NCBI GenBank assembly: GCA_041917295.1
Contig: JAYRXX010000063.1
Location: 21,583-85,582, forward strand
Reading direction: 5' to 3'
DNA length: 64,000 bases
From: Elusimicrobiota bacterium
Lineage (GTDB): Bacteria; Elusimicrobiota; Elusimicrobia; FEN-1173
Shown: piece after piece, positions 1-64,000 of the stretch
How the letters are laid out: the number at the start of each line of letters is the position of its first letter
How positions within the stretch are numbered: the first letter of the stretch is position 1
The notes under the pieces: generated by a model
Told to the model about the DNA's origin: nothing
Databases searched by the model: none
Seen by the model: the letters and a program-made list of their open reading frames with translations, nothing else
Program-made: the position numbers and the translations under genes

Positions 1-480
1 TTCGAGGGCCCGGCGATCGGGAACAGTGAACCCGTCCGCGTCAATTTTGTTGATCCCTTCCAGGACACCCACCAACCGCCCTTGGTGAAGGAGAGGCACC
101 GCCACCACGTGGCGGGTCACGAAATCGCTTCGGGTGTCCACGCGGGTGGTCCAGCGGGGATCGTTTTGGACGTCGTTGACCACCACCGGCACGCCGTTGG
201 CCGCCACCCAACCGGCCACGCCTTCGCCCGGTTTCAACCGAACAGATTTGACCTTATCGCCCGCCGTTCCCAGCGCCACGTCGAACACCAGTTCGCCCGT
301 GGTTTCGTCTTTCAGGAGGATGGATCCCGATTGGGCCCGCACCACCCGAGCGGCCAATTCCATGACGGTTTTGAGAAGAGAAGGAAGATCCAACGTGCCC
401 GCTAACGCGCGGCTGGCTTCGAGCAACGTTTCAAAATCCGCCGCGGTCAGCGGCCCCGGCTCGTCGCGAGGATCAATCAT
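1..480 (-). CDS. GAF domain-containing protein, partial (N-terminal ~160 aa; gene continues beyond window start); possible regulatory protein
   Basis: Not in the ORF track because there is no stop codon inside the window. Reverse-strand translation from the ATG at 480-478 gives MIDPRDEPGPLTAADFETLLEASRALAGTLDLPSLLKTVMELAARVV...GVAGWVAANGVPVVVNDVQNDPRW, a typical GAF-domain N-terminus. The ATG directly abuts the gltD TAA stop. Confidence 0.55.
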   Translation of the reverse strand, partial: MIDPRDEPGPLTAADFETLLEASRALAGTLDLPSLLKTVMELAARVVRAQSGSILLKDETTGELVFDVALGTAGDKVKSVRLKPGEGVAGWVAANGVPVVVNDVQNDPRWTTRVDTRSDFVTRHVVAVPLLHQGRLVGVLEGINKIDADGFTVPDRRALE

Positions 481-1989
481 TTAGGGCAGATCGGAACGTC
501 CCATGAGGTAACGGTCCACTTCCCGGGCGGCGCCGCGTCCCTCGTTGATAGCCCACACCACCAGGCTTTGGCCCCGGCGCGCGTCGCCGGCGGCGAACAC
601 GCCCGGAACACTGGTGGCAAACCGCCCGTGATCGGCTTTAATGTTGGAACGAGAGTCGCGTTCCACGTTAAGATCTTTCAAAAGTTTCTCTTCCGGACCC
701 AAAAACCCCAGGGCCAACAAAACCAGTTGGGCGGGCCACACTTTTTCCGTGCCCTGAACCGGCACGGGTCCTTTCGGACCCCATTCCACCTGAACCGTGT
801 GGAGTTCCTTCACGCGTTTGGAGTTTTCGCCCCCCTCAAAACGCGTGGTGGAAATCAAAAACTGGCGCGGGTCCGCCCCAAAAACCGCCGCCGCCTCTTC
901 TTGGCCGTAATCGGTGCGGAAAATTTTCGGCCATTGGGGCCACGGATTGTCGGCGGCCCGTTTTTCCGGCGGGCGAGGCATGATTTCAAACTGGACCACG
1001 CTTTTGGCCCCCTGACGCAGGGCCGTGCCCACGCAGTCGGTGCCCGTGTCGCCGCCGCCGATCACCACCACGTCTTTGCCCGACGCGGAAATGGATCGGC
1101 CGTCCATGAGTTTGGAATCCAACAAGCTTTTCGTGTTGGCGTGCAAATACTCCATGGCAAAATGAATTCCTTTCAACTCCCGGCCGGGCGCCTTCAAGTC
1201 CCGGGGCGCGGTTGCGCCCAGGGCCAACACCACGGCATCAAACTCTTTCTTGAGCTTTTCCGTCGGAAACGCAGCCGACCCCACCTCGGTGTTGGTCAAA
1301 AACGTGACCCCTTCTTTGGCCAACAAATCCACGCGCCGTTGGACCACGTTCTTGTCCAGTTTCATGTTGGGAATGCCGTACATGAGAAGACCGCCGATCC
1401 GGTCGGCCCGCTCGAACACCGTCACCGTGTGGCCCGCCCGGTTCAATTGGGCCGCCGCCGATAGGCCCGCCGGGCCCGATCCCACCACCGCCACTTTTTT
1501 TCCGGTGCGTTTTTTGGGGGGCTCGGCCTTGACCCACCCTTCGGCGAACCCGCGATCAATGATCGACACCTCGATGTTTTTAATGGTCACCGGGGGCTCG
1601 GAAATTCCCAACACGCAGGACCCTTCGCAGGGCGCGGGACAAACGCGGCCGGTGAATTCCGGGAAATTATTGGTTTTGTGCAACCGGTCCAGGGCGTCTT
1701 CCCACAAACCGCGAAACACCAAGTCGTTCCATTCCGGAATAAGGTTGTTGATGGGACATCCCGACGCCATCCCCGCCACCAAATTTCCCGTGTGGCAAAA
1801 AGGAACTCCGCAATCCATGCACCGGGCGCCCTGTTTGCGCAAAGATTCTTCGGGCATGTGCTGGTGGAACTCGTCCCAATGGCGAATTCGTTCCGTGGGA
1901 GAGGCGTCCGCGGGAAGCTCCCGTTGAAATTTCATAAACCCCGTCGGTTTGGCAACCCCCAACGGTTTCGGCGGATTCACGGCACTCAT
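481..1989 (-). CDS. gltD: glutamate synthase (NADPH) small subunit
   Basis: 502 aa with Fe-S cysteine motifs ([13 protein letters not shown]) and an FAD/NAD dinucleotide-binding motif [14 protein letters not shown]. Its start overlaps the gltB stop by 1 nt (TAATG). Confidence 0.9.
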
Positions 1990-4900
1990 TAGTTCCCCCC
2001 CACCCGCGAGAGGTCGCGGGCGTTTTCTTCGAACGCGGCCATGATGGCTTGGTCGCCCGTCATGCCGGCTTGGTGCATTTTTTTGATGGTGGAAATCATC
2101 CGTTTGTAGTCCCGGGGCATGATTTTAACGAAGGTTCGAATCAACGCGGGACCCTCTTCCAAAATGCGTTTGGCCACCGTGCTGGTGGTGTGCAACAAAT
2201 GTTTCACCAACAACCCGTGGACTTCCTGCACATCTTCTTCTTCCATGGGTTCGACTTCCACCATTTCCTTGTTCACCTTGCTGCGGAAATCGCCGTTGAC
2301 GTCCCAGACATACGCCACGCCGCCGGTCATGCCCGCGCCGAAATTACGCCCGGTGGGCCCGATCACCACCACCCGGCCGCCGGTCATGTATTCGCACCCG
2401 TGGTCCCCCACGCCTTCCACCACGGCGTGAACGCCGGAATTGCGGACCGCAAAGCGTTCCCCCGCCAACCCGCGGATGTAGGATTCGCCCGACGTGGCCC
2501 CGTAAAACGCCACGTTGCCGACGATGATGTTTTCTTCCGGCACATACCCCGCGGCCCGGGGCGGCGTCAAAATCAGCTTGCCTCCCGAGAGCCCCTTGCC
2601 GAAATAATCGTTGGCGTCGCCTTCCAGCGCCATCGTCATGCCCCGGGGGATGAACGCCCCAAAACTTTGTCCCGCCGATCCCTGGAACGTCAGCTCAATG
2701 GTATCGTCGGGCAACCCCTTGGCGCCGTAGCGGCGCGTCAACTCACTGCCCAGCTGGGTGCCGACCACCCGGTCACGGTTGCGAATAGGCACAACCGCTT
2801 TCACTTTTTCTCCCTTTTCCAAAGCCGGTTTGCACAAATCCAACAACACCCGTCGGTCCAAGGACCCATCCAGTCCGTGATCCTGCGCCATTTGACAGTA
2901 CCGACCCACCTCCGGCCCCACCGGCGGAGAATAAAGAATGTTGGAAAAATCCACCCCTTTGGCTTTCCAATGGTCCACCGCTTTGCGCCCTTCCAACCGA
3001 TCCACGCGGCCGATCATCTCGTTGAGGGACCGGAACCCCATTTGGGCCATGTATTCCCGGGCTTCCTGGGCGACAAACCGCATGAAATGAACCACGTGGG
3101 ACGGATCCCCCGTAAACTTTTTGCGCAGTTTGGGATCCTGCGTGGCCACGCCCACCGGGCACGTGTTCAAATGGCACACGCGCATCATGACGCACCCCAA
3201 CACCACCAGGGGCGCCGTGGCAAAACCAAACTCTTCGGCCCCCAACAACGCGGCGATCACCACGTCGCGGCCTGTTTTCAACTGACCGTCGGTCTCGACG
3301 ACAATTCGACTGCGCAGGTTGTTTAACACCAACGTTTGGTGCGTTTCCGCCAACCCCAATTCCCACGGCAGGCCCGCGTGTTTGATGGACGATTGGGGCG
3401 ACGCGCCCGTTCCACCGTCGAACCCCGAAATTAAAACCACGTCGGCGTGGGCTTTCGCGACCCCCGCGGCCACCGTGCCCACGCCCACCTCGGCCACCAG
3501 TTTCACGCTGATGCGGGCCTGGTGGTTGGCGTTTTTAAGGTCGTGGATGAGTTCGGCCAAATCTTCAATGGAATAAATGTCGTGGTGCGGCGGCGGTGAA
3601 ATAAGCCCCACGCCGGCCGTGGTGTGGCGCGTGCGCGCCACCCAGGGATACACTTTTGTGCCGGGCAGTTGGCCGCCTTCGCCGGGTTTGGCCCCTTGGG
3701 CCATTTTGATCTGGATTTCCCGGGCGTTGACCAAGTAGAGGCTTGTCACACCAAACCGGCCGGACGCAACCTGCTTGATCGCGCTGTTTTTGGAATCGCC
3801 GTTGGGCAACAGTTTGTATCGCTCCGGATCTTCGCCGCCTTCGCCGGTGTTGGATTTTCCGCCCACGCGGTTCATGGCGATGGCCAACGATTCGTGGGCC
3901 TCCTGAGAAATGGACCCGTAACTCATGGCGCCGGTCTTAAACCGTTTCATGATGGATTCCACCGATTCCACTTCCTCGATGGGCACCGGCCGATCGGCCG
4001 GTTTGAGATCCAACAAACCCCGCAACGTATAGTGTTCCCGGGCTTGATCGTTGACCAACGCCGCGTAACTTTGATACACATCGTATCGGTTGGTGCGGCA
4101 CGCCAACTGGAGGCGATGAATGGTTTCCGGGTTAAACAAATGCCGTTCGCCTTCTTTGCGCCACTGGTAATTGCCCCCCGCGTCCAGCACGTGGGCGTCC
4201 GCCGACACGGCGGAAAACGCCCGGTGATGACGCCGCCGAGCCTCCTCGGCGATCACGTCCAGACCAACCCCTCCCACCCGGGACGGAGTCCAGGTGAAAT
4301 ACCGATCGATCACGTCTTGCTTTAACCCCAGCGCCTCAAAAATTTGCGCGCCGCCGTAACTTTGGATGGTGGAGATCCCCATTTTCGAAATGGTTTTAAC
4401 GACGCCTTTGGTGGCCGCTTTAACATAATTTTTAATCGCCGCTTTGTGGTCGACGCCCACCAACATCCCCTGCTGGATCATGTCGTCAATGGTTTCGTAG
4501 GCCATGTACGGATTAATGGCTCCCACGCCATATCCCAACAACACGGCGAAATGGTGGGTTTCCCGGGGCTCGCCGGATTCCAGAATCAAACCCACTTTCA
4601 TGCGGGTGCCTTTGCGGATCATGTCGTGGTGCAGTCCCGCCACCGCCAACAACGCGGGGATGGGCGCCTTTTTCTCGTTGACGCCCCGGTCGGACAGAAT
4701 CAAAATGTTCACCCCGCCGGCCACGGCCTTGTCCGCCGCGGCAAACAAATCGTCCATGGCGCGACGAAGCCCGTCGCCGCCCTGGGCGGGATCAAACAAG
4801 ATGGGAAGGGTCAACGACCGGAACCCCGGCTCTTTGACTTGGCGAAGTTTTTCCAACTGCTCGTTGGTCAAAATCGGACTTTTCAATTCGATCAGTCGGC

Positions 4901-6593
4901 AACTTTCCGCCGTGGGGTCGAGCAGGTTGCGCTCGCCGCCGATGGCGGTGGACGACGACGTCACAATTTCTTCCCGCAAACAGTCGATGGGCGGGTTGGT
5001 GACCTGGGCGAACAATTGCTTGAAGTAATTGGACAGCAACTGAGGTTTGTCCGACAGAACCGCCAAAGGCGTGTCGGTGCCCATGGCGCCCACGGGTTCC
5101 ACCCCGTTTTTGGCCATGGGTTCCATCACCACGCGCAAATCTTCATACGAGTAACCGAACACCTGCTGGCGTTGGACGACGGTGCTGTGTTCTTCGTGAA
5201 CCGGTTTGTCCTGGTCCACCAAATCGTCCAGGGCGATCAGATTCTTATCCAACCAAGCGCGGTAAGGATGTTCCGCGGCCACGGATTTTTTGATCTCATC
5301 GTCGGCGATGATGCGTCCCTGTTCGGTGTCGATCAACAACATGCGACCGGGCTGAAGCCGGCCCTTTTGGACCACCCGTTCCGGAGCGATGTCCAACACG
5401 CCCACTTCGCTGGCCAAAACGATGAAATCGTCGTTGGTGACCACATACCGGGACGGCCGCAATCCGTTGCGGTCTAACACCGCGCCCACCCGGACGCCAT
5501 CGGTAAATCCGATCGAGGCCGGACCGTCCCACGGTTCCATCAAACACGCGTGGTATTCGTAAAACGCTTTTTTGTCTTCCGACATGCTTTCGTGGTTCGC
5601 CCAAGGTTCGGGGATCATCATCATCATGGCGTGGGGCAGACTGCGCCCGGACAACACCAAAAATTCCAGACAGTTGTCGAACATGGCCGAATCGGACCCA
5701 TCGGTATCGATGATCGGCATGAGCCGTTTCAAGTCGTTGCCGAACACGTCGGACTTGAGCAGAGCCGAGCGGGCGTGCATCCAGTTGACGTTCCCGCGCA
5801 AGGTGTTGATCTCCCCGTTGTGGATAATGTAACGGTACGGGTGGGCCCGGTTCCAGTTGGGAAACGTGTTGGTGGAAAACCGCGAGTGGACCAACGCCAA
5901 CGCCGATGTCAGGTCGGGGTCGCGCAGTTCCGGGTAATAGTCTTCCATCTGGCCGGCCAACAACATGCCTTTGTAAACGATGGTGCGCGACGACAGGCTG
6001 GGGATGTAAAACCGGTTGGACCCGTTTTCGTTCAAGAATTTAATGGAATGTTCGGCCCGTTTGCGGATGATGTAAAGAACCCGCTCAAACGCCCAGGCAT
6101 CGCCGTCCTTCACATTCTTTCCTTTCGCGATGAAGGCCTGGCGCATAAACGGTTCGCCGGCCCGGGCCGTCAGGCCCAGGGCGCTGTTGTTGGTGGGCAC
6201 CGTGCGCCACCCCAAAAACGTTTGGCCCTCTTCGGCCACCAACTGTTCAAATTGTTTTTCGGCGTTGCGGCGGTCGTCGACGTTTTGCGGAAGAAACATC
6301 ATCGCCACGCCGTACAGGCCGGGGTCTGGAAGAACGATCTTTTCTTTGGCGGCGGCCTTTTTCAAAAATCCGTGGGGCAATTGGATCAACACCCCCGCTC
6401 CGTCGCCGGTGTTGGCTTCGCACCCGCACGCGCCGCGGTGGTTCAAATTGTTCAATACTTCCAACGATTGGGCCACGATCTCGTGGGACTTTTTGCCCTT
6501 GATGTTGACAACAAACCCAATCCCGCAGGCGTCCCGTTCAAATTGCGGATCGTACAAACCCTGTTTTGATGGCGCTTCGTTTAGTGTCGTCAC
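1989..6593 (-). CDS. gltB: glutamate synthase large subunit (ORF extends to 6902; GTG start near 6593 proposed)
   Basis: The N-terminal Ntn-amidotransferase signature ...[11 protein letters not shown] places the catalytic Cys shortly after a GTG ([27 protein letters not shown]). FMN-binding and GltS C-terminal GXGXG motifs follow. The ~100 upstream codons of the ORF look like non-coding read-through. Confidence 0.85.
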
Positions 6594-6701
6594 CTTATCA
6601 CCTTCACAATGTATTACCCGACAGGAAACTTCGGAAACAGCTATTATAATATTTTTACAGAGCTCGATCACGCCGGCTCCATCGTTCCCGGGAGAAAATT
6701 T
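6594..6701. promoter_or_regulatory. AT-rich divergent intergenic region between gltB and the DUF486 gene (likely promoters for both)
   Basis: ctattataatatttttacagag stands out against ~63% GC background. GGAG lies 8 nt upstream of the ATG at 6702. Confidence 0.3.
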
Positions 6702-7043
6702 ATGTCCGTGTTCGTCCGCACGGTTGGACTGCTCATCTTGTCCAACCTGTTTATGACCTTCGCCTGGTACGCCCACCTGAAAAATTTGAGCCACCGCGGT
6801 TGGCTCACCGCCGCCGTCATCAGTTGGGGCGTGGCCTTTTTTGAATATTGCCTGCAGGTCCCCGCCAACCGGATCGGTTACACCGTCATGAGCCTGGCCC
6901 AATTAAAGATTCTCCAAGAAGCAATTTCGTTGACCGTCTTTGTCCCGTTCGCCGTTTTTTACATGGGCCAACCGCTTAAATGGGATTACCTCTGGGCGGC
7001 GCTGTGCATGATGGGAGCGGTTTTTTTCATTTTCCGCTCATGA
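6702..7043 (+). CDS. small DMT-like membrane protein (DUF486 family)
   Basis: 113 aa with three predicted TM helices and the motif [20 protein letters not shown] upstream. The stop overlaps the photolyase start (ATGA). Confidence 0.6.
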
Positions 7044-8392
7044 GCGTGGATCCCCGCCGCGTCCGTTCTCTTTCTCCCCGCCCTCCCGGGTCGGGGCCGG
7101 TGCTCTACTGGATGAGCCGCGACCAGCGGGTGGCGGGCAACTGGGCCTTGCTTCGGGCCCAAGCAATGGCCTTGGAACGCCGCGTCCCGTTGGCGGTGGT
7201 TTTCACTCTCGCCCCGGAATTTTTAGGCGCGCCGCTGCGGGCCTACGACTTCATGCTGAAAGGACTGGCCCTGGTGGAAGGGCGGCTTAAGGCGGCGGGG
7301 ATCTCGTTTCATCTCCTGTTCGGCCCGCCCGACGAAACGCTTCCCAACTTCGCCGCCCAGCACACGGCGGGCGCCGTGGTCGCCGACTTCGATCCGCTTC
7401 GGCTCAAACAAACCTGGAAAACAAAAATAGCCCGGAAACTGCCGGTTTTGTTTGAGGAGGTGGACGCCCACAACATCGTGCCCGCGTGGGTGGCCTCCCC
7501 CAAGCAGGAGTACGGGGCTTACACCTTGCGGCCCAAACTACACAAACTGCTTCCGGATTTTCTGACAGACTTTCCGGCGTTGGTCCGCCACCCTTTCCCG
7601 TGGGCCAAATCCGTTGAGCCAGTTAATTGGGCCGATGTCCTGAACCGCTTGAAACCAGACAACTCTGTTGGTCCAGTGAGCTGGACGGATCCCGGGGAAG
7701 CCGCTGGCGCCAAAGCCCTGGGTCTGTTCATCAAAACCCGGCTCTCTTCTTACGCGGACACCCGAAACGACCCGCAACAAGACGGGCAGTCCGACCTGTC
7801 GCCTTACCTGCATTTCGGCCAGGTGTCGGCCCAGAAAGTAACGCTGGGCGTTCGGGCCCACGCCTGGGACACCCCCTCCGGCCAAACCTTTTTGGAAGAA
7901 CTGATTGTCCGGCGGGAACTGTCCGACAATTATTGCCTTTACAATTCCCATTACGATTCGTTTGACGGGTTTCCCGCATGGGCCCAAAAGAGCCTCCACG
8001 CCCACCGACGGGACAAACGGCCTTTTCTTTATCGGAGGGCGGAATTTGAACAAGCCGCCACCCACGATCCGTTGTGGAACGCGGCCCAAACCGAAATGGT
8101 GAAACGGGGCAAAATGCACGGATACCTGCGCATGTACTGGGCCAAAAAGATTCTGGAGTGGTCCCCCAGCCCCGAGGAAGCCCAATCCACGGCGATCCAC
8201 TTAAATGACCGTTACGAGTTGGACGGCCGTGACCCCAACGGCTACGCGGGCATCGCCTGGTCTGTGGGCGGGGTACACGACCGGCCCTGGTTTAACCGGC
8301 CGGTGATCGGTTCGATCCGCTGGATGACGGCCAACGGGTGCAAATCCAAATTCGACACGGACGGGTACATTCGGCGCGTCGCGTCGCTGTAA
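7040..8392 (+). CDS. phr: deoxyribodipyrimidine photolyase, class II-like
   Basis: 450 aa. The N-terminal photolyase alpha/beta domain (PVLYWMSRDQRVAGNWALLRAQ) and C-terminal FAD-binding region resemble class II CPD photolyases. Confidence 0.8.
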   Translation: MSVDPRRVRSLSPRPPGSGPVLYWMSRDQRVAGNWALLRAQAMALERRVPLAVVFTLAPEFLGAPLRAYDFMLKGLALVEGRLKAAGISFHLLFGPPDETLPNFAAQHTAGAVVADFDPLRLKQTWKTKIARKLPVLFEEVDAHNIVPAWVASPKQEYGAYTLRPKLHKLLPDFLTDFPALVRHPFPWAKSVEPVNWADVLNRLKPDNSVGPVSWTDPGEAAGAKALGLFIKTRLSSYADTRNDPQQDGQSDLSPYLHFGQVSAQKVTLGVRAHAWDTPSGQTFLEELIVRRELSDNYCLYNSHYDSFDGFPAWAQKSLHAHRRDKRPFLYRRAEFEQAATHDPLWNAAQTEMVKRGKMHGYLRMYWAKKILEWSPSPEEAQSTAIHLNDRYELDGRDPNGYAGIAWSVGGVHDRPWFNRPVIGSIRWMTANGCKSKFDTDGYIRRVASL

Positions 8393-8397
8393 CGCCG

Positions 8398-8426
8398 TTG
8401 ACCTCATCGACGGAAAAGTGCTAAAT
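8398..8426 (+). promoter_or_regulatory. sigma70-like promoter for dnaX
   Basis: TTGACC (8398-8403), 17-nt spacer, CTAAAT (8421-8426). GGAGGGGG RBS at 8441-8448. ATG at 8454. Confidence 0.4.
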
Positions 8427-8453
8427 TGATTCGGCTCCCCGGAGGGGGCCCTT

Positions 8454-10259
8454 ATGTCTTATCTCGTTCTTGCTCGCAAATACCGCCCCCAAGGGTTCAG
8501 CGATTTGGTGGGCCAAGAAGCCGTGGCCAAAACCCTGCAAAACGCGTTGGCCAGCGGACGGATTGCCCATTCCTACGTTTTATCGGGCCCGCGGGGGTGC
8601 GGCAAAACCACCACCGCCCGAATTTTGGCCCGGGCGCTCAACTGTGTCCAGGGTCCCACCCTGACGCCCTGCGGCACGTGTCCCCAGTGCGTGGACATCG
8701 CCGGCGGGACCTCGACCGACGACGTTTTGGAAATCGACGGCGCCTCCAACCGCGGCATCGATCAAATCCGGGAACTGCGCGAAACCGTCAAATACGCCCC
8801 GGCCCGATCGCGCTATCGGGTGATCATTATCGACGAAGCCCACCAAATTTCGAAAGACGGATTTAACGCCCTGTTGAAAACCCTTGAAGAACCCCCGCCC
8901 CACGTGGTGTTCATGATGGCCACCACGGAATCGCAAAAAATTCCCGAAACCATTTTATCGCGCTGTCAGCGGTTTCAATTGCGATCGATCACGTTGGCGG
9001 ACATTGTCGAGCGGTTGAAATGGATTGTGTCCCAGGAAAAACTGCCGGTTCAAGACGCCGCCTTGCGGGAAGTGGCTCGGTCGGCCCACGGATCCTTGCG
9101 CGACGCGTTGTCCTTGTTGGACCAGGTGATTGCCTTCGCCCCCCAGGGAGCGACGGTGGAGGACGTGCGGCGTTTGCTGGGGTTGTTGCCGGGCGAGTTT
9201 GTTCGATCGTTCAGCGAGACGGTTCGACAAGGCGAGCCGGGGCCTGTTTTGCAGGCGATACAAAAAGCGGTGGAAGACGGGTTGGACTTGTCCCAGTTGG
9301 CGGAGGATTTTTTGGATCGGCGCCACCGTCTTCTGCTCTGGAAAGCGGGCGTTCGCGACGCCCGAGACCCCGACGGGGCGGAAATGGAATCGGAGTCGGC
9401 GCTTTATTCCGAGTCCCGCCTGGAACGGGATTTAAGCGTTCTGTCGCGGGCGGTGGCGGACATGCGGCGAAGCGAGTCGCCCCGGGTCACCTTTGAGTTG
9501 GCTTGCTTGGAAATGGCCCAAGACGCCCTGCCCGTGGCGGAAATTTTAGAACGGCTGGAAACCCTCGAAAAATCCCTGCGGTCGGGGATACCCGCGCCGG
9601 TTGTGATCTCGCCGCCGCCGCGGGAATCAAAACCTGTTTTCTCTCCCCCTCCCCAACCTCCTGTGACGGCCGTACCGGCTCCGCCGACGGCCGTGAAACA
9701 GTCCGAACCGGCGTCGCCCGCAACCGGGCCCTGGAGCGCGGATACGGTGCGAACCGCCTGGGCCACCATGGTCAACGAGATCGGCCATAAAAAACCGTCG
9801 CTGGAAACGTTTCTTCACACGGCGCGCTGGTCCGCTTTGCCGGGAACCATTTTAAAATTGGCTTTTGACCAGGAATTTCAGAAAAACCAGGTGGCCGCCC
9901 AAGAATCGGTTTGGTTGACTTGTCTGAAACAAAAGATCGGCGCCGCGTTTTCCATCCAATATGCCGTGGACCCCCCCACGGCTCGACCTTCCACCGACCC
10001 GACCCCCGTTCGCAGCGCCGCGTCCTTGAAACCGGCGGCCCTCCCCCAAAATGAACCCCGGGGACCCGTGCCGCCCGAGGCGGCGGAAGCGCACGAGGAA
10101 GCCGTTGTGGACGACGAGGACGAACCGGAATCAAGCGAACCGGTTGTGGAAGGCACGGACGAGTCGCCGGAATCGGCGGCGGCCTTGGACCCCGGCATTC
10201 GCAAAGTGTTGGACAAGTTCCCGGGGCGGGTTCGGCGGGTTGACGCGCCGGCGCGGTAA
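8454..10259 (+). CDS. dnaX: DNA polymerase III subunit gamma/tau
   Basis: Walker A GPRGCGKTT, zinc-binding CGTCPQC module, and a Pro/Ala-rich tau linker in the C-terminal half. Confidence 0.9.
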   Translation: MSYLVLARKYRPQGFSDLVGQEAVAKTLQNALASGRIAHSYVLSGPRGCGKTTTARILARALNCVQGPTLTPCGTCPQCVDIAGGTSTDDVLEIDGASNRGIDQIRELRETVKYAPARSRYRVIIIDEAHQISKDGFNALLKTLEEPPPHVVFMMATTESQKIPETILSRCQRFQLRSITLADIVERLKWIVSQEKLPVQDAALREVARSAHGSLRDALSLLDQVIAFAPQGATVEDVRRLLGLLPGEFVRSFSETVRQGEPGPVLQAIQKAVEDGLDLSQLAEDFLDRRHRLLLWKAGVRDARDPDGAEMESESALYSESRLERDLSVLSRAVADMRRSESPRVTFELACLEMAQDALPVAEILERLETLEKSLRSGIPAPVVISPPPRESKPVFSPPPQPPVTAVPAPPTAVKQSEPASPATGPWSADTVRTAWATMVNEIGHKKPSLETFLHTARWSALPGTILKLAFDQEFQKNQVAAQESVWLTCLKQKIGAAFSIQYAVDPPTARPSTDPTPVRSAASLKPAALPQNEPRGPVPPEAAEAHEEAVVDDEDEPESSEPVVEGTDESPESAAALDPGIRKVLDKFPGRVRRVDAPAR

Positions 10260-10265
10260 TCGGAC

Positions 10266-10874
10266 ATGAAAGGCGCTTGGGACAATTTGGTATCCTCGAT
10301 TCTGGGTTTGCCCGGGGTCGGCCCGAAAATGGCGGAACGAATCGCGTTGCATTTGCTTCGCCACCGCGCCGAGGCGCGCCAACTTAGCGAGAGCGTGACC
10401 AACGCGCTGGCTCGGATCCGCCGCTGTCCCCAGTGCGGAAACCATATGGAAGCGGACGAATCGGTGGAATCCTGCGGGCATTGCCAGGATCCCCGGCGGG
10501 ACCGGACGGTGGTGTGCGTGGTGGAAGAGTCCGGCGACGTGGCGGCGCTGGAACGGTCACGGGCGTTTCGGGGGCGGTATCATGTACTGGGAGGCGTTTT
10601 GTCGGCGTTGGACGGCGTGGGCCCGGACGAATTGAGGATCGAATCGTTGCTCACGCGGGTGCGCGACCAGGGGGCCAACGAGGTCATTTTGGCCACAAAC
10701 CCCACGGTGGAAGGGGAAACCACGGCGGCTTATTTGGCGGATTTATTAAAAACCGCCGGGGTGCGCGTGACCCGGCTGGCGGCGGGCCTTCCGTCGGGAA
10801 GCGCGATCCAATACGCGGACGAATACACCCTGGCCCAAGCGGTGACGGGCCGGCGGGACATGAGGACACCATGA
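10266..10874 (+). CDS. recR: recombination protein RecR
   Basis: HhH motif LPGVGPKMAERIALHLL, C4 zinc finger CPQCGN...CGHC, and a Toprim domain. Lies 6 nt after dnaX. Confidence 0.9.
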   Translation: MKGAWDNLVSSILGLPGVGPKMAERIALHLLRHRAEARQLSESVTNALARIRRCPQCGNHMEADESVESCGHCQDPRRDRTVVCVVEESGDVAALERSRAFRGRYHVLGGVLSALDGVGPDELRIESLLTRVRDQGANEVILATNPTVEGETTAAYLADLLKTAGVRVTRLAAGLPSGSAIQYADEYTLAQAVTGRRDMRTP

Positions 10875-11242
10875 CGAACGGAAAAATTGTGATCGCCGAC
10901 GACGAAAAAGAAATCACTTTCTTCGTGCGGCGGCTTTTGGAAATGGCGGGCTACACCGTGTGGGCGGCCAACGACGGCGACGGGGCCATCGAGCTTTACC
11001 GGAAAGAAAAACCCGATTTGTTGATCTTGGACGTCTTCATGCCGGGCAAAACCGGCGTGATGGTGTGCGAAGAGATCCGTAAACAAGATGAAAAAGTGCT
11101 GATCCTGATGTTGACCGGCCAAAAAAAAGACGACGACAAAGTGGTGGGCCTCACGGCGGGAGCCGACGATTATCTCACCAAACCGTTCGGCGAAAAAGAA
11201 CTTCTGGCGCGGGTGCGATCGCTTTTCCGACGGCCTGTGTAA
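10871..11242 (+). CDS. single-domain response regulator (CheY-like receiver)
   Basis: 123 aa: KIVIADDEKEI...LLILDVFMPGKTG...LTGAGADDYLTKPF. ATGA overlap with the recR stop. The longer ORF-track call (from 10433) is an in-frame extension overlapping recR. Confidence 0.75.
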   Translation: MTNGKIVIADDEKEITFFVRRLLEMAGYTVWAANDGDGAIELYRKEKPDLLILDVFMPGKTGVMVCEEIRKQDEKVLILMLTGQKKDDDKVVGLTAGADDYLTKPFGEKELLARVRSLFRRPV

Positions 11243-11932
11243 ATGAAACGGAAGGTTTTGGTCGTGGAAGACGACGCGGCCATCGCAAAACTCCTGGCGT
11301 ACAATCTCGAAAAAGAAGGGTATGAGCCGTTGCTGGCCAAGGACGGGGAAACGGCGGTGGCGCTGTTTCGAAGCCGCAAACCCCGGGTGGTCCTCTTGGA
11401 CCTGATGATTCCGAAAGTGGACGGCCTGGAGGTGTGCCGGTTGATTCGCGCCACGGACCGGTCCGTTCCGATTCTGATGTTGACGGCGAAAAGCGGCGAA
11501 GTGGACAAAATTGTCGGGCTGGAAATGGGCGCCGACGATTACGTGACAAAACCGTTTTCGGTTCGGGAAGTGATGACGCGGATAAAAACCCTGTTGCGCC
11601 GCACCTCTGCCGACAGCCCGGCCGCCGGGGCGGTTTTTCAAGTTGGCGCGTTGGTTTTGGATTCCGAAAAGCACACGGTTCATGTGGACGGAAAACCAAT
11701 CACGCTGACGGGCAAAGAATTCGATCTGCTTCGAACCCTGTGGGCGGCCCGGGGCAAAACCATGTCCCGGGAAGACATGCTGGAACAGGTGTGGGGCATC
11801 GACCGGGCGGCCGACATCGATACCCGAACCGTGGACCAGCACGTGGCGCGACTGCGGGGTAAATTGGGTGGCGAAAAAAACCGGTTGGTGACCGTCAAAA
11901 ACGTCGGGTATCGATTGGTCACGGAACCATGA
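11243..11932 (+). CDS. OmpR/PhoB-family response regulator
   Basis: REC domain (VLVVEDDAAIAKLL...LDLMIPKVDG) plus a winged-helix trans_reg_C domain (LTGKEFDLLRTLW...VDQHVARLRGKL). Starts immediately after the preceding stop. Confidence 0.85.
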   Translation: MKRKVLVVEDDAAIAKLLAYNLEKEGYEPLLAKDGETAVALFRSRKPRVVLLDLMIPKVDGLEVCRLIRATDRSVPILMLTAKSGEVDKIVGLEMGADDYVTKPFSVREVMTRIKTLLRRTSADSPAAGAVFQVGALVLDSEKHTVHVDGKPITLTGKEFDLLRTLWAARGKTMSREDMLEQVWGIDRAADIDTRTVDQHVARLRGKLGGEKNRLVTVKNVGYRLVTEP

Positions 11933-13020
11933 TCCGGCTGTTTCGCCGCCGCGTCCCCCCCGCGTCCCCCCCTGAAACAAAACCCGCCTCGGCCCGTCCC
12001 GATTTCATGAAAAATCTCGTCCATTCTTTAACCGACGGGGTTGTGGCGGTGGACGACCAACGGCGCGTTTTGCTGGCCAACCCGGCGGTGGACGGGCTTT
12101 TTAACCAGCCCTCGGCCAGCGCCGTGGGCAAACCCCTGTGGGAAGTGTTTCGCCATCGGGAGTGGGGCGCCCTGGTGGACCGCGTCTTTCAGACGGGCCA
12201 ACCCGAAAACAAAGAAATGGCGTTCGGACCGGCCAACGATCGGATTTACGACGTGAAAGTGGTCCCCATTATGGAGGGAGGCACCGTCCGCCACGTGGTG
12301 GCCACGTTTCATGAGGTGACCGCCTTGCGCCGGTTGGAACAGGGGCGGCGGGAATTTGTGGCGAACGTGTCCCACGAACTGAAAACGCCGTTAACCGCCC
12401 TCAGCGCCGCGCTCGAAACCCTGCTTGATGGCGCCCTCACGGACCCCGACCACGCCCGCGACTTTTTGATCACCGCCCAGGAACAGACCGCGCGGTTGCA
12501 ACGATTGATTGAGGATTTACTGGCTCTGTCCCGGCTGGACCGGCCCCAATCGAACCCATCGCCCGCTTCGTGCGTTCTTCAAGAAACCGGCCGGCGTGTG
12601 GTGAAAGCGCTGTCCCCCTTAGCCCAGAAATCCGGGGTGGCGGTGGGGCTGGATTTGCCAACAGATCCCTTGATCGTTGCCATGGCCGAAGACGAACTCA
12701 CGCAGGTGCTTGTTAATTTATTGGACAACGCCATTAAGTTTAACAGGCCCGACGGTCGGGTGGAAGTGCGCGCCCGGGCGGACGGCGTCAACACGGTGAT
12801 CGAAGTCAAAGACAGCGGTGTGGGCATTTCGGCGAACGATCAAGCGAGGGTGTTCGAGCGATTTTATCGGGCGGACAAATCCCGGGGCTCCGATCGGGGC
12901 GGAACCGGACTGGGCCTGGCTATTGTCAAACACATCGTCGAAAATCGAGGGGGAACTGTCGCGGTAACCAGCCGAACGGGAGAAGGGAGCGTTTTTTCCG
13001 TCCGGCTCCCGCGCCCGTAA
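11929..13020 (+). CDS. PAS-domain sensor histidine kinase (PhoR-like, no transmembrane segment)
   Basis: PAS region, H-box ANVSHELKTPLTAL, and HATPase_c N/G boxes (LLDNAIKFN, GTGLGLAIVKHIVE). ATGA overlap with the upstream regulator. Confidence 0.85.
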   Translation: MIRLFRRRVPPASPPETKPASARPDFMKNLVHSLTDGVVAVDDQRRVLLANPAVDGLFNQPSASAVGKPLWEVFRHREWGALVDRVFQTGQPENKEMAFGPANDRIYDVKVVPIMEGGTVRHVVATFHEVTALRRLEQGRREFVANVSHELKTPLTALSAALETLLDGALTDPDHARDFLITAQEQTARLQRLIEDLLALSRLDRPQSNPSPASCVLQETGRRVVKALSPLAQKSGVAVGLDLPTDPLIVAMAEDELTQVLVNLLDNAIKFNRPDGRVEVRARADGVNTVIEVKDSGVGISANDQARVFERFYRADKSRGSDRGGTGLGLAIVKHIVENRGGTVAVTSRTGEGSVFSVRLPRP

Positions 13021-13037
13021 ACTTCGGCCGACGCCAT

Positions 13038-13052
13038 CCCGGTGAAACCGGG
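13038..13052. terminator. hairpin between convergent genes (possible terminator)
   Basis: CCCGG-TGAAA-CCGGG stem-loop in the 47-nt gap. A T-run (TATTTTT) lies 16 nt downstream. Confidence 0.2.
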
Positions 13053-13067
13053 ACAGCGTGCGAGGTG

Positions 13068-14153
13068 CTATTTTTCCGCCACGATGAGGATGTGATCCAC
13101 GGGCAAGCCGGTCACCGTGTGTAATTTACGGAACCCCACTTTACGCAACCAGGCTTCGTATTCCCCCACTGAATAGAGATAGCCTGTTCCGGTGGCAATC
13201 CCCAAAAAGTAAGGGTTTCCCAACGCGGTGCTGACGGGCCCCTTTTCTTCCGCGTCCATGGCCATTCCGAACAACGCCAACGCACCGCCGGCCGGCAGGG
13301 CGTCGAACGCCTTTTTCATCAGGCGTTGGTCCGTGGCTTCCTCCCAAATGGAAAAGAGGTGGCAAAACAGGATCAAGTCGGCCCCTTGGGGGAAAGGATC
13401 TTCCAACAGGTTTCCCGGGTGCGTACTGACACGAGCCTGAAGACTGTGACTTTCGATGTTTTGGCGAGCCATTTCGCACACGGAGGGAAGGTCCATGATG
13501 GTGGCTTTCAAATGGGGATAATGCCGGGCAAAGGCCAGGGCGTTGGTCCCGTTTCCGCCCCCGATATCCACCAAATGTTTGAAACGGGAAAAGTCAAAAG
13601 ATTCCAACAGGGCCTCGTTGGCTTGGCGGGACAAACCCTCCATGGCCCGGGCAAAAACCCGTTCTTTGAAGGGGTCCGAACGCAAACGGGCGTAAAGCGA
13701 GTCGCCTTGCCCGGGAAACTTGTCGAGACCGGTGTTCTTGTTGGCGCGCAACGAACCGGCAAAATCTTCCAGACCGGGATAGACGATGTAACGTTGCCAC
13801 GCCATGGTGTCGCCCAAATATTCGGGTCTTCCTTCCACGAGACAGCGGTCGGCCCAGGCGCTGAGCGAATAGAGGTCGCCCTCTTTGAGAAGAACCCCCA
13901 AACTGACAAGTCCCGTGACCAACACGCGCACGGGCCGTTCCTGCAGGTTAAGGCCTTCGGCGATCTCTTTTCGCGTCAGCCCGGGCCGAGCCGACAGCAA
14001 ATTGTAAAGTCCCAGTTCCACCCCGGCCCACAGACATTGAAACGCCGCGTGACCTTCAATCAATAAATTTAGTTTTTCTTCGGTTAAATTGTCTCGAAAA
14101 AGCTCGTTGTTGGCGAACCGCATGGGCGTCTTTTCGTCCGCGTCCTTGTTCAT
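13068..14153 (-). CDS. class I SAM-dependent O-methyltransferase (family 2 OMT; CrtF / hydroxyneurosporene-OMT-like fold)
   Basis: N-terminal dimerisation/winged-helix region plus the SAM motif LVDIGGGNGTNALAFARHYPHLKATIMDLPSV. Confidence 0.75.
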   Translation of the reverse strand: MNKDADEKTPMRFANNELFRDNLTEEKLNLLIEGHAAFQCLWAGVELGLYNLLSARPGLTRKEIAEGLNLQERPVRVLVTGLVSLGVLLKEGDLYSLSAWADRCLVEGRPEYLGDTMAWQRYIVYPGLEDFAGSLRANKNTGLDKFPGQGDSLYARLRSDPFKERVFARAMEGLSRQANEALLESFDFSRFKHLVDIGGGNGTNALAFARHYPHLKATIMDLPSVCEMARQNIESHSLQARVSTHPGNLLEDPFPQGADLILFCHLFSIWEEATDQRLMKKAFDALPAGGALALFGMAMDAEEKGPVSTALGNPYFLGIATGTGYLYSVGEYEAWLRKVGFRKLHTVTGLPVDHILIVAEK

Positions 14154-14267
14154 GAGTCACTCCTTTGGGTCGGATTGGGTGTTTCCTTTCTTCAGTATAG
14201 CTCACCTCCGAAAAACCCGTGTAAAGAAGATGTCACATTCGTGTAAAATTTTTCCCATAAAAAACCA

Positions 14268-14295
14268 TTGATTTATGACGAAATCTGAGTATACT
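14268..14295 (+). promoter_or_regulatory. sigma70-like promoter
   Basis: TTGATT (14268-14273), 16-nt spacer, TATACT (14290-14295), in an AT-rich gap. AGGAGG lies 5 nt before the TTG start at 14327. Confidence 0.4.
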
Positions 14296-14326
14296 GAAAG
14301 GGAACACCCTGGGCAAGGAGGCCCGC

Positions 14327-16093
14327 TTGCGCCGGCACCTGTTTTTCTTGATTTCCACCGTCTTCTTTTCTCGAAGCCCCGCAATGGGCCTGGAATTTTT
14401 CTCAGACCGAACCATCGCCACGAAAGGGCCGGAAATTTTGAACCGCAACATCGGCGCCGGACCCGCTTCCCGGGGAGGGACCGGCGTGGCGTTGGGAGAA
14501 GATTCCAACTCACTTTTTTGGAACCCCGCCTGGGTTCAGGAACAAAAGCGTTCTGAAATCCTGTTGACCCACGAAACCGGTTTTGCCGGAGAACGATTGG
14601 ATAGTTTGGCCTGGGTTCGGCCCTACTGGGCCCGGGGCCGACGACGGACGTGGGGGGTGAGCGCGGCTTATTTGTCCCAAGACTCTTTTGAGATAAAATC
14701 AAATGACCAATCCATGGGCCAGGCCAACCCTTACGATTTGGCGGCGGGTCTGACTTACGCCCACCCCTGGGGACGAAGCCATGTTGGTTTGACCGCCAAA
14801 TACGTTCGCCAAGAACTGTTCAGTACCCACGCCCAAGCCATTGCCGCGGACATCGGCTGGGCCTTGACAGGAACGCGGTTCCGGACGGGGGCCGCTTTGG
14901 CCAATTTGGGGACACCGCTCCAGGGGTCGGGCGAAAGCGTGGGCCTTCCGCTGTCGGTGAAAGGCGGGGGCGCCTACCGTATTTTCTCTCAACCCCGCCA
15001 ACGCTGTTGGCTTGTGGGCCAACTGGACGCCCCGGCCGACGATCGGCCGATTGTCCATGGGGGATTGGAATACACCGCCCTTTTTTCAGACCGATGGACA
15101 TTGTCGTTACGGGGAGGATATCAAACCCTCGGTGCGGGGGAAGGGGTTTCATCCGGGTTCGGGCTCCAACGGGAGAACTGGGGGTTCAATTACGGGTTCC
15201 AAATGCAAAAAGATTTGGGCGACCTGCACCGGCTGGACCTTTCGTTCCGTTTCGGAGATCCGATCCGACAGGAACAGCAACGGGCCGAACTGCTTCAGGA
15301 CGCCGAGAAAAATTTGATCCAAAGCGACCTCTTGTCCGCGCGAAAAAAACTGATTGAACTGAACACGCTATCGCCCGGCGACCCGGCCGTAACCCGGTTA
15401 CGTCAAAAGCTGGAATCGCGCCTGGCCGAAAGTGTCGACCCGGCCACCCTGTTCGCCCAAGGGGTTCAATTGTTCGAATCGGGAGAAACGGAAAAGGCGT
15501 TGACCCTTTTTGAAAAAGTGTCGGTCATTGAGCCAAAATTTCCCCACGCACAAGCCTGGCTGGATCGGTGCCGATCCAAAATCGAAGACCAACGGGTTCG
15601 GCAATTGAAAAAAGATTTGGCCCGGGCCAAAGAAAAAGAAATTTCCAAGCTTATGGTCCAGGCCCGGGACTTGGAATCCGCCAAAAAGTGGGAAGAAGCC
15701 GCTCAGGTCTGGAAAAAGGCCCGGGAAACGGGAGCGCCGGTATCGGTGGCGGACAACGGCTTGGATCGGTGCCGTGGGGCGTTGGTGGCGATCGCGGACC
15801 GGCGGGAAAAAGAGTCCGACTGGGACGGCGCCCTGGCGGCTCTTCGGTCGGCACAAACTTGCGGCGATCCCGACAAAGAATTGTCCGGCCGAACGGCCCG
15901 TTTGGAAAAAACAAAAACGGAATTCCAAAAACGTTTGGCCCAATCCACCTACACCGAAGGGATGGACGCCTATCAGGCCGGAGATATGTCCCGCGCCCGA
16001 ACTCTGTTTCAAAAAGCGGTCACACTGGACCCCGCCAATTCCACGTATCAACGGGCCCTGGACCGCACCCGAGCGGACCGGACCAATCCATGA
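14327..16093 (+). CDS. secreted protein: N-terminal beta-barrel-like domain (PorV/PorQ/FadL-like glycine motif) fused to C-terminal TPR/coiled-coil repeats
   Basis: TTG start with strong RBS and signal-like N-terminus. N-terminal motif GAGPASRGGTGVALGEDSNSLFWNPAW with alternating beta-strand pattern over ~300 aa. The C-terminal ~280 aa are TPR-like helical repeats. Stop ATGA-overlaps the downstream histidine kinase. Confidence 0.6.
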   Translation: MRRHLFFLISTVFFSRSPAMGLEFFSDRTIATKGPEILNRNIGAGPASRGGTGVALGEDSNSLFWNPAWVQEQKRSEILLTHETGFAGERLDSLAWVRPYWARGRRRTWGVSAAYLSQDSFEIKSNDQSMGQANPYDLAAGLTYAHPWGRSHVGLTAKYVRQELFSTHAQAIAADIGWALTGTRFRTGAALANLGTPLQGSGESVGLPLSVKGGGAYRIFSQPRQRCWLVGQLDAPADDRPIVHGGLEYTALFSDRWTLSLRGGYQTLGAGEGVSSGFGLQRENWGFNYGFQMQKDLGDLHRLDLSFRFGDPIRQEQQRAELLQDAEKNLIQSDLLSARKKLIELNTLSPGDPAVTRLRQKLESRLAESVDPATLFAQGVQLFESGETEKALTLFEKVSVIEPKFPHAQAWLDRCRSKIEDQRVRQLKKDLARAKEKEISKLMVQARDLESAKKWEEAAQVWKKARETGAPVSVADNGLDRCRGALVAIADRREKESDWDGALAALRSAQTCGDPDKELSGRTARLEKTKTEFQKRLAQSTYTEGMDAYQAGDMSRARTLFQKAVTLDPANSTYQRALDRTRADRTNP

Positions 16094-17469
16094 CGATACG
16101 GACCCGCGTGACCGGACTGATGTTGATGTTTGTGCTGGGAATTGTTTTTCTTTCGGGCTCGGCCCTCTACGTCTCGGAAAAAAAGGCGCTTCGGGCCGAA
16201 GCGCTGTCGACTCGAACCAGAACGGCGGACCAATTTGCGCGGGCGTGCCGGGACGCGTTGAAAGTGGGTGACGAACTGGCCGCCCTGAACGCCGCCCAGT
16301 ATGTGGGCCAGGTTCCGGGTGTTCTGCAAGCCTACGCGGTGGACGCCGCAAACAGGGTCGTGGCGCACACGGTGAAAGGTCGATTGGGCCGTTCGCCGAT
16401 CCAGGATCCGCCCCTGGCGGACCGGTGGCGGGTGGTTCGGTCCTTGGGGCTGGCTCGTTCAAAAGACAAGCCCGACGCCCAAGCGGTTGTGGATTTTTCT
16501 CGATCCACGTTGGAGGACGACATCGCCGCGGCTCTACGGCCGGCGGCACGGCGCATTGCGGGGGTCACGGCGGCCGCGTCGATTCTGAGTCTGTTGGGGG
16601 CGGCTTTGTTGGCTGGGAGCATCACCCGCCCCCTCGATCGAATTGCCCAAGCCACCCGGGCGTTGGCCGATGGGCGGTTAAACCACGTCATCGAACCGCT
16701 CGGACACGACGAAGTCGGCGCGTTGGCCAACGATTTTAATCGAATGGCGGCCCGGTTGGGCGAAGTGGAACAAATGAAAAGCGCCTTTGTGGCCAACGTC
16801 ACCCACGAGTTGCGATCGCCGATTTCCGCCATCGAAAGTTGCGCGCGGCTGATTGCCGAAGAAGTTCGCGCCGGCGATTTGGCGGACGTAACGGAGCAAC
16901 TGTCGTCGGTCCGCAACAACGCGAGTCGACTGGGACGGTTTATTAATAATTTGCTTGACTTATCCAAGATCGACGCGGGCGCAACCGGGGTGGATCCGGA
17001 ACGGTTGTCGGCGCGGGAGTCCCTTGACGAGGTGGCAAACCTGTTTCACGCCAAAGCCCTGGAAAAAAACATCGCGCTGGCACTGGATGTGACGGACGGG
17101 TTGGAGATCTGGGCCGACCCCGACAAGCTGGGGCAGATCATCACCAATTTGGTGGGAAACGCCCTAAAGTTCACCCCGCCCAACGGCCGCATTACGTTGC
17201 GGGGTCGGGCGGACGGGTCCGGCACCGTGTTGAGCGTGGCGGACACCGGTCCGGGAATCCGGCCGGAAGATCAAGCCCGTATTTTTGACCGGTTCGAGCA
17301 GGTTCGGGAAACCCGCGATCGGGTCAATGGCCCGAAAGGAACGGGCCTGGGATTGGCCATTGCGCGGGGTCTGGCCGAAGCCCATGGGGGCCGTTTGACG
17401 GTTCGTTCCGTGGTCGGACAGGGAAGCGAATTTATACTCTGGTTACCCAAGGAGGTAGAGAATGGTTAA
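16090..17469 (+). CDS. sensor histidine kinase (2 TM, periplasmic sensor domain, HAMP, HisKA, HATPase_c)
   Basis: Starts MTIRTRVTGLMLMFVLGIVFLSG (TM1), with a second TM at AAASILSLLGAALLAG. H-box VTHELRSPISAIE, N box GNALKFT, G box GTGLGLAIARGLAE. The ORF-track N-terminus (15568) is an in-frame extension through the upstream gene. Confidence 0.85.
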   Translation: MTIRTRVTGLMLMFVLGIVFLSGSALYVSEKKALRAEALSTRTRTADQFARACRDALKVGDELAALNAAQYVGQVPGVLQAYAVDAANRVVAHTVKGRLGRSPIQDPPLADRWRVVRSLGLARSKDKPDAQAVVDFSRSTLEDDIAAALRPAARRIAGVTAAASILSLLGAALLAGSITRPLDRIAQATRALADGRLNHVIEPLGHDEVGALANDFNRMAARLGEVEQMKSAFVANVTHELRSPISAIESCARLIAEEVRAGDLADVTEQLSSVRNNASRLGRFINNLLDLSKIDAGATGVDPERLSARESLDEVANLFHAKALEKNIALALDVTDGLEIWADPDKLGQIITNLVGNALKFTPPNGRITLRGRADGSGTVLSVADTGPGIRPEDQARIFDRFEQVRETRDRVNGPKGTGLGLAIARGLAEAHGGRLTVRSVVGQGSEFILWLPKEVENG

Positions 17470-18160
17470 TCAACGCGTGTTGGTGGTGGACGACGAACCG
17501 GACTTTCGCATGGTGATCGGGAAGATATTGCGGGACGAACAATTTGTGGTTTTGGAAGCGGCCAACGGCGAAGAGGGGGAAAAAATGGCCCGAGAATCCC
17601 GTCCCGACGCTCTGCTTTTGGATTGGAACTTACCGCACAAAGATGGAATTGATGTGTGCAAAGCGTTGAAGTCGGATCCCGCCACGCGGTCGATCCCGAT
17701 TTTAATGTTGACATCCCGGTCCCGGGAAGAAGACGCCGTGCTGGCCCTGGAAATTGGGGCCGACGATTTTGTGGTCAAAAAGGCGTTGCGCCGAAAAGAA
17801 GTGATCGCGCGGGTTCGCGCCCTGATCCGGCGGGCCGCCGCGCCGGTGGACACGTCCGGAGAAATCATCGAGGTGGGCAAGATCCGCATCGACACCGCCC
17901 GGCGCGTCGTGACGGTGCAAGGAAAACCCGTGGCCCTTCGGCTTAAAGAGTTCGACCTGCTTCACGTCATGGCCAAACGACCGGACCGGGTGTTGACCCG
18001 CAACTTTCTGAGTGAAACCGTGTGGGGCGATCCCTATTTCGGCACCACCCGCACCATCGACATGACCGTCGCCCATTTGCGGGGCCAACTGGGGCCGGAA
18101 GGGCGGCGCATCGAAAGTTTGATCGGGGTGGGCTACAAATTTCTCGGACCCAACAGCTAA
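17462..18160 (+). CDS. OmpR-family response regulator
   Basis: REC domain (VLVVDDEPDF...LLLDWNLPHKDG) plus winged-helix output domain. AGGAGG RBS. 8-nt overlap with the kinase. Confidence 0.85.
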   Translation: MVNQRVLVVDDEPDFRMVIGKILRDEQFVVLEAANGEEGEKMARESRPDALLLDWNLPHKDGIDVCKALKSDPATRSIPILMLTSRSREEDAVLALEIGADDFVVKKALRRKEVIARVRALIRRAAAPVDTSGEIIEVGKIRIDTARRVVTVQGKPVALRLKEFDLLHVMAKRPDRVLTRNFLSETVWGDPYFGTTRTIDMTVAHLRGQLGPEGRRIESLIGVGYKFLGPNS

Positions 18161-18167
18161 CCCCAAT

Positions 18168-18240
18168 GCACTTTAGATAAGCCGTCATCCCGGCAAAAGC
18201 CGGGATCCAGTCATTGGAATGATGGCTAAAGTGCGGTTTT
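18168..18240 (+). terminator. nested-hairpin rho-independent terminator after the regulator gene
   Basis: Outer stem GCACTTTAG (18168-18176) / CTAAAGTGC (18226-18234) encloses an inner hairpin ATCCCGGC-AAAA-GCCGGGAT, then GGTTTT. A second hairpin CCCCGGC-TTTC-GCCGGGG at 18251-18268 could serve the convergent minus-strand gene. Confidence 0.4.
18183..18215. repeat. short palindromic element, copy 1 (REP-like)
   Basis: CGTCATCCCGGCAAAAGCCGGGATCCAGTCATT. Closely resembles the 33563-33600 element. Confidence 0.35.
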
Positions 18241-18308
18241 AAACCCTGGCCCCCGGCTTTCGCCGGGGAGACAATCCTTATTTGAACCGCATTGCAGCTA
18301 ACCCGAAA

Positions 18309-20237
18309 TTACCATTCCACCAGAACTTCGCCCCGGTCGGTTCGGCCGTCGGCCTCAACGGCAATGACGTACATCCCGGCGCGCACGCGTTCCTGAGCCT
18401 CGTTGCGGCCGTCCCACACAACGACCGCCGTTCCGTTGACCTCCTCATCAAGAAGAGTCCGCACTTTTCGTCCGCTCCGCTCAAACACCGTCGCCCGCAA
18501 TCGGCCACCGGACGAAAAACAGTCCCACTGGGCACGCTCCGCCCCGCCCCGTCCCACCCGGTTGGTCACCACCGCCATTCGTGATCCCGCGTTCGCAACG
18601 GTGAGGGCCACCGAAGCCGGAGCGCTTTCCCGTCCGGATGCCTGCCGAAAGACAACCGACACCGTTTTGGGCCCGGGCGTTCCAACGATCTCAACGGTTC
18701 GCCGAGTCTGGTAAGGCATCCACCGATCTTTATCCGGACCGTCTATGGCGCCCGACAATTTCATTTCCGTTGGGGAACCCCGAACCGCGAACTCCAAGTC
18801 CGCTCTTTTTGTTGACCCGCTTTGCCCGACGATCCGCACCGTCGGATCCGTGAGGGGTTCAAACCCATAAAACAAGTTGATGTGCCACCGATGGAGGGAA
18901 GGTCCGGGTTTTTGGATGATCCACAGATCGTCGCGGCCGTCCAGGTCCATATCCACCAGATGGATTTCGTCTTGTTCGTGGGATTCGCCGTCAATGGTTA
19001 AGCTGGGCGTGTTCGACAGGGACCCGTCCGCCAACGCGTCGTCGGCCAAAAAGAGGGCGGTCACCGTTTTCACTCCCCCCGTGGAAGACCAAACCAAATC
19101 GTCATGCCCGTCGCCATCAAAATCCCCGGCGGCGGCCAGGGTGTCCACCTGGCCCGCCTGCCGGAGGAACGTGGGGGACAGCCCATCGATGGACACAGTC
19201 CCATTCTGGGCTCCCAGCACCGGTCCGGAGAGAAGTCGCCAGCGAACGGTTGACCCGGACTGTTCGCGGACCACCGCGTCCAAGCGGCCGTCTCCATTTC
19301 GGTCCGCGGCCAATACAAAATCCAAAGACCACCCGGGCGACGCCGTAACCCGCAAGGGCGGGTTGCTGGACGCGTTCCACGTGGACGGCAAAGTAGTCGC
19401 TCCCCAAAAAATGTCCAAGCCGGTTCCCCGGCTAAGAACCAGATCGGCGACGCTGTCTGCGTCTAAATGGAAAACAGGGTTACGTCCTTTCAAACAACCG
19501 GAATAGCCTTGCCATTTCTTCACATCGGGCATCGAGTCCAACAGCACAGATCCGGCCAAACGGGTTTTCATGGGCAAAATGTAAAGCACGTCATGAACAG
19601 CGGAAAAACCGGTGCTGGTCATAACAAGATCTATTTTTCCGTCGTCATCAACGTCCCCCGCGTGGAGAGATAACGCGGACGGGAACTGGGAGGAAGGCCA
19701 TCTCGCCTGAAAATCAGGGCTCTCTTTATCCCGAGTCGTCCAGGCCTCGCGACCCCAAAACACCCCGAGGGTGGTGTCGTAGAGGACGAAATCCAATTTC
19801 CCATCACCGTCCCAATCGGACAGGTTATGCAATAGACTGAAATGCCCTTGACCGGATTGATTAAAAAAAGACGATTCATACAACACAAAAGACCGAGCCT
19901 CGTTTAGATTAATTGTTTCGGACAACCGCTGGCCTGGGCGGCTCAACACCGAAACATTCGAATACACCCATCGGCCTGAAAAAATGGGCGGTGATTCCAA
20001 AACATGAAAAAAAACCGCGTCGGGCTTGCCGTCCTGATCCACATCACCGAAAACGGCCTGCCGGCCCGCCAATGAGCCATGCTGGCCTGTTTCAATGCGC
20101 GCATCTTGGTCGCCGTCTTCCAGGGAATAATTTGGGAAAGTGCCGGCGTAGACCGAAACGAATCCGACCGTCGCCGCGACAACCGCGGGAAACAAGGGCC
20201 TACTCCAGCAACACATTGACTTTCTCCTGGCGTCCAT
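18309..20237 (-). CDS. secreted FG-GAP/VCBS-repeat beta-propeller protein with C-terminal FlgD-Ig-like (T9SS-CTD-like) domain
   Basis: Signal peptide. Repeated Ca-binding-like motifs (DVDQDGKPD, DWDGDGKLD, DVDDDGKIDLV, GDFDGDGHDDLV, DMDLDGRDDL). C-terminal ~80 aa ...VVWDGRNEAQERVRAGMYVIAVEADG... matches the FlgD Ig-like pattern. ORF track starts at 20246; M4 at 20237 is preferred. Confidence 0.65.
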   Translation of the reverse strand: MDARRKSMCCWSRPLFPAVVAATVGFVSVYAGTFPNYSLEDGDQDARIETGQHGSLAGRQAVFGDVDQDGKPDAVFFHVLESPPIFSGRWVYSNVSVLSRPGQRLSETINLNEARSFVLYESSFFNQSGQGHFSLLHNLSDWDGDGKLDFVLYDTTLGVFWGREAWTTRDKESPDFQARWPSSQFPSALSLHAGDVDDDGKIDLVMTSTGFSAVHDVLYILPMKTRLAGSVLLDSMPDVKKWQGYSGCLKGRNPVFHLDADSVADLVLSRGTGLDIFWGATTLPSTWNASSNPPLRVTASPGWSLDFVLAADRNGDGRLDAVVREQSGSTVRWRLLSGPVLGAQNGTVSIDGLSPTFLRQAGQVDTLAAAGDFDGDGHDDLVWSSTGGVKTVTALFLADDALADGSLSNTPSLTIDGESHEQDEIHLVDMDLDGRDDLWIIQKPGPSLHRWHINLFYGFEPLTDPTVRIVGQSGSTKRADLEFAVRGSPTEMKLSGAIDGPDKDRWMPYQTRRTVEIVGTPGPKTVSVVFRQASGRESAPASVALTVANAGSRMAVVTNRVGRGGAERAQWDCFSSGGRLRATVFERSGRKVRTLLDEEVNGTAVVVWDGRNEAQERVRAGMYVIAVEADGRTDRGEVLVEW

Positions 20238-22074
20238 CAAAATCAACCACCACCACGTACACTCCGGGCCGAACCCGTTCTCCGGCGTCGTTTCGCCCGT
20301 CCCAACGAACGGTCAGTAGTCCCTGGCCATCCAGCGCATTCAATTGCCGAACTTTCCGCCCGTTCCGTTCAAACACCGATGCCCGAATGGGGCCCATTTC
20401 CACCCGGCAATCCAATTCCACATCCGGTTGCGATCCGGACATCCGGTTGGTCACCGCCCGCAAGCGGGGCCCATCCGAGGAAACAGTAAGCGCGGCTGAA
20501 ACCGGCGCGCTTTCGCGGCCATCGCGGGTTCGATAAACGACCGTCACGCTTTTGGGCGCCGGATTTGATGTGAACCGGACAGATCGTTGAGATTGAAACG
20601 GGATCCACGCACCCGCCCATTCCTCATCCAAATCGCCGGTCAATTTCATTTCGGCGGGGTTGCCATTAACGGAAAATTCCAGCCGGGCCCGTTTGGCGCC
20701 GGGATCGTGACTCACCACCGAAAGAGACGGATTTTCCAGCGGGAGAAACCCATAAAAGGTGTTGAGGCTTGCCACGATGGGGTTGAGAAAACTGGAAGAC
20801 CAAATAAAAATGTCTTTGATCCCATCGCTGTCCCAATCCGCCGAAAAAATGTTTACTCCGGAAACAAATTCATCCCCCGCTGTTTGGATGCTAAAACGGG
20901 AAGAACCGAGCGGAAACGAAGAGGCCGTGCCGCCTTTGAAAAATTCAAAGAGGGTGGTGCCGCCGGCCGTCATGGCCGCGGGATCGTCTTTGGTGTCCCC
21001 GTCCACATCGGAAAACAAACGGAGGGATTGGTTGTTGCCGGTTTGCATAACCAACGTCGGGGACAACGCGGACAAAGCGATGGTGCCGGTTCCGATATTG
21101 AGACTAAAACCGTCTACCCACCACCAGGTGGCGGGGGTCCCACTTTGGCGAAGAATCAGATCCACCATCCCATCTTCGTTTTGGTCCGTCACGAATCCCG
21201 GAGTTAGGGAAACGCCGACCTGCCCGCTGGTTACTTTTAAGACTTCCGTGGACCCGGCCCAATCCCATCCCATGCGAGGGGCGGCGGTTCCGTAAACAAT
21301 CGTCACGTTGTCTTGGTTCCCAAACAACAGATCGTCCCGCCCGTCGCGGTTGACATCCATGACCGTTGACCCCATCTCGCGAACGCCCGCCAGCCATCGT
21401 TGGGCGTTTGCGGGATCGGTCGGATCGATGGTTTCCGGTAAATCCTCTTTTCCAAAAACAATAAGGGTTTCCATATCACCGGAAATGGACGGCCACGTTA
21501 AAACCAAATCATCCCGATCGTCCCCGTTCACATCGGCGGAGGTCATTCCGATACGGGACAAGAAACTCCCCTGGGGAGAGGGCGACAGAGGGACGGTCCA
21601 ATCCGCCTCAAGGCGCGTCGAATCGTCCGTCCACACCGGCCGCCCCCGTAACACCCGAACAGCCGAGGATCCATAAAAAACAAGGTCTTGCCGTCCGTCT
21701 TTATTGAGATCAATGGTTCCCAGAAGCACTTCGTCCGGGTTTAAGAAAAACCGAAAAGGATTGTTGGAGAGCGCCTGGGAAGGACTCCCCGAACGGGTTC
21801 CATTTCCTTGGCCCAATATCACATTGGGCGCCAGTACGCTGTCGCCGCGAAACGCCACGATCAAATCAGGATGATCGTCCCCCATCACATCGGCCACCTG
21901 AACAGAATCGACGGTGGCCATCAGGGTAGCCCGGTCGTCCTGGTCCCCCCCCGCGCCCACAACGTAATGGGGAAACACCCCCGCCCCGGCAGGGAAAGAC
22001 CACATAAGAAAGGCACAGGACACCCATTCCAACGGTTTCAATGAATCCTCCCCCGACCTTCTTCTCGCGCCCAT
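20200..22074 (-). CDS. paralogous secreted FG-GAP/VCBS-repeat protein with C-terminal FlgD-Ig-like domain
   Basis: Same architecture as its neighbour (DLNKDGRQD, DVNGDDRDDLV, DVNRDGRDDLL, DWDSDGIKDIF; C-terminus ...LTVRWDGRNDAGERVRPGVYVVVVDFDG...). The ORF track extends to 22170. The start at 22074 has a GGGGG RBS and leaves the upstream promoter intergenic. Confidence 0.65.
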   Translation of the reverse strand: MGARRRSGEDSLKPLEWVSCAFLMWSFPAGAGVFPHYVVGAGGDQDDRATLMATVDSVQVADVMGDDHPDLIVAFRGDSVLAPNVILGQGNGTRSGSPSQALSNNPFRFFLNPDEVLLGTIDLNKDGRQDLVFYGSSAVRVLRGRPVWTDDSTRLEADWTVPLSPSPQGSFLSRIGMTSADVNGDDRDDLVLTWPSISGDMETLIVFGKEDLPETIDPTDPANAQRWLAGVREMGSTVMDVNRDGRDDLLFGNQDNVTIVYGTAAPRMGWDWAGSTEVLKVTSGQVGVSLTPGFVTDQNEDGMVDLILRQSGTPATWWWVDGFSLNIGTGTIALSALSPTLVMQTGNNQSLRLFSDVDGDTKDDPAAMTAGGTTLFEFFKGGTASSFPLGSSRFSIQTAGDEFVSGVNIFSADWDSDGIKDIFIWSSSFLNPIVASLNTFYGFLPLENPSLSVVSHDPGAKRARLEFSVNGNPAEMKLTGDLDEEWAGAWIPFQSQRSVRFTSNPAPKSVTVVYRTRDGRESAPVSAALTVSSDGPRLRAVTNRMSGSQPDVELDCRVEMGPIRASVFERNGRKVRQLNALDGQGLLTVRWDGRNDAGERVRPGVYVVVVDFDGRQEKVNVLLE

Positions 22075-22158
22075 AAGCATACCCCCGAATAACCCAATTG
22101 AAAACCCCCCGACCCGCACGCAAAGGGGACATGGTTGACCAATTGGTTTTTCCAATAT

Positions 22159-22188
22159 TTGACATCCCATTACAAGCCAATGTAGAAT
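22159..22188 (+). promoter_or_regulatory. strong sigma70-like promoter oriented toward amtB
   Basis: Perfect -35 TTGACA (22159-22164), 18-nt spacer, -10 TAGAAT (22183-22188). Confidence 0.4.
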
Positions 22189-22317
22189 TCATCTCCCGGC
22201 ACGGTGTTGTGCCCGGTTGCGTAAAATTCAGACCCCGTTTTCAGAGACACCGACGTCTCGACGCGCGGCGACGACCGTGCGCGGGGCGTCTTTTATTTTC
22301 CGGAGGTCAATGTCGAC

Positions 22318-23649
22318 ATGAAACCCTTGAAACGCTGTTTGGCTGTCCTGGCCGCTCTTGGCGCGCCCGCTCTTTGGGCGGAAACAATCGCTGAAACTGT
22401 TCCGCCGCCCGCGGCGTCCGTCAATTCGGGCGACACCGCGTGGGTGCTGGTGTCCGCCGCGTTGGTCCTGATGATGACGCCCGCTCTGGCTTTCTTTTAC
22501 GGGGGCCTTGTGCGGCGAAAAAACATGCTTTCCGTTCTCATGCAATGTTTCGCCGTCATGGGTTTGGTCACCGTTCAATGGGTTTTCGTGGGATACAGCC
22601 TGTCGTTTGGCCCCACGATCGGCGGATGGATCGGCAATCTGCAATGGTTGGGCCTCAACGGGGTCGGCACGCAACCCAACCCCGACTACGCGGCCACCAT
22701 CCCCCACCAAGCGTTTATGATCTACCAATGCATGTTTGCGGTCATCACGCCGGCGCTCATCCTGGGAGCCTTCGCCGAACGAATGAAATTTTCAGCCTAT
22801 GTCCTTTTTTCGCTTTTGTGGACCACGGTGGTCTATGATCCCGTGGCCCATTGGGTGTGGGGCGTGGGCGGGTTCCTGCGCCAAACCGGTGCCTTGGATT
22901 TCGCCGGAGGCGCCGTGGTTCACGTGAACGCCGGAATGGCGGCTTTGGCCGCGGCACTGATCTTGGGAAAACGACGGGGGTATCCCACCCGGCTTTCTCC
23001 CCCGCACAATTTGCCGTTTGCCGTTTTGGGAGCGGGCCTGTTGTGGTTCGGCTGGTTTGGGTTTAACGGCGGCAGCGCCCTGGGCTCCGGCAGTCTGGCC
23101 ACCACGGCGTTTGTGTCCACCCACATCGCCGCGGCCACGGCGGGTCTTGTGTGGGCGGTTTTGGACGTTCTGGTCAACCGTCACGCCACCATGCTGGGCA
23201 CCATCACCGGCGCCGTCGCCGGGTTGGTTGCCATCACACCGGCGGCCGGTTTTGTCACGCCCTTGGGCGCCATGGCCATCGGAGTGACGGTCGCTGGCAT
23301 TTGTTTTGGTTCGGTGATGTTCGTGAAAGTGAAGCTGGGCTACGACGATTCTTTGGACGCCTTTGGCGTTCACGGCGTGGGCGGAATTTGGGGCGCCATC
23401 GCCACCGGCCTGTGGGCCACCACGGCCGTCAACCCCGCCGGAGCCAACGGCTTGCTGCACGGCAACCCGGGCCTCCTGTGGATTCAAACCAAGGCGGTTC
23501 TTGTCACAGGCCTCTATTCGTTTGTGGTAAGCGTCGTCCTGTTTAAGCTGGTGGACGTTCTGGTGGGTCTGCGGGTATCCGATCAAGATGAGCGCATCGG
23601 GTTGGACCTCACCCAGCACCGGGAAGCCGCTTATACGGTCATTGACTGA
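22318..23649 (+). CDS. amtB: ammonium transporter (Amt family)
   Basis: Signal peptide MKPLKRCLAVLAALGAPALWA and 11 TM helices with conserved Amt residues. Followed 20 nt later by a P-II gene. Confidence 0.9.
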   Translation: MKPLKRCLAVLAALGAPALWAETIAETVPPPAASVNSGDTAWVLVSAALVLMMTPALAFFYGGLVRRKNMLSVLMQCFAVMGLVTVQWVFVGYSLSFGPTIGGWIGNLQWLGLNGVGTQPNPDYAATIPHQAFMIYQCMFAVITPALILGAFAERMKFSAYVLFSLLWTTVVYDPVAHWVWGVGGFLRQTGALDFAGGAVVHVNAGMAALAAALILGKRRGYPTRLSPPHNLPFAVLGAGLLWFGWFGFNGGSALGSGSLATTAFVSTHIAAATAGLVWAVLDVLVNRHATMLGTITGAVAGLVAITPAAGFVTPLGAMAIGVTVAGICFGSVMFVKVKLGYDDSLDAFGVHGVGGIWGAIATGLWATTAVNPAGANGLLHGNPGLLWIQTKAVLVTGLYSFVVSVVLFKLVDVLVGLRVSDQDERIGLDLTQHREAAYTVID

Positions 23650-23669
23650 TCCAAAGGAGAACTAATTTT

Positions 23670-24011
23670 ATGAAATACATTGTAGCCATCATTCAGCCGG
23701 ACCGTTTGGACGACGTGTTGGACATTTTGGAACAAAAAGAAATTCACCTGGTCACCGTGACTAACGTCATGGGCCGCGGGCGCCAAAAAGGCATCTCTGA
23801 AGTTTACCGAAGCCACAAAGAGGGCGGCAGTCTGCTGAAAAAAGTGAAGGTGGAAGTGGCTGTCAACGAAGAGTATGTTCAGCCCACAGTGGAAGCCATC
23901 CAGGCGGCCGCTCGGACAGGCAACGTGGGGGACGGGAAAATTTTTGTGCTCGACTTGGGCCAAGTTATCCGAATCCGCACCGGCGAAACCGGCCGCATGG
24001 CCATCGGTTAA
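23670..24011 (+). CDS. glnK: nitrogen regulatory protein P-II
   Basis: 113 aa. Conserved B-loop and C-terminus (TGNVGDGKIFVLDLGQVIRIRTGE). T-loop GRGRQKG...Y46 present, but position 51 is Glu, not Tyr. Confidence 0.85.
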   Translation: MKYIVAIIQPDRLDDVLDILEQKEIHLVTVTNVMGRGRQKGISEVYRSHKEGGSLLKKVKVEVAVNEEYVQPTVEAIQAAARTGNVGDGKIFVLDLGQVIRIRTGETGRMAIG

Positions 24012-24096
24012 CCCGAAAAATTCAGTTGACCCCAGTTTATCGCCGACAAGGGCGGGAAAATTCTGTTCGGCATCCTGTCGACGAGAGCCCTGTGCC

Positions 24097-24114
24097 AACC
24101 GGGGAATCCCGGTT
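24097..24114. terminator. hairpin between convergent glnK and the regulator gene
   Basis: AACCGGG-GAAT-CCCGGTT. The T-run is weak. Confidence 0.3.
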
Positions 24115-24129
24115 AACCGCAATTTCAGG

Positions 24130-24714
24130 TTAAGAGAAGGCCCGGGGGAGAAGTTTTTTCACTTCGGATTGGAGCTGGTCGGGACGGAACGGTTTGGCTA
24201 AAAACACGTCCGCGCCCGCGGACAACGATTCCGGCCCGGTCGTGGATGCGTCGTATCCGGAAATGGCCAAAATGGCGATGTCTTTGAGCCGGTCGTCGGC
24301 TCGAACAGATTCGCACACTTTGGCTCCGTCCAGGCCGGGGATGCGAAGGTCCAGTATGACCAAGGTCGGCACCAGCTCCGATATTTTTCGGCCGGCTTCA
24401 AACCCGTCGCCCGCTTCGTGGTATTCCACGTCGGGCAAGATGCGCCGCAAGGTTCGAACCACCAGCTTGCGGATACGGTCTTCGTCGTCCACCACCAAAA
24501 TTCGCACCGGCCCCCGCGGACCCGCCATTTCCGGCGGAACCGGGATGTTGTGCGCCTTTAAAAAAGCCAGCAAGTCTTCGTCCCACACCCGGCGGTGCCC
24601 GCCGCCCGTGGTGAACGACGGCAGAAGGCCGTCCGCGATCCACCGTCCAACGGTCGGGGGCGTCACGTGGCACACGCGGGCAATATCGTGGGTTCCGTAT
24701 GCTTTCGTTTTCAT
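24130..24714 (-). CDS. response regulator with N-terminal MerR/excisionase-type HTH and C-terminal receiver domain
   Basis: HTH HDIARVCHVTPPTVGRWIADGLL, then REC VRILVVDDEDRIRKL...LVILDLRIPGLDG...FLAKPF. Confidence 0.7.
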   Translation of the reverse strand: MKTKAYGTHDIARVCHVTPPTVGRWIADGLLPSFTTGGGHRRVWDEDLLAFLKAHNIPVPPEMAGPRGPVRILVVDDEDRIRKLVVRTLRRILPDVEYHEAGDGFEAGRKISELVPTLVILDLRIPGLDGAKVCESVRADDRLKDIAILAISGYDASTTGPESLSAGADVFLAKPFRPDQLQSEVKKLLPRAFS

Positions 24715-24759
24715 GCCGGGGAATCCTCGACCTCTTTTTATCCCCGGATCGGCCGACTG

Positions 24760-27700
24760 TCAAGGGCTGACAATAACCCGCTGTTGGGCGCGCAAAAAAA
24801 TAACTTCAAAACCGCATTTTTCGCCTAGCGCCGACTCCACCGCTTTGCGATAAGCCGTTCCTTGAGCTTCGTAATTCCGCGCCTGTTCCTCGACGTGTGC
24901 GGCGTCCACCCGGTCGGTTTTGTAATCGGCCACCCACAGGCCCCCGTCCCGACGATAAAGAAGGTCGATGACCCCCCGCACAATCACGTCGCCGTCCGGG
25001 TAAAGAAACGGGGCTTCCCGGGCCAAAATGTCCGCGCGATCAAACGATCGCCCCAGCGGCGACGAAAAATAACCAGACAAAATGACCTTCGCTTCCCGAA
25101 GAACTTCCGGGTCGGATTGGATCTCCGGCCCCAACCGTCGCAGGGCCCGCTCCAACACCGACGCAAGATCGGATTTTCCCCATTCCCACAATTCCAGAAC
25201 CCCGTGGCACAATTGGCCCACCCACGCCGACCGAGCCCCCGCGCCGGGAGACGAATCGTCGGCCCAGACCGCGCGCGCCCGAGGGTGCTCCCCATCAGAG
25301 GGACGGCCGAACAACGGCCGGCCCTGGAGGCGCTGTCCGTTAGCCCGGCGGACCGCCCACAGGTGTTCCAGCTCGCTGGTGAGGAGCGGCGGGCTCGGAC
25401 TTTTTTGTTCGGACCACAACGGAAGCGGGGCGTTTTCGGGGCCGATTTGGCGGGGCACCAGGGCAAGTTGGGATTGGCCCGACAGCATTTCCATAAACGA
25501 TCCCGTGGACGATTTCTCCCCGCCCACCAAAATCACACGCTCCCGGGCCCGGGTGGCGGCCACGTAGAATAACCGGATGGCCTCTTCCTTTTCCCGTCGG
25601 CGTTCGTCGAGATCCATGAACGCCATGGCCAGGTCGGCCCATTTTCGCTTCACCAACCGATGGCCCGCCCGGCCTTCGGCCCAATCCAACCGAAACGCCG
25701 CCGGGCGATGGGCGGCCCCCCGCACAGTCGCGGACAAGTTGGGCAATATCACCACTTTGTATTCCAACCCTTTCGCCTTGTGAACCGTCAACAGGCGGAC
25801 CGCCGCGGTTCGGTCTTCCCCCAGAGGATTTTCGCCCTCTTCCACGCCCCGCCCCACGTCGCCGGCCACCCGTCGAACAAACCCGCCAACCGTTTCGCCC
25901 CGGGTTTCGCCGGCCTCGGCCGCCAACCGGGCCACCTTATGCAGATTGGCCACGGTTTGTTCCCCATGATACGCCGCCGCGCAGGCCGCCACGAACTCCG
26001 TCTGTTCCACCACCCGAGCCGCCAGGGCCCCCAAGGACTCCGTGCGCGCGGCCTGTCTCAAATCCGTGAGCGTTTTAACCAATTCCGCGATTCGGCTGTT
26101 TACCTCCGGCGGAACCGACGGGCCCCCTTCCCAGGAACCGGCGTCGGCCAGGGCCATCACGTATCGGTCTTCCACCATCATCCAAGGTGACCGCAGAAGG
26201 CCCACCCACGACACACGATCATTCGGATCGTCCAACACCCGCAACACATTTAAAAAATCCGTGACTTCCGGCGTGCCATAAAACGCCCGGTCGCTTTCAA
26301 CCCGATAGGGGATTTTGGCGTCTTTTAAGGCCGCCATATAGGCCGACAGCGGCGACGTGGATCGAAACAACAGGGCCACATCCCCCAACCGCCATGGCCG
26401 GCCAGACCCCTCCGGCCCGCACTGGCCGACGATCCACCGGGCGATCCAACGGGCCTCGGCGGCCACACCGCCGTCAACCACGACCAGGTCCACGTCTCCG
26501 CCGGAACCAGGGACCCCAAGAGATGGACGCTCCTCCCCTGCCCTGTCGTTTTCTTCGGGCCGAGGCAACAACGGCAAGTAGGCCGGCTGAAGGCCTTTTT
26601 CTTCACGCATCAAGCCGGAAAACAGCCGGTTGACCGGATCAACGATCCGCTCGTGGGTGCGGAAACTTGTCTGCAAGTCGCATTTGATTCCCCCCTGGGA
26701 AATGACCAAGGACACAAACGCTTCGTAGGCGCGTATGTCCGCTCCCCGGAACCGATAAATCGATTGTTTTGGGTCGCCCACAATGAACAGTTTTCCCGGC
26801 TCTAATTTGACGTCGCTCCACCGATCCGCTGCGGAGTTGGGCCCTTCCGCCAAAAACAGCAACATTTCACCTTGGAGTGGATCGGTGTCTTGAAACTCGT
26901 CCACCATCACGGCGCCGAAACGCTCCTTCAATTCCCGCCGCACCGCCGGATGGCGGGCCAACAGGTCCCGCGCGCCGCGCAACAAATCATCAAAACCCAA
27001 CCACCCCTGGGCCCGATAGTGTCGGCGGCACAGGTCGGCAAACGGCGCCAACAACCGACGAGCGCGAACCAACACCGCTTCCCCTTCCGGCGAAATTCGG
27101 TTGGCCAATTCCCCGGCTTGGGTATAAACGTCGACCCCGGGCAACCCCTTCCATTCACCGGGCCACTTTTTTAACGATTCTTTCCAATCCGACGGTTCCG
27201 AAATCGGACCGTCCGGATCCCGGACCACCTGCTCCACCGCACGCAGGCGTTGGGCGATGGAAGAAATGGACTTTAACATGTCTCCCCGGGCGGGTTTGGG
27301 TTTTCCTTCCGGCAACCGCTCCAGCGCTTCCCGAAGTTCCACCAGCCGATGAAGGAGCGGCGCCGTGTCTGTTTCGCAGGGCGGGTATTTTGACAAGGCC
27401 CGGGCCAACAGACCCAGGTCTCCCACCCCCGCGTGGGCCAACACGTCCCGCCACTGTTGTTCCCGGGGACTATCCAGAACCAATTCCTTTTCCAACCACA
27501 GCGACCATTGCGCCTGAAAAACGTCTTCGAACCCGCTTCCTTTATCCACTTGAAAATGGGGGTTCACCCCCGCTTCCACCGGGTAAAGTTGGATCAATGT
27601 TTTACAAAAGCTGTGGATTGTTCCGATGGGCGCGCGGTCCAGATCGCGCAACGCCTCGTGCGCCATGCGCCGCAACCGATCGTCGTCGGCCCCAAATTCG

Positions 27701-28017
27701 GTTCGCGCTTCGGCCAACCAGAATTTCATCCGCGCCGCCCGCTTGTCCGGAACAGGCAGGTCTTGAAGAACGCGCAACAAATCGTTCAACCGTTCGGCCA
27801 ACCGGATTTTTATTTCCCCCGCGGCTTTCTCCGTGAACGTGAGCGCCACGATGCGGGTGATGGACAACCCCGCCCGGTCCGGACCCCCGGCCAAGAGCAG
27901 GAACATCAACCGGTCTGTTAACAAGGTCGTTTTCCCGGTTCCCGCGCCGGCTTCAACCACGATGTTGGCGTCCAAGATTTTCCGCGCGGTGTCGCGGGAT
28001 TGTTGGTCCGCCGTCAT
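24760..28017 (-). CDS. addA: ATP-dependent helicase/nuclease subunit A (UvrD-family helicase + RecB-type PD-(D/E)XK nuclease)
   Basis: Walker A EAGAGTGKTT in a UvrD/Rep-like N-terminus. The C-terminal nuclease motif GVIDLLYRRDGGLWVADYKTD. 4-nt overlap with the upstream addB-like gene. Confidence 0.8.
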   Translation of the reverse strand: MTADQQSRDTARKILDANIVVEAGAGTGKTTLLTDRLMFLLLAGGPDRAGLSITRIVALTFTEKAAGEIKIRLAERLNDLLRVLQDLPVPDKRAARMKFWLAEARTEFGADDDRLRRMAHEALRDLDRAPIGTIHSFCKTLIQLYPVEAGVNPHFQVDKGSGFEDVFQAQWSLWLEKELVLDSPREQQWRDVLAHAGVGDLGLLARALSKYPPCETDTAPLLHRLVELREALERLPEGKPKPARGDMLKSISSIAQRLRAVEQVVRDPDGPISEPSDWKESLKKWPGEWKGLPGVDVYTQAGELANRISPEGEAVLVRARRLLAPFADLCRRHYRAQGWLGFDDLLRGARDLLARHPAVRRELKERFGAVMVDEFQDTDPLQGEMLLFLAEGPNSAADRWSDVKLEPGKLFIVGDPKQSIYRFRGADIRAYEAFVSLVISQGGIKCDLQTSFRTHERIVDPVNRLFSGLMREEKGLQPAYLPLLPRPEENDRAGEERPSLGVPGSGGDVDLVVVDGGVAAEARWIARWIVGQCGPEGSGRPWRLGDVALLFRSTSPLSAYMAALKDAKIPYRVESDRAFYGTPEVTDFLNVLRVLDDPNDRVSWVGLLRSPWMMVEDRYVMALADAGSWEGGPSVPPEVNSRIAELVKTLTDLRQAARTESLGALAARVVEQTEFVAACAAAYHGEQTVANLHKVARLAAEAGETRGETVGGFVRRVAGDVGRGVEEGENPLGEDRTAAVRLLTVHKAKGLEYKVVILPNLSATVRGAAHRPAAFRLDWAEGRAGHRLVKRKWADLAMAFMDLDERRREKEEAIRLFYVAATRARERVILVGGEKSSTGSFMEMLSGQSQLALVPRQIGPENAPLPLWSEQKSPSPPLLTSELEHLWAVRRANGQRLQGRPLFGRPSDGEHPRARAVWADDSSPGAGARSAWVGQLCHGVLELWEWGKSDLASVLERALRRLGPEIQSDPEVLREAKVILSGYFSSPLGRSFDRADILAREAPFLYPDGDVIVRGVIDLLYRRDGGLWVADYKTDRVDAAHVEEQARNYEAQGTAYRKAVESALGEKCGFEVIFLRAQQRVIVSP

Positions 28018-31004
28018 GGGACGATGTCCTCCTCCGATTCAATGGAGCCCAGGGCCCGACGTCGCGTGGGTCCGTGGGCCTTTCGGCACGCCCGGGCAAA
28101 CCCGCACAGGGAACAGTGGGAACCCGGCCCATCGGTCGGACGAATCACAAACTCGCCGTTGCGGATTTTTGATAACAGCTCCCCTCGCGCTTTAACGAGA
28201 GCGGGACCGTGTTTGTCCCAATCCTCCGCCGACAAAATGTCGGTTTCCGGTGCGGTCAACGATTCAAACCGAACGCCCCCGCACACCGCCCCGGGGCCCC
28301 ACAGGCCCTGGGCCGACACCATTTCCAAATAGGCGGGAGCTTGGTGAGCCTGACCGGCGGCCACCCGTTTCAGCAACGGCTCTTTCATGATTTTGTTTTT
28401 GTAATCCACCACGGTCCATCGGCCGGTCTGGGAAGAATAATCCACCCGGTCGATGCGTCCGTTCCAAAAAAAATCGGTGCCCGTCATGGGGGCTTTGATA
28501 ACCCACTCCAATTTCTCGGGCCGGGCGCCCTCTTGGATTAAGCGCGCCACGTCACGGCGAACAAAATCCGCCAATCGGCGGGTCACCCGATCGACCACCG
28601 TGCGCCACACCAACGGATAGGGGCCCGCTCCCTCGCCGACCGCGTCGGCAAAAAACGGGCCCGCCTCCTTTTGAAGATGGTCCGCGGCCGTGGCCGGGTC
28701 GGGAATCCCCTGAGCGGCAAAATCCCCATACACCCGATTCAACAAAGCGTGTTGAAGGGACCCCAACGCGGCGGGGAGAGGCCCCTCTTCGTCATAAAAA
28801 GGTCGAGGTTCTCGAATGCTCAACACCTGGGCCATAAAAAACTCGAACGGGCAATTTGCCGCCGTTTCCAACGCGCTCGGGGACAAACCCCGGCGAACGC
28901 ATCGGTCCAAAAAGGCCTCCGGTGCCTCCACGCGACCGTCCCACGGGCCTGGATGGTTCCCTTTAACCAGATGGGTCGCCCGTCGAACCGTTTCGCCCAA
29001 GGAACCCGTTGGATCCCGCCCATCTAAAATGTCCGCCAGGGCCGCTTCCCGGAGGGTCAATGTGTTTGCCGAAACAGACGTCCATTTGGCCAAGGGAGGA
29101 CGGGGTACCCGTTCGGCCTCGTCCACGTCGAGACCCAGAGCGCTCGCCAGGGTTCGCAGATACAAAGACGGAATTTCTGTCCGTCCTTCTTCTCCGGACC
29201 GGGAATAGACCAAATACAACCGCTCTTGAGCCGACGAAATTAACAGGGTGAACAACAGTTTTTCTTCATCGTGCCCTTCCCGTTTAGGCAAAATCCAATA
29301 TCCACCCGGGTCCCGCAAAAACCGTCGGGCGTCGTCGTTCAACAAGGGATCTTCCCGAATCACCCGGGGAAACACGCCTTCCTTCAGGCCAATCAAAAAC
29401 AAAACCCGGAAAGATTCTCCCCGGGCGTCCATGGCGCCCATGACCCGAACGCCCTGGACCGGCCCCGTCCCGTCGGCCCGGGCTTGACGCAGGGCCTCTG
29501 AAAAGGCCGAAACAAATTCGTCATTCTTTACCGGAGGCGAAAACCGATCCAATTCCGCTAAAGAATCAAGTGTTCGCGACACGGGATCCAGCGTATCCAG
29601 AACCGACGGATCCACCAGCCTTTGCCACTGTTCGCGAAGGGCATCGGCGTGGGCTTTCCACGATCGTTCCCCCTCATCAAAATCAAGCCCGGCTGACCCC
29701 TTGGAAGCCCCCCCGACTTGAAGAAACAATTCGGCAAGCGCCGGAATTTTTTGAGCGGCGGGCGCAAGAAGATGGTTGAACCCCGCCCGGGGCCCCGCCG
29801 TGATCAAATAGCTTCGGGCTTCCCGAACAGCCGCGGAGGTAAAGAGATCGGCCCGAAGGAGCGGAGAGGACAACAAATCAAGCAAAACGGTGCGATCGTG
29901 GCCGTGAGTCCGAACCCCCGCCAGGTTTAAAGCAAACCGAGCCGCGGGTTTGGCCAACAGGGGTCCCCCGTCAGTCAGAGAAAATGGGATCCCATGGGCG
30001 AAGAAAATTTCATGAACCAACCCGGTGTAATTTTCCACCCCGCGCGCCACCACGCCCATGTGGTTCCAATCCACAGGATTGGATCCTTCCCGCAACGTCA
30101 GGATTTCTTTGGCCACGCGCCAAACTTCGTCCCGTTCTCCGGAGACATTCAAAATGCGGACATTTCCCTCCCCCTGTTGCGTTAAGAACCCCGGATCGAA
30201 AATACGATCTGCCAGGACACCCAACACCCGCGGTTCGCGGGACGTTCCACTTTGAATTCGGGCCCCCCCCCACGGAATGTTGACGTCCAAAAATCGCTCG
30301 GCAAACGACCACCCCGGGCTCCCCTTGACGCAGGGGAAAAAAAGCGTGACCGGAGCCGATTGGGCCATAGCCCGGAAAAAATCCGACTGGGCCCCGTTTA
30401 AATCGTAAAACCCGTAGTAGAGGAATTCGTCGTAGACAGACAAGAGGGCCGGGTCGGATTCCACGGCGATCGCGGCCCGACGGGCCACATCGGCGGACCC
30501 CGCTACGTTCGCTTGGTCCAACCGGGCCCGATAGGCGTCGGCCATGTCAATCAACCGGTCCAGTTTTTCTTTGCCGGAAAAATTCAAATCAGAGAAATGC
30601 TCGCGGAAATGGCTACCCACCACGCCCGCTTCCACCAAATCCCGCAACGTGGACCGATACGCTCCCGCCAGTGCCCGGGCCCGCTCGGAACCCATTTGAT
30701 ATTCTTTCAACAAAATCCGTTCCACAACCCGTTCATGAAAAAGGTCGTCGTTGATCACGGTCGGCAACGGTCCACCGGCCAACCGCAACACATCCAACGC
30801 CAAGCTGTTTAAAGTATGGAACCGAATGTTGAACAAAGAAAGGCCCCGCTCGGCCGACAACAACCGCTGGAGTCGTTCGGCCATCCGCTGAGACGCCGTG
30901 ACCACCGCCACCCGCCGCCCTGGTCCCGGGGGGGTTGTTGTCAGATAGGAAACGAAGGATTCTTCAAGATAAGAAAACGAACCCACCTGAAGGGAAAGGG
31001 ACAT
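28014..31004 (-). CDS. addB: helicase/nuclease subunit B-like (inactivated helicase + RecB-type nuclease with Fe-S cluster)
   Basis: Nuclease motif GRIDRVDYSSQTGRWTVVDYKNK. C-terminal Cys cluster ...NCPFEF... and CSLCGFARAC (C-x2-C-x5-C), typical of the AddB iron-staple. Confidence 0.75.
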   Translation of the reverse strand: MSLSLQVGSFSYLEESFVSYLTTTPPGPGRRVAVVTASQRMAERLQRLLSAERGLSLFNIRFHTLNSLALDVLRLAGGPLPTVINDDLFHERVVERILLKEYQMGSERARALAGAYRSTLRDLVEAGVVGSHFREHFSDLNFSGKEKLDRLIDMADAYRARLDQANVAGSADVARRAAIAVESDPALLSVYDEFLYYGFYDLNGAQSDFFRAMAQSAPVTLFFPCVKGSPGWSFAERFLDVNIPWGGARIQSGTSREPRVLGVLADRIFDPGFLTQQGEGNVRILNVSGERDEVWRVAKEILTLREGSNPVDWNHMGVVARGVENYTGLVHEIFFAHGIPFSLTDGGPLLAKPAARFALNLAGVRTHGHDRTVLLDLLSSPLLRADLFTSAAVREARSYLITAGPRAGFNHLLAPAAQKIPALAELFLQVGGASKGSAGLDFDEGERSWKAHADALREQWQRLVDPSVLDTLDPVSRTLDSLAELDRFSPPVKNDEFVSAFSEALRQARADGTGPVQGVRVMGAMDARGESFRVLFLIGLKEGVFPRVIREDPLLNDDARRFLRDPGGYWILPKREGHDEEKLLFTLLISSAQERLYLVYSRSGEEGRTEIPSLYLRTLASALGLDVDEAERVPRPPLAKWTSVSANTLTLREAALADILDGRDPTGSLGETVRRATHLVKGNHPGPWDGRVEAPEAFLDRCVRRGLSPSALETAANCPFEFFMAQVLSIREPRPFYDEEGPLPAALGSLQHALLNRVYGDFAAQGIPDPATAADHLQKEAGPFFADAVGEGAGPYPLVWRTVVDRVTRRLADFVRRDVARLIQEGARPEKLEWVIKAPMTGTDFFWNGRIDRVDYSSQTGRWTVVDYKNKIMKEPLLKRVAAGQAHQAPAYLEMVSAQGLWGPGAVCGGVRFESLTAPETDILSAEDWDKHGPALVKARGELLSKIRNGEFVIRPTDGPGSHCSLCGFARACRKAHGPTRRRALGSIESEEDIVP

Positions 31005-31050
31005 ACGATGATTATAAAACTTCGATTAATTTATTTCAGAAGTCTCTCTA

Positions 31051-31965
31051 TCAGGCGGCGCCGGTGGCGGGCAAGCGGGATTCGGAGCTGGAGGAACGCA
31101 CTTCGGTCGTCAGCGTTGCTTCCAGATCGGAAAAAGAGGCCCCCGCTTTGTAGGAAAATCCGATCCGGACAACGTCCCCCAGCCCGACGGGGAAGGCTTT
31201 CGGCAGCGGTAAGATCAAATAGTGGCTGTGCCAATCAATGGTTTTTTTTGTTTCGGACACAACCGCCAGGATGTTTTTCGTAATAAACCGGAGGGCATTC
31301 AGGGCCCCTTCTTTTTCAATCTCAATTTCGCCGCTCCAATCGCAGCGGGCCGGGATGGAGTCTTTGTACGTATGCAACTGATACACTTTCGGCATCCCCA
31401 ACTCCCGTGTTTTTTCGTGCAAAACATTGGGATTTTGAAGAATAGGGATCGGGGCGTAATACCCATCGAAGGTAAAATCGTGTTCCACCGGTTGCACGGC
31501 CTGGATAAAGGCCTCGGGAACAAACTGGGGCAACGGGTTCCCAAACCGAGCCAGATATCGTTCTTTAAATGAATTGAGAATAGGAATTTGTTTTTCCCTC
31601 AACATGGCCACATGGATCATTTCACAGATCACCACGTCCACGGGTTCCGGGGGCAGGTATTTGAACGCGTCCGCTTTGATCACCTTTATTTTATTGCCGC
31701 ACTCGTTCATTGAAAGGATCTGTCTTGCTTTCGACACGAGTTCCGGATTGCGCTCAACGCACCACACTTTTCCGGCTTTGAGTCCCGCGAAATAGGAAAG
31801 AACCCCGGTTCCACCACCCAATTCCAAGACCTTCCCCCCCAGCGGAACCAAATAATCAATAGCGGTTTTAAACCCGCGCATGCGGGTGACGTCGCTGAGC
31901 ATGTTGTGATGGTAGTGCAGGGGGATAAACTGCCCCAGCACCGAGGAGTCGTCCGCTCGAACCAT
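31051..31965 (-). CDS. PRMT-like (protein arginine N-methyltransferase fold) class I SAM-dependent methyltransferase
   Basis: Motif I VLELGGGTGVLS, post-I VDVVICEMIHVAMLREKQ (PRMT double-E-loop-like), and an N-terminal ...HHNMLSDVTRMRGFKTAI pre-motif. GC is lower than in flanking core genes. Confidence 0.6.
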   Translation of the reverse strand: MVRADDSSVLGQFIPLHYHHNMLSDVTRMRGFKTAIDYLVPLGGKVLELGGGTGVLSYFAGLKAGKVWCVERNPELVSKARQILSMNECGNKIKVIKADAFKYLPPEPVDVVICEMIHVAMLREKQIPILNSFKERYLARFGNPLPQFVPEAFIQAVQPVEHDFTFDGYYAPIPILQNPNVLHEKTRELGMPKVYQLHTYKDSIPARCDWSGEIEIEKEGALNALRFITKNILAVVSETKKTIDWHSHYLILPLPKAFPVGLGDVVRIGFSYKAGASFSDLEATLTTEVRSSSSESRLPATGAA

Positions 31966-32090
31966 GCGAGCCTTCTTTACTTAAGTTGGGGACACGGCCA
32001 AACCGCTTCCGGGACCCAACGTAAGTATCGGACGAATTGGGAATTTCTTAACGGAGAGAAAAATAAAAATGGCAAAAACGTTGCTTGTAT

Positions 32091-32099
32091 GTGAAACAA
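32091..32099. repeat. target-site duplication, left copy (GTGAAACAA)
   Basis: Identical 9-mer directly flanks both IS ends. Confidence 0.6.
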
Positions 32100-33387
32100 C
32101 ACACCTGTCCGGGGAAAAAATAAGGGAATCCCCCGTTATTGGTAAAATGATTGTGCGAACAATTCATTTTATCGACGGAGGATTCCCGTGGCCCATTATA
32201 ACACGATTTTAAATCAGTTGCTGTTCCATGTCCCCCGACATCAATTCGACCGACTGGTCGAAACCCACCAAGCGGACCGCTACGCGAAAACGTTTAGCAC
32301 CTGGAACCAGCTAACGGTGATGCTCTATGCCCAATCGAGCGGTAAAGAGAGCTTGCGTGAAATTGAACAAGGACTGGAAACCCAAGAGAGCAAAACCTAT
32401 CACGTGGGATTGGCAGGGCCTGTTCGGCGGACGACGTTGGCGGATGCCAACGGGCGGCGAAAGTGGGAAATATTCAGGGGAGTGTTCGGAGAGTTATTGA
32501 CCCGGTGCCGATCGGTGACGCCAAAGCACAAATTTCGGTTTAAAAACCCACTGTATAGCATTGACTCGACGGTCATCAGCCTATGTTTGAGCCTTTTCCC
32601 CTGGGCGCGGTATCGAACGGCGAAGGGGGGCCTGAAACTTCATTACCAGCTGGATTACGCGGGCCATATCCCGAGCTTAATGGTGATCACAGAGGGTCGA
32701 GAAAATGATGTGTCCGTGGCGAAAAAGGATATACCGATTGAACCGGACAGCATCTATTGCTTTGATCGGGGGTATGTGGACTTCGGGTATTTCCGACGGT
32801 TGGAGAATATGGGGTGCACGTTCGTGACACGGGTGAAAAAGAACCTGTCCTATTGGGTTACCGGACAGCAGGAATGCTTGAAAAACCGCGGTGTTTTGAT
32901 GGACGCGACGATTGAGCGAGGGCAGGGGGAGTATGTGGGCAAGGATTGCCCGCTACGGCTGATCCGTTACTACGATAAGGAGAACGATCGGACGCTGGAG
33001 TTCCTGACCAACAACATGACGTTTGCAGCAACGACGATTGCGGAGATCTACAAAGCCCGCTGGCAGATCGAGGCATTCTTCAAGTGGATCAAGCAGAACT
33101 TGAAGATCAAGACGTTCCTTGGCACGACGGAAAACGCGGTGCTAAGCCAGATCTGGGTGGCGATGATTTATTACTTGTTGTTGGCTTACATCAAATATCA
33201 AACCAAATACGGCCGTTCGCTGTTCTATTTGCACCGGGTGATTAAGGAGACCTTGTTGGATCGGATCTCCCTGATGGATCTTCTCAACTTAAACGAAGCC
33301 AGGCTTAAAAGATTGAAGCGACTTGACCCGCAACTCCATTTTTCCTTTATCGCCACCTAATTTCCAAACTTTCCCCGGACAGCTGTG
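32100..33387 (+). mobile_element. intact IS4-family insertion sequence (1288 bp)
   Basis: 18-bp terminal inverted repeats CACACCTGTCCGGGGAAA (32100-32117) and reverse-complement CACAGCTGTCCGGGGAAA (33370-33387), 17/18 identical, starting with CA. 9-bp direct repeats flank it. A single DDE transposase ORF lies inside. GC is ~50%. Confidence 0.75.
32188..33360 (+). CDS. IS4-family DDE transposase
   Basis: 390 aa. N-terminal DUF4372-like region and a DDE domain with CFDRGYVDFGYF and ...YKARWQIEAFFKWIKQNLKIK (the YREK-like IS4 signature). Confidence 0.85.
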   Translation: MAHYNTILNQLLFHVPRHQFDRLVETHQADRYAKTFSTWNQLTVMLYAQSSGKESLREIEQGLETQESKTYHVGLAGPVRRTTLADANGRRKWEIFRGVFGELLTRCRSVTPKHKFRFKNPLYSIDSTVISLCLSLFPWARYRTAKGGLKLHYQLDYAGHIPSLMVITEGRENDVSVAKKDIPIEPDSIYCFDRGYVDFGYFRRLENMGCTFVTRVKKNLSYWVTGQQECLKNRGVLMDATIERGQGEYVGKDCPLRLIRYYDKENDRTLEFLTNNMTFAATTIAEIYKARWQIEAFFKWIKQNLKIKTFLGTTENAVLSQIWVAMIYYLLLAYIKYQTKYGRSLFYLHRVIKETLLDRISLMDLLNLNEARLKRLKRLDPQLHFSFIAT

Positions 33388-33396
33388 GTGAAACAA
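33388..33396. repeat. target-site duplication, right copy (GTGAAACAA)
   Basis: See the left copy. Confidence 0.6.
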
Positions 33397-33562
33397 TAGT
33401 TTACAAAAGATTTACAAGTTGTTAAGGCGAAATTAACTTGGTTCAGTTACAATATCCTCGTTAAAATTGTTTCACCTATTTTCCAAAGATAATTAATGGC
33501 TTATTTGCTTATGTCAATGCGCTACTGCATAGTTATACAGGAACGAAAGGCATTTCCATGCC

Positions 33563-33600
33563 CGTCATTCCGGCGTGGGGTTAGCCGGAATCCAGTCGTT
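33563..33600. repeat. short palindromic element, copy 2 (REP-like), just upstream of the giant gene
   Basis: CGTCATTCCGGCGTGGGGTTAGCCGGAATCCAGTCGTT. Shares the CGTCAT(C/T)CCGGC...GCCGG(G/A)ATCCAGTC(A/G)TT frame with 18183-18215. Confidence 0.35.
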
Positions 33601-33620
33601 TCTGTCTTGAGGGGGCCACA

Positions 33621-36600
33621 GTGATGTCGTTATTCTTTTCGGTTTCCGGGATTCGCAGGCGTTGGTCGGTCTTCGCGCTCAGTGTGATATTTTTTGGGTC
33701 CAATGTCCTTGCCGTCCATGCGGGAGAGGCCAGTTTTTGGGCGGAGCGTCGCAATGTCTCCCGACGAATGCATGGGGTGGAAGCAAAATCCGGGGCCACC
33801 GGGTTCGGGCTGACGGCGGAACAGTATCAGACCCTGACCCAACTGCCGAAGGCTGGCCAGTTGAACCCCGGCAGCATTCAGGGCGGTTCATCCGTCGGCT
33901 CTGGACGGGCAGTGTCCCCCCCTGTTTCGAACGTCTTTCGACCTTTTGAACACCCGACCCTTTTGGGTGACACCCCCACGTGGGTGTCACAGCTTATCCT
34001 CCCTTACGGGTCCATCCTTGAGGCGCATCTCGCCAAAAAAACCAACGCGCCCTTCATCGTCCACATCCAGGACGCCCACGGGATCGAGGAAGCCCAAAAG
34101 AACATGGCGGCCATGATCGAGGGGCTGAGCGAAAACCGCGGGGTGAGCCTGGTCGGGGTTGAAGCCGCCCAGGGCCCTTTCAACATGGGACCCTACCGGG
34201 ACTGGCCGGACGCAAATGTGACCCGTGACGTGGCCACCTATTTCCTCAAAGATGGCACAATCGGCGGAGCGGAATTCGCCGGGATCACCGCCCCCAAGCC
34301 TCTGACACTTTGGGGGATCGAGGATACAGACCTTTACCTCGCTAACGTTCATGCCTTAATAGACGCCAACAAGCTGAAACCGGAACTAACAAAAGCCTTA
34401 GCCGGTATCAAAAGGTCCGTTTCTTCCCTCAAGGAAACGATTTATTCCAAGGAACTGAAAGACTTTGACAAGCATTTCCAGGCCTATCAAGACCAACGGG
34501 AAGGGCTGGGAGCCTATGTCCGATTTTTAACGGCCGGATCACTGTCAAACAAAAAGGGGTTGCCGAACCTCCACCTTCTGGTCAAGGCTCTCATGGCCGA
34601 AGAGGCCCTGGACTTCAAGCAAGTGGAGAAAGAACGGCTCAAGCTGGTGGAAAGGCTGGCCCTTCGCCTTGCCAAGGATAAGCTGGACCTCCTTGTGCAA
34701 AAGAGCTTCCAATACCGCGCCGGTCAAATTGGCTACGGCGATTATCATCGGTTTCTAAAATCTCTGTGCCGTGAAAACGGGATCTCCCTGGGCGACCTGA
34801 ACCAACTGGACAATTATATCGAATACGTCCTCCTGGCAGACAAGATTGACCGAAACAACCTATTGAACGAGTTGACCCGCGCCGAAAAGGCCTCTCAAGA
34901 CCGGCTGGCGATCACGTCCGAACAAAAAAAACTACTGGCCGTCGCTCGGCGCCTGGCCCTCCTTGAAAAACTCTCGACCCACACCATGACGCCAGACGAT
35001 TGGGCGGCCTTCGAGAAAGAAAGAGAACATATTCTGACCATCGCCTCCGACCTTGCCACCCTTTCCGGCGAAGAACAGGCGCTACCCCTTGACACCCTGG
35101 CCGGTCTGATCAGTCCGTCAGAAAGTTTTTGCCGTTTTGCCATCGACCGCAACGCCGCTTTCATTGACAACCTTTCCGCCCAAATGGAAATGAAAAAAGC
35201 ATCCTCGGCAGTCCTCGTAGCCGGAGGCTTCCATTCCGACGGCCTAACCCGCCTTCTCCGGGAAAGAGACTTATCATATGTGGTGGTCACCCCCAAAATC
35301 AGCGAAGTCCCCAAAGAGAATAATTACTTGGATGTATTTGCCCGTGACCCATTGCCCCTAGAAAAACTGTTCGCGGGGGAAAAGATTTCGTTAAACAGCG
35401 CTAGGCTGTCCGGTGGAACGATGAGGGGGTTTGAGGGCCCGGCGTCCGCTTTTCGGCGCGAAGGGGTGGCCACCATGGCCGCCACGGCTTCTCTTGAACC
35501 GAACGTGGATCACACAGCTCTCAGTCGGACGGCGGAGAGCACCGCGGCGGAGCTTAGCGCACCCATGTCGATCAAGATTTCCGGCAGTTCCAACCGTACG
35601 TGGACAACCATCGACACCAATGGGGACGGTCAAGTCGACCTGAAAATGATAGCGACTCCTTCGGGACGTTCGCTGCCGCCGCAGGAAGATTCCCCTCCCT
35701 TGTCAACAGTGGAGATCGACGGCCGCGCCAAAATTACCTTTCACCAAATCCGTCCAGGTTTATTCAAAAAAGTTTGGGCTTCGATCCGGAAAATATTTCC
35801 CATCCGCAGTCCGGTGAACAGCCGTGGTGGGGTCGAACAAACACCTACATCGAACACCGCTTTCCCCATCCTTCATGTCCCCCAGGGGGGCCTGATTGGG
35901 AAGTTTCGTCTTTTGTCCGACCCTCAATGGGATCCCGCTTCAAAAACTGTCTCTTTTGTGGGGCAAGACATTGAAAACCCGGGCAAACCACCCGAAACAA
36001 TTCGCCTTGAGGCTGAAATCGTTGATCGAGAGGAATGGGCCGACCGCCTTTATTCGAGTCTATCTGGTAGGGAAAACGACTTGGTGACTGAGATCATGGA
36101 TTGGTTTCAAGACGCTTTCCATGGTCCATTGATCGTTTTAAGAGACAATCCCATCACCCAAGGCATAGGGACCCAGGTGGGAGAGCAAGGCGGATTCGTA
36201 GCCGTTTCTGAACGCTACGCTAATAATCACATCGCTTGGTTTCACGAGATTGCGGAAGCCATGGCCCCGAATGCCGATGAAATCCTCTCACGACTTTCCC
36301 CAAACTCACAGGCCTGGTACAAGGCCCATATGTCCAAACCGGGCCGACAGGGTATGGAACGGCACTACGCCATCCGGGCTCTCCAACGTGAAGTATTTCG
36401 GCAATCTGACTTAAGTTTGACCTATGAAATCAAGGGCCGATTGTCCGCCACGGATATCTCGAAAAAACTCAGTTCGGCCAAATTAAAAAAAGGGTTTGTC
36501 GTTCGGAATGAGTTTTCCCGGCAACGCTCTTCGCAGAACAGCCGGGAGGGTGAAATATCTTTATTGGAAGATCTGATCAAGACCCAGAGGAAGGCCGAGG

Positions 36601-39600
36601 AAGAAGAAATTGAAAGACAACGGATTGAACAAGAAGAGATCGAACGGCGCCATGCCGAAGAAACAGCTGTAAGGGTTAAAATTCGATCTCTTCTCGATCG
36701 AGCAAAGGGGATTATCGAAGCCCCCTTGGCTTCGGATTTGGCGCACGAACACCGGTTAATAGAAAAAGACAAGGCCGCCCTCGCCGCCGTTTCCGTTCTT
36801 CGGCCGTTATTCGAAATGAATCCCGAATGGGTGGCGGAGGCACTGGTTGAAGATTTGATGGCTGGTGGCGCAACGCCGGCGGACCTCTATTCCCTCATGG
36901 GGAAAGACTCATTTGGGGTATACCTTGCGAAGAATGTTGTCCCCCAGTTGGGAGAGAGGGCCTTATCGCAAACATTATTAAAGCTGATGGAGAAACGATC
37001 GACATTGCAATGGAATAGACGAGCATTCAAAGCCCACGCTGCCGTCGTCACCCTTTTCGTCGACCATGCGCCAAGACTGGGGGAACGTGTAACCGCTGAG
37101 GTCGCCGGGCCGCTTCTCATGGCCCTACGAAAGGAATTTAGGGCTCGGCCGTACACGCGCTTGAGTTTTGTTCAAGGCATTCCTGATTACAGGAGATACT
37201 TCGACGTGGATGGAGACGTGGTCTTCTTTAAAGACGACTTCTTGAATAGATTGCTGGTGCGAGACATGGGAGCCCGCCGGAACCTACACACGCTGTACCA
37301 TGAGGCCATTCGCGAACAGGAATATTTGTCAAGTTTAACCGACAACTTGCTGTCAAAGGACACCGAGGGGCATCTTTTTAACGCCCTCCTTTCAGCGCTC
37401 CATCAAGAGGGAAACCCGCTCGTGCGTGCTCATTTGGAGAGTAGTCTGATCCGCGCCTGGAGAACCACCCTCCCCTCCGCGCATGAGAGGTTATTAAACC
37501 TTGTCAAGGAGATTCAAGCAACACATCACAATGGCGATGAGAGATTAAAAGAAGACGCGATAGGACGCTTGTTAATGATCGCACACAAAGATGGTTGGGA
37601 TTCTGGAATTTCCTCTGACATTCTTTTTTCAATGGCCATGGATGGCTTGCCGGGATTATTCGAAGCGGTTCGATCCCAATCTTCGGAAATAGACAAAATG
37701 CCTCGCGGTATTGAAAGGGATATGGCAAACAGGCAAATGGGAGAGACGATGACGGCGGTGAAAAAGAGACTCGCCATTTTGTGGAGGGTGGCTTTAAGCG
37801 CGACGTCCCAATCATCCGTTCCGGCATCGATCTCCGTGGCGGGACGAGCCATGGCTTACCTTGTTGAAGTGGCGCAAATGGAAGGGGACATCGCCATCCG
37901 GTCCGAAACCATCGCTCTCCTTGGGATCGCGGTCGAAAAAGGTTACCCAGCCGCGGTTCGTGCGTTCCTTCCCTCAATACAGCCGTCTTCCCAACAATTC
38001 GAAAACCTTTTTTATGACAACCCCAGTGATGAGGTCATTCTTAACGCCCTACGGTCAAAGGCCATGTCTGTTCGTCTGGGGTTCCTCTTATTGCGTCGAT
38101 ACAAAAATGATCCAAGCCGCGCGGGGTTGCTGAAAGCCATCGTATTGGATAGGAAAACAAACGAGGGGGATTCCTTGGGCATTAATGCCCAAATTCGTTT
38201 CTATGCCTTTGCGCTCTACGGCAGTCAGTATTTGAAAACAACGAATGAAGATGGGATAACCTCTTCTTACGACGAGAATCAATTTCAAGAAATGGCCGGT
38301 GCGCTTGCGCCGCATGCACACGGTTTTATCGGGACCGCCATCGATGATTCAATACTCATCGACCGGCTGTTTGATGGTTGGCCTGGGCAGGACGAAGAGT
38401 TGGGAGCGTACGCAATCGCCACGGTCCTTGATGCCTTTCATGGGAATTTGACCGGTTTGAAAGCGAAGGGTTTTGTGGCGGTGGCAGAGAGAGTGGTTAA
38501 CGCCCGCGCCAGCTCCTATCTAAATAATGCCTATGATGATCTCTCGTTCGGAGGTCACTTTCTCCGAAGAGCTCAAAACCCCGTTCAATTCTTTTTTCAA
38601 GTAATGGTCCACGAACTCACGCACATCTTGTTGAAGAACCAACATGATTATTTGGCGGGGGAATTAGTCGGTGGGACGATTCATGAATGGTTGGCTGATT
38701 TGGCCGCGGAGGATTTTTCCAGGAGAAGGGGTTTATCCCTGGAGGATTACCGAGATATCTTAGGGTTTGATAGGGATTTATCATTTGTTGAAGAGGATTC
38801 GTTCCATACCATTGAGGTTCATGAGGGTGCACGGGCCCAGCAGTTGCTGATTGCAGGGTGGCTTTCGGAAAACGGTCTCACGCTTGATCCGTCAAAAATG
38901 GTTCGTGCGGCATTGGATGTTCTACCGGGAACGTCGGGCGATGACCTGGACGTTGTGGTAAGAAAGGTCCTTGAGAGGTTTGCGGGACGTCCGCTGGAGG
39001 ACTCAGAAACAGCGGGGATGAATCGTATGTTTCTGTCTTTGTTTGATTATAGATTCGATGAATTTATTGAGGGGAAGTATCGGCAAAGAATTCTTTCTTT
39101 GCCCGTTTTGCGTGAAATATTGAGCCCCTTGTTGGATGGGTTGGCCACCTCTCTTCAATCGGTGTTCCCTTCCGGACAGGAGGAAGGGGTTTTGGCGGAG
39201 GCGACCGCTCGCTCCCTGGCCGGAGCCGGCCTATGGACCGGGGGCCTCTTTCCATTGTTATCCCTGGGAACCAAAAACGTTTTGGACGCTGTCGCGAAGA
39301 GCCTTGCGGCATGGGGATTGGAACCAATAAAAGACATGAGTCCACGACTTTGGCCGCAAATGATTCAGGAGGCGATGGCGGGGGGACTTCAGTTAGAGCT
39401 GATACAATCCATCGTGGGCGCCCTGGCGAGGGACGGATTCATGGAAGAGCGTGCGTGGACTGCGAAGGAAAACGCCGCTCTTGAGAAGGTCCAAAGACGA
39501 TTGGCGTCGGACCTCCCGGGGGTTCGCGCCATTGAGTATGTGCGACTGGGATTTGGCAAAAAGGCCGTGGATCCCTCCACGGGGGCCGAAGTATCATTGG

Positions 39601-40562
39601 ACACAAGCTTGTTTATGGGGTTTGACATGAAACCGGATGGGACGTTAAGAGTTTTTGTCCATCCCGACGTTTTCAATGGGGCCGCCGACCCGGCCGCGTT
39701 TCTTCTCGATGCCATGATGCACGAGATTCTTGAAGGACCAGGGGGTGTGGAACACTCGATCCTTGAGGACGAAGGCATCGGAATGGACCGAAATATCGAT
39801 TGGCAGACAGCGGAGGCGCGAATTTCATCAGTCCAGTTGAGGTTGGCAACGAACTTATTGGAGCGATGGTCACGGGATGGTGATCCAGATGCCCTAATAA
39901 AATTGGCGATGGTTGGGGCTCATGGGGTGAATTGGGATGGAGCGCGGCCAGCGACCCCTGTCGGGGCCATGGGGCCGACGTTCGCTCTGGCGGGGGACCG
40001 TGGACAGCGGGCGTTGGCTCACCTCATGGCTGTGGCGGAGGATGTCGGAATGGATTCCACCCTGGTCGAACGATTGTTGCATCGGGGCCTTTTGGTGGCG
40101 GGTTGGCGGGCGGTATTGGCCGAGGCCCCCGGCGCGTTCCACTATGTGGACGTTTCCCCTCTGGATGAGGCTCCGGAATCCGAAAATCGGTTGGCCTGTG
40201 AAACGCTTCTTTCCGCTTTGGAGGTTGTTGTGGCCGCCGACCCAAATCCAACAAAGAGGGCCCAACAGATTTTTATCGGATGCGACAACCAGGGTCAAAA
40301 AACCTTCGTTGAGTCGCGGTTTCCGACCTTAAAGGGCTCTCGGTTTAAAACCAATCGATTTGAGGGAAAGGATATCGCTGTCGGATGGGCGGCAACCGAG
40401 GTCGACGAGGCCGGGTCGTCCTCTTTGCACGTTCACACGGTGCGGGAGTTGAACACCGACGGCACGCCTCCAGGGATCGACGTGGTGCCCAGCCCCTACA
40501 ACTTGAGCACGATCATGCAAAAAGCATTGGATTCCATTATCCGCGTCTTGATTGCCGCTTAA
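33621..40562 (+). CDS. giant secreted protein (2313 aa) of unknown function with HExxH zincin-like motif
   Basis: GAGGGGG RBS, then GTG at 33621 / ATG at 33624. Signal peptide MMSLFFSVSGIRRRWSVFALSVIFFGSNVLAVHAGEA. One HExxH (VMVHELTHILL, ~residue 1660) with a downstream Glu (GTIHEWLAD). Charged coiled-coil stretch EEEIERQRIEQEEIERRHAEE. No Walker motif or other recognisable domain. GC is clearly below genome background. Confidence 0.7.
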   Translation: MMSLFFSVSGIRRRWSVFALSVIFFGSNVLAVHAGEASFWAERRNVSRRMHGVEAKSGATGFGLTAEQYQTLTQLPKAGQLNPGSIQGGSSVGSGRAVSPPVSNVFRPFEHPTLLGDTPTWVSQLILPYGSILEAHLAKKTNAPFIVHIQDAHGIEEAQKNMAAMIEGLSENRGVSLVGVEAAQGPFNMGPYRDWPDANVTRDVATYFLKDGTIGGAEFAGITAPKPLTLWGIEDTDLYLANVHALIDANKLKPELTKALAGIKRSVSSLKETIYSKELKDFDKHFQAYQDQREGLGAYVRFLTAGSLSNKKGLPNLHLLVKALMAEEALDFKQVEKERLKLVERLALRLAKDKLDLLVQKSFQYRAGQIGYGDYHRFLKSLCRENGISLGDLNQLDNYIEYVLLADKIDRNNLLNELTRAEKASQDRLAITSEQKKLLAVARRLALLEKLSTHTMTPDDWAAFEKEREHILTIASDLATLSGEEQALPLDTLAGLISPSESFCRFAIDRNAAFIDNLSAQMEMKKASSAVLVAGGFHSDGLTRLLRERDLSYVVVTPKISEVPKENNYLDVFARDPLPLEKLFAGEKISLNSARLSGGTMRGFEGPASAFRREGVATMAATASLEPNVDHTALSRTAESTAAELSAPMSIKISGSSNRTWTTIDTNGDGQVDLKMIATPSGRSLPPQEDSPPLSTVEIDGRAKITFHQIRPGLFKKVWASIRKIFPIRSPVNSRGGVEQTPTSNTAFPILHVPQGGLIGKFRLLSDPQWDPASKTVSFVGQDIENPGKPPETIRLEAEIVDREEWADRLYSSLSGRENDLVTEIMDWFQDAFHGPLIVLRDNPITQGIGTQVGEQGGFVAVSERYANNHIAWFHEIAEAMAPNADEILSRLSPNSQAWYKAHMSKPGRQGMERHYAIRALQREVFRQSDLSLTYEIKGRLSATDISKKLSSAKLKKGFVVRNEFSRQRSSQNSREGEISLLEDLIKTQRKAEEEEIERQRIEQEEIERRHAEETAVRVKIRSLLDRAKGIIEAPLASDLAHEHRLIEKDKAALAAVSVLRPLFEMNPEWVAEALVEDLMAGGATPADLYSLMGKDSFGVYLAKNVVPQLGERALSQTLLKLMEKRSTLQWNRRAFKAHAAVVTLFVDHAPRLGERVTAEVAGPLLMALRKEFRARPYTRLSFVQGIPDYRRYFDVDGDVVFFKDDFLNRLLVRDMGARRNLHTLYHEAIREQEYLSSLTDNLLSKDTEGHLFNALLSALHQEGNPLVRAHLESSLIRAWRTTLPSAHERLLNLVKEIQATHHNGDERLKEDAIGRLLMIAHKDGWDSGISSDILFSMAMDGLPGLFEAVRSQSSEIDKMPRGIERDMANRQMGETMTAVKKRLAILWRVALSATSQSSVPASISVAGRAMAYLVEVAQMEGDIAIRSETIALLGIAVEKGYPAAVRAFLPSIQPSSQQFENLFYDNPSDEVILNALRSKAMSVRLGFLLLRRYKNDPSRAGLLKAIVLDRKTNEGDSLGINAQIRFYAFALYGSQYLKTTNEDGITSSYDENQFQEMAGALAPHAHGFIGTAIDDSILIDRLFDGWPGQDEELGAYAIATVLDAFHGNLTGLKAKGFVAVAERVVNARASSYLNNAYDDLSFGGHFLRRAQNPVQFFFQVMVHELTHILLKNQHDYLAGELVGGTIHEWLADLAAEDFSRRRGLSLEDYRDILGFDRDLSFVEEDSFHTIEVHEGARAQQLLIAGWLSENGLTLDPSKMVRAALDVLPGTSGDDLDVVVRKVLERFAGRPLEDSETAGMNRMFLSLFDYRFDEFIEGKYRQRILSLPVLREILSPLLDGLATSLQSVFPSGQEEGVLAEATARSLAGAGLWTGGLFPLLSLGTKNVLDAVAKSLAAWGLEPIKDMSPRLWPQMIQEAMAGGLQLELIQSIVGALARDGFMEERAWTAKENAALEKVQRRLASDLPGVRAIEYVRLGFGKKAVDPSTGAEVSLDTSLFMGFDMKPDGTLRVFVHPDVFNGAADPAAFLLDAMMHEILEGPGGVEHSILEDEGIGMDRNIDWQTAEARISSVQLRLATNLLERWSRDGDPDALIKLAMVGAHGVNWDGARPATPVGAMGPTFALAGDRGQRALAHLMAVAEDVGMDSTLVERLLHRGLLVAGWRAVLAEAPGAFHYVDVSPLDEAPESENRLACETLLSALEVVVAADPNPTKRAQQIFIGCDNQGQKTFVESRFPTLKGSRFKTNRFEGKDIAVGWAATEVDEAGSSSLHVHTVRELNTDGTPPGIDVVPSPYNLSTIMQKALDSIIRVLIAA

Positions 40563-40677
40563 AAATTCAACCTATTTGCCCCACCCGGGTTAAGGGGACT
40601 ATAGTGAGCATTTTACAATGCAAAATGCTCACTATCTATACGAAATGCACGGTCCACAACCGACCGGCCAGATGTTT

Positions 40678-41022
40678 CTAACGGCCCAGGATGATGTCGA
40701 TACCGGTCAGAACGAGGTTCAGTTGGCGGGATGACAGTTTTCCCGCCCGCTCGGTCAAAAGGGTTCTGTCGAGAGCGATGATCTGGGAGACGTTGGCGAC
40801 GGAATCTTTTGGGAGGTCCGTCTCGTTTGCGGACAAAAAGACGTTCCCGGGAGCCTCCGCCCACTGGAGATTGCTTGTCAACGGGACACAAACAATAGTC
40901 GCGATTCGGCTCCTGTTCAAAGGGTCGCCCTGGACGACGGCGACGGGACGTCGAAAGCCGGGCCCCGACCCCGTAGGGTCGGGAAGATCGGCCCACCATA
41001 TCTCCCCCTGGGCGACTTTCAC
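40678..41022 (-). CDS. type II toxin, PemK/MazF family endoribonuclease
   Basis: ...GEIWWADLPDP...RPVAVVQGD...VCVPLTSNLQ... fits MazF/PemK. The GTG start overlaps the antitoxin stop (GTGA). The ORF-track TTG start at 41097 would overlap the antitoxin by 79 nt. Confidence 0.7.
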   Translation of the reverse strand: MKVAQGEIWWADLPDPTGSGPGFRRPVAVVQGDPLNRSRIATIVCVPLTSNLQWAEAPGNVFLSANETDLPKDSVANVSQIIALDRTLLTERAGKLSSRQLNLVLTGIDIILGR

Positions 41023-41255
41023 CAGGACGAAGTTTTTAGACGACGGCGGCCCGCTTCTTGAAGAAAAGGATCGAGCGGTTCGCTCATTTCCCCGCAAACC
41101 CTGTTCATGGCTTCCGTGACTTCATTGGGGGAATGACGGTACAAGTATTCCTGCATGGCCTCGCTGAGGAGGCGGCTTCGTGATTTCTTTACTCGGCGCG
41201 TGTATTCCTCCACCTGGCGAAACAGGCGGTTCGGCATGGAAATGGCTGTTTTCAT
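41019..41255 (-). CDS. ribbon-helix-helix (CopG/MazE-like) antitoxin
   Basis: MKTAISMPNRLFRQVEEYTRRVKKSRSRLLSEAMQEYL has an RHH beta-strand + two helices pattern. Lies upstream of and overlapping the toxin. Confidence 0.6.
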   Translation of the reverse strand: MKTAISMPNRLFRQVEEYTRRVKKSRSRLLSEAMQEYLYRHSPNEVTEAMNRVCGEMSEPLDPFLQEAGRRRLKTSSW

Positions 41256-41369
41256 ACCATTAGTATGACTCACACACATACGGCTGTCAAGGCCTGACAG
41301 AGCATTTTTTCCACGTTGGCAATTCCCTCATCCGGCCCTTCGGGTCGGCTTCGAGTCCCACGCTAAAAC

Positions 41370-41453
41370 TGCCCGGGGCGGGACTCGAACCCGCACGAGC
41401 CTTTGGCTCACGGCATTTTAAGTGCCGTGTGTCTGCCGTTCCACCACCCGGGC
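41370..41453 (-). tRNA. tRNA-Leu (anticodon UAA), type II with long variable arm
   Basis: Reverse strand reads GCCCGGG-TG-GTGGAACGGCAGACAC-A-CGGCA-CTTAAAA-TGCCG-TGAGCCAAAGGCTC-GTGCGGGTTCGAGTCCCGC-CCCGGGC-A. Full cloverleaf. Anticodon loop CTTAAAA. CCA is not encoded. Confidence 0.85.
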
Positions 41454-41987
41454 CAAATTAATTTGTTTTCTTCTGTTCTTACCGCGATGAGTCGGTTTAA
41501 GACTGTGACAGTTGGGACAGAGGATCCTTAGATTCACAAGCCGATTGTCCGTTCGATCACCATTAATGTGATCCAATTCGAGCGGCAGATAGCCATCGGC
41601 CGTTTTTTTTGCCCACCCGCATTCTTCACACGCCTTGCTTTTTAAACCCTCAGAAAACAACCTTTTTTTTAGCTTAAAAATTTGAAAATCACTCCCCATG
41701 ACAAGAATTTTACTCAGTGGAAGCCGGGGCTTTCCAATGCCTCGAAGACCGCGATTCCAGGCTTGGTGTTTAAAATGTGAGATATCCAACCCCAACTCGG
41801 CAATATACTTTCGGAGCTGAGAATAATTCCCCCCAGCCTCCCTAAGCCCCAGACGCATCAACAACTGGCGGTAGCTGTAAACTGCGGGGACAGCGGACTT
41901 CAATGTCTCCTCGGACCACTTACGCTCTCGCATGGACCGAATCATACAATTCGGCAAAGGCATAAACAACGGCACACGCAAAAACAT
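41418..41987 (-). CDS. HNH endonuclease family protein
   Basis: HNH motif ...LELDHINGDRTDNRLVNLRILCPNCH..., plus upstream zinc-finger-like CEECGW. The last 36 nt of the ORF overlap the 5' half of the tRNA-Leu. Confidence 0.55.
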   Translation of the reverse strand: MFLRVPLFMPLPNCMIRSMRERKWSEETLKSAVPAVYSYRQLLMRLGLREAGGNYSQLRKYIAELGLDISHFKHQAWNRGLRGIGKPRLPLSKILVMGSDFQIFKLKKRLFSEGLKSKACEECGWAKKTADGYLPLELDHINGDRTDNRLVNLRILCPNCHSLKPTHRGKNRRKQINLARVVERQTHGT

Positions 41988-42005
41988 CGCCTTCGGAGAT
42001 GCGAT

Positions 42006-43370
42006 TTATCCCCTTACCGGCGGCAACCCCGCCAGGGCCATGGCCAGTTCGCCTTCGTCCAATTTTTGGTCCACCAACTTTCCGGCGTTGTAATCCATGT
42101 AGGCCTGCATATCGAAATGACCGTGCCCGCACAAATTGAACAGGATGGCCCGGGAAACCCCTTCGGCCTTGCATTTCAACGCCTCGTCAATGGCGCCCCG
42201 GATGGCGTGGTTGGCTTCCGGCGCCGGCATGATTCCTTCCGCCCGGGCAAACTGGACCCCCGCCGAAAAACACGCCGTTTGATGGAACGCCGCCGCCTCG
42301 ATCAGCCCCAATTCTTTCACGTGACTGACCAACGGCGCCATCCCGTGATATCTCAACCCCCCGGAATGGAACCCCGGCGGCGTGAACGTGGACCCCAGGG
42401 TGTGCATTTTGGTTAATGGAGTCAAATGGGCCGTGTCGCCGAAATCGTAAGCGAACTTGCCGCGCGTCAAACTCGGACAGGCCGCGGGTTCCACCGCCAC
42501 CACGCGGACTTTTTTTCCACCCCGCAGTTGGGCCCCCAAAAACGGAAACACCAGGCCACCGAAATTCGACCCGCCCCCGGTACACGCCACCAAAATGTCG
42601 GGATAATCGTCGGCCATCGCCATCTGTTCCATGGCTTCCAACCCGACCACCGTCTGATGAAGGAGAACGTGGTTTAACACCGAACCCAAAGCGTAGTTGG
42701 TGTCGTCGCGCTGGGCGGCCACTTCCACGGCCTCGGAAATGGCAATACCAAGGCTTCCCGGATGTTTGGGATTCTTGGCCAAAATGTCCCGGCCCGACTG
42801 GGTTTCGTTGGAGGGCGAGGCCACACAGCGGGCCCCATAGGTTTCCATTAACGCCCGCCGGTATGGTTTTTGATCGTAAGACACCCGCACCATAAAAACC
42901 TGAACATCAATGCCAAACAACGCCCCCGCGAACGCCAACGACGATCCCCATTGGCCCGCGCCGGTTTCCGTGGCGATTTTTTTGATGCCCGCTTCTTTAT
43001 TGTAAAACGCTTGGGGAACGGCGGTGTTGGGTTTATGGCTCCCGGCGGGGCTGACACCCTCGTACTTGTAATAAATCCGCGCGGGCGTATCGAGCGCTTT
43101 CTCCAAACGGCGCGCTCGGAAAAGCGGCGACGGCCGCCATTGGCGATAAATGTCTCGGACCGGCTCGGGGATTTCAACATCCCGCTCCCGGGTCACTTCC
43201 TGCTGGATCAACGACATGGGGAACAGAGGTTCCAGGTCGCCCGGCGTCACCGGCGCGTGGGTGCCCGGGTGCAACACCGCCGGCGGCGGCGCGGGCAAAT
43301 CGGCCACCAGGTTATACCAGTGTTTCGGAATTTTTGATTCGTCGAGAAAATACTTAACGGTTTCGCTCAT
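42006..43370 (-). CDS. trpB: tryptophan synthase beta chain, TrpB2-type (PLP-dependent)
   Basis: 454 aa, typical TrpB2 length. PLP-lysine region and GGGSNFGGLVFPF glycine loop. Confidence 0.85.
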   Translation of the reverse strand: MSETVKYFLDESKIPKHWYNLVADLPAPPPAVLHPGTHAPVTPGDLEPLFPMSLIQQEVTRERDVEIPEPVRDIYRQWRPSPLFRARRLEKALDTPARIYYKYEGVSPAGSHKPNTAVPQAFYNKEAGIKKIATETGAGQWGSSLAFAGALFGIDVQVFMVRVSYDQKPYRRALMETYGARCVASPSNETQSGRDILAKNPKHPGSLGIAISEAVEVAAQRDDTNYALGSVLNHVLLHQTVVGLEAMEQMAMADDYPDILVACTGGGSNFGGLVFPFLGAQLRGGKKVRVVAVEPAACPSLTRGKFAYDFGDTAHLTPLTKMHTLGSTFTPPGFHSGGLRYHGMAPLVSHVKELGLIEAAAFHQTACFSAGVQFARAEGIMPAPEANHAIRGAIDEALKCKAEGVSRAILFNLCGHGHFDMQAYMDYNAGKLVDQKLDEGELAMALAGLPPVRG

Positions 43371-43402
43371 GGGATCTCCTTGTCCATGGAGCCCCTATTC
43401 TA

Positions 43403-44497
43403 TCAAAACGTGTTGAGCGCGTTGATCAAAAGCCGCAACCGGCCGAAATTAAACCGATTGAACGGAAACACCAGCCGCGGAAGGTTTAAGAAATCCGATT
43501 CTTCTTCCAGCGGGCCCTGATTGACGAAATGGGCGCCTTTCAACAAAATGTCCTTAAACTGGGTTTCAAGACGATCCAACCCCGACTGGGGAATGGGCCG
43601 TTGAAGTCGAATAACCATTCGGTCCCGAACATAGCGAACCGAGTGGTAATTTTTATAAAAGCCCGCGATTTCCTCGGCCGCTTTATTGACCGAATCGGTG
43701 ACCAAAAACAGGTTGAAATCTTCCTCGGCGATCTTGCCCCGTTTCAACAAATGTTTGCGAACGTAGCGTTCCCAATCTTTCCAATACTCGCCGCCGGGCG
43801 TATCAATGAAAACGATCGGCATCGGGTCGGCCTTGCCGGTTTGAACCAACGTCAACACTTCCATTCCTTCGTCGTGGGTGCCGAACCCGCCGGGGAACAA
43901 CGCCACGGCGTTCGCTTCTTTAACGAACATCAGTTTACGCGTAAAGAAAAACCGACAGTCAATAAACCGGTCTCCTTTGTCCACGTAGGCGTTGGTGCTT
44001 TGCTCGTAGGGCAAGCGGATGTTGATGCCGAAACTGTTTTCCGGCCCCGCGCCCTGGTTGCCCGCCTGCATGATGCCCGGCCCCGCGCCGGTGATCACCA
44101 TAAACCCCCGCTGAACCATTTTGCGCGCGAAGGCCCGGGCCTGCTTGTAATCCATTTCCGACGGACGGGTTCGAGCCGATCCAAAGATCGTCACTTTCCG
44201 GCGATTGCGATAGGGGCCGAACACCCGAAACCCATACCGCAGTTCCCGCAACGACCGGCTTAAAATTTTCGCGTCCCCCCGGGGAAGTTGGGAATGTTGT
44301 GTTTTCAACGCCGTCACCACGATTTCCCGCACCAAGTCGCTGATGTCTTCTTCCGGAACGTTGGACACCCGCGCCCGCTGAACCAGCGCGTCGATTTGAG
44401 CGGTGATTTCCGGGTCCCAGGCGTTGAACGATTCGGTGCGGGGCTCCTCGGGAAATCGCATTTCGTTTTGCGGCGAAGGAACAGGTTCTTGAGTCAT
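43403..44497 (-). CDS. LOG-family nucleotide 5'-monophosphate nucleosidase (PpnN/YgdH-like, two-domain)
   Basis: VTIFGSARTRPSE...GGFGTHDE LOG motifs, with an N-terminal extension as in PpnN. Confidence 0.75.
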   Translation of the reverse strand: MTQEPVPSPQNEMRFPEEPRTESFNAWDPEITAQIDALVQRARVSNVPEEDISDLVREIVVTALKTQHSQLPRGDAKILSRSLRELRYGFRVFGPYRNRRKVTIFGSARTRPSEMDYKQARAFARKMVQRGFMVITGAGPGIMQAGNQGAGPENSFGINIRLPYEQSTNAYVDKGDRFIDCRFFFTRKLMFVKEANAVALFPGGFGTHDEGMEVLTLVQTGKADPMPIVFIDTPGGEYWKDWERYVRKHLLKRGKIAEEDFNLFLVTDSVNKAAEEIAGFYKNYHSVRYVRDRMVIRLQRPIPQSGLDRLETQFKDILLKGAHFVNQGPLEEESDFLNLPRLVFPFNRFNFGRLRLLINALNTF

Positions 44498-44510
44498 AAA
44501 AACGTCCTTT

Positions 44511-45884
44511 TTAATGATCGTAATGCCGAGCGGTTTCTTCCGCGGTCCATTCCCGCGGCCGAACGAAGGCCCGTCGTAAACTTTGTTTTACATAGGCCGC
44601 GCCCAAAAACGCCAGCGCATGCCACTCCCGCAACCGGGGATGCGCGTCCCAGAACGCTCTCCGCCGGGCCGAGGGAGGCGATCCCGCATTCGAAACATCG
44701 ACTTTGTTTCCATCGAAATCCATCGCCGCCGTGCACGACGGCGTCGAACAGCCCAGCCAGCGGACAACCGCGTCGGCCGCTTCCTGCCCCATCAAACGGA
44801 AGTCTGACATTTTTCCCCCGGCCACGGTGAACATCCCCGGCACAACAGGGGCGTGATTAAACACCCGGTATCCGCGAGACAGCAATTTTTCCGGACCCGA
44901 TTGCCCCAACAGCGGCCGTGCCCCCACCGTGGTGGAATCAAATCGGGTTGGAAAATCGGGGAAATAGCGACGGCAAGAAGCCAGGAGATAGTCGATTTCG
45001 TCCGCGGTTGTCCGCAACGAGGTTGGATCTCCGTGGAACGCCAGGTCCGTGGGACCCACCAAGGTTTTTTCCCTTCCCGGAAGAATGAAAATGTATCGGC
45101 CTCGGTCCGTTGCTTCCAACAGCAACCCCAATGGGAATGGCGTCCGCCCCAAGATAGGCAAAGACCGATACACCAAATGGGAGCCTTTTTGTAACCGTAA
45201 CGGAACCCGCCCGCTTGCGCCCTGGGCCACGGCATCGGCCCACGGTCCCGCCGCGTTAACCACCGATCGGGCGGACACCGTTTGGACAACGCCATCGGCT
45301 CGACGCAACGACACCGAAAGCCCTCCGTTGATGGGAGTTATTTTCTCCGCTTCCGTATGCTCTTCTACCCGGGCCCCGGCCCGAATTGCGTGATCCACGT
45401 TGGCGCGTGTGAGACGCACAGGATCGACCCAATATTCATCAAAAATCAGCCCCCCCACCAAGCCCGCGGGGGACAACCCCGGCACCAACCGAAGGGTCTC
45501 CGACGCGTTCAGACGCACATGGCTTTTTCCGAATTTTAATTGTTGAAACGTGTCGTAGGAGAACAACAGGGCTTCCACGGTGCCGATCCCCCGGCGATGC
45601 CATCGGTACACAGGCCACAAAATGGGCAATCGCGTTAGAAATTGGTTCGCCAAACGAACAATGTGCCCCGCGTCCCAACAACTGGCGTGGGTGGTGAGGC
45701 GGTCGTAGAGCAGGTATCTCAATCCGCCGTGGATCAAATGGCTGGACGCGGCCGTGGTGGCGCGGCCGAGAGTGTTTTTTTCCACCAGCAAAGAGCGGAC
45801 GCCCCGCAAAGAGAGGTCCCGCAACACCCCCGCTCCCGTGATCCCGCCGCCGATCACGAGGGCGTCATACACGGAAAGGCTCAT
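44511..45884 (-). CDS. FAD-dependent glycerol-3-phosphate dehydrogenase-like oxidoreductase (GlpA/GlpD family)
   Basis: N-terminal DALVIGGGITGAGVLRDLSLRG...SSHLIHGGLRYL dinucleotide-binding signature. Confidence 0.7.
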   Translation of the reverse strand: MSLSVYDALVIGGGITGAGVLRDLSLRGVRSLLVEKNTLGRATTAASSHLIHGGLRYLLYDRLTTHASCWDAGHIVRLANQFLTRLPILWPVYRWHRRGIGTVEALLFSYDTFQQLKFGKSHVRLNASETLRLVPGLSPAGLVGGLIFDEYWVDPVRLTRANVDHAIRAGARVEEHTEAEKITPINGGLSVSLRRADGVVQTVSARSVVNAAGPWADAVAQGASGRVPLRLQKGSHLVYRSLPILGRTPFPLGLLLEATDRGRYIFILPGREKTLVGPTDLAFHGDPTSLRTTADEIDYLLASCRRYFPDFPTRFDSTTVGARPLLGQSGPEKLLSRGYRVFNHAPVVPGMFTVAGGKMSDFRLMGQEAADAVVRWLGCSTPSCTAAMDFDGNKVDVSNAGSPPSARRRAFWDAHPRLREWHALAFLGAAYVKQSLRRAFVRPREWTAEETARHYDH

Positions 45885-45990
45885 TGCCTCACCTGTCCCT
45901 TCGGGACATCCTCTCCCAGGAGGAGAGGAACGCCTCAGTCAATTTTCGCCTGCACCGTCCAACCGCGGAAGAAACCCCGTCCTGCAAATC

Positions 45991-47826
45991 CTAATGGCCC
46001 GCTTTTTTTGCGGCGTCTTCGGCCACTTCCGACGCGCCGCCCAACACTTCCCGCACGGTGGTTTGGCCTTCCAAGGCTTTCTGCAATCCGTCCACCAAAA
46101 TAGAACGCATTTTTTGCGTCGATTTATTGGCGGCCGAATCCCGAATGGAATCGGCGGTCATCTCTTTTAACATGCCCGTCCGCACCGTGTCGTCCACGAT
46201 CAGCAGTTCGTGAATACCCAACCGGCCTTTAAATCCACTGCCGTTGCAGGTCCGGCACCCGGTCCCTTGAAAAATCTGCGCGCCCGCCGGCAACGGGAAA
46301 TGATTGGTTTTATACACTTCGACCTCTTCCACGGTCGGCGCATGGGGGGTTTTGCAGTCGGGACACAAGCGGCGGCACAACCGTTGCGCCAACACGCATT
46401 TGAGCGTGCTGGCCACCATGAAGGCCGGAATCCCCATGTCCACCAACCGCGTGACCGTTGACGGAGCGTCGTTGGTGTGGATGGTGGAAAAAACCAAGTG
46501 GCCCGTCATGGCCGCTTCCATGGCGATGTGGGCGGTTTCCTGGTCGCGGATTTCCCCCACCATGATCACGTCGGGATCCAACCGCAAAAAGGACCGCAGG
46601 GCCGTGGCAAAATCGAAACATTTGTCTTCGCCCAACTTCAAATCGGGATTAACCTGGACCTGCACAATTCCGTCCAGGTTGTATTCCACGGGGTTTTCGG
46701 CCGTTAGAATTTTGATGTCGTCGCGATTGATGTGGTTGAGCGACGCATACAACGTGGTGGATTTTCCCGACCCGGTGGGTCCGCACACCAACACGATACC
46801 GAAGTTCTTTTTTCCACCCACGCCGGCCATGAGCCCCAGGTAACGGTCCAACGTCTCTGGAAAAAACCCCAACTTTTTAATGTCCACCTGCACCGCTTTT
46901 CGGTCCAAAATCCGCATGACGACCGATTCGCCATAAACCGTCGGAACAATTTCCACGCGGAATTCGATCGGGTTGCCCTTGGCCATCACCTGGATACGCC
47001 CGGACTGGGGGATTCGCCGTTCTGTGATGTTCATGGAATTCGTCATGATTTTAATTTTGGCGATCACGGCGCTTCGGTAGGTCCAGGGGATTTGGAATCC
47101 GGCTGGCTTTAAAAACCCGTCGACCCGGAAACGCACCAACACTTTCGACGACCGGCCCGCGGGGTCTTCGAACGGCTCGATGTGAATGTCCGACGCTTTT
47201 TGCCCCAGGGCGGACAAGATAATTCCATTGACGATTTTTTCCACTTCCGGGGCCGACGCGTCCACCTCGGTCACGTCGGTTTTTTCCTGCATTTTTTCCA
47301 GCGTGCCGTCCACGTCCGGGATCGCCGCGGCGTCGGTCACGGACTTCAACAGTTCCGCGCCTTTGCCGCTTCCGGAAATGCCGTACACTTTGTCCAATTC
47401 CCGAATAATGTCTTCGGGCATGGCCAAATACCGCTGGACCTCAAGTCCGGTTTTGATGTGGATGTCTTCCGAGACCATGAAATCCCTTGGGTCGGCCATG
47501 GCCAGCAGAAGCACCTGGTCTTCTTTGGCGAACGGAATCACCAAATGTTTGCGGGTGACGTTTTCGGCGAGCAAATGAACCACGTCGGCGTCGATTTCCA
47601 TTTCGGCCAGGTCCACGGCCTTGGTTCGCCATTCGCGGGAGAGGACCTGAAGCACGTCCACTTTATCGGCCCATTTTTTTTCCACGACAATTTGTTGAAT
47701 GGGACGGCCGGTTTTAAGGGATTCTTGCTCGGCCAACACAAGGTTTTCCGGAGACACCAGACGGGCCTCCAGGATCACCTCCTGAGCGGTTTTACGCCCG
47801 GCGCTGGGACGCGGCGCGGTGCTCAT
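45991..47826 (-). CDS. type II secretion / type IV pilus assembly ATPase (GspE/PilB family)
   Basis: N-terminal GSPII_E_N domain, Walker A LVCGPTGSGKSTT, and a tetracysteine motif (CRRLCPDCK...CRTCNGSG). Confidence 0.85.
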   Translation of the reverse strand: MSTAPRPSAGRKTAQEVILEARLVSPENLVLAEQESLKTGRPIQQIVVEKKWADKVDVLQVLSREWRTKAVDLAEMEIDADVVHLLAENVTRKHLVIPFAKEDQVLLLAMADPRDFMVSEDIHIKTGLEVQRYLAMPEDIIRELDKVYGISGSGKGAELLKSVTDAAAIPDVDGTLEKMQEKTDVTEVDASAPEVEKIVNGIILSALGQKASDIHIEPFEDPAGRSSKVLVRFRVDGFLKPAGFQIPWTYRSAVIAKIKIMTNSMNITERRIPQSGRIQVMAKGNPIEFRVEIVPTVYGESVVMRILDRKAVQVDIKKLGFFPETLDRYLGLMAGVGGKKNFGIVLVCGPTGSGKSTTLYASLNHINRDDIKILTAENPVEYNLDGIVQVQVNPDLKLGEDKCFDFATALRSFLRLDPDVIMVGEIRDQETAHIAMEAAMTGHLVFSTIHTNDAPSTVTRLVDMGIPAFMVASTLKCVLAQRLCRRLCPDCKTPHAPTVEEVEVYKTNHFPLPAGAQIFQGTGCRTCNGSGFKGRLGIHELLIVDDTVRTGMLKEMTADSIRDSAANKSTQKMRSILVDGLQKALEGQTTVREVLGGASEVAEDAAKKAGH

Positions 47827-47964
47827 GGGTAAACCCCCGTGATCAACGGACGCAAACCGTTGCCCTGACTATTCCGTTGGGGGGAGCATTTCCGTCCGGG
47901 AGGACTCGCCAATTCTGTCCCCCGCACAAGAAACGGGAGTCCCGTTCCAGCCGGGGAATTCCGG

Positions 47965-48579
47965 TTACATTTTCTGTGGTGTCGGATCGATGGCATCATC
48001 ACGAGTATTTACACCCAAAACGCCATTTTGTCCAGCCCACAAAGAGGTGACGAGCCCAATTCCGCCCGCCAGAGCCCACCACGCCCACGCCATTGTTAAG
48101 CCGCGCCGACGCCGTTGGGTGTCGGTCTGAAGAGAATGACATCGCCTGACCCACACCAGATCTCCGGCGCGCCGTCCGTCCACCCACATCGGCGCCCGAA
48201 ACAGCCAGCTGTCGAGACCCATCCGTTTGTCGTTGATTTTTGATTGAGTTGAAAAGGAAGGGACATCCACCGCCGGACCCGCCCGAAACACCCACTGCCC
48301 ATCCAAATCGATGAGACCGGTGGTCCATGAATCCGATTCCGCCGACAAACGCCGAATCAATCGGTCTTGGGCATCCGGTTGACCAACGTGGTCCGCCAGG
48401 CGATCGGCCCACAGTTCAACGTAACGGCGCCCTTCCCGGCGAAAATCACGTTGCGCGTTGCGCGCCCAAAAGAGATTGACGAACACCAAAACAACCCCCA
48501 CCCACACCAGCGACAACGCATACCCGCCCCCCAACACAATTCGCCACCGCGGGCGCGGGTTACCGTCGAAACGCGACAC
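47965..48579 (-). CDS. hypothetical membrane protein
   Basis: ORF track 47965..48705 overlaps the pyrG 3' end by 118 nt. The GTG at 48579 gives a 204-aa product with an N-terminal TM helix (IVLGGGYALSLVWVGVVLVFVNLF). No recognisable domain. Confidence 0.35.
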   Translation of the reverse strand: MSRFDGNPRPRWRIVLGGGYALSLVWVGVVLVFVNLFWARNAQRDFRREGRRYVELWADRLADHVGQPDAQDRLIRRLSAESDSWTTGLIDLDGQWVFRAGPAVDVPSFSTQSKINDKRMGLDSWLFRAPMWVDGRRAGDLVWVRRCHSLQTDTQRRRRGLTMAWAWWALAGGIGLVTSLWAGQNGVLGVNTRDDAIDPTPQKM

Positions 48580-48587
48580 CCGCGAAA

Positions 48588-50919
<2,332 letters not shown>

Positions 50920-50923
<4 letters not shown>

Positions 50924-51900
50924 GGGCGTTTGCGAAGGGCCGTCGTGAGTTCCGACGGACTGACCGTGGCGGTGCCCAGTTTGCCGACGACCACGCCGGC
51001 GGCGGCGTTGGAAATTCGCGCCGCGTCGGCCAAGGGGATTTTGGCCGCCAAGGCCAAACTGAGCGCGGCGATCACCGTGTCCCCGGCCCCGGTCACGTCG
51101 AACACTTCCTGAGCCTGAGACGGTATATGCATCGGCGGTTGGCCTTCCCGATAGAGGCTCATGCCCCGTTCACTGCGGGTGATCAACACCGAACGGCACC
51201 GAAGCCGCCGCAAAATACGTTGACCCAACTGGTCCACCTCCGCATCGGTTTGGGGCGGCAACGCGCGAACGCCTTCGGTGGCTTCTTTCAGGTTGGGCGT
51301 GATGCAGTCCACCCCGCGGTAACTGAGGAAATGTTCGATTTTGGGGTCCACGGTCACCGGTTTTCCTTGACGGTGGGCCCAGCCCAACACCGTTTTCAAC
51401 AACCGACGGTTCACCATGCCTTTTCCGTAATCGGAAATCACCACAGCCCGGGCGTCTTTCAGTTTTTCGTGGATATTTTCCAACAGGCGATCCACCAAGC
51501 CTTTGGGGAACGGGGACCGATTTTCACGGTCGAACCGAACCACTTGCTGGTGTCCGGCCAACACCCGGGTTTTGAGAATAGTGGGCCGGTTCGGGTCCGC
51601 CACAACGGAAGACACGTCAACGCTTCGATCGCGCAAGGTGCTTAACAGGCGGTCGCCGTCAGGGTCTTCCCCCACCAACGAGACCAGGCTGGGTTTGCCC
51701 CCCAACGCGGCGATGTTGGACGCCACGTTCCCGGCGCCGCCCGGCATGAATTCCTCGTGATGGACGTCCACCACGGGCACCGGGGCCTCCGGAGAGATCC
51801 GGTTCACCGACCCGCGAATGTAACGGTCGACCATCAGGTCCCCGATAATCAACACGGGCAACCCGGCCATGGGCCGTATGCGGGAAACCAAATCGCTCAT
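50920..51900 (-). CDS. hldA: D-glycero-beta-D-manno-heptose-7-phosphate kinase (RfaE domain I only)
   Basis: Ribokinase-like pfkB fold: VLIIGDLMVDRYI...PEAPVPVV, and C-terminal GAGDTVIAAL. No adenylyltransferase domain is fused. Confidence 0.8.
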
Positions 51901-51931
51901 GGGGCGAGACGCAAAACGATTGAATTTAGGA

Positions 51932-52555
51932 CTAGACCGCGGCCGAAACAGCTTTGGTCCGTTGACGATAAACGTGAGCGATGGCGAAATAAGTGATCGG
52001 CAAGGTCACAAACAATCCCAACCCCACCACCAACAAACCCAGCAAATTGATCCCTATGCTGACCAACGAAAAAAGGAACAACCCCCCTTTCGCCCCTGCG
52101 GTCAACGCCTTGCTGGCTTTCAAGGCCTGGATGGGCCCCAAATTATGCTCGATCTGGGTGTAACCATAAAACATGAACATAAGCCCCCAAATCACACCGG
52201 GCACCACCAGCAACAACACCCCGCCCGCGGTGATCAGTCCATAAAGGATCGTGGCCAAAACGTAGAACCAAAAGGGCCCCTGGGGCGTCCACAAATCGGC
52301 GTAACCGGTCTCTTTATCGTCGACAATTTTAATGGAAATACCCAGAGCGTTAAACGTCATGAACCAATTTAACACTTGAAACCCAAGCCCCAAAACAACC
52401 TTCACCGCCACCGCATCGATGGCCTTGTCCAGAAAAAACCGAACCGCCCCAATGGCCAAAAACGTTCCCGCGTAGGCCAAAATCAAGGGATACCGCGACT
52501 TCGTCATCCGCCATCCGGCGGCCAGGGACTCTTTTATTGCAATCGTTTGGGACAC
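51932..52555 (-). CDS. hypothetical polytopic membrane protein
   Basis: 207 aa with ~5 TM helices. AT-rich putative promoter region at 52556-52684. Confidence 0.5.
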   Translation of the reverse strand: MSQTIAIKESLAAGWRMTKSRYPLILAYAGTFLAIGAVRFFLDKAIDAVAVKVVLGLGFQVLNWFMTFNALGISIKIVDDKETGYADLWTPQGPFWFYVLATILYGLITAGGVLLLVVPGVIWGLMFMFYGYTQIEHNLGPIQALKASKALTAGAKGGLFLFSLVSIGINLLGLLVVGLGLFVTLPITYFAIAHVYRQRTKAVSAAV

Positions 52556-52684
52556 AGGAATTCCTCCTTAGTAGGTGCGCGCGTAAAAATTTACTCTCTT
52601 TGGAAACGAAACCAGACCATCCGTCAACCGAGTCGATTATACAAACATTCCAACCCAGGCTGAACATCCAATTTTTAAAAAAAG

Positions 52685-53482
52685 TCACTCCGGCAATGTC
52701 ATCTCCGCGTCAAAAGCCCCCACCATCACTTTGGATCGGAGCAGGACCGGGGTGTGGGGCGGGGCTTCGGTGACCCAGACTTCCAGTTTGCCACTGGCTT
52801 GAAAAATACCGTCGCCGGCCAAAATGGGTTCCAGCCGATAACAGTCGAACCGCCCGGCGGGGACTTTCACGGTTTCTTTGCGAAGCACATGGACCGATAG
52901 CGGCCAGGTCGCCGCCCCGGAATTGGCGTCGAGCGTGAAATTCTTTCCCACCTCCAACGGTTGGGTTCGAATGTAATACAAACTCGATAACACATCCTGC
53001 ACAAAAGGTGGAATGGCTCCCTCGTGGACGGTCTCTTTTCCTTTGCGCCATTTTTTGTACAGGAACCGCCGATTGGGATGATCGTACGTCGTCTCCACCC
53101 GGCGCGTGTAACGCCCTTCCCGAATGTCCTGACGAAATTGGAGGGAACACAGGCTTTCCGCGTCGATCCACGACTCGTTGAGGTCGCGCACCTTAAAAAG
53201 GACGTCCATGGTTTTGTTGGTCCGGGCCTCGGAAATGACCTTGTAGGCCAACCGACCGGACACGGTTTCGGTGGATTTCACTTCCAACGTGGCGAACCCG
53301 GCGTGGATCACGCCGTATTTAATGACGTACAGGATCGATTCGCCAACGGCAAATGGAGGCGGCGGTTCGGTCCGCCATTGAAAAGCGAAAGCAGGCGCGG
53401 TGGACACCGCCGGCTCTTCCCCCCACGCCCCGGCGGCGGTGACCAACAAGAAAAAGACCGCCGCCGGACGAAATCGAATCAC
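52685..53482 (-). CDS. DUF3108-like secreted protein
   Basis: The GTG start overlaps the upstream stop (GTGA). Signal peptide MIRFRPAAVFFLLVTAAGAWG. The ORF track's longer N-terminus (to 54019) runs out of frame through the ICMT gene and is rejected. Confidence 0.45.
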   Translation of the reverse strand: MIRFRPAAVFFLLVTAAGAWGEEPAVSTAPAFAFQWRTEPPPPFAVGESILYVIKYGVIHAGFATLEVKSTETVSGRLAYKVISEARTNKTMDVLFKVRDLNESWIDAESLCSLQFRQDIREGRYTRRVETTYDHPNRRFLYKKWRKGKETVHEGAIPPFVQDVLSSLYYIRTQPLEVGKNFTLDANSGAATWPLSVHVLRKETVKVPAGRFDCYRLEPILAGDGIFQASGKLEVWVTEAPPHTPVLLRSKVMVGAFDAEMTLPE

Positions 53483-54030
53483 AGATCGAATAGTCCCTTC
53501 ACAACCAAGACGGCCACTCCCGCCGCCCACCCGATCGCGGCGTTGTATTCCTTGTTTTTTTGATAACGGGCCCACTGGAATTGGTCGGGGTTTTCCCGTC
53601 GGGCGGGATGGAGGTTCGGCAAAAATCGGTGGTTTTTGGCCACAAAATTTCGCCACGCGTCGCCGAAATAGCCTTCCAACGCCTTTTCTTCGGTTTTGAT
53701 GCGGGACGGATAAATAAACCCGAAAAGGAGGACGAACACCCCCCACAGAATCCACGTTGCCACCGGTACCACGCCGGTGCCCGCCCAACAAAATCCCAAG
53801 GCCATTATGAAACTCCCCGTGTAAAGGGGATGGCGCACCCACGCGTAGGGCCCGTCCTGGGCCAAGCGTTTGCCTTTTTCCAAATAGCCCGCGGCCCATC
53901 CGCGCAACAGCAGGCCGGCCAAGGCAATCAACAGACCCGACACCGCCCGCGGCCAACTCGACACGTGGGCCACGAACAAAAAGACAGCGCCCGCCATAAA
54001 CCCCATAAACACTCGCCACCGTGCAATCAC
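53479..54030 (-). CDS. isoprenylcysteine carboxyl methyltransferase (ICMT/PEMT) family membrane methyltransferase
   Basis: 183 aa, multi-TM, C-terminal motif VRHPLYTGSF...EEKALEGYFGDAWRNF. Confidence 0.7.
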   Translation of the reverse strand: MIARWRVFMGFMAGAVFLFVAHVSSWPRAVSGLLIALAGLLLRGWAAGYLEKGKRLAQDGPYAWVRHPLYTGSFIMALGFCWAGTGVVPVATWILWGVFVLLFGFIYPSRIKTEEKALEGYFGDAWRNFVAKNHRFLPNLHPARRENPDQFQWARYQKNKEYNAAIGWAAGVAVLVVKGLFDL

Positions 54031-54031
54031 G

Positions 54032-54220
54032 TTAAGTCACCTCGTTTGTTGGTGTATGGGACAGCCGCCAAGCCGTTCCCACCAAGAAAAACAGACACAA
54101 CAATATTTCGGAATCGTTAAACCACGATTCCGTCACACCGGCCACCATCAGTCCAAGAAACCCAAATTGACGACCCCGAGAGACCGTCACGGTTTCCATC
54201 GGTTGTGGATCCAAAGCCAT
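54032..54220 (-). CDS. small hypothetical membrane protein (doubtful)
   Basis: 62 aa with one hydrophobic helix. Overlaps the lpxL-like gene start by 34 nt. Confidence 0.2.
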   Translation of the reverse strand: MALDPQPMETVTVSRGRQFGFLGLMVAGVTESWFNDSEILLCLFFLVGTAWRLSHTPTNEVT

Positions 54221-55092
54221 TGGGCGGGACGCTCCTTAATCCAACGCTCCAGCATATCATTCAATTGCCGGGTCACGGCGTCCACCCGTTCGGGTGTGGC
54301 GGGACCCGGTTCGATTTCCAACGGCGGGAAAAATTCCACGGTAATTTGCCCGTTTTCCCGCCAACTGCGCAACGGCACGATCGGGCACCCCATCCGAAGC
54401 GCCAGCAGGGCCGGCATCCCGGTGGTGTGAGCGGGCCGACCGAAAAACGGCACTTGAAGGCCCCCCGCCGTGATGCGCTGGTCGAACAACAACCCCACCA
54501 CGCCGCCCGATCGAAGGTGCCGCACCGATTCGCGCACGGCGTTTTTGTGCATGATCACCTCACATCCCGACCGCGCCCGAAGGGCCGTGATCCAGCCGTT
54601 CACCCAAGGATTTTTCATGCGCCGAGCCACGGCCATAATTGGAACCCCGGTCAACGCCGCGGCCCAAGAAGCGTATTCCCAGTTTCCCAGATGACCGGTG
54701 ACCAAAACCACCCCTTTTCCCCGGGCGTGGGCGGCGCGCAAATGTTCTTCCCCCAGCACGCGGACCTCGTTACGAAATTGGTCTTTGGACAAACATCCCA
54801 GCCGAGCAAACTCGTAGATGCCCGCTCCCAGATCGGACCAGACATCCCGAATGAAATCAGCTCGTTGCCCAGGCGTTTTGTCCGCAAACGCGTTGGCCAC
54901 ATTCTGGTCCGCCACGCGAAACCGTTTGCGCGAAACGAATCCGACCAGGATACCCAAACCCCGCCCGACCGCCAAACCCGCCGGTCGGGGAAACCGCCCC
55001 AACACGCCGTAGAAGGCCCGCACCGCCAGGTATTCTATGAAAAAACGGATTCGATCTCCGACACCCACGTTTCCTCCTCGTTCACATGCCAA
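54187..55092 (-). CDS. lipid A biosynthesis lauroyl/myristoyl acyltransferase (LpxL/LpxM, HtrB/MsbB family)
   Basis: LPLAT fold with H(X)4D-like region ...VVLVTGHLGNWEY.... The N-terminus overlaps the lpxK 3' end by 58 nt, so the true start may be later. Confidence 0.75.
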   Translation of the reverse strand: MACERGGNVGVGDRIRFFIEYLAVRAFYGVLGRFPRPAGLAVGRGLGILVGFVSRKRFRVADQNVANAFADKTPGQRADFIRDVWSDLGAGIYEFARLGCLSKDQFRNEVRVLGEEHLRAAHARGKGVVLVTGHLGNWEYASWAAALTGVPIMAVARRMKNPWVNGWITALRARSGCEVIMHKNAVRESVRHLRSGGVVGLLFDQRITAGGLQVPFFGRPAHTTGMPALLALRMGCPIVPLRSWRENGQITVEFFPPLEIEPGPATPERVDAVTRQLNDMLERWIKERPAQWLWIHNRWKP

Positions 55093-56084
55093 TCCAATCG
55101 CGCCACCCAGGGCGAAAAGCCCGCAGGCAATCGTTCCCGATCTTTTTCGGTCACAATCACGCGGCGATGTTCGCGTTGGGCCCGTTCAAAGGCCCGAGCC
55201 GTTTCCTGTTCGGAAAAAACGTGATGGTCTCGGTATCGGATGGCCGCCACATCCGAGCCGTCCCGCGCCAAAGATTGCTCAAACGAAGCAGGATCCCCCA
55301 ACCCCGATAGGGCCAACCACCGCTGGGGACCCGTCGATTGGGTTCCATCCGGACTTGCCCAGGTCACCCGGCTTTCCACGAACGAAAAGCGAATTCCCCT
55401 TTTTATTAATTGGTTGGCCAACGCCTCCCGTTGGGAAACGGACAATCGTTCGGCCCGGGTTATAAAAATTCCGTGAGCCCGATCCATCCCGCTAAGGGGT
55501 TCCCGCCAAGGTCCCGCCGGCAAAAGGGGAGCGGGCCGGTTATCCACCACTGTTTCGTAGGCCCGGCGACCGTCAAAACAAAGCCAGTCCCGGTCCCGGT
55601 AAATGCGCCGATGTTGAAATCCGTCGTCCATCACCAAGCAGTCCGGCCGAAACTCATCATAGGCCCGCTCGCCGGCCAAGGCCCGGTCCGTACCCACGGC
55701 CAGGGGCACGCCGGTCCGGCGGGCGATCAGGCGGGGTTCATCGCCCATCTGGTCCACCGTTGGGAGCGGTTCTCCCCGGTTGGGAACCAACAACGGGCCC
55801 GTTTCCCGTCGACCATATCCCCGGCTGATCACCGCCGGGCGATGCCCGAGCCGTTGAAGAAGACCCACCAACCACAGAACCCCCGGTGTTTTTCCCGACC
55901 CACCCACCGTGAGGTTTCCCAGACAAAAAACCGGAACAGGAACACGCACGATCTCAATCCATCCCCTGCCATAGGCGGCGGAGCGAACCCGCATGCCGAC
56001 TCCGTAAACCCACGCGGGTCCGCCAAACACCCCGCGCCACAAATAACCCACCAAAGAAGTCGGTTGGGGAAAAGAAAAAGCCAT
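55035..56084 (-). CDS. lpxK: tetraacyldisaccharide 4'-kinase
   Basis: P-loop GNLTVGGSGKTP. Start taken at the ATG at 56084, 4 nt after the upstream stop. The ORF-track extension to 56270 runs into the GT9 gene. Confidence 0.8.
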   Translation of the reverse strand: MAFSFPQPTSLVGYLWRGVFGGPAWVYGVGMRVRSAAYGRGWIEIVRVPVPVFCLGNLTVGGSGKTPGVLWLVGLLQRLGHRPAVISRGYGRRETGPLLVPNRGEPLPTVDQMGDEPRLIARRTGVPLAVGTDRALAGERAYDEFRPDCLVMDDGFQHRRIYRDRDWLCFDGRRAYETVVDNRPAPLLPAGPWREPLSGMDRAHGIFITRAERLSVSQREALANQLIKRGIRFSFVESRVTWASPDGTQSTGPQRWLALSGLGDPASFEQSLARDGSDVAAIRYRDHHVFSEQETARAFERAQREHRRVIVTEKDRERLPAGFSPWVARLDWHVNEEETWVSEIESVFS

Positions 56085-56088
56085 GGTG

Positions 56089-57081
56089 TCAGCGCCCCGC
56101 CAGAGCGGCTTCCACCTCTCGGGCCACCCGATCGGCGGACACCCATTCCATGCACTCGTGCCCGAAGGGGCACCGGTCCCGGTTGCACACCAAACAAGAC
56201 AGGCCTTCCGCCTGGACATAGCGGTGGGGCGGACGGCGGGGGTTCCAGGACCCCGGCGAGGTGGGGCCATAGACGGTCACCGTGGGGGTGCCCACCGCCA
56301 CCGCCAAATGCATAAGCCCGGAATCGTTGGTGATCGCCACCCGGCAACGGGCCAAGGCCGCCGCCGCCCGGTGCAGAGAGGTGGGAGGCAGAACCCAGGC
56401 TTTCCCCGGAAACTCTTTTGCGATCCCTTCCAGATACCCTTTTTCGTCCGGGCCGCCGACCAAAACGGCTTGACGCCCGGGAACCGCCAATACGAGCCGA
56501 AGCAATTCGATAAACCGGTAGGCGGGCCACTGGCGAATTTCGTGTCGGTGTTTCGGCATCACGGCGATGGGTTGGGCGGCCCGATCAATTCCGCACTCAC
56601 GCCACCAGTCGTCCAGCGGCTGAGTTTCGGACGGATCCAACGCCAACCGGGGCAAGGCGAAATCGGGAACCGGCACGCCCAACCGGCGCAAAATTAGAAA
56701 CTTATTTTGGACAGCGTACAGGTCTCCGATCGGGCGGGGCACCCGGTGCGTGTAGACAAGGCTCCAAAAAGGCACCACAAACCCCGCCCGAACCGGCGCG
56801 CCGCTGATCCACGTCAACTGGGCGGTTCGCGGGTTGTTCATAAAGTCCAAAACCCAATCGTAACGGCGCCGACGGATTTCCCGCACCCAAAACCAAAACT
56901 TGGATTTTTCAAACACCAGCCGTTGCGTTAGTCCCGGGTAACGGTCCAACACCGGCGCCATCCCCGGTTCCACCAAAAAATCAATTTGCGCTTCGGGAAA
57001 ATGGCGGCGCAACACGTCGATGACCGGCGTGGTCACGATCACGTCCCCGATCCGCCGCGGTTGAATGATAAGTATTTTCAC
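56089..57081 (-). CDS. glycosyltransferase family 9 (ADP-heptose:LPS heptosyltransferase, WaaC/WaaF-like)
   Basis: MKILIIQPRRIGDVIVTTPVIDVLRRHFP... N-terminus and C-terminal GT9 motifs (LVGGPDE..., SGLMHLAVAVGTPTVTVYGPT). Confidence 0.8.
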   Translation of the reverse strand: MKILIIQPRRIGDVIVTTPVIDVLRRHFPEAQIDFLVEPGMAPVLDRYPGLTQRLVFEKSKFWFWVREIRRRRYDWVLDFMNNPRTAQLTWISGAPVRAGFVVPFWSLVYTHRVPRPIGDLYAVQNKFLILRRLGVPVPDFALPRLALDPSETQPLDDWWRECGIDRAAQPIAVMPKHRHEIRQWPAYRFIELLRLVLAVPGRQAVLVGGPDEKGYLEGIAKEFPGKAWVLPPTSLHRAAAALARCRVAITNDSGLMHLAVAVGTPTVTVYGPTSPGSWNPRRPPHRYVQAEGLSCLVCNRDRCPFGHECMEWVSADRVAREVEAALAGR

Positions 57082-57273
57082 GACAACCGCAACCCGAGCG
57101 AAGGATCCAAAGCAAGAGCGGAATTTAGCAAGGACAAAATGACCTCAATGACCCATTTGAAATATCAACGAATCCGTATTGAGGAGGGCGAAAGGAAAAT
57201 GACGCGCTCTTTGAATTCTTCGATGCGGCGATTTTTGAAAAAGGATTCCACCAGGTCAGCTTCCTCGGAACCC

Positions 57274-57498
57274 CTAAGATTTCCATCGGATATGCGGAAA
57301 CCGAACAGAATTGGTGAAATGGCGATCACGGGAAATCAGAATCCGTTGCTGAGCGGACGCCAGCGCAAAAACATCGTCATCGGGGATGCCTCGGGTGAAT
57401 TCCATATTGGCCACAACCGCCACATCCATTCCGAGCGCCCGAAGACGTTCACCGACGTCCAGACTGACGTTTTCGTCAAGAAGAACGCGGACGTTCAC
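57274..57498 (-). CDS. DUF5615-like (PIN-like) putative toxin, possibly C-terminally truncated
   Basis: MNVRVLLDENVSLDVGERLRALGMDV...ILISRDRHF matches the DUF5615 start. Only 74 aa, with an aberrant tail. Confidence 0.5.
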   Translation of the reverse strand: MNVRVLLDENVSLDVGERLRALGMDVAVVANMEFTRGIPDDDVFALASAQQRILISRDRHFTNSVRFPHIRWKS

Positions 57499-57710
57499 GC
57501 CGCGCGTTCGGATGCCAGGAACGCCGCGTATTCAAGGCACGCTTTGATGTCGAGACTCACCGCGCGGGGAAATTGCCGAAGAATTTCCGCCTCCGTTTCC
57601 CCGGCGGCCAAATGACTGAGGATAACCCGCACTGGAATCCGAGTTCCCCGGATGCACGGTTCCCCGGCGCAAACCGCGGGATCGGAGACGACGCGATCAG
57701 GAACATTCAT
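57495..57710 (-). CDS. DUF433 domain protein (putative antitoxin partner)
   Basis: ...PCIRGTRIPVRVILSHLAAGETEAEILRQFP...IKACLEYAA is the DUF433 signature. 4-nt overlap with the downstream DUF5615 gene. Confidence 0.55.
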   Translation of the reverse strand: MNVPDRVVSDPAVCAGEPCIRGTRIPVRVILSHLAAGETEAEILRQFPRAVSLDIKACLEYAAFLASERAA

Positions 57711-57786
57711 AAACACCCCACCCCTTCCGAAACACACTCAACAGATTACACACAGAAAAATAGTAGCACTTTTTCGAAAATGGAAA

Positions 57787-58593
57787 TCAAAACCGGCTTT
57801 GGCCGCGGGTGAGGTTGAGGTGGAAGTCCCAGCGGGTGTCGTCGCCCCGGACAAAAATGCGTTTGAGGCAAAAGGGGGCCGCCGCCACGTCCGCCAAGCC
57901 CCGATGCACCGAACACGCGGTCTGATAACCCGACTTTTGGATCAGGCGACGAATGTCGCCGTTGTCGGCCCCGTCGCCGTAGGGGTGGGCGAACGACACG
58001 GGGGCCATGCCGATTTTTTCGCCCAAAATCCGACGGCTGTCCACCAACTCATTTTCCACCTCGGACAAGGGCAGGCGTGTCAACCGAGGATGATTGAGCG
58101 TGTGCGACCCAATGTCCCACCCCGCCTTGGCGAGAGCCATCACCTCGTCCCAACTCAGCATGGGCAAACGGGTTTCCGTGGCGGGGTCGTGCCAAAAGTT
58201 GTCCCGGCCCACGGCGTTGACCACGATGTAGAGGGTCGCCGAAAAACCAAACTCGTTGAGGATTGGAAACGCGTTTTCGATATTGTTCCGATACCCGTCG
58301 TCGAAGGTCAACACCACGGCGCGGGCGGGCAAGGGCGGGCCGCCGTTGATGGATTCGGCCACACGCCGCAGGGTCACGGGGGCATAATTGTGTCGTTTTA
58401 AATAGCCCATCTGCCAGCGAAACTCGTCTTTGGACACCCACAGTTTTTTGAGCCGCGACCCCTCCGGCGGCGTCCCCACCTTGTGGTACATCAAAATCGG
58501 CATCCCCGAAGCGCGGGGTCGCCACCAGTTCCACCGGGCCGACACGCCCAGGGCGGCCAAGCCCGCCGCCACGCCGATCCCTTCAGCGAACAT
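57787..58593 (-). CDS. polysaccharide deacetylase family protein (NodB-homology domain)
   Basis: ...ILMYHKV...VLTFDDGYRNN... NodB motifs (TFDDG; HxxxH region further on). Confidence 0.8.
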   Translation of the reverse strand: MFAEGIGVAAGLAALGVSARWNWWRPRASGMPILMYHKVGTPPEGSRLKKLWVSKDEFRWQMGYLKRHNYAPVTLRRVAESINGGPPLPARAVVLTFDDGYRNNIENAFPILNEFGFSATLYIVVNAVGRDNFWHDPATETRLPMLSWDEVMALAKAGWDIGSHTLNHPRLTRLPLSEVENELVDSRRILGEKIGMAPVSFAHPYGDGADNGDIRRLIQKSGYQTACSVHRGLADVAAAPFCLKRIFVRGDDTRWDFHLNLTRGQSRF

Positions 58594-59335
58594 GGCCTTC
58601 TCCTTCCATGACGCGGACCAACTTCAGCCAGGTGTAATAGGCGCTCAAGACCGCGTAAATCAGTCCAGGGTTTCCGTCTAAAAATCCCAATTTAAGCACA
58701 TAACGGGAAAAAAAGTCCCAGGGCAAACGCGCGTGGCTCCAGAGGGTAAACCGCCGCCCTTTGCGGTACTTGTCCCGGGCGATCAAGCCCGTGTAGCGGT
58801 TACACTTTTCCAAATATTCCGCGAAATTTTTATAACTTTCGTGCAACACCGGGCCGCGCAATCGCCCGTAAGGGGGGACCACCGAAATGCCTTCATGAAT
58901 CTCGCGCCCCTCGTAATGGGCCTTGTCCCGGCGAAACAAACGCAAATGCCATTCGCTCCAGTGCCCGCCGAAACGCAACCGGCGGCCCAAAAACAGGTTG
59001 TGGTAGCGCAGATGAAACCCGTTCACCGTCGGTGATCCAGCCAACACGGCCCGGATCTCTTGGCCCAACGCGGGGCTGAGCCGCTCGTCGGCATCGATGT
59101 TGATCACCCAGTCCCCGGTGGCCTGTTCCAAGGCGAACTGTTTTTGAGGGCCAAACCCCGCGAAATCCCGTTCGATCACCCGGGCGCCTTTTTCCCGGGC
59201 GATGTCCCGGGTTCGGTCGGTGGAATGGCTGTCAACCAGGACAATTTCGTCGGCGACACCGTGAAGGCTGTCGAGACAACCGGGCAAATCCCGTTCTTCG
59301 TTGCGGGCAATGATAATGGCCGAAAGTCGTGTCAT
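58583..59335 (-). CDS. glycosyltransferase family 2 (LPS core, WaaE/KdtX-like)
   Basis: MTRLSAIIIARNEERDL...LVDSHSTDRT...DADE. ATG at 59335 ATGA-overlaps the upstream stop. The ORF-track N-terminal 156 aa (to 59803) run out of frame through the GT4 gene. Confidence 0.8.
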   Translation of the reverse strand: MTRLSAIIIARNEERDLPGCLDSLHGVADEIVLVDSHSTDRTRDIAREKGARVIERDFAGFGPQKQFALEQATGDWVINIDADERLSPALGQEIRAVLAGSPTVNGFHLRYHNLFLGRRLRFGGHWSEWHLRLFRRDKAHYEGREIHEGISVVPPYGRLRGPVLHESYKNFAEYLEKCNRYTGLIARDKYRKGRRFTLWSHARLPWDFFSRYVLKLGFLDGNPGLIYAVLSAYYTWLKLVRVMEGEGHVR

Positions 59336-60432
59336 GAGGGGGTCCCCCACACCTCGTTGTAGAGTGATTCGTATCCGTCCGCCATGGCCCGGGCGGTGAA
59401 CCGCGCCGCCGTTTGGCGTCCCTGTTCCACCCGACGCCCGGCCTCCGCCGGGTCTTGCAAAACCCACAGAACGTTTTTCGCCAACGCCTCCGCATCCCCC
59501 GCGGGTGTGAGTTCGGCCGCGTTGGGACCTTCGTAAAGGTCCGCCAACCCGCCCACGCGGGTGGCCGCGGTAGGCACCTCCACCGCCATGGCATCGATTA
59601 ATGCCCCGCCGATTCCTTCCGCCACGGAAGATAATACGAAAACATCGGCCAGGGCCGTACACGCCACCACGTCCGTTCGGTGCCCCCACAGGAAAACATG
59701 GCCGGACAAACCCAGATCCACGATGCTTTTTTCCAACACCGGCCGAAGAGGGCCTTCCCCGCAAATAACAAATTTGATTTTGGGAACCCGCGCCTGAAGC
59801 CATTTCGCCGCCCGCAAAAACGTGGCCTGATCTTTTTGGTCCACCAACGCCCCGGCGGTGAGGACCACCACATCGTCCACAGCCAACCCGCGTTCTTGAC
59901 GTAACCGAACCCTGTCGGCCGACGTGGGATAGCCTTCCCGGTTGACTCCGCTGTGAATCACCCGAATCTTTTGTTTCGGAACCCCGCCCTGAACAGCGAT
60001 GTCCCCCACCGCCGTGGCCACCACGGCCATGCCGTCCACCGCGGCGTACTTCCAGCGGCTGAACGGATTATGAGCCAAGGGCGTATCCACCCGTCGGGTG
60101 GCCACCAGCCTAAACCGACCACGACCCAATTTTTTGGCCAAAGCCCCCAGCCCCGCCGCATGCCCCGTGTGGGCGTGCAAAATAGAAATGTTTTCTGCCT
60201 TCGCGTACCGTGCCAGACGGTAAGCCAAAACCGGGTCCCACTCGCCCCAGGGTCGAACGGGCAAAACACGGAGGCCTTCTTTCTGCGCGGCCACGGCCAA
60301 CGGCTCGCCAGGTCGTGCGGCGATGGTGTTGCGGTATCCGCGCCGGGCCAACTCCACCGCCAGCAAAAACGTTTGACGTTCTCCGCCTCGCCAGCCCCGT
60401 TCCGTGTTGATGTGCAAAACGCCCCAGCTCAC
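59332..60432 (-). CDS. glycosyltransferase family 4
   Basis: GT-B fold with C-terminal EGIGGALIDAMAVEVPTAATRVGGL (E-x7-E-like). Confidence 0.8.
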   Translation of the reverse strand: MSWGVLHINTERGWRGGERQTFLLAVELARRGYRNTIAARPGEPLAVAAQKEGLRVLPVRPWGEWDPVLAYRLARYAKAENISILHAHTGHAAGLGALAKKLGRGRFRLVATRRVDTPLAHNPFSRWKYAAVDGMAVVATAVGDIAVQGGVPKQKIRVIHSGVNREGYPTSADRVRLRQERGLAVDDVVVLTAGALVDQKDQATFLRAAKWLQARVPKIKFVICGEGPLRPVLEKSIVDLGLSGHVFLWGHRTDVVACTALADVFVLSSVAEGIGGALIDAMAVEVPTAATRVGGLADLYEGPNAAELTPAGDAEALAKNVLWVLQDPAEAGRRVEQGRQTAARFTARAMADGYESLYNEVWGTPS

Positions 60433-61484
60433 CGAAAGGATCTCCGTCGATGAGCCACGGCCTCGTCGTAGGCCTTTTCGGTTTTTTCTCCCATGACCGC
60501 CAGGCCAAACTGGGTCTCGGCCAAACGACGGGCCCGCTCGCCCATTTTCCGCCGCCGATCCGCGTGCTCCATAAGAAGGCCGATGGTTCGGGCCAACGCC
60601 CCCGGATTCTTAGGTGGGACCAGATACCCGTTGTCGCCGTTCAACACCATTTCCGGCAACGCGCCAACAGCGGTGGCCACCAACGGCCGCCCGTGGGCCA
60701 TCCATTCCAGAGCGGCGCGGCTAACCGCTTCGCTTTCCACGGACGCGATGATCCCCCCATGGCAGTCGTCCATAAAAGCACCCGCGTCCGGCACGCGCCC
60801 TATCACACGAACCCATCGGGACAGTCCCAAGCGGGCCGCCCGTCGTTCCAATTCGGGCTTGGATATTTTTTTATCTTCCCCCGCGACCAAAAATGTTTGA
60901 TCGGTCAGCCGGGGGATCAACAGTTTAATGGCCTGAAGAAGGTAATCGTGCCCTTTGACCGGATCCAAACGGCCCAGCAACCCAAACCGCAACGGGCCCG
61001 GCGGAGGCGGGAGAGTGGGATGAATTTCGACCCCCGGATAAATGACCGACAGCCGTTCCATAAGAAAAGGAAACCGCCCGTTGTAGACCTCCGCCAACGC
61101 TTTGGACGCCACGATGACGCCGTCCGTTTGGCGAAACAAAATAGATTGGCCTGGCCGGGGGGACGCAACCCGCGCTTCGCCCCGGGTTCGCACGAGAGCG
61201 GTGGGTTTAAACCGCGTGGCGAAAAAACCCACGCTGTGGCCCGCGCCCGTGTGGGCGTTCACCACATGAAATCCGTTCGCGCCGACCCACCGTCGAAGCC
61301 CCACGGGCGATCCCAAAAGATAAACCGGAAAACCCAAGGACTCGGCCTGACGCGCCGGCGCCAGACCGGGCCGCGCCGCGACCCAAATGTCGTGCCCGCG
61401 CTGTTTCATGGAACGGGCCGCTGCTAACCCGTAGGCGGTCAAACCCGAGTCCCAGCGTTCGTCGAGAATATGGAGAATTTTCAT
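60429..61484 (-). CDS. glycosyltransferase family 4
   Basis: MKILHILDE... and a C-terminal GT4 motif (SVESEAVSRAALEWMAHGRPLVATAVGALPEMV). ATGA overlap. The ORF-track 5' extension is rejected. Confidence 0.8.
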   Translation of the reverse strand: MKILHILDERWDSGLTAYGLAAARSMKQRGHDIWVAARPGLAPARQAESLGFPVYLLGSPVGLRRWVGANGFHVVNAHTGAGHSVGFFATRFKPTALVRTRGEARVASPRPGQSILFRQTDGVIVASKALAEVYNGRFPFLMERLSVIYPGVEIHPTLPPPPGPLRFGLLGRLDPVKGHDYLLQAIKLLIPRLTDQTFLVAGEDKKISKPELERRAARLGLSRWVRVIGRVPDAGAFMDDCHGGIIASVESEAVSRAALEWMAHGRPLVATAVGALPEMVLNGDNGYLVPPKNPGALARTIGLLMEHADRRRKMGERARRLAETQFGLAVMGEKTEKAYDEAVAHRRRSFR

Positions 61485-62506
61485 GCGGTCACCGGTGAAG
61501 GACGGGTCAATAGGCCCCGAACCGCGCTCACCACCCGATCCACGCTCACGTCGTTCATGCATCGAAAGTGTCCTTTCGGACACGTTTTCGCGCCATGGAG
61601 AGAACAGGGCCGACAATCCAGTCCTTCCGACTCCACAACCGTCGTCCAGTGCCCTTTAGGAAAGAAGCCGAACGGCTTCACGGTGGGACCAAAGATTGCC
61701 ACGGTGGGAACACCCAACGCGGCCGACACATGCAAAGCGCCGGAATCGTTGGTCAACACCACGCGGCATTGGCTCAGGACAATCATCAGGTCCCGCACCG
61801 ACGTTTGTCCGGCGACGCTGACGGCCGGGGATTCCAACGTGCGCAGGACCCATTCGACCGCTCCCCTATCCGATTTTGAACCCAATAATACAACCGGTAA
61901 ATTCAGTTCCCGGGACAGTCGATCCGCCGCCTGGGCAAACCGGTCCGGGAACCACCGTTTGGTGGCGTGCAAGGCCCCCGGGGCCACGCCGATGAACGGG
62001 CCGGGCCCCAACCGACGTTCAAGGTCGTCCGCCAACCGGTCTCTGGGCGGCACAGGGAGGCGGGGAACCATGTCCGTGGCCGCCACGCCGAGAGGCGCCA
62101 AGGATTCCACGTATCTTTCCACAACACCGTCGTTCAGCCGATCCGACGGCTTTTTAAACCACACCAACAGACGCCGTTCCCAGGCGCGTTTGTCGTAGCG
62201 CACGCGCCGGCCCGCGCTTGACACCAAAGACCACAAACGGGACCGAAACGTTCCATGCAAATCCACCACCAGGTCAAACCGTCTTCGCCGAATTTCCCGC
62301 GCCCACCCCCAAACACCGAGGGATTCGAATTCCGCCACCTCATCGACGTGAGGATGTCCAACCAAAACTGGCGCGAACGATTTTTTAACCAAAAAAGTTA
62401 TGTGCGCCTGGGGCCAGGCGGATTTAAGCGCCGATAGGGCCGGCAAGGTCAACACCACATCGCCCAGGGACGACAACCGAATAACCAAAATTCTTTTGGG
62501 TGTCAT
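61481..62506 (-). CDS. glycosyltransferase family 9 (heptosyltransferase WaaF/WaaQ-like)
   Basis: MTPKRILVIRLSSLGDVVLTLPALSALKSAWPQAHITFLV... ATGA overlap with the waaA stop. The ORF-track 5' extension is rejected. Confidence 0.8.
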   Translation of the reverse strand: MTPKRILVIRLSSLGDVVLTLPALSALKSAWPQAHITFLVKKSFAPVLVGHPHVDEVAEFESLGVWGWAREIRRRRFDLVVDLHGTFRSRLWSLVSSAGRRVRYDKRAWERRLLVWFKKPSDRLNDGVVERYVESLAPLGVAATDMVPRLPVPPRDRLADDLERRLGPGPFIGVAPGALHATKRWFPDRFAQAADRLSRELNLPVVLLGSKSDRGAVEWVLRTLESPAVSVAGQTSVRDLMIVLSQCRVVLTNDSGALHVSAALGVPTVAIFGPTVKPFGFFPKGHWTTVVESEGLDCRPCSLHGAKTCPKGHFRCMNDVSVDRVVSAVRGLLTRPSPVTA

Positions 62507-63759
62507 GAGCGAAGGGCTCCTTCCAACAGGAGCACGTTGGATTCCAACGCGCCCCGCTGGCCGTCGGCCACTGTGCGGGCGGCCGAGCCCACGTGGTCGC
62601 GCCGAGCGCTCGACGACAACAACAAATCGATTTGCACCGCCAAATCGTCCCCGTTGGAGACCGACACGGCGGCTTGATTTTCCACGAACAGCGCGGCCAC
62701 TTCCCTGAAATTTTCCATGTGGGGGCCGAACAGGGTGGGAACACCCCACCGAGCGGGCTCCAACGGATTTTGCCCTCCCCGGGGAACAAGGCTTCCCCCC
62801 ACGAACGCCACGGTGGCGGTTGCGTAGAGGTCGGACAACTCGCCCACCGTGTCCAAAACAAGGACGTCCGCTGACCCCGAATAAGACGACAACCGGCTTC
62901 GCGGACAGACACGAAAACCGCGTTCGGAGAAAAGCCGAGCCACGTCTCCCGCCCGTTCCGCGTGTCGGGGCGCGGCCACCAGCCGGAGAGCCGAATGCTT
63001 TTTTCGCAGAGCGGTAAAAACGTCCAACAGGGTTGATTCTTCACCGGGATGGGTGCTTCCCGCCACCCACACAGGGTCGTTACCGGAAAAACCGTAGGCG
63101 GCCCGCAACGCCGATCGCCGAGACAAGTCGGGCAAGGGCACGTCGAATTTGAGGTTGCCCGTAATGACCACGGATTGAGGTGACGCGCCCAGCTGAATAT
63201 ACCGGGACGCGTGGGTTGGACTTTGAACACCGACCCGGGCCAAGGTCGACAGAAGCGGCCCGAACAGCCCCCTCGCCCGGTAATACAGCGGAAATGCCTT
63301 ATCTGAAATGCGCCCGTTGATGACCACCACCGGAACCCGGTGCCGCGCTAAGGTTTGGATCCAGTGGGGCCACAGTTCGGTTTCCACCAGAACCACCGCT
63401 TTGGGTTTCACGTTGTGAATGAGCCGGCTCACCGGACCCGGCCGATCCAAGGGAGCCAAGCGAACGGTTTCCGCCAACCCCAACCGCTGAGCCAGTTCTT
63501 TGCCGTTGACAGTGGTCGTTGTAAGCAGACGCGCTACACCCGGGAACCGACCGGGCAATGCCCGCAAAAAATTCTCCGCCGCGCGCACTTCGCCCACGGA
63601 CGCCGCGTGGACCCATACCACACCTGTCGGCGACGGTTCGACGCGCCACGACAACCGTTCCGGCAACCCTTTCACCGTTCGTCTAAACCCGTAGCGCCAA
63701 ACAAAAACAAGAAAAAGGAGCGGCGACAAAAGGAAAAACAAAATCGAATAAAGCGTCAT
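62503..63759 (-). CDS. waaA: 3-deoxy-D-manno-octulosonic acid (Kdo) transferase
   Basis: N-terminal TM anchor, then GVVWVHAASVGEVRAAENFLRAL... typical of KdtA/WaaA. Confidence 0.85.
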   Translation of the reverse strand: MTLYSILFFLLSPLLFLVFVWRYGFRRTVKGLPERLSWRVEPSPTGVVWVHAASVGEVRAAENFLRALPGRFPGVARLLTTTTVNGKELAQRLGLAETVRLAPLDRPGPVSRLIHNVKPKAVVLVETELWPHWIQTLARHRVPVVVINGRISDKAFPLYYRARGLFGPLLSTLARVGVQSPTHASRYIQLGASPQSVVITGNLKFDVPLPDLSRRSALRAAYGFSGNDPVWVAGSTHPGEESTLLDVFTALRKKHSALRLVAAPRHAERAGDVARLFSERGFRVCPRSRLSSYSGSADVLVLDTVGELSDLYATATVAFVGGSLVPRGGQNPLEPARWGVPTLFGPHMENFREVAALFVENQAAVSVSNGDDLAVQIDLLLSSSARRDHVGSAARTVADGQRGALESNVLLLEGALRS

Positions 63760-64000
63760 AGGGACGAGAGGACCGACTGGGCTTGGGTTTCAACAGCGAT
63801 CAGTAGGTTTTTCAATTTTTCCTCCGCGGCGGGGCCGGATTCGGAAAAAAATGTCGGTTCGCCGTAAACCACGGCGTAACGGCCAAAGGGTTTGGGCACC
63901 AAGAATCGATCCCAACTGCCCAACTCTTTGACACGGCGGCCGGCCCACGCGAGCGGGACGACGGGCACTTCCATTTTGGCCGCCAGGGCCAATACGCCTG
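63756..64000 (-). CDS. lysophospholipid-acyltransferase-like / DUF374-type protein, partial (N-terminus beyond window end)
   Basis: C-terminal 78 aa ...EVPVVPLAWAGRRVKELGSWDRFLVPKPFGRYAVVYGEP... 4-nt overlap with waaA. These proteins commonly sit next to kdtA. Confidence 0.45.
   Translation of the reverse strand, partial: GVLALAAKMEVPVVPLAWAGRRVKELGSWDRFLVPKPFGRYAVVYGEPTFFSESGPAAEEKLKNLLIAVETQAQSVLSSL

Follow-up and report, generated by a model that had tools for sequence, protein, structure and literature searches.

A conserved Elusimicrobiota gene cluster of CTD-ended propeller proteins, a tailed PorV/PorQ-family barrel and a two-component system

Introduction

PorV (LptO) of Flavobacterium johnsoniae and Porphyromonas gingivalis (6h3i_F and 8gl6_F) is a barrel of FadL-like fold that binds the type A C-terminal domains (CTDs) of cargo proteins (PMC12618676). 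It is a single general shuttle of about 345-400 aa without a C-terminal tail, and its hosts belong to the FCB group. In the PorQ-PorZ and PorV-PorU pairs, a protein of propeller or enzyme type is held by the barrel through a CTD that is not cleaved off. PorQ-PorZ is a complex of the P. gingivalis type IX secretion system (T9SS) (PMC10947112), and both pairs are present in the attachment complex (PMC12365241).

Two other arrangements are relevant here. The first is a signalling circuit in P. gingivalis, in which PorXY-SigP is activated by binding of the PorA CTD to the kinase PorY in the periplasm; PorA is a cargo protein that is found bound to PorV (PMC12152298, PMC7712824). In the second, a type B CTD cargo depends for its secretion or anchoring on its own PorP/SprF-like barrel, and the two genes are adjacent (PMC12618676, PMC9143113); PorP barrels are also found in complexes with CTD cargo and with PorE, a periplasmic protein associated with the outer membrane (PorE-PorP-PG1035; PMC9143113). 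The PorP/SprF-like clusters are without a two-component system.

More distantly, FecA-FecR-FecI, RcsF-IgaA and NlpE-CpxA are cases in which a sensor in the inner membrane receives its signal from an outer-membrane component that has an extension or a partner in the periplasm, and QseG-QseE is another such case (PMC6075780). Here we describe a locus with features of several of these systems, in a window of 64 kb (the whole stretch of Elusimicrobiota DNA that was analysed).

The locus and its genes

Table 1. Features of the locus (aa, position in the protein; other positions in nucleotides of the window)
Feature	Position	Strand	Description or basis
Direct repeat	14218..14247	+	CGTGTAAA-N14-CGTGTAAA; 21-50 bp upstream of -35 hexamer
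Sigma-70-like promoter	14268..14295	+	TTGATT, 16 nt, TATACT; 9/12 matches in consensus scan
Gene 1, PorV/PorQ-family outer-membrane barrel with C-terminal TPR/helical tail	14327..16093	+	588 aa, TTG start
Gene 1, plug-like region	aa 32-75	+	AlphaFold2 model
Gene 1, beta barrel	aa 76-309, nt 14552-15253	+	NF033709, AlphaFold2 model
Gene 1, all-alpha TPR/helical tail, 275 residues	aa 312-586, nt 15260-16084	+	TPR_2, AlphaFold2 model
Sensor histidine kinase, two TM and HAMP	16090..17469	+	459 aa; Pfam
Kinase, TM1	~ aa 9-27	+	two-TM kinase
Kinase, periplasmic sensor domain	~ aa 28-151, nt 16171-16542	+	conserved in module orthologues
Kinase, TM2	~ aa 152-172	+	two-TM kinase
Kinase, HAMP	aa 173-224	+	Pfam
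Kinase, HisKA	aa 229-297	+	Pfam
Kinase, HATPase_c	aa 343-455	+	Pfam
OmpR/PhoB-family response regulator	17462..18160	+	232 aa; Response_reg and Trans_reg_C
Inverted GC-rich hairpin pair	18189..18267	.	CCCGGCAAAAGCCGGG and CCCGGCGAAAGCCGGG; between convergent regulator and FG-GAP genes
FG-GAP beta-propeller protein 1	18309..20246	-	longest ORF 645 aa; Pfam FG-GAP_3, FG-GAP, FlgD_ig
Protein 1, propeller	~ aa 40-460	-	Pfam, AlphaFold2
Protein 1, Ig-like domain	aa 466-550	-	AlphaFold2
Protein 1, C-terminal FlgD-Ig/T9SS-CTD-like beta sandwich	aa 557-643	-	profile matches, AlphaFold2
FG-GAP beta-propeller protein 2	20200..22170	-	longest ORF 656 aa; same C-terminal domain as protein 1

The earlier note on this DNA had named gene 1, a kinase and a response regulator, and the three ORFs lie where it had placed them (Table 1). 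Its descriptions of the products also agree with our results: gene 1 has the PorV/FadL-like barrel and the TPR tail, the kinase has two TM segments around a periplasmic domain, and the regulator has the domains of the OmpR type.

The TTG start of gene 1 (14327) has AGGAGG 5 nt upstream, and P0002 and P0003, which are near-identical in length to the product of this start, have N-termini that align with MRRH... from residue 1. In the public calls the gene instead begins at the ATG at 14384 (569 aa), and with this start the signal peptide of the product, at approximately aa 1-21, would be lost, although an outer-membrane protein requires one.

The NCBIfam model NF033709 (PorV/PorQ family) matches aa 36-309 of gene 1 with 110.3 bits (cutoff 90), and the best PDB folds for the AlphaFold2 model (pLDDT 87.9) are both PorV (8gl6_F and 6h3i_F; E 2e-12 and 6e-11, target TM 0.63-0.67), with FadL and TodX ranking below. 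A barrel topology closest to PorV is thus predicted with high confidence. Full-length homologues were found. In the equivalog models of NCBIfam, gene 1 scores 34 bits for PorV, where the cutoff is 250, and is far from the PorQ cutoff. TPR_2 scores 43.6 bits in the tail (cutoff 27), with more TPR matches across aa 352-578, and outer-membrane-protein topology would probably put this tail in the periplasm.

The sensor domain of the kinase is conserved among the module orthologues. Three of the six orthologous sensors match sCache_3_2, which suggests a small, Cache-like, periplasmic domain, although Pfam finds no match in the sensor of the window kinase itself. The regulator is below the cutoff of every NCBIfam equivalog (for example, PhoB, 193.7 vs 296.2), and by its Pfam domains it is not of the CheY-PglZ type seen in PorX.

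The junction between gene 1 and the kinase reads ccATGAcg, with the kinase ATG (16090) lying over the gene-1 TGA (16091-16093) in a 4-nt overlap; the kinase stop and regulator start overlap by 8 nt, ATGGTTAA. By itself, an ATGA overlap is common in operons. However, it is conserved in seven of nine related loci, with GTGA in an eighth (L007), and this conservation raises it above chance and upholds the coupling claimed before. The overlap of the tail end with the kinase start is kept among relatives at 34-81% identity, which points to stoichiometric co-production.

The two FG-GAP proteins are paralogues (33% identical). The public call for protein 1 is 635 aa, implying a start at 20216, and protein 2 aligns to its paralogue only from residue 31 on, so its start is probably near 22080. 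The AlphaFold2 model of protein 1 (pLDDT 81) has a propeller, an Ig domain and a C-terminal sandwich, and its second-best PDB match is PorZ. The CTD profile of both proteins matches FlgD Ig domains and the CTDs of PorZ, PorU and RgpB, and 11 of 13 aligned CTDs match TIGR04183. The matches of the two window CTDs are weaker: FlgD_ig gives 24.2 and 22.0 (cutoff 27), PorZ/PorU give E 0.015-0.03, below NCBIfam cutoffs, and both proteins are far from the PorZ equivalog cutoff.

Conservation in Elusimicrobiota

In relatives within Elusimicrobiota, at identities as low as about 22%, the barrel-TPR gene again lies beside this kinase and regulator, and orthologues of FG-GAP protein 1 adjoin barrel-TPR genes there. 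The earlier note had named two outcomes that would refute it, the absence of a barrel topology and a first gene not conserved with the two-component pair, and our results show neither. The FG-GAP/CTD protein, the barrel-TPR protein, the kinase and usually the regulator are clustered in L001, L003, L006, L007, L008, L087, L088 and L091, and the L009 cluster has a different CTD cargo. The order of the genes differs from locus to locus. FG-GAP proteins with a T9SS-like CTD are therefore a fourth conserved part of the cluster. In one metagenome-assembled genome (MAG) the whole module occurs three times, in copies that have diverged (L006, L007 and L087).

The neighbors of barrels with and without the tail display a clear pattern. 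The orthologous kinase adjoins 11 of 15 informative tail-bearing barrels and only 1 of 50 tail-less PorV-like ones (Fisher p = 1.7e-8), and a CTD-ended ORF is immediately upstream of 36 of 72 tail-less barrels. On these counts, cargo is associated with the barrel, and the kinase with the tail. However, three tail-bearing loci have no kinase (L002, L090 and L093) and another, L092, has a different system of cytoplasmic type, so the tail does not strictly require the kinase. Divergence of the barrel runs in parallel with that of the tail and of the kinase sensor, and the paralogous modules in one MAG show this too (Spearman 0.78 for tail vs sensor). Shared ancestry alone would give correlated divergence of the three.

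Comparison with described systems

The module resembles the PorA-PorV-PorY-PorX circuit of Porphyromonas, but in a fused and operonic form. The same four kinds of player are present as in PorA-PorV-PorY-PorX-SigP, whose genes are dispersed in P. gingivalis and clustered here. That circuit has no TPR tail, PorA has a FimH-like domain in place of the FG-GAP propeller, and PorX acts with an ECF sigma factor. As for PorV itself, the general shuttle is replaced here by a tailed barrel with CTD-like proteins, apparently dedicated cargo, as conserved gene neighbors, in a phylum outside FCB.

PorZ, as noted above, is among the top fold matches of the FG-GAP model, which recalls the PorQ-PorZ pair, but no PorU sortase or A-LPS context is seen here, and the PorQ-PorZ and PorV-PorU pairs are without the kinase coupling present here. 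In PorE-PorP, a barrel with a periplasmic partner resembles the barrel with its tail, but the barrel is of the PorP/SprF and not the PorV/PorQ family and the partner is a separate protein, not a fusion. BcsC, PgaA and AlgK/AlgE also join a periplasmic TPR solenoid to an outer-membrane barrel, but in reversed order, with the TPR at the N-terminus; their barrels are 16-18 stranded, the substrate is a polysaccharide and there is no coupled kinase. BcsC is also present among the fold matches of the gene-1 model. The FecA, RcsF, NlpE and QseG systems consist of unrelated proteins (a 22-strand TonB-dependent barrel with an N-terminal signalling domain, or lipoproteins), their partners are anti-sigma factors or other sensors, and they have no CTD cargo.

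What the module may do

With some caution, we are inclined to read the locus as one copy of a conserved Elusimicrobiota envelope module that brings together cargo, shuttle and sensor and has parts of four kinds. The secreted FG-GAP propeller proteins, one or two in number and each with a FlgD-Ig/type-IX-like CTD at the end, would traverse the inner membrane by Sec and be received, through the CTD, by the PorV/PorQ-family barrel, which would hold or shuttle them at the cell surface. The tail at the C-terminus of the barrel would hang into the periplasm and either report whether the barrel is cargo-loaded or empty, or present the cargo CTD, to the periplasmic domain of the kinase. The regulator would then adjust transcription, most likely of the module itself. 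The earlier note had proposed a three-part envelope-spanning signalling device. A joint action of the barrel protein and the kinase is supported, because the kinase accompanies tailed barrels, but there are at least four parts. As the known job of this barrel family is CTD binding, the device probably serves the handling of surface proteins and is less likely to sense the envelope in general. The conserved cluster suggests a direct link from the display of surface proteins to signalling, and its phylum is not the one from which type IX secretion has been reported.

The kinase and regulator might instead only co-regulate the surface-protein operon, which seems rather unlikely to us. Here the kinase would sense an unrelated small-molecule or envelope cue, the regulator would switch the operon, and the tail would handle cargo without ever touching the kinase, for example as a dock for FG-GAP proteins in the periplasm or for other partners, in the manner of PorE or PorW. 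Cache domains mostly bind small molecules, so the sensor, with its sCache_3_2 matches among orthologues, may respond to something unrelated to the barrel; the tailed barrels without a nearby kinase agree with this, and operon membership alone would suffice for a regulator and its target. T9SS-family barrels also have periplasmic partners for structural reasons, PorE-PorP being one example (PMC9143113) and PorW (PMC8754138) a further one. However, the kinase tracks the tail and not the cargo-barrel pair, the overlap that points to stoichiometric co-production is retained, and the binding of a CTD by PorY is a precedent for direct protein sensing in a related system (PMC12152298).

It is less probable still, and we would call it doubtful, that the locus is an accessory of a canonical T9SS, in which case the organism would have the full system, the PorV/PorQ paralogue would hold a PorZ-like propeller, and the kinase and regulator would be the PorY/PorX counterpart for secretion genes. 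The family of the barrel and the PorZ match (propellers and CTD) fit this explanation, and the PorQ-PorZ and PorV-PorU pairs and PorXY regulation are established (PMC10947112, PMC4800418). However, T9SS is described only in the FCB superphylum (PMC11205867), the searchable literature yielded no report of it for Elusimicrobiota, and there are no T9SS core genes within the 64-kb window. The distance from the PorV, PorQ and PorZ equivalogs and the OmpR-type regulator also argue against it, and three diverged copies in one MAG fit dedicated cargo modules better than one core machine.

In Pseudomonas putida, todX lies beside todST, an uptake channel with a substrate sensor. A FadL/TodX-type barrel that imports a hydrophobic compound sensed by the kinase is nevertheless very improbable here: FadL, TbuX and TodX are the next-best folds after PorV and the barrel has an N-terminal plug-like segment, but PorV is better by 4 to 6 orders of magnitude in the fold matches and by E 5e-41 vs 5e-4 (TodX) in the profile comparison, the constant neighbors are CTD-ended proteins, the cluster has no catabolic genes, and FadL-type channels have no counterpart of the TPR tail.

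Flanking DNA

The promoter that had been claimed for gene 1 was found by our scan. In two relatives (L004 and L005; 81% protein identity) its two hexamers are unchanged, as are the ribosome-binding site and the TTG start, while the flanks diverge. Three copies of CGTGTAAA are present in the window, two of them in the direct repeat listed in Table 1. The spaced pair is not significant compared to shuffles and is not conserved in L004, and it is at best a weak candidate for a regulator box. The gene-1 promoter and the FG-GAP upstream region were compared for shared motifs, and no common operator motif was found.

A terminator had also been claimed, at 18168-18240. No terminator is called 3' of 18160 by the consensus scan, and with no U tract the structure is not a canonical intrinsic terminator, but a strong hairpin pair is indeed there. 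Over 18155-18290 the predicted folding is far stronger than in shuffled sequence (z = -4.8). It depends on CCCGGCRAAAGCCGGG, which is present in two inverted copies, at 18189 and 18252, and the hairpin pair is probably a bidirectional transcription stop.

One conserved cluster here brings together genes for putative cargo with a C-terminal sorting domain (CTD) of the type IX secretion (T9SS) kind, a barrel of the PorV type, a sensor kinase and a response regulator. The barrel continues into a fused, probably periplasmic tail, and the occurrence of the kinase follows that of this tail. The three plus-strand open reading frames of the barrel-TPR gene (gene 1), the kinase and the regulator are at the positions claimed in the earlier note, which did not include the two FG-GAP propeller proteins in its unit.

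Features of the module and of other parts of the window
Feature	Position	Strand	Remarks
OmpR-type regulator, second pair	11243-11932	+	4-nt overlap with kinase
PAS-HisKA-HATPase kinase, second pair	11929-13020	+	no obvious periplasmic domain
Candidate regulator box CGTGTAAA-N14-CGTGTAAA	14218-14247	+	weak lead only
Sigma-70-like promoter site	14268-14295	+	TTGATT, 16 nt, TATACT; found by scan
Gene 1, barrel-TPR	14327-16093	+	588 aa, TTG start
Sensor histidine kinase	16090-17469	+	459 aa
OmpR/PhoB-type regulator	17462-18160	+	232 aa
Palindromic unit CCCGGCRAAAGCCGGG, inverted pair	18189-18204 and 18252-18267		between convergent genes
FG-GAP1	18309-20246	-	convergent, just downstream of regulator
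FG-GAP2	20200-22170	-	convergent, just downstream
IS4-family transposase	32188-33360		in low-GC stretch
2313-aa ORF	33621-40562		in low-GC stretch; signal-peptide-like start
tRNA-Leu(taa)	41370-41453	-	near end of low-GC stretch

The Barrel-TPR Protein

Residues 36-309 of the gene 1 protein match positions 5-326 of the 326 in NF033709, the subfamily-level NCBIfam profile of the PorV/PorQ family, with 110.3 bits (curated cutoff 90). The equivalog cutoffs of PorV (NF033710, 34.3 bits, cutoff 250) and PorQ (NF033711, 51.6 bits, cutoff 220) are not reached; the protein is a member of the family and an orthologue of neither PorV nor PorQ proper. In the AlphaFold2 model, for which 22 sequences were used (mean pLDDT 87.9), a short plug-like N-terminal segment is followed by beta strands at residues 76-309 and 12 helices at residues 312-586. 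Of the PDB entries, PorV structures of the type IX translocon match the model best: 8gl6_F with E 2e-12, then 6h3i_F with E 6e-11 and a target TM of 0.67. A sequence profile of gene 1 also detects PorV, with E 5e-41. The predicted fold is a FadL-like outer-membrane beta barrel with an N-terminal plug-like segment.

The tail matches TPR_2 of Pfam with 43.6 bits (cutoff 27), and TPR_14 and TPR_11 are also above cutoff. Its helices are canonical TPRs in part only, and two of them are very long (residues 408-451 and 517-550). A PorV/FadL-like barrel with a TPR tail had been proposed from the sequence; the family profile, the predicted barrel fold, the PorV structures as best match and the TPR matches in the second half all bear this out.

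For gene 1 we favor the TTG start, which has AGGAGG 5 nt 5' of it and leads into a typical signal peptide, MRRHLFFLISTVFFSRSPAMG. Two homologues called full length, P0002 (587 aa) and P0003 (589 aa), have N-termini that align with MRRH... from residue 1. Public gene calls begin at ATG 14384 and give 569 aa with the signal peptide omitted; this start was rejected because the signal peptide is lost and because 14327 is favored by the homologues and by the conservation of the ribosome-binding site and of the TTG.

The Kinase and the Regulator

The kinase has HAMP, HisKA and HATPase_c domains above the Pfam cutoffs and is a transmembrane sensor histidine kinase of the HisKA class. Two hydrophobic segments read from the sequence (residues 9-27 and 152-172) have about 124 residues between them, and the periplasmic domain is conserved among the module orthologues. 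Three of six aligned orthologous sensors match sCache_3_2 (PF17203, best E 1.9e-9), and the kinase of the window does not. The regulator consists of a receiver domain (96.8 bits) and a winged-helix Trans_reg_C domain (70.3 bits) in Pfam and belongs to the OmpR/PhoB family. It is below every equivalog cutoff (for example, 193.7 vs 296.2 for PhoB), and so it has no named orthologue.

A second two-component pair is encoded on the same strand just upstream, at 11243-13020, and a divergent O-methyltransferase gene sits between this pair and the module.

Junctions and Expression Signals

The junction of gene 1 and the kinase reads ccATGAcg, in which the kinase ATG and the gene 1 TGA overlap by 4 nt; the kinase and regulator genes overlap by 8 nt. 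The ATGA junction is kept in seven of nine loci, and in locus L007 it is GTGA. The promoter that had been claimed for the unit is present as a sigma-70-like site. In the two relatives that have 81% protein identity, this site is unchanged, as are the ribosome-binding site and the TTG, while the adjacent bases vary; this small phylogenetic footprint favors a promoter. As an operator for the regulator, the CGTGTAAA pair is suggestive but no more than a weak lead, being not significant against shuffles and not conserved in one of these relatives, L004. A comparison of the region of this pair with the FG-GAP upstream region for a common operator gave only an 8-mer in common.

The terminator claimed after 18160 stands in part. 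A scan calls no canonical terminator there, but the region 18155-18290, between the regulator gene and the convergent gene, folds far better than shuffled sequence (z = -4.8), and the fold is a strong hairpin pair whose basis is an inverted pair of CCCGGCRAAAGCCGGG units. The rest of the window has only two looser copies, at 25899 and 59437, and these units may be members of a small dispersed family of palindromic repeats. Rfam has no match in the module region.

The FG-GAP Proteins

FG-GAP1 and FG-GAP2 share 33% identity, and with the FG-GAP protein of L001, a related locus, they share 30%. The final ~90 residues of the FG-GAP proteins align with the C-termini of varied proteins encoded upstream of PorV-like genes elsewhere. 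The alignment has the pattern of a type A CTD, which by the TIGR04183/PF18962 criterion is a terminal domain of ~80 aa that matches these models and forms a beta sandwich at the extreme C-terminus. TIGR04183 is matched by 11 of 13 related CTDs. The FG-GAP proteins of the window score 24.2 and 22.0 bits against FlgD_ig, under the cutoff of 27, and are divergent copies; the CTD of FG-GAP1 alone gives below-cutoff matches to PorZ (E 0.015) and PorU (E 0.027). A profile of the module CTDs has its best match in FlgD Ig (E 3e-8) and, among CTDs in the PDB, finds those of PorZ (7e-5), PorU (4e-4) and the gingipain RgpB (3e-3). In the AlphaFold2 model of FG-GAP1 (pLDDT 81), a beta propeller is followed by an Ig-like domain and, at residues 557-643, by a terminal beta sandwich; PorZ is the second-best PDB match of the model. 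The protein upstream in locus L002 has no sequence similarity to the FG-GAP protein of the window and is linked to it through its CTD only.

Conservation of the Module

Full-length relatives of gene 1 occur both in MAGs of Elusimicrobiota and on unbinned contigs from metagenomes. The earlier note proposed conservation of the trio as a check; gene 1 is conserved with the two-component genes, in the neighborhoods tabulated below, which extend down to 22% identity. The fusion of barrel and tail is not a one-off and is common in metagenomes; an exhaustive profile search found it in at least 100 of the 149 listed cluster representatives at 50% identity.

Related loci and the order of the module genes in them
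Locus	Identity to gene 1	Genes
L004/L005	81%	barrel-TPR, kinase, regulator
L003	46%	FG-GAP protein, barrel-TPR, kinase
L006, L008	about 35%	two FG-GAP proteins, barrel-TPR, kinase
L007	about 34%	FG-GAP, barrel-TPR, kinase, regulator
L001	34%	kinase, regulator, FG-GAP, barrel-TPR
L009 (Endomicrobiales)	22%	different CTD-ended protein, barrel-TPR, Cache kinase
L087		FG-GAP, barrel-TPR, kinase, regulator
L088		two FG-GAP, barrel-TPR, kinase
L091		FG-GAP, barrel-TPR, kinase

The association of the genes displays a pattern: the cargo associates with the barrel, and the kinase associates with the tail. For comparison, 79 PorV-like genes without a tail (median 323 aa) were taken from MAGs of Elusimicrobiota, of the FCB group and of other groups. 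A CTD-ended ORF lies immediately upstream on the same strand in 36 of the 72 tail-less genes that have enough upstream sequence, in similar proportions in Elusimicrobiota (13/29), the FCB group (14/27) and the others (9/16). A kinase of the module type is within 2.5 kb of only one of 50 tail-less genes, whereas the orthologous kinase is adjacent in 11 of 15 informative tail-bearing loci (Fisher p = 1.7e-8). Of the four exceptions, L002, L090 and L093 are without a kinase, and L092 carries another system, of the cytoplasmic type.

Some loci have additional features. One Elusimicrobia MAG (JADKCG01) contains three diverged copies of the whole module (L006, L007 and L087); the reading frame is split in the kinase of L007 and in the barrel-TPR gene of L087, which could be due to long-read indel errors or to pseudogenization. 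In L009, a second, tail-less PorV-like gene (308 aa) directly follows the gene for an 878-aa protein with a Por_Secre_tail-like end (920-4564, minus strand), and this pair is back to back with the tail-bearing module. In L093 (2627-5564), a distant tail-bearing barrel is alone beside two heptosyltransferase genes and a lipid A acyltransferase gene, which hints at an LPS link in some family members.

Proposed Function

By analogy with type IX secretion, we predict that the FG-GAP proteins are dedicated cargo of the gene 1 barrel. Since an outer-membrane barrel normally has its N- and C-terminus in the periplasm, we infer that the C-terminal tail of gene 1 reaches into this compartment. There the Cache-like sensor of the co-translated kinase would receive input from the tail, from the cargo CTD or from both, and expression would be adjusted by the OmpR-type regulator.

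The chief alternative is simple co-regulation, in which the kinase would sense a ligand and the tail would serve cargo handling only. The barrel, the tail and the kinase sensor show parallel divergence, even among the three paralogous modules of one MAG (~35% identity in each part), and this fits cognate sets but is also expected from a common history. That the kinase is linked to the tail, rather than to the barrel, counts against co-regulation alone.

A broader reading, which we consider rather unlikely, is that the PorV-like barrels and CTD-ended proteins of Elusimicrobiota form a minimal surface-display or export system without a type IX translocon, and that the tail-bearing subfamily is an outer-to-inner-membrane transducer. 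The FG-GAP propeller displayed by the barrel would then be an extracellular receptor, and ligand binding or cargo occupancy would be passed through the barrel and the periplasmic TPR tail to the Cache kinase. If true, this would be a four-part trans-envelope receptor built of type IX secretion parts.

FadL, TbuX and TodX come next after PorV among the PDB matches of the gene 1 model, but an uptake channel of the FadL/TodX type ranks low, PorV being the better match in both fold and profile. TonB-dependent cell-surface signaling was rejected since Pfam and NCBIfam find neither a 22-strand barrel nor an N-terminal signaling domain in the module proteins, and the partner here is a kinase rather than an anti-sigma/ECF sigma pair.

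Relation to Type IX Secretion

Uncleaved CTDs are the means by which PorQ retains PorZ and PorV retains PorU. The T9SS of Porphyromonas gingivalis has an established PorQ-PorZ complex (PMC10947112), and PorV binds type A CTDs and shuttles cargo or holds it at the surface (PMC12618676). Genes for type B cargo adjoin those of the cognate barrels, which are of the PorP/SprF kind; PorP has a periplasmic binding partner, PorE (PMC9143113). The gene pairs of tail-less PorV-like barrels and CTD proteins resemble this type B pairing, but their barrels are of the PorV/PorQ family.

Signaling of the status of an outer-membrane or surface protein to the cytoplasm is known for few systems only. For type IX secretion, the link from cargo to the PorXY kinase has been worked out only recently, and the genes are dispersed. 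In the periplasm of P. gingivalis, the PorV-bound cargo PorA uses its CTD to bind the kinase PorY, and this activates PorXY-SigP (PMC12152298, PMC7712824). The module would work like this PorA-PorV-PorY-PorX circuit and is not a member of it, because it has a different regulator output, clustered genes and a TPR-fused barrel and is from a non-FCB phylum. As to the output, PorX and PorY membership was rejected on the DNA-binding Trans_reg_C domain, which is not the CheY plus PglZ/alkaline-phosphatase-like arrangement; the regulator and kinase may nevertheless work like PorXY.

Type IX secretion has been described in the FCB superphylum (PMC11205867). In Elusimicrobiota, which lie outside this superphylum, genes for PorV homologues and for type-A-like sorting domains occur in pairs, and this bears on the origin of type IX secretion parts. 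Within the 64-kb window there is no gene for the T9SS translocon or motor (SprA/Sov, PorK/L/M/N) or for the sortase PorU. Literature searches on PorV/T9SS parts in Elusimicrobia/Elusimicrobiota found nothing relevant, and no paper was found that describes the fused barrel-TPR architecture. This architecture and the association of tail and kinase would be moderately surprising to a specialist. The module is a compact system, and the constructs with which cargo-to-kinase signaling could be tested by binding and structural work are obvious.

A Low-GC Stretch Elsewhere in the Window

The 2313-aa ORF of the window has no match in NCBIfam. It lies in a stretch from about 30000 to 42000 in which the GC content is 0.50-0.55 vs about 0.60, and which looks like an inserted island.

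Follow-up and report, generated by a model that had tools for sequence, protein, structure and literature searches.

A layered accessory region at tRNA-Leu(UAA) in an Elusimicrobia genome, with signs of a recent exchange of a giant gene between related species

We analysed a 64-kb stretch of Elusimicrobiota DNA, hereafter called the window, in which a segment of low GC content (31005-41453) lies between addAB-type genes and a gene for a TrpB2-like enzyme. All the genes that a sequence-only reading had named at this locus were recovered: the methyltransferase, the IS transposase, the toxin-antitoxin module, the HNH gene on the far side of the tRNA, the giant open reading frame, addAB and trpB2. 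The features are as follows.

24760-28017: AddA-type gene (NCBIfam addA), conserved left flank
28014-31004, minus strand: AddB-type nuclease gene (Pfam PDDEXK_1, NCBIfam addB), conserved left flank
31051-31965, minus strand: PRMT-like class I SAM methyltransferase gene, directly upstream of addB and on the same strand
31892-41453: tract of raised identity with the related genomes L001 and L003 (sliding identity and mismatch maps, dS per gene)
32100-33387, plus strand: IS4-family insertion sequence of 1288 bp, transposase at 32188-33360
33621-40562, plus strand: giant gene (2313 aa), encoding an exported protein for which two hydrolase domains are predicted
33978-35315 (residues ~120-565): TIKI/TraB/Ere-fold domain with a helical insert, from structure prediction
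37710-39020 (residues ~1364-1800): predicted gluzincin module (thermolysin-like zinc protease), HELTH at residue 1664
39858-40559 (residues ~2080-2313): recurrent C-terminal module of the giant protein
40601-40635: palindrome with 17-nt arms, 94% complementary, and a 1-nt loop (repeat search), in the gap where the giant gene and mazF converge
40678-41279, minus strand: type II toxin-antitoxin pair (mazEF-type), predicted from sequence
40678 to ~41031, minus strand: PemK/MazF toxin gene (Pfam PemK_toxin PF02452, 1.1e-22, above cut-off)
41019-41279, minus strand: small upstream partner gene (86 aa), overlapping the toxin start
41342-41386: 45-nt segment covering the 17 terminal nt at the tRNA 3' end and 28 nt downstream of the tRNA, single copy in the window
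41370-41453, minus strand: tRNA-Leu(UAA) (ARAGORN and Rfam), conserved anchor, where the block of 99% identity ends on the right
41418-41987, minus strand: free-standing HNH (homing-endonuclease-like) gene, between trpB2 and the tRNA
42006-43370, minus strand: TrpB2-like PALP enzyme gene (Pfam PALP), conserved right flank

With the 64-kb window alone as reference, GC content was 52.8% (0.528) over 31005-41453 and 59.0% (0.590) over the remainder. Other non-overlapping 10.4-kb windows did not fall below 0.573, and the window of lowest GC overall starts at 31351. The drop described by the sequence-only reading is therefore real, but the flanks, given there as 63-65%, measured 61.6% (AddA-type gene), 58.9% (AddB-type gene) and 59.3% (trpB2). 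Tetranucleotide usage correlated with the rest of the window at 0.77-0.79 in 5-kb windows between 33 and 41 kb, versus 0.94-0.98 elsewhere. The shift in GC3 was modest: against a background gene mean of 0.671 (SD 0.060), the giant gene had 0.590 overall (0.53-0.55 in its centre, 0.63-0.67 at its ends), a shift of about 1.3 SD, and values were 0.636 for the methyltransferase gene, 0.670 for the transposase gene, 0.521 for the HNH gene and 0.729 for mazF. A good part of the GC drop sits at codon positions 1 and 2. Codon-usage distance was 0.303 for the giant gene, compared with 0.14-0.21 for other genes of at least ~1000 codons. Low GC, tetranucleotide usage and giant-gene codon usage all depart from the background, as the claim of a deviant composition had it.

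The surroundings of the segment are conserved among relatives, and its content is not. The tRNA-Leu gene lies between trpB2 and addB in L021, L087, L092, L001 and L003; TrpB2-like orthologues adjoin it in L021, L087 and L092, and AddAB-type orthologues border the interval in L021, L086, L087 and L088. In L021, a more distant Elusimicrobiota genome, trpB2, tRNA-Leu, addB and addA are directly adjacent, which is the empty site that had been predicted from synteny. L087 carries SNase, Band_7 and TPR genes in the same interval, and L086 has a tyrosine integrase gene and AbiEi/AbiEii directly upstream of addB. The block formed by the methyltransferase gene, the giant gene and mazEF was observed to be missing from L021, L087 and L086. 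Because of the empty site in L021 and the different cargo in L087 and L086, we conclude that the trpB2-addB interval, with tRNA-Leu(UAA) at its centre, serves as a hotspot of accessory DNA in this Elusimicrobia lineage, on the basis of one clean empty site and a handful of relatives, all of them MAGs or metagenome contigs.

The 3' end of the tRNA (41370) points toward the toxin-antitoxin and giant genes. The segment had been described as ending at this 3' end; the orientation into the segment is correct, but position 41453 is the 5' end of the tRNA. As the sequence-only reading had also remarked, neither an integrase nor a direct repeat of the tRNA 3' end was found: no integrase or integrase fragment was present among all ORFs of at least 50 aa in 31005-42000, the coding ones having other functions, and no tRNA-Leu-derived repeat of at least 14 nt was detected across the 64-kb window. 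In L001/L003, the 45-nt segment at the tRNA 3' end occurs as two identical direct copies separated by 93 nt (alignment and overlapping BLAST segments).

The region 31005-41453 is a real accessory region, built in several steps. The view of it as a single island of ~10.4 kb with a left boundary near 31005 had to be abandoned, since four parts of different ages were found instead, and the edges of the block lie in homologous sequence. The methyltransferase gene is the older accessory gene of the interval, because its dS relative to the sister genomes (0.67-0.71) is like that of core genes and its orthologue (73% identical in amino acids) adjoins addB in L088, a relative with 70% identity; the gene is absent from L021, L086 and L087. 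Its PRMT-like identity was borne out by the top PDB sequence matches, which are all protein arginine methyltransferases (E 7e-11 to 1e-5, residues 17-155), and its Pfam matches are Methyltransf_25/31.

L001, L003 and L092 also have the giant gene at this position, which makes three species-level lineages with that of the window. Between L092 and the window the gene is 86.6-89.4% identical in nucleotides, similar to trpB2 (87%), and its dS (0.15-0.19) reaches roughly half the pyrG value (0.37); L092 carries many frameshifts, which makes these figures rough, and the apparent status of the giant gene as an old vertical resident may hide earlier exchanges. In the same genome, mazEF is reduced to a 22-codon remnant of mazF. 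The small partner of the toxin has only weak, sub-threshold RHH/HicB-like matches, and no antitoxin family above threshold. The palindrome between the giant and mazF genes may possibly serve both as a bidirectional terminator.

Two further parts arrived separately. The HNH gene (Pfam HNH/HNH_3; PADLOC 'HEase', 1.6e-19) represents an independent insertion at the 5' flank of tRNA-Leu: it is missing from L021, L087 and L092, and has a dS of 0.205 relative to the sister genomes. Its ORF extends 36 nt into the tRNA gene, its stop codon being the anticodon TAA. The IS4 element, located 233 nt upstream of the giant gene start, is present as one copy in the window and, among the compared genomes, in the window only. 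Its transposase matches NCBIfam NF033592 (4.3e-79, above cut-off) and Pfam DUF4372 (PF14294) and DDE_Tnp_1 (PF01609); its imperfect terminal inverted repeats of 18 nt (17/18) lie at 32100-32117 and 33370-33387, and a 9-bp target duplication, GTGAAACAA, was observed at 32091-32099 and 33388-33396. In L001/L003 the target is intact and carries a single GTGAAACAA, which marks an empty site. The element is a passenger and not the vehicle of an island. With its DDE transposase bearing an N-terminal DUF4372, its imperfect inverted repeats, 9-bp duplication and empty site in relatives, it is an otherwise unremarkable member of its family.

Comparison with the sister species L001/L003 revealed a sharp step in divergence. 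Over the core of the tract (33400-41341), the window is 99.06% identical to L001/L003, with 75 differences in 7942 nt, whereas the flanks differ by ~11-18%. Accordingly, dS was 0.011 for the giant gene and 0-0.018 for mazEF, which is identical or nearly so in these genomes, as against 0.40-0.71 for the methyltransferase gene, trpB2 and LOG. L001 and L003, which are independent assemblies (GCA_018057525.1, JADJZR01), both show this step. Its edges fall at 31891/31892, within the 5' end of the methyltransferase gene, and in tRNA-Leu, with no repeats at either; a 138-nt indel at the tRNA also distinguishes the window from L001/L003. Shoulders of intermediate identity, ~94% at 31892-32099 and a 98% patch at 41530-41777, suggest that more than one exchange event may be superimposed. 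Because the step sits in homologous sequence on both sides, we infer that two related species recently exchanged the giant gene and mazEF, most likely through ordinary homologous recombination. A site-specific or transposon-mediated transfer with signatures since eroded is a less likely possibility.

The explanation that we prefer, with a probability of about 0.7, is therefore that of a layered hotspot in which the giant gene and mazEF were recently exchanged by homologous recombination. The order of events would be the following. The PRMT-like methyltransferase gene would have arrived early in the trpB2-addB interval, followed by the giant gene, encoding an exported protein with two putative hydrolase domains, and a mazEF-type addiction module, which would have resided there long enough to be found in three species-level lineages. 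The HNH gene would then have been added 5' of the tRNA, and IS4 would have transposed into the spacer between the methyltransferase and giant genes, in the lineage of the window only. A very recent exchange of the giant gene and mazEF between this lineage and the sister species would have come last, with crossovers in the 5' end of the methyltransferase gene and in the invariant tRNA; no integrase would be needed for it.

The sequence-only reading pointed rather to a classical tRNA island, in which the giant gene and mazEF would have entered the 3' end of tRNA-Leu as cargo of a tyrosine-integrase element, whose integrase and far att site would have been lost later. Such an origin is in keeping with the tRNA 3' end facing the segment and with the deviant composition, and the 45-nt direct repeat of L001/L003, which takes in the 17 nt at the 3' terminus of the tRNA, indicates that something duplicated an att-like segment. 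Two other contexts also speak for it, the tyrosine integrase and AbiE genes upstream of addB in L086, and the homologue P0002 of the giant protein (47% identical), whose gene adjoins tRNA-Tyr and a 94-aa integrase fragment. However, the segment contains neither an integrase ORF or fragment nor, within 64 kb, a tRNA-derived repeat of at least 14 nt; the repeat of L001/L003 encloses 93 nt and not the island; the recently moved tract has its edges in homologous genes; and the components differ in age. We consider this origin unlikely as an account of the whole, yet it could fit the original acquisition, homologous recombination explaining the recent spread.

Two explanations without any transfer appear far less probable. 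A native, vertically inherited region, its low GC due to the amino-acid composition of the giant protein and its high identity to strong selection, would agree with a GC drop borne in good part by codon positions 1 and 2, with the small GC3 shift, and with the presence of the giant gene at one locus in three lineages. It is contradicted by the dS step, as selection cannot lower synonymous divergence 40-60-fold, and the dN/dS values are high, not low; the whole block is missing from L021, L087 and L086, and tetranucleotide and codon usage are deviant. We thus hold it to be very improbable. Least probable of all is an artefact of assembly or binning, in which reads of two co-occurring related populations would have been merged so that the 99% tract is not biological. 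All the genomes are MAGs, and L092 has frameshifts typical of long-read assemblies; but the two independent assemblies give the same step relative to the window, populations ~12-17% diverged do not normally co-assemble, and the 75 substitutions and indels, the private IS4 with its target duplication and the 138-nt tRNA indel imply that the window does not derive from the same reads.

The giant protein has a predicted Sec signal peptide (residues ~1-35) and no Pfam match. The statement that it has no recognisable domains holds for sequence profiles, but structure prediction gives two hydrolase folds. The N-terminal one has a predicted parallel beta-sheet core flanked by helices, in which 30-46 family members all keep H153, E181 and H538, and nearly all keep D151. 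The TIKI superfamily uses a catalytic set of two His and two Glu (PMC6254334). The spacing of 28 between H153 and E181 equals that of H3902-E3930 in RRSP and of H85-E113 in Bcr135; judged by spacing and motifs, and not by a superposition listing, the predicted catalytic set is complete, with Asp in place of the first Glu. The second fold is a predicted zincin, with an HExxH motif and a third-ligand Glu at least ~20 residues downstream: H1664, E1665 and E1689 are invariant, and H1668 and D1693 at least 90% conserved, in 21-35 sequences. The dN/dS of the giant gene is 0.82-0.84 in the short term and 0.38-0.43 in the long term, compared with 0.02-0.11 for its neighbours. Because of these values, the ISL3 insertion in L092 and the two frameshifts common to L001 and L003, constraint on this cargo appears weak. 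The product may be a secreted or surface protease-type factor.

The N-terminal TIKI-like module (~20-600) is common to at least 49 giant Elusimicrobia/Omnitrophota proteins, whose C-termini are unrelated and bear different Pfam domains; the enzyme types include kinases, PEP-utilising enzymes, phosphatases and glycosyltransferases, the zinc protease being that of the present protein. No common partner gene was found in the neighbourhoods of P0002, P0003 and P0004. A tentative idea, in our opinion rather improbable, is that these proteins form a hitherto undescribed family of modular proteins exported through Sec, polymorphic-effector-like, residing in accessory loci and swapped between species, in which the constant TIKI-fold hydrolase would be an anchoring, processing or delivery module for swappable C-terminal enzymes. 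If true, this could matter for the interactions between other cells and these bacteria, most of which are uncultivated and which may be associated with hosts or prey.

Altogether, the region is a well-documented case of an ordinary tRNA-anchored plasticity hotspot filled stepwise. It resembles tRNA-flanked islands and plasticity hotspots in its core-gene flanks, tRNA, variable filling, deviant composition and content (an IS, a toxin-antitoxin pair and a large exported protein), and differs from them in having neither integrase nor att repeats, in the different ages of its parts, and in a latest movement that was apparently an allelic exchange through flanking homology. A slightly unusual aspect is that, in an uncultivated phylum, genes have passed between species ~12-17% diverged, most likely via flanking homology without integrase. 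Like MazEF/PemIK pairs on mobile DNA, the toxin-antitoxin pair, known here from sequence, sits at one end of an accessory block and has a small upstream gene that overlaps the start of its PemK-fold toxin gene, whereas its partner belongs to no above-threshold antitoxin family.

The more useful product is the annotation of the cargo, in that a family without sequence-detectable domains, 'hypothetical' in databases, is predicted to share an N-terminal TIKI/TraB/erythromycin-esterase-fold domain, which provides a testable starting point for a set of giant Elusimicrobia/Omnitrophota proteins. The TIKI superfamily comprises Tiki, TraB/PrgY, ChaN, erythromycin esterases, HopBA1 and the MARTX RRSP. 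As in RRSP and Bcr135 (PMC6254334), the giant-family domain would combine the beta-sheet core with an acid-x-His motif, a Glu 28 residues on and a C-terminal GxxH His, and, as in RRSP, it lies within a very large multi-domain exported protein. It differs by a predicted helical insert of ~280 residues between the core halves, by Asp for the first Glu, by its constant N-terminal position directly after the signal peptide, and in that no sequence-profile match to the Pfam families of the superfamily was obtained. Compared with gluzincins (M4, M1, M36), the zinc protease module lies mid-protein, in proteins of 763 to 6545 aa, has an extra invariant HEGARAQ-type motif downstream and matches no Pfam peptidase family. 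Downstream of the giant gene lies the convergent mazEF pair, and the segment contains no secretion genes; neither a dedicated secretion system nor a repeat-containing delivery region nor an adjacent immunity gene was found for the family. Although its C-terminal domains are not typical toxins, the family resembles polymorphic toxins and MARTX-type effectors in its constant N-terminal module followed by variable C-terminal enzymes, its accessory contexts and its fast evolution.

The genes of the segment beside tRNA-Leu(UAA) (31005-41453) and of its flanks were identified by ORF listing and Pfam, NCBIfam and PADLOC searches. All the genes named in the sequence-only reading, which had taken the segment for one ~10.4-kb island integrated at the tRNA, were recovered:

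Left flank: AddA- and AddB-type genes (Pfam, NCBIfam)
31051-31965: PRMT-like methyltransferase gene
32100-33387: IS4 element, transposase of the IS4 family (Pfam, NCBIfam)
33621-40562, plus strand: giant ORF, 2313 aa, nothing in Pfam
40678-41279: PemK/MazF toxin and an overlapping ORF upstream (Pfam)
41370-41453, minus strand: tRNA-Leu(UAA), 3' end facing the segment; sole match in an Rfam scan of 30.5-42.5 kb
Far side of the tRNA: HNH protein (Pfam, PADLOC)
Right flank: TrpB2-like enzyme (Pfam, NCBIfam)

In PDB sequences, every best match of this bacterial methyltransferase is a protein arginine methyltransferase, and these solved relatives (PRMT3/6/7/CARM1/PRMT1) are all of the eukaryotic type. 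Where the giant gene and mazF converge, a palindrome at 40601-40635 (17-nt arms, 1-nt loop) separates them; it resembles a terminator, although it is rich in A+T and shows no clear T run. The ORF listing and Pfam gave no integrase in the segment, and the att search gave no tRNA repeat of 14 nt or more in the 64 kb, only chance-level 11-13-mers; both absences had already been noticed on first inspection.

The compositional dip is real, and it had been overstated. GC is 0.528 in 31005-41453 and 0.590 in the remaining window, but flanking genes are at 58.9-61.6% rather than the 63-65% first quoted. Among 654 non-overlapping 10.4-kb windows the minimum elsewhere is 0.573, and the global minimum begins at 31351. 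Zero-order-normalised tetranucleotide profiles in 5-kb windows, compared with the rest of the 64 kb, correlate at 0.77-0.79 at 33-41 kb and at 0.94-0.98 everywhere else. Codon-level statistics shift moderately. Against a background GC3 of 0.671 ± 0.060, values are 0.636 for the methyltransferase, 0.670 for the transposase, 0.521 for HNH, 0.729 for mazF and 0.590 for the giant gene, whose codon-usage distance is 0.303 (0.14-0.21 for other genes of at least about 1000 codons). Within the giant gene, GC3 is 0.53-0.55 in the central 3 kb and 0.63-0.67 at both ends. Differences from the sister species are few in this gene and likewise unevenly spread, clustering at about 34.9-38.9 kb. The centre may differ in history from the ends, for instance through domain shuffling.

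We examined the trpB2-to-addB interval in relatives. The nearest database proteins assign the window to a lineage of uncultivated Elusimicrobia. An AddB-based synteny search of metagenome contigs returned just 25-31% relatives, and protein search with gene-context comparison was used instead. In the TrpB2-based search of genome contigs, 78 of 80 loci were uninformative, since this protein is 76-87% identical across many bacterial groups; L003 and L021 alone were useful. One further locus, L089, was not counted, its contig beginning within addB.

Contents of the trpB2-to-addB interval in relatives (identities are amino acid)
L021; AddB 45%, TrpB2 82%; LOG-(pilins)-trpB2-tRNA-Leu-addB-addA, empty site
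L087; AddB 55%, 2.76-Mb contig; trpB2-SNase-tRNA-Leu-Band_7-two small ORFs-addB
L086; AddB 62%; tyrosine integrase, AbiEi and AbiEii immediately upstream of addB, tRNA-Leu absent within 10 kb
L088; AddB 70%; methyltransferase (73%) adjoining addB, where the contig stops
L001, L003; two independent assemblies of the sister species; gene order as in the window, without the IS
L092; third lineage; giant gene-tRNA-Leu-trpB2

The predicted empty site, trpB2-tRNA-Leu-addB, was thus found, in L021. In L086 the insert is a different mobile element occupying the same site (6828-9880), with a Mu-type rve transposase farther upstream. In the window, addB is immediately preceded on its own strand by the methyltransferase gene, an arrangement kept in L088 (1-867). 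Since the contents of the interval differ among relatives, the surroundings of tRNA-Leu are a variable site, and the block is limited to the closest relatives of the window. The region is of an ordinary type: a variable interval centred on tRNA-Leu, whose components were gained stepwise. Of the classic tRNA island first proposed, the site and the status as accessory DNA stand; the single unit, the left boundary and the integrase-type mechanism do not. On the right flank, the TrpB2-like PALP protein (42006-43370) is 76-87% identical across Betaproteobacteria, Gammaproteobacteria, Verrucomicrobia, Acidobacteria, Myxococcota and others, a conservation reaching far beyond that of the neighbouring AddB; the enzyme is either unusually constrained or widely transferred.

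Stepwise identity was measured by aligning the window to both sister assemblies. Identity is 80-90% up to 31891 and about 94% in 31892-32099, then reaches 99.06% in 33400-41341 (75 differences over 7942 nt). The tRNA has no differences. To its right there are 8 differences in 41454-41529 and 4 in 41530-41777, and identity is about 88-92% from 41778 on. Nei-Gojobori estimates per gene are given below; DAO(part) was left out here, and giant 844-1193 in the comparison with L092, both as frame artefacts.

Synonymous divergence (dS) and dN/dS, window versus L003/L001
Methyltransferase; dS 0.71 / 0.67; dN/dS about 0.09
addB, start only; dS 0.48; dN/dS 0.18
trpB2; dS 0.44 / 0.40; dN/dS 0.03
LOG; dS 0.53 / 0.51; dN/dS 0.04
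HNH; dS 0.205; dN/dS 0.11
Giant gene; dS 0.011; dN/dS 0.82-0.84
mazF; dS 0; dN/dS not defined
Antitoxin; dS 0-0.018; dN/dS not defined

The segment is therefore not one unit, but a mosaic of differing ages (compare the methyltransferase, the giant gene and mazF). In synonymous divergence the tract formed by the giant gene and the toxin-antitoxin pair is 40-60 times below its neighbours. Selection on the proteins cannot yield such a low dS, so that the tract must have been shared very recently between lineages otherwise about 12-17% diverged. This demonstrates a recent exchange of the giant+mazEF tract.

L092 lacks the HNH gene, and between its giant gene and the tRNA only 22 codons of mazF remain; nucleotide identity with the window is 86.6-89.4% for the giant gene and 87.0% for trpB2. 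This arrangement, together with the trpB2-like identity, indicates that the giant gene and the toxin-antitoxin pair are old residents of the locus in the clade. The 99% tract is either an exchange between lineages in which the locus was already present, or the result of one lineage having its copy replaced. Both edges of the tract fall in sequence common to the two genomes: on one side 64 nt without a mismatch at the methyltransferase 5' end, on the other the tRNA, which is invariant. The repeat search and mismatch map revealed no repeats at these edges. We thus infer that homologous recombination through the flanks moved the tract. The invariant tRNA would be one of the crossover points, and the mazEF-type pair may aid retention of the block.

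An integrase may have brought in the block originally, leaving no trace in the window. Three hints point this way: an att-like repeat beside the tRNA in the sister genomes, the integrase of L086 at the same site, and an integrase remnant alongside P0002, a homologue of the giant protein. The repeat, the only att-like signature at the locus, comes with 138 additional nt beside the tRNA in L001 and L003, where a perfect 45-nt direct repeat surrounds a 93-nt G+C-rich spacer (L001 8700-8882; equivalent in L003, reverse complement). Its unit comprises the last 17 nt of the tRNA and the 28 nt downstream, and is present as a single copy in the window (41342-41386). Both copies are on the tRNA side and enclose only these 93 nt, so they were rejected as att sites of the island; they might have been left behind by an integrated element since lost, or have arisen by tandem duplication. 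The IS4 element was likewise rejected as the vehicle of the island, since it is the one copy in the window, generated a target duplication of its own and is missing from the sister genomes. Its terminal inverted repeats are imperfect and 18 nt long, and the duplicated 9-bp target, GTGAAACAA, flanks it at 32091-32099 and 33388-33396. In L001 and L003 the target is intact and the 9-mer occurs once, showing that the insertion is private to the window. As it sits in the spacer between the divergent methyltransferase and giant genes, 233 nt upstream of the giant-gene start, it may affect expression of both.

On the other side, the HNH ORF extends, in the same orientation, over the first 36 nt (5' end) of the tRNA gene (41418-41453; also L001 8914-8949). 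Its last 11 residues, ARVVERQTHGT, are encoded by tRNA sequence, and its TAA stop codon (41420-41418) is the tRNA-Leu anticodon. This overlap suggests an insertion of the HNH gene abutting the tRNA, and co-transcription of the two.

The giant gene itself appears weakly constrained: dN/dS, as high as 0.82-0.84 against the sister species, is 0.38-0.43 against L092, versus 0.02-0.11 in neighbouring genes. In L092 it is broken at the palindrome TCTTTAAAGA by an ISL3-family element (3550-4912; window equivalent about 37223-37234), which has a target duplication of its own. Many other genes of that contig are fragmented, probably from long-read errors. Two indels are common to L001 and L003, an added C (+1) in a C7 tract (window 33909-33915) and a missing C (-1) at a CC pair (34366), which shift 150 codons out of frame (L001 about 1267-1725), the HIQDAH catalytic motif included; a further +1 at 37970 is found in L003 alone. 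The original frame is stop-free across the shifted codons, so that very recent lesions (a pseudogene), slipped-strand phase variation or shared sequencing errors are possible. Homologues occupy unrelated neighbourhoods. P0002 adjoins tRNA-Tyr as well as its integrase fragment; P0003 precedes a bacterial alpha-2-macroglobulin, a protease-trapping protein (L091 6182-11848); P0004 lies elsewhere in the genome holding integrase and AbiE at the addB site, followed by a 1710-aa PPDK_N-domain protein and hrcA-grpE-dnaK (L090 16882-22014). The giant protein appears dispensable and fast-evolving.

Searched whole or in four pieces, the giant protein had no matches in Pfam, NCBIfam, PADLOC or PDB sequences; EF-hand, alginate lyase and SduA hits were discarded as noise (E above 0.005). 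Its family comprises at least 49 database relatives, 1414-4015 aa long, from Elusimicrobia and Omnitrophota. Common to all is only the N-terminal region, residues ~20-600, always N-terminal in the relative also, while precomputed C-terminal Pfam domains vary (among them protein kinase, PEP-utilising/PPDK, SpoIIE, M48 plus ABC1, glycosyltransferases, methyltransferases, FHA). Residues 1114-2313 matched 41 proteins in an exhaustive HMMER search, about 35 of which (763-6545 aa) share residues ~1364-1794. This central module (model pLDDT 91.7) contains HExxH and, about 20 residues on, HE-x-x-[AS]-D, except in two sequences that are fragmentary. A third recurrent module makes up the final ~230 residues. 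From sequence alone, residues 1-35 look like a Sec signal peptide (RRR, hydrophobic core, VHA|GE), and the protein would be an exported hydrolase or protease acting beyond the cytoplasm.

The annotation of this family, a structure-based prediction, is a more original result than the region. Residues 120-565 are modelled confidently by AlphaFold2 (pLDDT about 90). Q150, H153, E181, G232, F503, R510, G535, G536, H538 and P558 are invariant in 30-46 aligned members, H148 and D151 nearly so. The TIKI superfamily has a parallel beta-sheet core and a 2His/2Glu catalytic set, such as E3900, H3902, E3930 and H4030 in RRSP, or H85-E113 in Bcr135 (PMC6254334). The giant family shows D151-x-H153, E181 at exactly 28 residues past H153, as in RRSP and Bcr135, and H538 within a GGFH motif. 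A helical insert of about 280 residues separates the two halves.

What the first reader, a model, noticed from the sequence alone, without database searches (positions are those of the whole stretch)
31051..31965. Eukaryote-type PRMT-like methyltransferase in a bacterial island
The sequence shows the PRMT arrangement (pre-motif I helix, motif I VLELGGGTG, double-E-like VDVVICEMIHVAMLRE) rather than a generic small-molecule methyltransferase. Bacterial PRMT homologues are sporadic. Its position beside a giant secreted protein in horizontally acquired DNA suggests a specialised protein-modification role.
Basis: inference. Interest (0 to 1): 0.5.

Follow-up and report, generated by a model that had tools for sequence, protein, structure and literature searches.

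The report
Bacterial PRMT-fold methyltransferase, backbone gene
This gene encodes a methyltransferase with the same two-domain shape and arginine-gripping loop as eukaryotic protein arginine methyltransferases, but it belongs to a large, untested bacterial family and is an old chromosomal gene next to which a giant mobile gene was later inserted.

Summary

It differs from canonical PRMTs. The THW histidine is a near-invariant Asp (T-I-D-W), the dimerisation-arm segment is about 13 residues shorter and not helical in the model, and the barrel shows no significant sequence similarity on its own.

The family is not a eukaryote-type oddity: at least 467 species-representative genomes carry a relative, and JGI already labels many "PRMT1". 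The gene is not part of the island. Syntenic relatives have HNH-MTase-AddB-AddA with no giant gene. The 9.35-kb insertion (IS4 element plus 2313-aa ORF) came later.

No neighbour is conserved family-wide. The substrate is unknown; a guanidino group is likely. A distant relative fused to arginine decarboxylase keeps a small-molecule substrate plausible. Uncharacterised member of a known fold; moderate interest.

The parts
31051..31965 (-). Complete ORF, 304 aa: PRMT-fold SAM-dependent methyltransferase
31971..31977 (-). Shine-Dalgarno-like AAGAAGG, 5 nt upstream of the ATG
   Evidence: Read directly from the sequence.
31519..31920 (-). N-terminal helices plus Rossmann SAM-binding domain (aa 16-149)
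   Evidence: DSSP of the model. hhalign to verified PRMT1: 97.5-99.4% probability. Mapping: H19=H45, M22=M48, D25=D51, R28=R54, E71=E100.
31804..31830 (-). Motif I VLELGGGTG (aa 46-54)
   Evidence: G50, G52 and G54 are conserved in 91-93 of 95 sequences.
31594..31641 (-). Double-E loop VDVVICEMIHVAMLRE (aa 109-124); E115 at 31621-31623, E124 at 31594-31596
   Evidence: Aligned to the PRMT3 and PRMT1 double-E glutamates E144/E153, with the same E-x8-E spacing. Conserved in 92/95 and 94/95 sequences.
31096..31518 (-). C-terminal all-beta (barrel) domain (aa 150-290)
31231..31242 (-). THW-loop equivalent T-I-D-W (aa 242-245): Trp kept, His replaced by near-invariant Asp
   Evidence: phmmer, hmmsearch and hhalign all choose the same register. 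D244 and W245 are each conserved in 92/95 sequences.
31411..31479 (-). Segment at the position of the PRMT dimerisation arm (aa 163-185): about 13 residues shorter than in PRMT1, with no helix-turn-helix predicted
   Evidence: DSSP shows only a 3-residue helix here. The global hhalign alignment has gaps of 4+6+3 residues here.
32100..33387 (+). Adjacent, not part of the enzyme: IS4-family element (transposase 32188-33360), 21-nt terminal inverted repeats, 9-bp target duplication GTGAAACAA at 32091-32099 and 33388-33396
   Evidence: NCBIfam transpos_IS4_1 4.3e-79. Inverted repeats. Absent from L006 at exactly this junction. Target duplication read from the sequence.
33621..40562 (+). Adjacent, not part of the enzyme: giant 2313-aa ORF within the roughly 31985-41340 insertion
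   Evidence: No Pfam, NCBIfam or PADLOC hit. Absent from the syntenic loci L002, L003 and L008. 98.9% DNA identity to L006 against 82.7% for the backbone.

Best explanation
The ORF encodes a soluble SAM-dependent N-methyltransferase with the full two-domain PRMT architecture. It belongs to a large, conserved, experimentally uncharacterised bacterial clade of the PRMT superfamily.

Most likely mechanism:
- SAM binds the Rossmann domain through motif I (GGGTG), R28 (carboxylate), E71 (ribose) and D99 (adenine).
- The two glutamates of the double-E loop (E115, E124) hold and polarise a guanidinium group in the cleft between the Rossmann domain and the beta-barrel.
- A terminal guanidino nitrogen then attacks the SAM methyl group.

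The favoured substrate is an arginine side chain in one specific conserved protein or peptide. This is unproven.

Shown: the fold, the motifs, their conservation, and the genomic history. Inferred: that the acceptor is a guanidino group. Speculative: that it is a protein arginine.

The gene is a chromosomal backbone gene (HNH-MTase-AddB-AddA in this lineage). The IS4 element and the giant ORF were inserted beside it later and have no demonstrated functional link to it.
For: Sequence: phmmer against PDB gives PRMTs as the top 59 hits (6.9e-11). The first non-PRMT hit is at 1.8e-3. The family profile reaches 1.2e-19 with all 60 rows shown being PRMTs. hhalign against sequence-verified PRMT1 gives 99.0% probability, E 2.4e-18, over query 16-275.

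Catalytic residues: E115 and E124 have PRMT spacing and are near-invariant. R28, E71, D25 and M22 map to PRMT1 R54, E100, D51 and M48.

Family: 2758 homologues in the word-indexed search, of which the 120 listed are 54-92% identical. There are 64 50%-identity clusters at E<=1e-30 and relatives in at least 467 species genomes.

Backbone status: L002, L003 and L008 are syntenic without the insertion. The window's genes match that backbone by Pfam.

A tandem-duplicated relative (P0188) mirrors the PRMT7/9 pseudo-dimer design (the PRMT7/9 architecture is from my own knowledge).
Against: No PRMT-specific Pfam or NCBIfam model passes threshold (PRMT5 model 16.9 bits against a cutoff of 22.9).

The barrel half alone has no significant sequence similarity to PRMT1 (score 14.0 against 10.4-22.4 for shuffles).

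The THW histidine is replaced by Asp. The dimerisation-arm segment is shorter and not helical in the model, and canonical PRMTs need dimerisation for activity.

The prokaryotic group has its own conserved signature (Q126, N223-x-x-R226-x-x-T229) that PRMT1 lacks. This could mean a different acceptor.

A distant relative is fused to arginine decarboxylase, which points to small-molecule substrates in at least one branch.

No member has been tested, and no conserved partner gene identifies a substrate.
Confidence: 0.6

Rival explanations
1. It is a small-molecule guanidino N-methyltransferase. It would act on free L-arginine, agmatine or a related metabolite rather than on a protein, like SznE/StzE in streptozotocin biosynthesis.
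For: A distant full-length relative, P0250 (30% identity, E 6e-20), is a fusion of pyruvoyl-dependent arginine decarboxylase (PvlArgDC 8.4e-24) with the PRMT-like module. It is followed by LPG_synthase_C-like and GNAT genes. The query is closer to this protein over its full length than to any eukaryotic PRMT.

Very many pocket residues are invariant (H118, R123, K125, Q126, N223, R226, K230, N231, D244), which suits one fixed small ligand.

Bacterial free-arginine guanidino methyltransferases exist (PMC11705231, PMC12637814). Aravind et al. place the bacterial PRMT relatives in secondary-metabolite operons (PMC3417536).
Against: The query clade shows no biosynthetic-cluster or arginine-metabolism context in 85 loci. 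Its neighbours are housekeeping genes and differ between lineages.

P0250 lacks the clade's D-W motif (read from the sequence), so it may have a different substrate.

The barrel and cleft architecture is the one PRMTs use for peptide binding.
Confidence: 0.28
2. One reading: it is a dedicated modifier of the neighbouring giant secreted protein, acquired together with it on a genomic island.
For: The two genes are adjacent and divergently oriented in the window, in L001 and in L006. The giant ORF has a signal-peptide-like N-terminus. The region has lower GC than its flanks.
Against: The methyltransferase occupies the same backbone position in L002, L003 and L008, which lack the giant gene.

Hundreds of genomes carry the methyltransferase in unrelated contexts.

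The two genes have different histories. Against L006 the giant gene is 98.9% identical, while the AddA/AddB/MTase backbone stretch is 82.7%.

The methyltransferase's GC3 (0.636) matches AddB's (0.648), so its lower overall GC is not a transfer signature.

A cytoplasmic enzyme would also have to act on a Sec substrate before export.
Confidence: 0.04
3. It is a generic class I methyltransferase of another specificity (PrmA-like lysine or N-terminal protein methylation, or rRNA/tRNA methylation). On this view the PRMT resemblance is only shared Rossmann ancestry.
For: The best Pfam and NCBIfam hits are generic or other families: Methyltransf_25 8.7e-8, PrmA 22.6 bits against a cutoff of 22, CpaM, KsgA. 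PADLOC mad2 scores 3.4e-17.
Against: All those hits cover only aa ~27-135, the SAM-binding core, and sit at or below threshold. TIGR00406 prmA scores 20.4 against 183.

The double-E loop and the barrel are present and conserved.
Confidence: 0.08

Closest known systems
Eukaryotic PRMT catalytic cores (PRMT2, PRMT3, PRMT6, CARM1, AtPRMT10, T. brucei PRMT7)
Bacterial 'PRMT-like peptide methylases' noted computationally by Aravind and co-workers (PMC3417536)
   Same: Bacterial members of the radiation from which eukaryotic PRMTs are said to derive, so bacterial PRMT-fold proteins are not a new concept.
   Different: Those were described in antibiotic-like secondary-metabolite operons or as NRPS domains. 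This clade is a stand-alone ~300-aa protein in housekeeping contexts with no such neighbours. I could not check whether that survey listed this particular clade.
SznE/StzE-type free-arginine guanidino N-methyltransferases (PMC11705231, PMC12637814)
   Same: Bacterial SAM-dependent methylation of a guanidino nitrogen. The ArgDC-fused distant relative P0250 suggests similar chemistry within the same prokaryotic superfamily.
   Different: Those enzymes are encoded inside biosynthetic gene clusters, which is not the case here. No sequence of SznE was available, so similarity was not measured.
PrmA (ribosomal protein L11 methyltransferase)
   Same: Class I SAM-binding core. The Pfam PrmA model scores marginally at threshold (22.6 against 22).

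Membership tests
PRMT superfamily (class I protein arginine N-methyltransferases) | Rossmann SAM-binding domain with motif I GxGxG, a post-I acidic residue, and an Arg that binds the SAM carboxylate | tested here: met
   VLELGGGTG (aa 46-54). E71 = PRMT1 E100 and R28 = R54. hhalign gives 97.5-99.4% probability. These residues are near-invariant.
PRMT superfamily (class I protein arginine N-methyltransferases) | Double-E loop: two glutamates 8 residues apart after strand beta4 | tested here: met
   E115-x8-E124 aligns to the PRMT3 and PRMT1 (E144/E153) glutamates. Conserved in 92/95 and 94/95 sequences, and also in distant prokaryotic relatives.
PRMT superfamily (class I protein arginine N-methyltransferases) | C-terminal beta-barrel domain packed against the Rossmann domain | tested here: met
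PRMT superfamily (class I protein arginine N-methyltransferases) | THW loop (Thr-His-Trp) in the barrel, forming part of the active site | tested here: inconclusive
   Three alignments place T242-I243-D244-W245 on the THW position, though each is individually insignificant. The Trp is kept (92/95). The His is replaced by Asp (92/95). From my own knowledge, this position also varies among PRMT5, PRMT7 and PRMT9.
PRMT superfamily (class I protein arginine N-methyltransferases) | Helix-turn-helix dimerisation arm and a functional head-to-tail dimer | tested here: inconclusive
   The segment aa 163-185 sits at the arm position. It is about 13 residues shorter than in PRMT1 and has only a 3-residue helix in the model. 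The oligomeric state cannot be predicted with these tools. A tandem-duplicated relative (P0188) hints that pairing of modules matters.
PRMT superfamily (class I protein arginine N-methyltransferases) | N-terminal YFxxY motif / helix alphaX that closes over SAM | tested here: inconclusive
   The invariant L10-G-Q-F13 aligns to F36..Y39 only in the forced global alignment. Residues 1-13 have pLDDT below 50.
PRMT superfamily (class I protein arginine N-methyltransferases) | Passes a curated PRMT-specific sequence profile | tested here: not met
   The only PRMT-named Pfam model that registered was PF05185 (PRMT5), at 16.9 bits against a cutoff of 22.9. No NCBIfam model reaches its cutoff.
PRMT superfamily (class I protein arginine N-methyltransferases) | Catalyses methylation of peptidyl-arginine (MMA, ADMA or SDMA) | not testable with these tools
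   This needs an enzyme assay. No characterised member of this bacterial clade was found in six literature searches.
PrmA (L11 methyltransferase) | Full-length PrmA architecture, meaning the N-terminal L11-binding domain plus the methyltransferase domain, passing the equivalog model | tested here: not met
Natural-product free-arginine / guanidino N-methyltransferases (SznE/StzE type) | Encoded within a biosynthetic gene cluster alongside enzymes that use the methylated product | tested here: not met
   No such neighbours in the window or in the 85 family loci clustered. Only the distant fusion relative P0250 has a small-molecule-like context.
Natural-product free-arginine / guanidino N-methyltransferases (SznE/StzE type) | Sequence similarity to SznE/StzE | not tested
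   No SznE sequence was available in any accessible collection.
MADS anti-phage system, Mad2 methyltransferase (PADLOC) | Full-length match to the Mad2 profile, with the other MADS genes nearby | tested here: not met
   The hit (3.4e-17) covers only aa 39-115, which is profile 287-364 of 492 and is the generic SAM-binding motif. No MADS partner genes were seen among the annotated neighbours.

The most novel reading that the evidence does not exclude
This clade could be a genuine bacterial protein arginine methyltransferase. That would make it a dedicated 'writer' of arginine methylation on one conserved bacterial protein, and a surviving representative of the prokaryotic stock from which eukaryotic PRMTs arose, working with an Asp-Trp loop in place of THW and a reduced dimerisation arm.
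Probability: 0.3. Interest if true: 0.65.

Novelty: new member of a known kind. Interest (0 to 1): 0.35.

Why it matters
Arginine methylation has been reported across bacterial proteomes, and its study in bacteria is described as neglected (bioRxiv 10.1101/2023.06.29.546327). I found no characterised bacterial PRMT-fold protein arginine methyltransferase in the searchable literature.

This clade is compact (about 300 aa) and highly conserved, and it occurs in culturable genera such as Massilia, Herbaspirillum, Janthinobacterium, Herminiimonas and Nitrosomonas. That makes the question easy to test by knockout, methyl-proteomics and an in vitro assay. It would also give an outgroup for studying how the PRMT active site evolved.

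For this window specifically, the gene is an ordinary backbone gene. The proposed link to the giant secreted protein does not hold.

Tried and rejected
(1) Pfam, NCBIfam and PADLOC scans give only generic or sub-threshold SAM-core hits (Methyltransf_25, PrmA, CpaM, KsgA, mad2), all confined to aa ~27-135. I rejected them as family assignments.

(2) Conserved-neighbour analysis over 85 loci (ORF calling, all-against-all blastp, clustering) found no family-wide partner. holB, tatD, ankyrin, GNAT and PilZ recur only within Oxalobacteraceae. One large cluster was made of spurious antisense ORFs.

(3) A sequence-only test of barrel homology (hhalign of a 195-sequence profile against PRMT1 residues 177-353) was not significant: score 14.0 against 10.4-22.4 for 20 shuffles. 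The barrel claim therefore rests on predicted structure.

(5) Contexts of a winged-helix-fused relative (next to a PNP_UDP_1 gene) and of a tandem-duplicated relative were uninformative.

(6) Lower GC as evidence that the methyltransferase itself was transferred: rejected, because its GC3 of 0.636 matches AddB's 0.648.

(7) Six literature searches found no characterised member of this clade. One further query was malformed.

(8) Co-transcription with AddB. The gap is 46 nt with no terminator-like site, but a -10-like TATAAT lies in it. This is undecided, and it is not conserved outside this lineage.

Full report
**Observation**

The ORF is real and lies exactly where stated: 31051..31965, minus strand, 304 aa, ATG start. 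An AAGAAGG ribosome-binding-like sequence lies 5 nt upstream. VLELGGGTG is aa 46-54 and VDVVICEMIHVAMLRE is aa 109-124.

**What the sequence resembles**

Curated profile libraries give only generic answers. Pfam hits are Methyltransf_25 (8.7e-8), Methyltransf_31, MTS, PrmA (22.6 bits against a cutoff of 22) and PRMT5 (16.9 against 22.9). All cover only aa ~27-135. No NCBIfam model comes near its cutoff.

Comparison with all PDB sequences is unambiguous:
- The top 59 hits are PRMTs (PRMT3 6.9e-11, PRMT7, PRMT6, CARM1, PRMT1, PRMT2, PRMT8, PRMT9). The first non-PRMT hit is at 1.8e-3.
- The alignment puts E115 and E124 on the PRMT3 double-E glutamates.
- A 33-sequence family profile improves this to 1.2e-19 (AtPRMT10), and all 60 rows shown are PRMTs.

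Against this sequence:
- hhalign with the family profile gives 97.5% probability over the Rossmann half. The mapping is H19=H45, M22=M48, D25=D51, R28=R54, E71=E100, E115=E144 and E124=E153.
- A broader 195-sequence profile gives 99.0% probability, E 2.4e-18, over query 16-275 against PRMT1 42-322 in local mode.

**Fold**

An AlphaFold2 model built on the family alignment is confident (pLDDT 86.9, pTM 0.83). It shows two N-terminal helices, a Rossmann domain and an all-beta C-terminal domain.
- Foldseek against the PDB returns PRMTs as all of the top 50 hits (E down to 1.4e-17, 296-353 alignment columns, TM 0.60-0.77).

So the PRMT-specific barrel is present.

**How it departs from canonical PRMTs**

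1. The THW position reads T-I-D-W. Trp245 and Asp244 are each conserved in 92 of 95 family sequences, so the PRMT histidine is replaced by an acid. Three independent alignments choose this register, but none is significant alone.
2. The segment at the dimerisation-arm position (aa 163-185) is about 13 residues shorter than in PRMT1 and has no helix-turn-helix in the model. Oligomeric state could not be tested.
3. The barrel half has no significant sequence similarity to PRMT1 on its own (score 14.0 against 10.4-22.4 for 20 shuffles). Barrel homology therefore rests on predicted structure.
4. The prokaryotic relatives share their own signature, which PRMT1 lacks: Q126 two residues after the second Glu, and N223-x-x-R226-x-x-T229 in a barrel strand.

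**Family**

The protein is not a lone eukaryote-like oddity.
- The word-indexed search finds 2758 homologues. The best 120 all have E<1e-106, are 287-351 aa long and 54-92% identical. JGI already names many of them 'protein arginine N-methyltransferase 1', while NCBI calls them 'methyltransferase domain-containing protein'.
- An exhaustive phmmer search of 1.84 billion cluster representatives finds 64 clusters at E<=1e-30, 415 at <=1e-10 and 3330 at <=1e-3.
Hosts include Massilia and other Oxalobacteraceae, Nitrosomonas, Gallionella, Sulfuricella, Chromatiaceae, Nitrospinota, Nitrospirales and Elusimicrobia-labelled MAGs.
- The closest genome (89% identity) is MAG 'Elusimicrobia bacterium' JADJZR010000013.

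**Genomic context**

Pfam annotation of the window gives this gene order:
- Amt (22318-23649)
- response regulator (24130-24714)
- AddA (24760-28017)
- AddB (28014-31004)
- MTase (31051-31965)
- IS4 transposase (32188-33360)
- giant ORF (33621-40562)
- HNH (41418-41987)
- PALP, LOG, DAO, T2SSE (42006-47826)

Homologues at 63-68% identity on long contigs (L002, L003) and L008 show the same order, T2SSE-DAO-LOG-PALP-HNH-MTase-AddB-AddA-RR-PII-Amt. They have about 200 bp between the HNH gene and the methyltransferase. The window therefore carries an insertion of about 9.35 kb (~31985-41340).

Within the insertion, the IS is 32100-33387. It has 21-nt terminal inverted repeats and a 9-bp target duplication, GTGAAACAA. 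It is absent from L006, where the giant gene abuts the methyltransferase directly.

The giant gene is 98.9% identical to L006's at the DNA level, while the AddA/AddB/MTase backbone is 82.7% identical. So the giant gene was exchanged recently, and the methyltransferase was not.

The methyltransferase's GC3 (0.636) matches AddB's (0.648).

Outside this lineage the contexts are unrelated: a DEAD-box helicase and AspRS in Gallionella, and holB, tatD, ankyrin and WS/DGAT in Oxalobacteraceae. Clustering the neighbours across 85 loci finds no family-wide partner. The proposed functional tie to the giant secreted protein is therefore not supported.

**Function**

- Shown: a PRMT fold with an intact, near-invariant SAM site and double-E loop.
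- Inferred: the acceptor is a guanidino nitrogen held by E115 and E124.
- Open: whether the substrate is a protein arginine or a small molecule.

For a protein or peptide substrate: the cleft-plus-barrel architecture, and a relative (P0188) that is a tandem duplication of the module, which recalls PRMT7/9 as I know them.

For a small molecule:
- A distant full-length relative (P0250, 30% identity) fuses a pyruvoyl arginine decarboxylase domain (8.4e-24) to the module. It sits beside LPG_synthase_C-like and GNAT genes.
- Bacterial free-arginine guanidino methyltransferases such as SznE/StzE are known (PMC11705231, PMC12637814).
- Aravind and co-workers place the bacterial PRMT relatives in secondary-metabolite operons (PMC3417536).

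Other relatives carry an N-terminal winged-helix domain.

The many invariant pocket residues in the query clade point to one specific substrate of either kind. My estimates are about 0.6 for guanidino/arginine methylation with a protein or peptide substrate favoured, about 0.28 for a small-molecule substrate, and under 0.1 each for the remaining rivals.

**Novelty**

Bacterial PRMT-fold proteins have been noted computationally (PMC3417536), and automated pipelines already label this family PRMT1-like. Six literature searches found no experimental characterisation of this clade.

It is an uncharacterised member of a known fold, with some variant features. Bacterial arginine methylation is described as understudied (bioRxiv 10.1101/2023.06.29.546327), and that gives the family moderate interest.

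**Limits**

- The structure is predicted, not solved.
- afdb50 was unavailable.
- SznE could not be compared.
- Activity, product type and oligomeric state are untested.

Noticed in passing
window 33388-39261 vs L006 1-5875; window 25078-32099 vs L006 5867-12912: The giant 2313-aa ORF is 98.9% identical at the DNA level to its copy in the Elusimicrobia-labelled MAG JADJZR010000013. The adjoining AddA/AddB/MTase backbone is only 82.7% identical. This implies recent recombinational exchange or a sweep of the giant gene between diverged lineages.
   Followed up: partly
window 32100-33387 (target duplications 32091-32099 and 33388-33396): An intact IS4-family element: 1288 bp, 21-nt terminal inverted repeats, 9-bp target duplication GTGAAACAA, transposase matching transpos_IS4_1 at 4.3e-79. 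It is inserted in the divergent intergenic region, 135 bp upstream of the methyltransferase ATG, and is absent at this junction in L006. It may have changed promoter activity for both flanking genes.
   Followed up: yes
window 33621-40562: The giant ORF has no Pfam, NCBIfam or PADLOC hit. It has a signal-peptide-like N-terminus (RRR, a hydrophobic stretch, then VHA|GE) and a single HExxH motif (HELTH, aa 1664, nt 38610-38624). It might be a secreted metalloprotease-like or toxin-like protein of an undescribed family.
   Followed up: partly
L001 1313-9638: In the closest metagenomic relative (methyltransferase 92% identical), the giant gene is split into 1126-aa and 1207-aa ORFs by an ISL3-family transposase. 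A PemK toxin gene lies nearby. This site seems to attract IS elements.
   Followed up: no
P0250 / L086 8001-9452: A distant relative is a fusion of pyruvoyl-dependent arginine decarboxylase with the PRMT-like methyltransferase. It is followed by LPG_synthase_C-like and GNAT genes. This could be a pathway to an N-methylated agmatine-type metabolite.
   Followed up: partly
P0187, P0190, P0193, P0194, P0213, P0260 (L087/L088); P0188 (L089): A sizeable subgroup of distant relatives (about 370-420 aa, rich in K, E and I) carries an N-terminal winged-helix DNA-binding-type domain and keeps the double-E loop and, in several members, an S-D-W motif. One of these lies next to a PNP_UDP_1 gene. Another relative (577 aa) is a tandem duplication of the whole module, like PRMT7/9.
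   Followed up: partly
window 41418-41987: A 189-aa HNH endonuclease gene with unusually low GC (0.477, GC3 0.521) lies between the PALP gene and the methyltransferase. It is conserved at that position in the syntenic relatives L002 and L003. Its best PADLOC hit is 'homing endonuclease' at 1.6e-19.
   Followed up: no
window 31005-31050: The gap between the methyltransferase and AddB is 46 nt. It has no terminator-like site but contains a perfect -10-like TATAAT. The MTase-AddB-AddA order is conserved in this lineage only, so co-transcription is possible but undecided.
   Followed up: partly

Follow-up and report, generated by a model that had tools for sequence, protein, structure and literature searches.

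A previously unnamed insertion sequence of the IS4 family lies in the 64-kb stretch of DNA that was analysed here (the window). Very probably it moves by cut-and-paste with a sequence-directed, one-sided mode of landing, was set down beside a promoter-like module that it left intact, and is present as a copy that entered after the lineage of the window had separated from that of a JGI contig carrying the same locus (L008). Site choice is strict, one-sided and orientation-specific, and insertion is not random.

Structure of the element

The element was delimited by direct reading and with a repeat finder. It spans 32100–33387 (+ strand; 1288 bp) and is bracketed by two identical 9-bp copies of a target-site duplication, GTGAAACAA, at 32091–32099 (left) and 33388–33396 (right). 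The left terminal inverted repeat (IRL; 18 bp, 32100–32117, + strand) reads CACACCTGTCCGGGGAAA, and the right one (IRR; 18 bp, 33370–33387, − strand) reads TTTCCCCGGACAGCTGTG, with CACAGCTGTCCGGGGAAA as its reverse complement; the two match at 17 of 18 positions, with a single mismatch (C/G) at position 5, and have CA termini. The junctions read tgtat-GTGAAACAA-CACACCTGTCCGGGGAAA on the left (32091–32117) and TTTCCCCGGACAGCTGTG-GTGAAACAA-tag on the right (33370–33396). With three mismatches allowed, the inverted-repeat pattern occurs in the 64-kb window at the two ends only (0.23 occurrences expected by chance), and the chance that a 9-mer would recur at precisely these two flanking positions is about 4e-6. 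No further copy or fragment of the element was found within the window. IRL was identical in 14/14 copies compared, and the C/G difference between IRL and IRR at position 5 was kept in all 14 aligned.

The only long open reading frame inside the element (32188–33360, + strand) runs uninterrupted from a GTG start and encodes a transposase of 390 aa, with the Pfam domains DUF4372 (residues 4–75) and DDE_Tnp_1 (residues 121–331). The original prediction had described a structurally complete element with 18-bp inverted repeats (17/18 matching, CA ends), identical 9-bp flanking repeats and an uninterrupted transposase gene, and had named a mismatch of either set of repeats on exact alignment as a possible refutation. 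Both sets match as described, and the reading frame was confirmed directly; with both ends, the duplication and an intact frame present, the claim of completeness stands. An intact insertion sequence is by itself a routine observation.

Target sites

Loci were collected from metagenomes and MAGs through the element itself and gave nine independent sites (A to I), at which the element lineages range from about 76% amino-acid identity (transposase) up to 100% DNA identity. A perfectly duplicated 9-mer flanks the element at site A (L009, L012, L013 and L014; CGGGTATGA), site B (L010 and L011; TTTAGGGGG), site C (the window; GTGAAACAA, as above), site D (L003, L016 and L017; ACGATAAAA) and site G (L022; TCAATGTGA). 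The duplication is absent at site E (L007), at site F (L021) and at L001, presumably as a result of recombination between copies. At sites H (L025) and I (L026) the left flank is missing.

At all nine sites the right end is followed by 9 bp, 2 bp and then KKTTACAA-N4-KTTACAA-N-TTCTTAAG; the motif begins 12 nt past the right end in 9/9 and has the same orientation in 9/9. The 9-mers differ between sites, and the left flanks, where present, are unrelated. Neither the left arm nor the duplicated 9-mer is conserved, and all of the information lies in a block of about 28 bp to the right of the duplication. The chance of finding the two half-sites at this offset is about 2e-6 per site. What marks a targeted insertion sequence, namely that independent insertions have one conserved target sequence in common, at a constant offset and always in one orientation, was found here. 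At site D two copies stand in tandem and ACGATAAAA occurs three times, as a second insertion into a target regenerated by the first would be expected to leave it; from this tandem re-hit it follows that targeting does not depend on the left flank.

It is very unlikely that the element is an ordinary IS4 element without target preference, of which only harmless intergenic insertions survive selection or sampling. Such a reading could draw on the way in which the loci were gathered (through the element itself), on the purging that insertions into genes would undergo, and on the right flanks of L019 and L002, which lack the motif. However, both of these look rearranged: in L019 the right flank is foreign and the left flank is the one also seen at site D, and L002 is what remains of a deleted copy. 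Selection cannot set a junction to the base, whereas the motif stands at +12 and in one orientation at each of the nine sites, and the tandem pair at site D, with its triplicated 9-mer, represents a second hit at an identical position. Random insertion followed by selection does not account for the base-exact offsets or for the tandem re-hit, and sequence-directed insertion is the reading retained below.

The host motif

The motif beside the window element, GTTTACAA-AAGA-TTTACAA-GTTGTTAAGG, lies at 33399–33436 (+ strand) and was the only strong copy in PWM scans of the window; a 28-nt PWM holding 22.6 bits gave a single strong hit in the 64 kb, next to the element. The consensus of about 28 bp, KTTACAA-N4-KTTACAA-N-TTCTTAAG, contains two 7-bp direct repeats spaced by 4 bp. 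This 7+4+7 layout resembles, by analogy only, the binding sites of winged-helix response regulators. A TAnAAT-like hexamer follows at a fixed 21–22 nt after the motif; in the window it is the −10-like TACAAT at 33448–33453 (+ strand), and in the L008 orthologue it is TATAAT. At sites A, B, D, F and I and in L028 the downstream gene starts, with ATG or GTG, 6–9 nt after the hexamer. The window is the exception: there the start codon of the giant gene described below comes only about 165 nt after the hexamer.

From this conserved geometry alone we infer that the motif may be the upstream part of a promoter-like module. The geometry is probably that of a promoter whose mRNA is leaderless or almost so; with positions counted accordingly, the direct repeats, which start 11 bp apart, would fall at about −61 to −44, the TTCTTAAG block would occupy about −42 to −35, and the right end of the element would stand at about −74. 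A sigma-70 two-hexamer consensus scan did not call the host motif as a promoter.

The motif is assigned to host DNA, not to the element, because it is present at the empty site in L008 and at an unoccupied site in L028, and because the flanks of A and B are unrelated outside it. In L028, which belongs to the same MAG as the occupied site F, the motif fronts a 66%-identical homologue of the giant gene of the window. Elements that are 100% identical, moreover, have different versions of the motif beside them. Next to no weight is given to the reading in which the motif would be part of what moves, with a true right end beyond 33436 and an outward promoter carried along by one-ended mobilisation of the ISEcp1 kind. 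The motif always adjoins the right end and reads outward to the next gene, as that reading would have it; but the 9-bp duplications bracket a unit of 1288 bp, and nothing longer, at five sites, L008 and L028 retain the motif without the element, and at A and B, where the elements are 100% identical, the flanks share a 25-nt match (84%) inside the motif and nothing beyond. The positions of the duplications, together with the empty and unoccupied sites, contradict a motif carried as part of the mobile unit. Mimicry of a transposase-binding site and an RNA guide acting through the motif were both considered and rejected: when the motif was compared with the element on both strands, for similarity and for complementarity, the best local alignment was no better than those of shuffles.

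Empty site, age and activity

L008 carries the same locus without the element and with a single copy of the 9-mer, GTGAAAAAA. The window aligned with it as two pieces, 31055–32099 and 33388–37234, which overlap by exactly nine bases of L008, and the L008 junction reads GCTTGCTT-GTGAAAAAA-AAGTTTACAAAAGATTTACAAG. The flanks of the window and L008 are about 87–90% identical, and the orthologues of the neighbouring methyltransferase are 92% identical. The single 9-mer and the absence of the element in L008 indicate that the element entered after the two lineages had split, and that the duplication arose from a pre-existing 9-mer. The window element is a real insertion that postdates the split from the L008 lineage. 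The comparison with an empty site that accompanied the original prediction has in this way been supplied, and the flanking 9-bp repeats proposed there are perfect and are backed both by L008 and by the perfect duplications at A, B, D and G. The claim of a recent insertion holds insofar as the element arrived after the split from the L008 lineage; recent means no more than that, the two sequences being about 10% diverged.

Full-length copies with the same ends and 84–98% identity were found in L001, L003, L007 and L009–L023; the closest, in several metagenomes and in Elusimicrobia MAGs, are 97–98% identical to the window element. Of 14 copies, 13 have an intact transposase frame. The copies at A and B, which are separate sites within one related genome, show 100% identity, as do the two tandem copies at D; one 814-kb contig carries both B and D. 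A scan of a genome collection with the left end returned three decayed copies only, all in one Elusimicrobia MAG. The first scan of metagenomes, with the right end, gave no match, and the second gave one 85%-identical copy. Exact-sequence look-ups of the window transposase and of the neighbouring methyltransferase gave no match in the collections searched.

The element family is evidently active, because copies that are 100% identical occur at different sites of one related genome. The original prediction of an active copy is borne out in this respect for the family; for the window copy, its own activity would follow from its intactness. It is rather unlikely that the window copy looks intact but is immobile, through a missense change or host silencing, with no current activity and no effect on the giant gene. 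The nearest copies do differ from it by 2–3%, and no identical sister copy was found; against this, none of the catalytic and signature residues has been lost, recently moved copies have exactly the same ends, and the duplication is perfect.

Genes next to the insertion

The giant gene downstream of the motif in the window (33621–40562, + strand) encodes a protein of 2313 aa with a signal peptide and no Pfam domain. Its open reading frame begins 233 nt past the right end of the element on the same strand, in agreement with the distance of about 230 nt and the shared orientation given in the original prediction. On the left, a divergent gene for a class I methyltransferase (PRMT-like; 31051–31965, − strand) has its start codon 134 nt from the insertion point and is not disrupted.

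The proteins encoded behind the motif at sites A, B, C and F have 3388, 4404, 2313 and 3945 aa, respectively, and their N-termini are homologous over about 450 residues (30–43% identity), with the signal peptide first. At site G there is a weaker similarity to F over a 106-aa fragment, including FW-x-RR after the signal peptide, and at site I only a signal-peptide-like N-terminus is readable. The downstream gene at site D is unrelated (359 aa). Named relatives of the giant protein come from Elusimicrobiota, and on this ground too the host of the window element is placed in that phylum. The position of the element upstream of the giant gene is not accidental: it lies 2 bp upstream of the conserved promoter-like module, as at eight other sites. 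That equivalent sites are occupied time and again suggests tolerance of such insertions.

Homologous recombination or gene conversion among the promoters of paralogous giant genes could in principle have spread the element without transposition; the downstream genes are paralogous, their upstream regions are similar, and the missing duplications at L001, E and F, with the foreign right flank of L019, point to recombination between copies as something that does occur. Yet five sites each have their own perfect 9-bp duplication, as left by separate transposition events, the left flanks are unrelated, and outside the element the homology covers only about 30 bp, all of it on one side. The site-specific duplications contradict spread by recombination, which is held to be highly improbable; transposition to each site remains the preferred reading.

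The original prediction had also proposed that the element could alter the expression of the giant gene. The promoter-like module is intact, and any effect would be indirect, through read-through or displaced upstream DNA. Since the module was left intact, the native promoter of the giant gene probably still works despite the insertion. The interval from the transposase stop codon to the giant gene contains no predicted terminator-like site, so that read-through into that gene is possible. The sigma-70 consensus scan gave no outward −35/−10 match at the right end of the element.

Assignment to the IS4 family

The hallmarks of the IS4 family are the arrangement D(60–110)D(100–150)E, the signature Y-(2)-R-(3)-E-(6)-K in region C1, a single open reading frame without frameshift, and a duplication of about one helical turn, 8–13 bp (PMC2266710). 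Each of these was found, together with a match to the curated profile. The catalytic triad comprises D126 (in IDST), D193 (in FDRGY) and E295, with 66 and 101 residues in between, and the YREK signature reads Y288-KA-R291-WQI-E295-AFFKWI-K302. The three catalytic residues and the Y, R, E and K of the signature were invariant in an alignment of 28 homologues that span 57–98% identity. The transposase scored 266 bits with the NCBIfam model NF033592 (transpos_IS4_1; cut-off 115) and 97.8 bits with Pfam PF01609 (DDE_Tnp_1), and the architecture DUF4372 + DDE_Tnp_1 recurs in thousands of homologues. The original prediction had placed the element in the IS4 family and had named clustering with another family as what could overturn this; the NCBIfam models for IS701, IS982, IS1634, IS5 and ISH3 all scored far below their cut-offs, and the assignment is upheld.

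An AF2/AlphaFold model of the transposase was of moderate quality (pLDDT 67). The best four matches of this model in a Foldseek search of the PDB were all Tn5 transposase (E 1.6e-4, probability 1.0), with a TM score of just 0.28 and the model itself at pLDDT 67. Sequence and profile searches of the PDB with the transposase gave no match.

The IS4Sa subgroup is defined by a length of 1150–1750 bp, ends of the form CA------T and a duplication of 8–10 bp (Table 1 in PMC2266710; De Palmenaer, Siguier and Mahillon 2008). The element has 1288 bp, ends CACACCTGT (IRL) and CACAGCTGT (IRR) with T at position 9 in both, and a 9-bp duplication; size, ends and duplication length fit this subgroup, of which it also shares the single open reading frame and the DDE/YREK transposase. 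The nearest named elements by protein identity in a plasmid collection were ISGme2 (42%), ISPosp4 (40%), ISAbe18 (37.5%), ISRel1 (36%) and ISRm16 (33%), and the IS4Sa transposase is a distant but detectable relative (24% identity, E 5e-12). No named element of the plasmid collection exceeded 43% identity, which by the usual naming rule makes this a new insertion sequence; judged against those named elements, it is taken to be a new, previously unnamed member of the IS4 family.

Leader of the transposase gene

The transposase gene has a leader of 88 nt, and the region 32100–32215 is predicted to fold with −37.8 kcal/mol (z −3.7). In the predicted fold a stem-loop at 32124–32187 (+ strand) pairs the Shine-Dalgarno sequence GGAGGA and abuts the GTG. 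One compensatory change, A-U to G-C in L025, which represents the most divergent lineage, supports the stem. The start codon is GTG or TTG, depending on the lineage. A search of 31900–33700 against Rfam gave no known RNA.

A candidate −10 hexamer of the transposase promoter, TAAAAT preceded by TGG, lies at 32143–32148 (+ strand) in the 5′ half of the hairpin. It was not called by the two-hexamer consensus scan. GGTAAAATG is invariant across the element lineages, with variation in the neighbouring bases, and TGGTAAAAT, also invariant and situated in the 5′ half of the stem-loop, could serve the element as an extended −10 of its own. In that case the 5′ arm of the hairpin would be missing from native transcripts, leaving them translatable, and read-through transcripts from outside would fold, hiding the ribosome-binding site and blocking transposase synthesis. 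The leader hairpin probably keeps outside transcription from driving synthesis of the transposase.

Discussion

By analogy with its family, the single DDE transposase would excise the 1288-bp element at its CA termini and reinsert it with a 9-bp staggered cut, by cut-and-paste as in Tn5 and Tn10; family membership also suggests that a DDE/YREK transposase of this kind would proceed through hairpin intermediates. At each of the nine sites the right end has landed so that the 9-bp duplication, 2 bp and then the host motif of about 28 bp follow. In this manner the element comes to lie beside the promoter-like module and leaves it, the giant gene and the divergent methyltransferase gene unbroken. 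Recognition of the motif might be by direct binding of the transposase, most likely through its N-terminal DUF4372 domain, or the transposase might be tethered to a host protein that occupies the direct repeats. We lean, by a little, towards a lineage of IS4 elements that is promoter-homing and reads the activator-site-like module of genes for giant secreted proteins, either through DUF4372 or through tethering to a host regulator.

Within the IS4 family, IS4 of E. coli and ISRm22 have a very strong target specificity, with conservation in both arms of the target (PMC2266710). Unlike in those two elements, here the information lies on one side only, in a block of about 28 bp that starts 2 bp past the duplication and is orientation-specific. 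IS10/Tn10 and IS50/Tn5 have the 9-bp duplication and the DDE/YREK transposase in common with the element, and it was Tn5 transposase that gave the best Foldseek match. In IS10 and IS50 a leader structure hides the ribosome-binding site in read-through transcripts; for the present element such a structure is predicted. In contrast to IS10 and IS50, the ends here are CA, not CT/CTG, and the N-terminal domain differs (DUF4372); neither of the two is known to have a comparable long, one-sided target motif.

Insertion at a fixed distance from a recognised sequence is known from Tn7, which inserts at attTn7 by means of TnsD, from IS1397 and ISKpn1, which target REP sequences, and from the eukaryotic elements Ty3 and Tf1, which insert at promoters. 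The analogy lies in a recognised sequence beside the insertion point, a fixed spacing and orientation, and a harmless landing; but these systems belong to other transposase families and usually employ a separate targeting protein or host factor, whereas the present element has one open reading frame. An RNA guide of the IS110/IS1111 type (PMC11187229) is unsupported, since no similarity or complementarity of the motif to the element was found beyond chance, and the transposase is of the DDE and not the DEDD type. No description of one-sided, orientation-fixed targeting over about 28 bp at a promoter-like module was found in a limited literature search. To our knowledge, one-sided, long-range target recognition has not been described for an IS4-family DDE transposase.

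ISAba1 and other insertion sequences change the expression of downstream genes. The element resembles ISAba1 in lying upstream of a gene, in the same orientation and with no predicted terminator-like site in between. It differs from ISAba1 in having no outward −35/−10 match at its right end, and in that the native promoter-like module is kept, not replaced. For annotation, the giant gene is probably to be treated as not inactivated by the insertion.

If tethering to a host regulator were to hold, the element would be a bacterial, single-protein counterpart of promoter targeting by Ty3 and Tf1, or of Tn7 with TnsD. Clean selection of a target, apparently by a single-protein DDE transposase, makes the recognition directly testable and may be of interest for targeted DNA insertion. 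For the biology of the Elusimicrobiota, the element marks a promoter-like module that is common to genes for proteins of 2300–4400 aa, and may thereby offer a first handle on their possible co-regulation.

Giant genes downstream of the motif

The giant proteins encoded downstream of the promoter-like motif (the product of window 33621-40562, + strand, and those of the related loci L009, L010, L021 and L028) are homologous in an N-terminal stretch some 450 aa long that includes a signal peptide as well as the motif FW-x-ERR. The proteins are 2313, 3388, 4404 and 3945 aa long, and their C-terminal domains vary between members (CofD, PEP-utilizers and SNF2/DUF488); the giant protein of the window returned no Pfam matches. 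In L008, the relative of about 90% identity that lacks the element, the orthologous gene is split into ORFs of 1207 and 1126 aa by an ISL3-family transposase gene (L008 4838-5995; equivalent window position about 37223-37234), whereas the giant gene of the window is uninterrupted.

In both the window and L008 the giant gene starts about 165 nt past the -10-like hexamer (window leader, 33454-33620); in their relatives the start lies 6-9 nt past it. Within this leader a hairpin, TTCCGGC...GCCGGAA (about 33566-33592), precedes a T-rich run, and Rfam gave no family match for 33454-33620.

Sequences around the motif

The motif and the -10-like hexamer are enclosed by a perfect 11-nt inverted repeat, GGTGAAACAAT / ATTGTTTCACC (33387-33397 and 33466-33476), which overlaps the right target duplication. 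Apart from the real site, the PWM scan of the window yielded a single, weak motif-like match, TTTTACACGAATGTGACATCTTCTTTAC, at 14248 on the - strand, about 95 nt upstream of a 361-aa ORF (13068-14153); it scored 18-21, as against 37-44 for the real site.

Antisense match in the transposase gene

Where the transposase gene begins, the opposite strand has a weak promoter-like match, GGGACA-17-TAAAAT (32234-32206, - strand). It recalls pOUT of IS10, but is no better than the chance expectation of the scan.

Other copies of the element

Head-to-tail tandem pairs of the element, spaced by exactly the 9-bp duplication, were seen in several metagenome samples (L003, 2616-5203; L016, 1413-3997; L017; L018) and sit downstream of an ACR_tran efflux-pump gene. 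The copies in the Elusimicrobia MAG GCA_016714745.1 (L002/L006, L004 and L005) are all decayed, with about 90% identity, an internal deletion of 260 bp and truncations at 886 and 138 bp; the motif was absent beside every one of them.

Neighbouring genes and other mobile elements

Upstream of the methyltransferase gene, the window has a pair of helicase-nuclease genes resembling AddAB (UvrD helicase and PD-(D/E)XK; 1085 and 996 aa; 24760-31004, - strand). Directly upstream of the occupied site A lies a gene for an HTH_38 protein with an IS30-like N-terminus (L009, 352-1344), and directly upstream of site B one for a truncated group II intron reverse transcriptase (RVT_1 and GIIM; L010/L011, 499-1320). 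Both are genes of other mobile elements; the upstream edge of motif-bearing promoters may serve generally as a landing zone.
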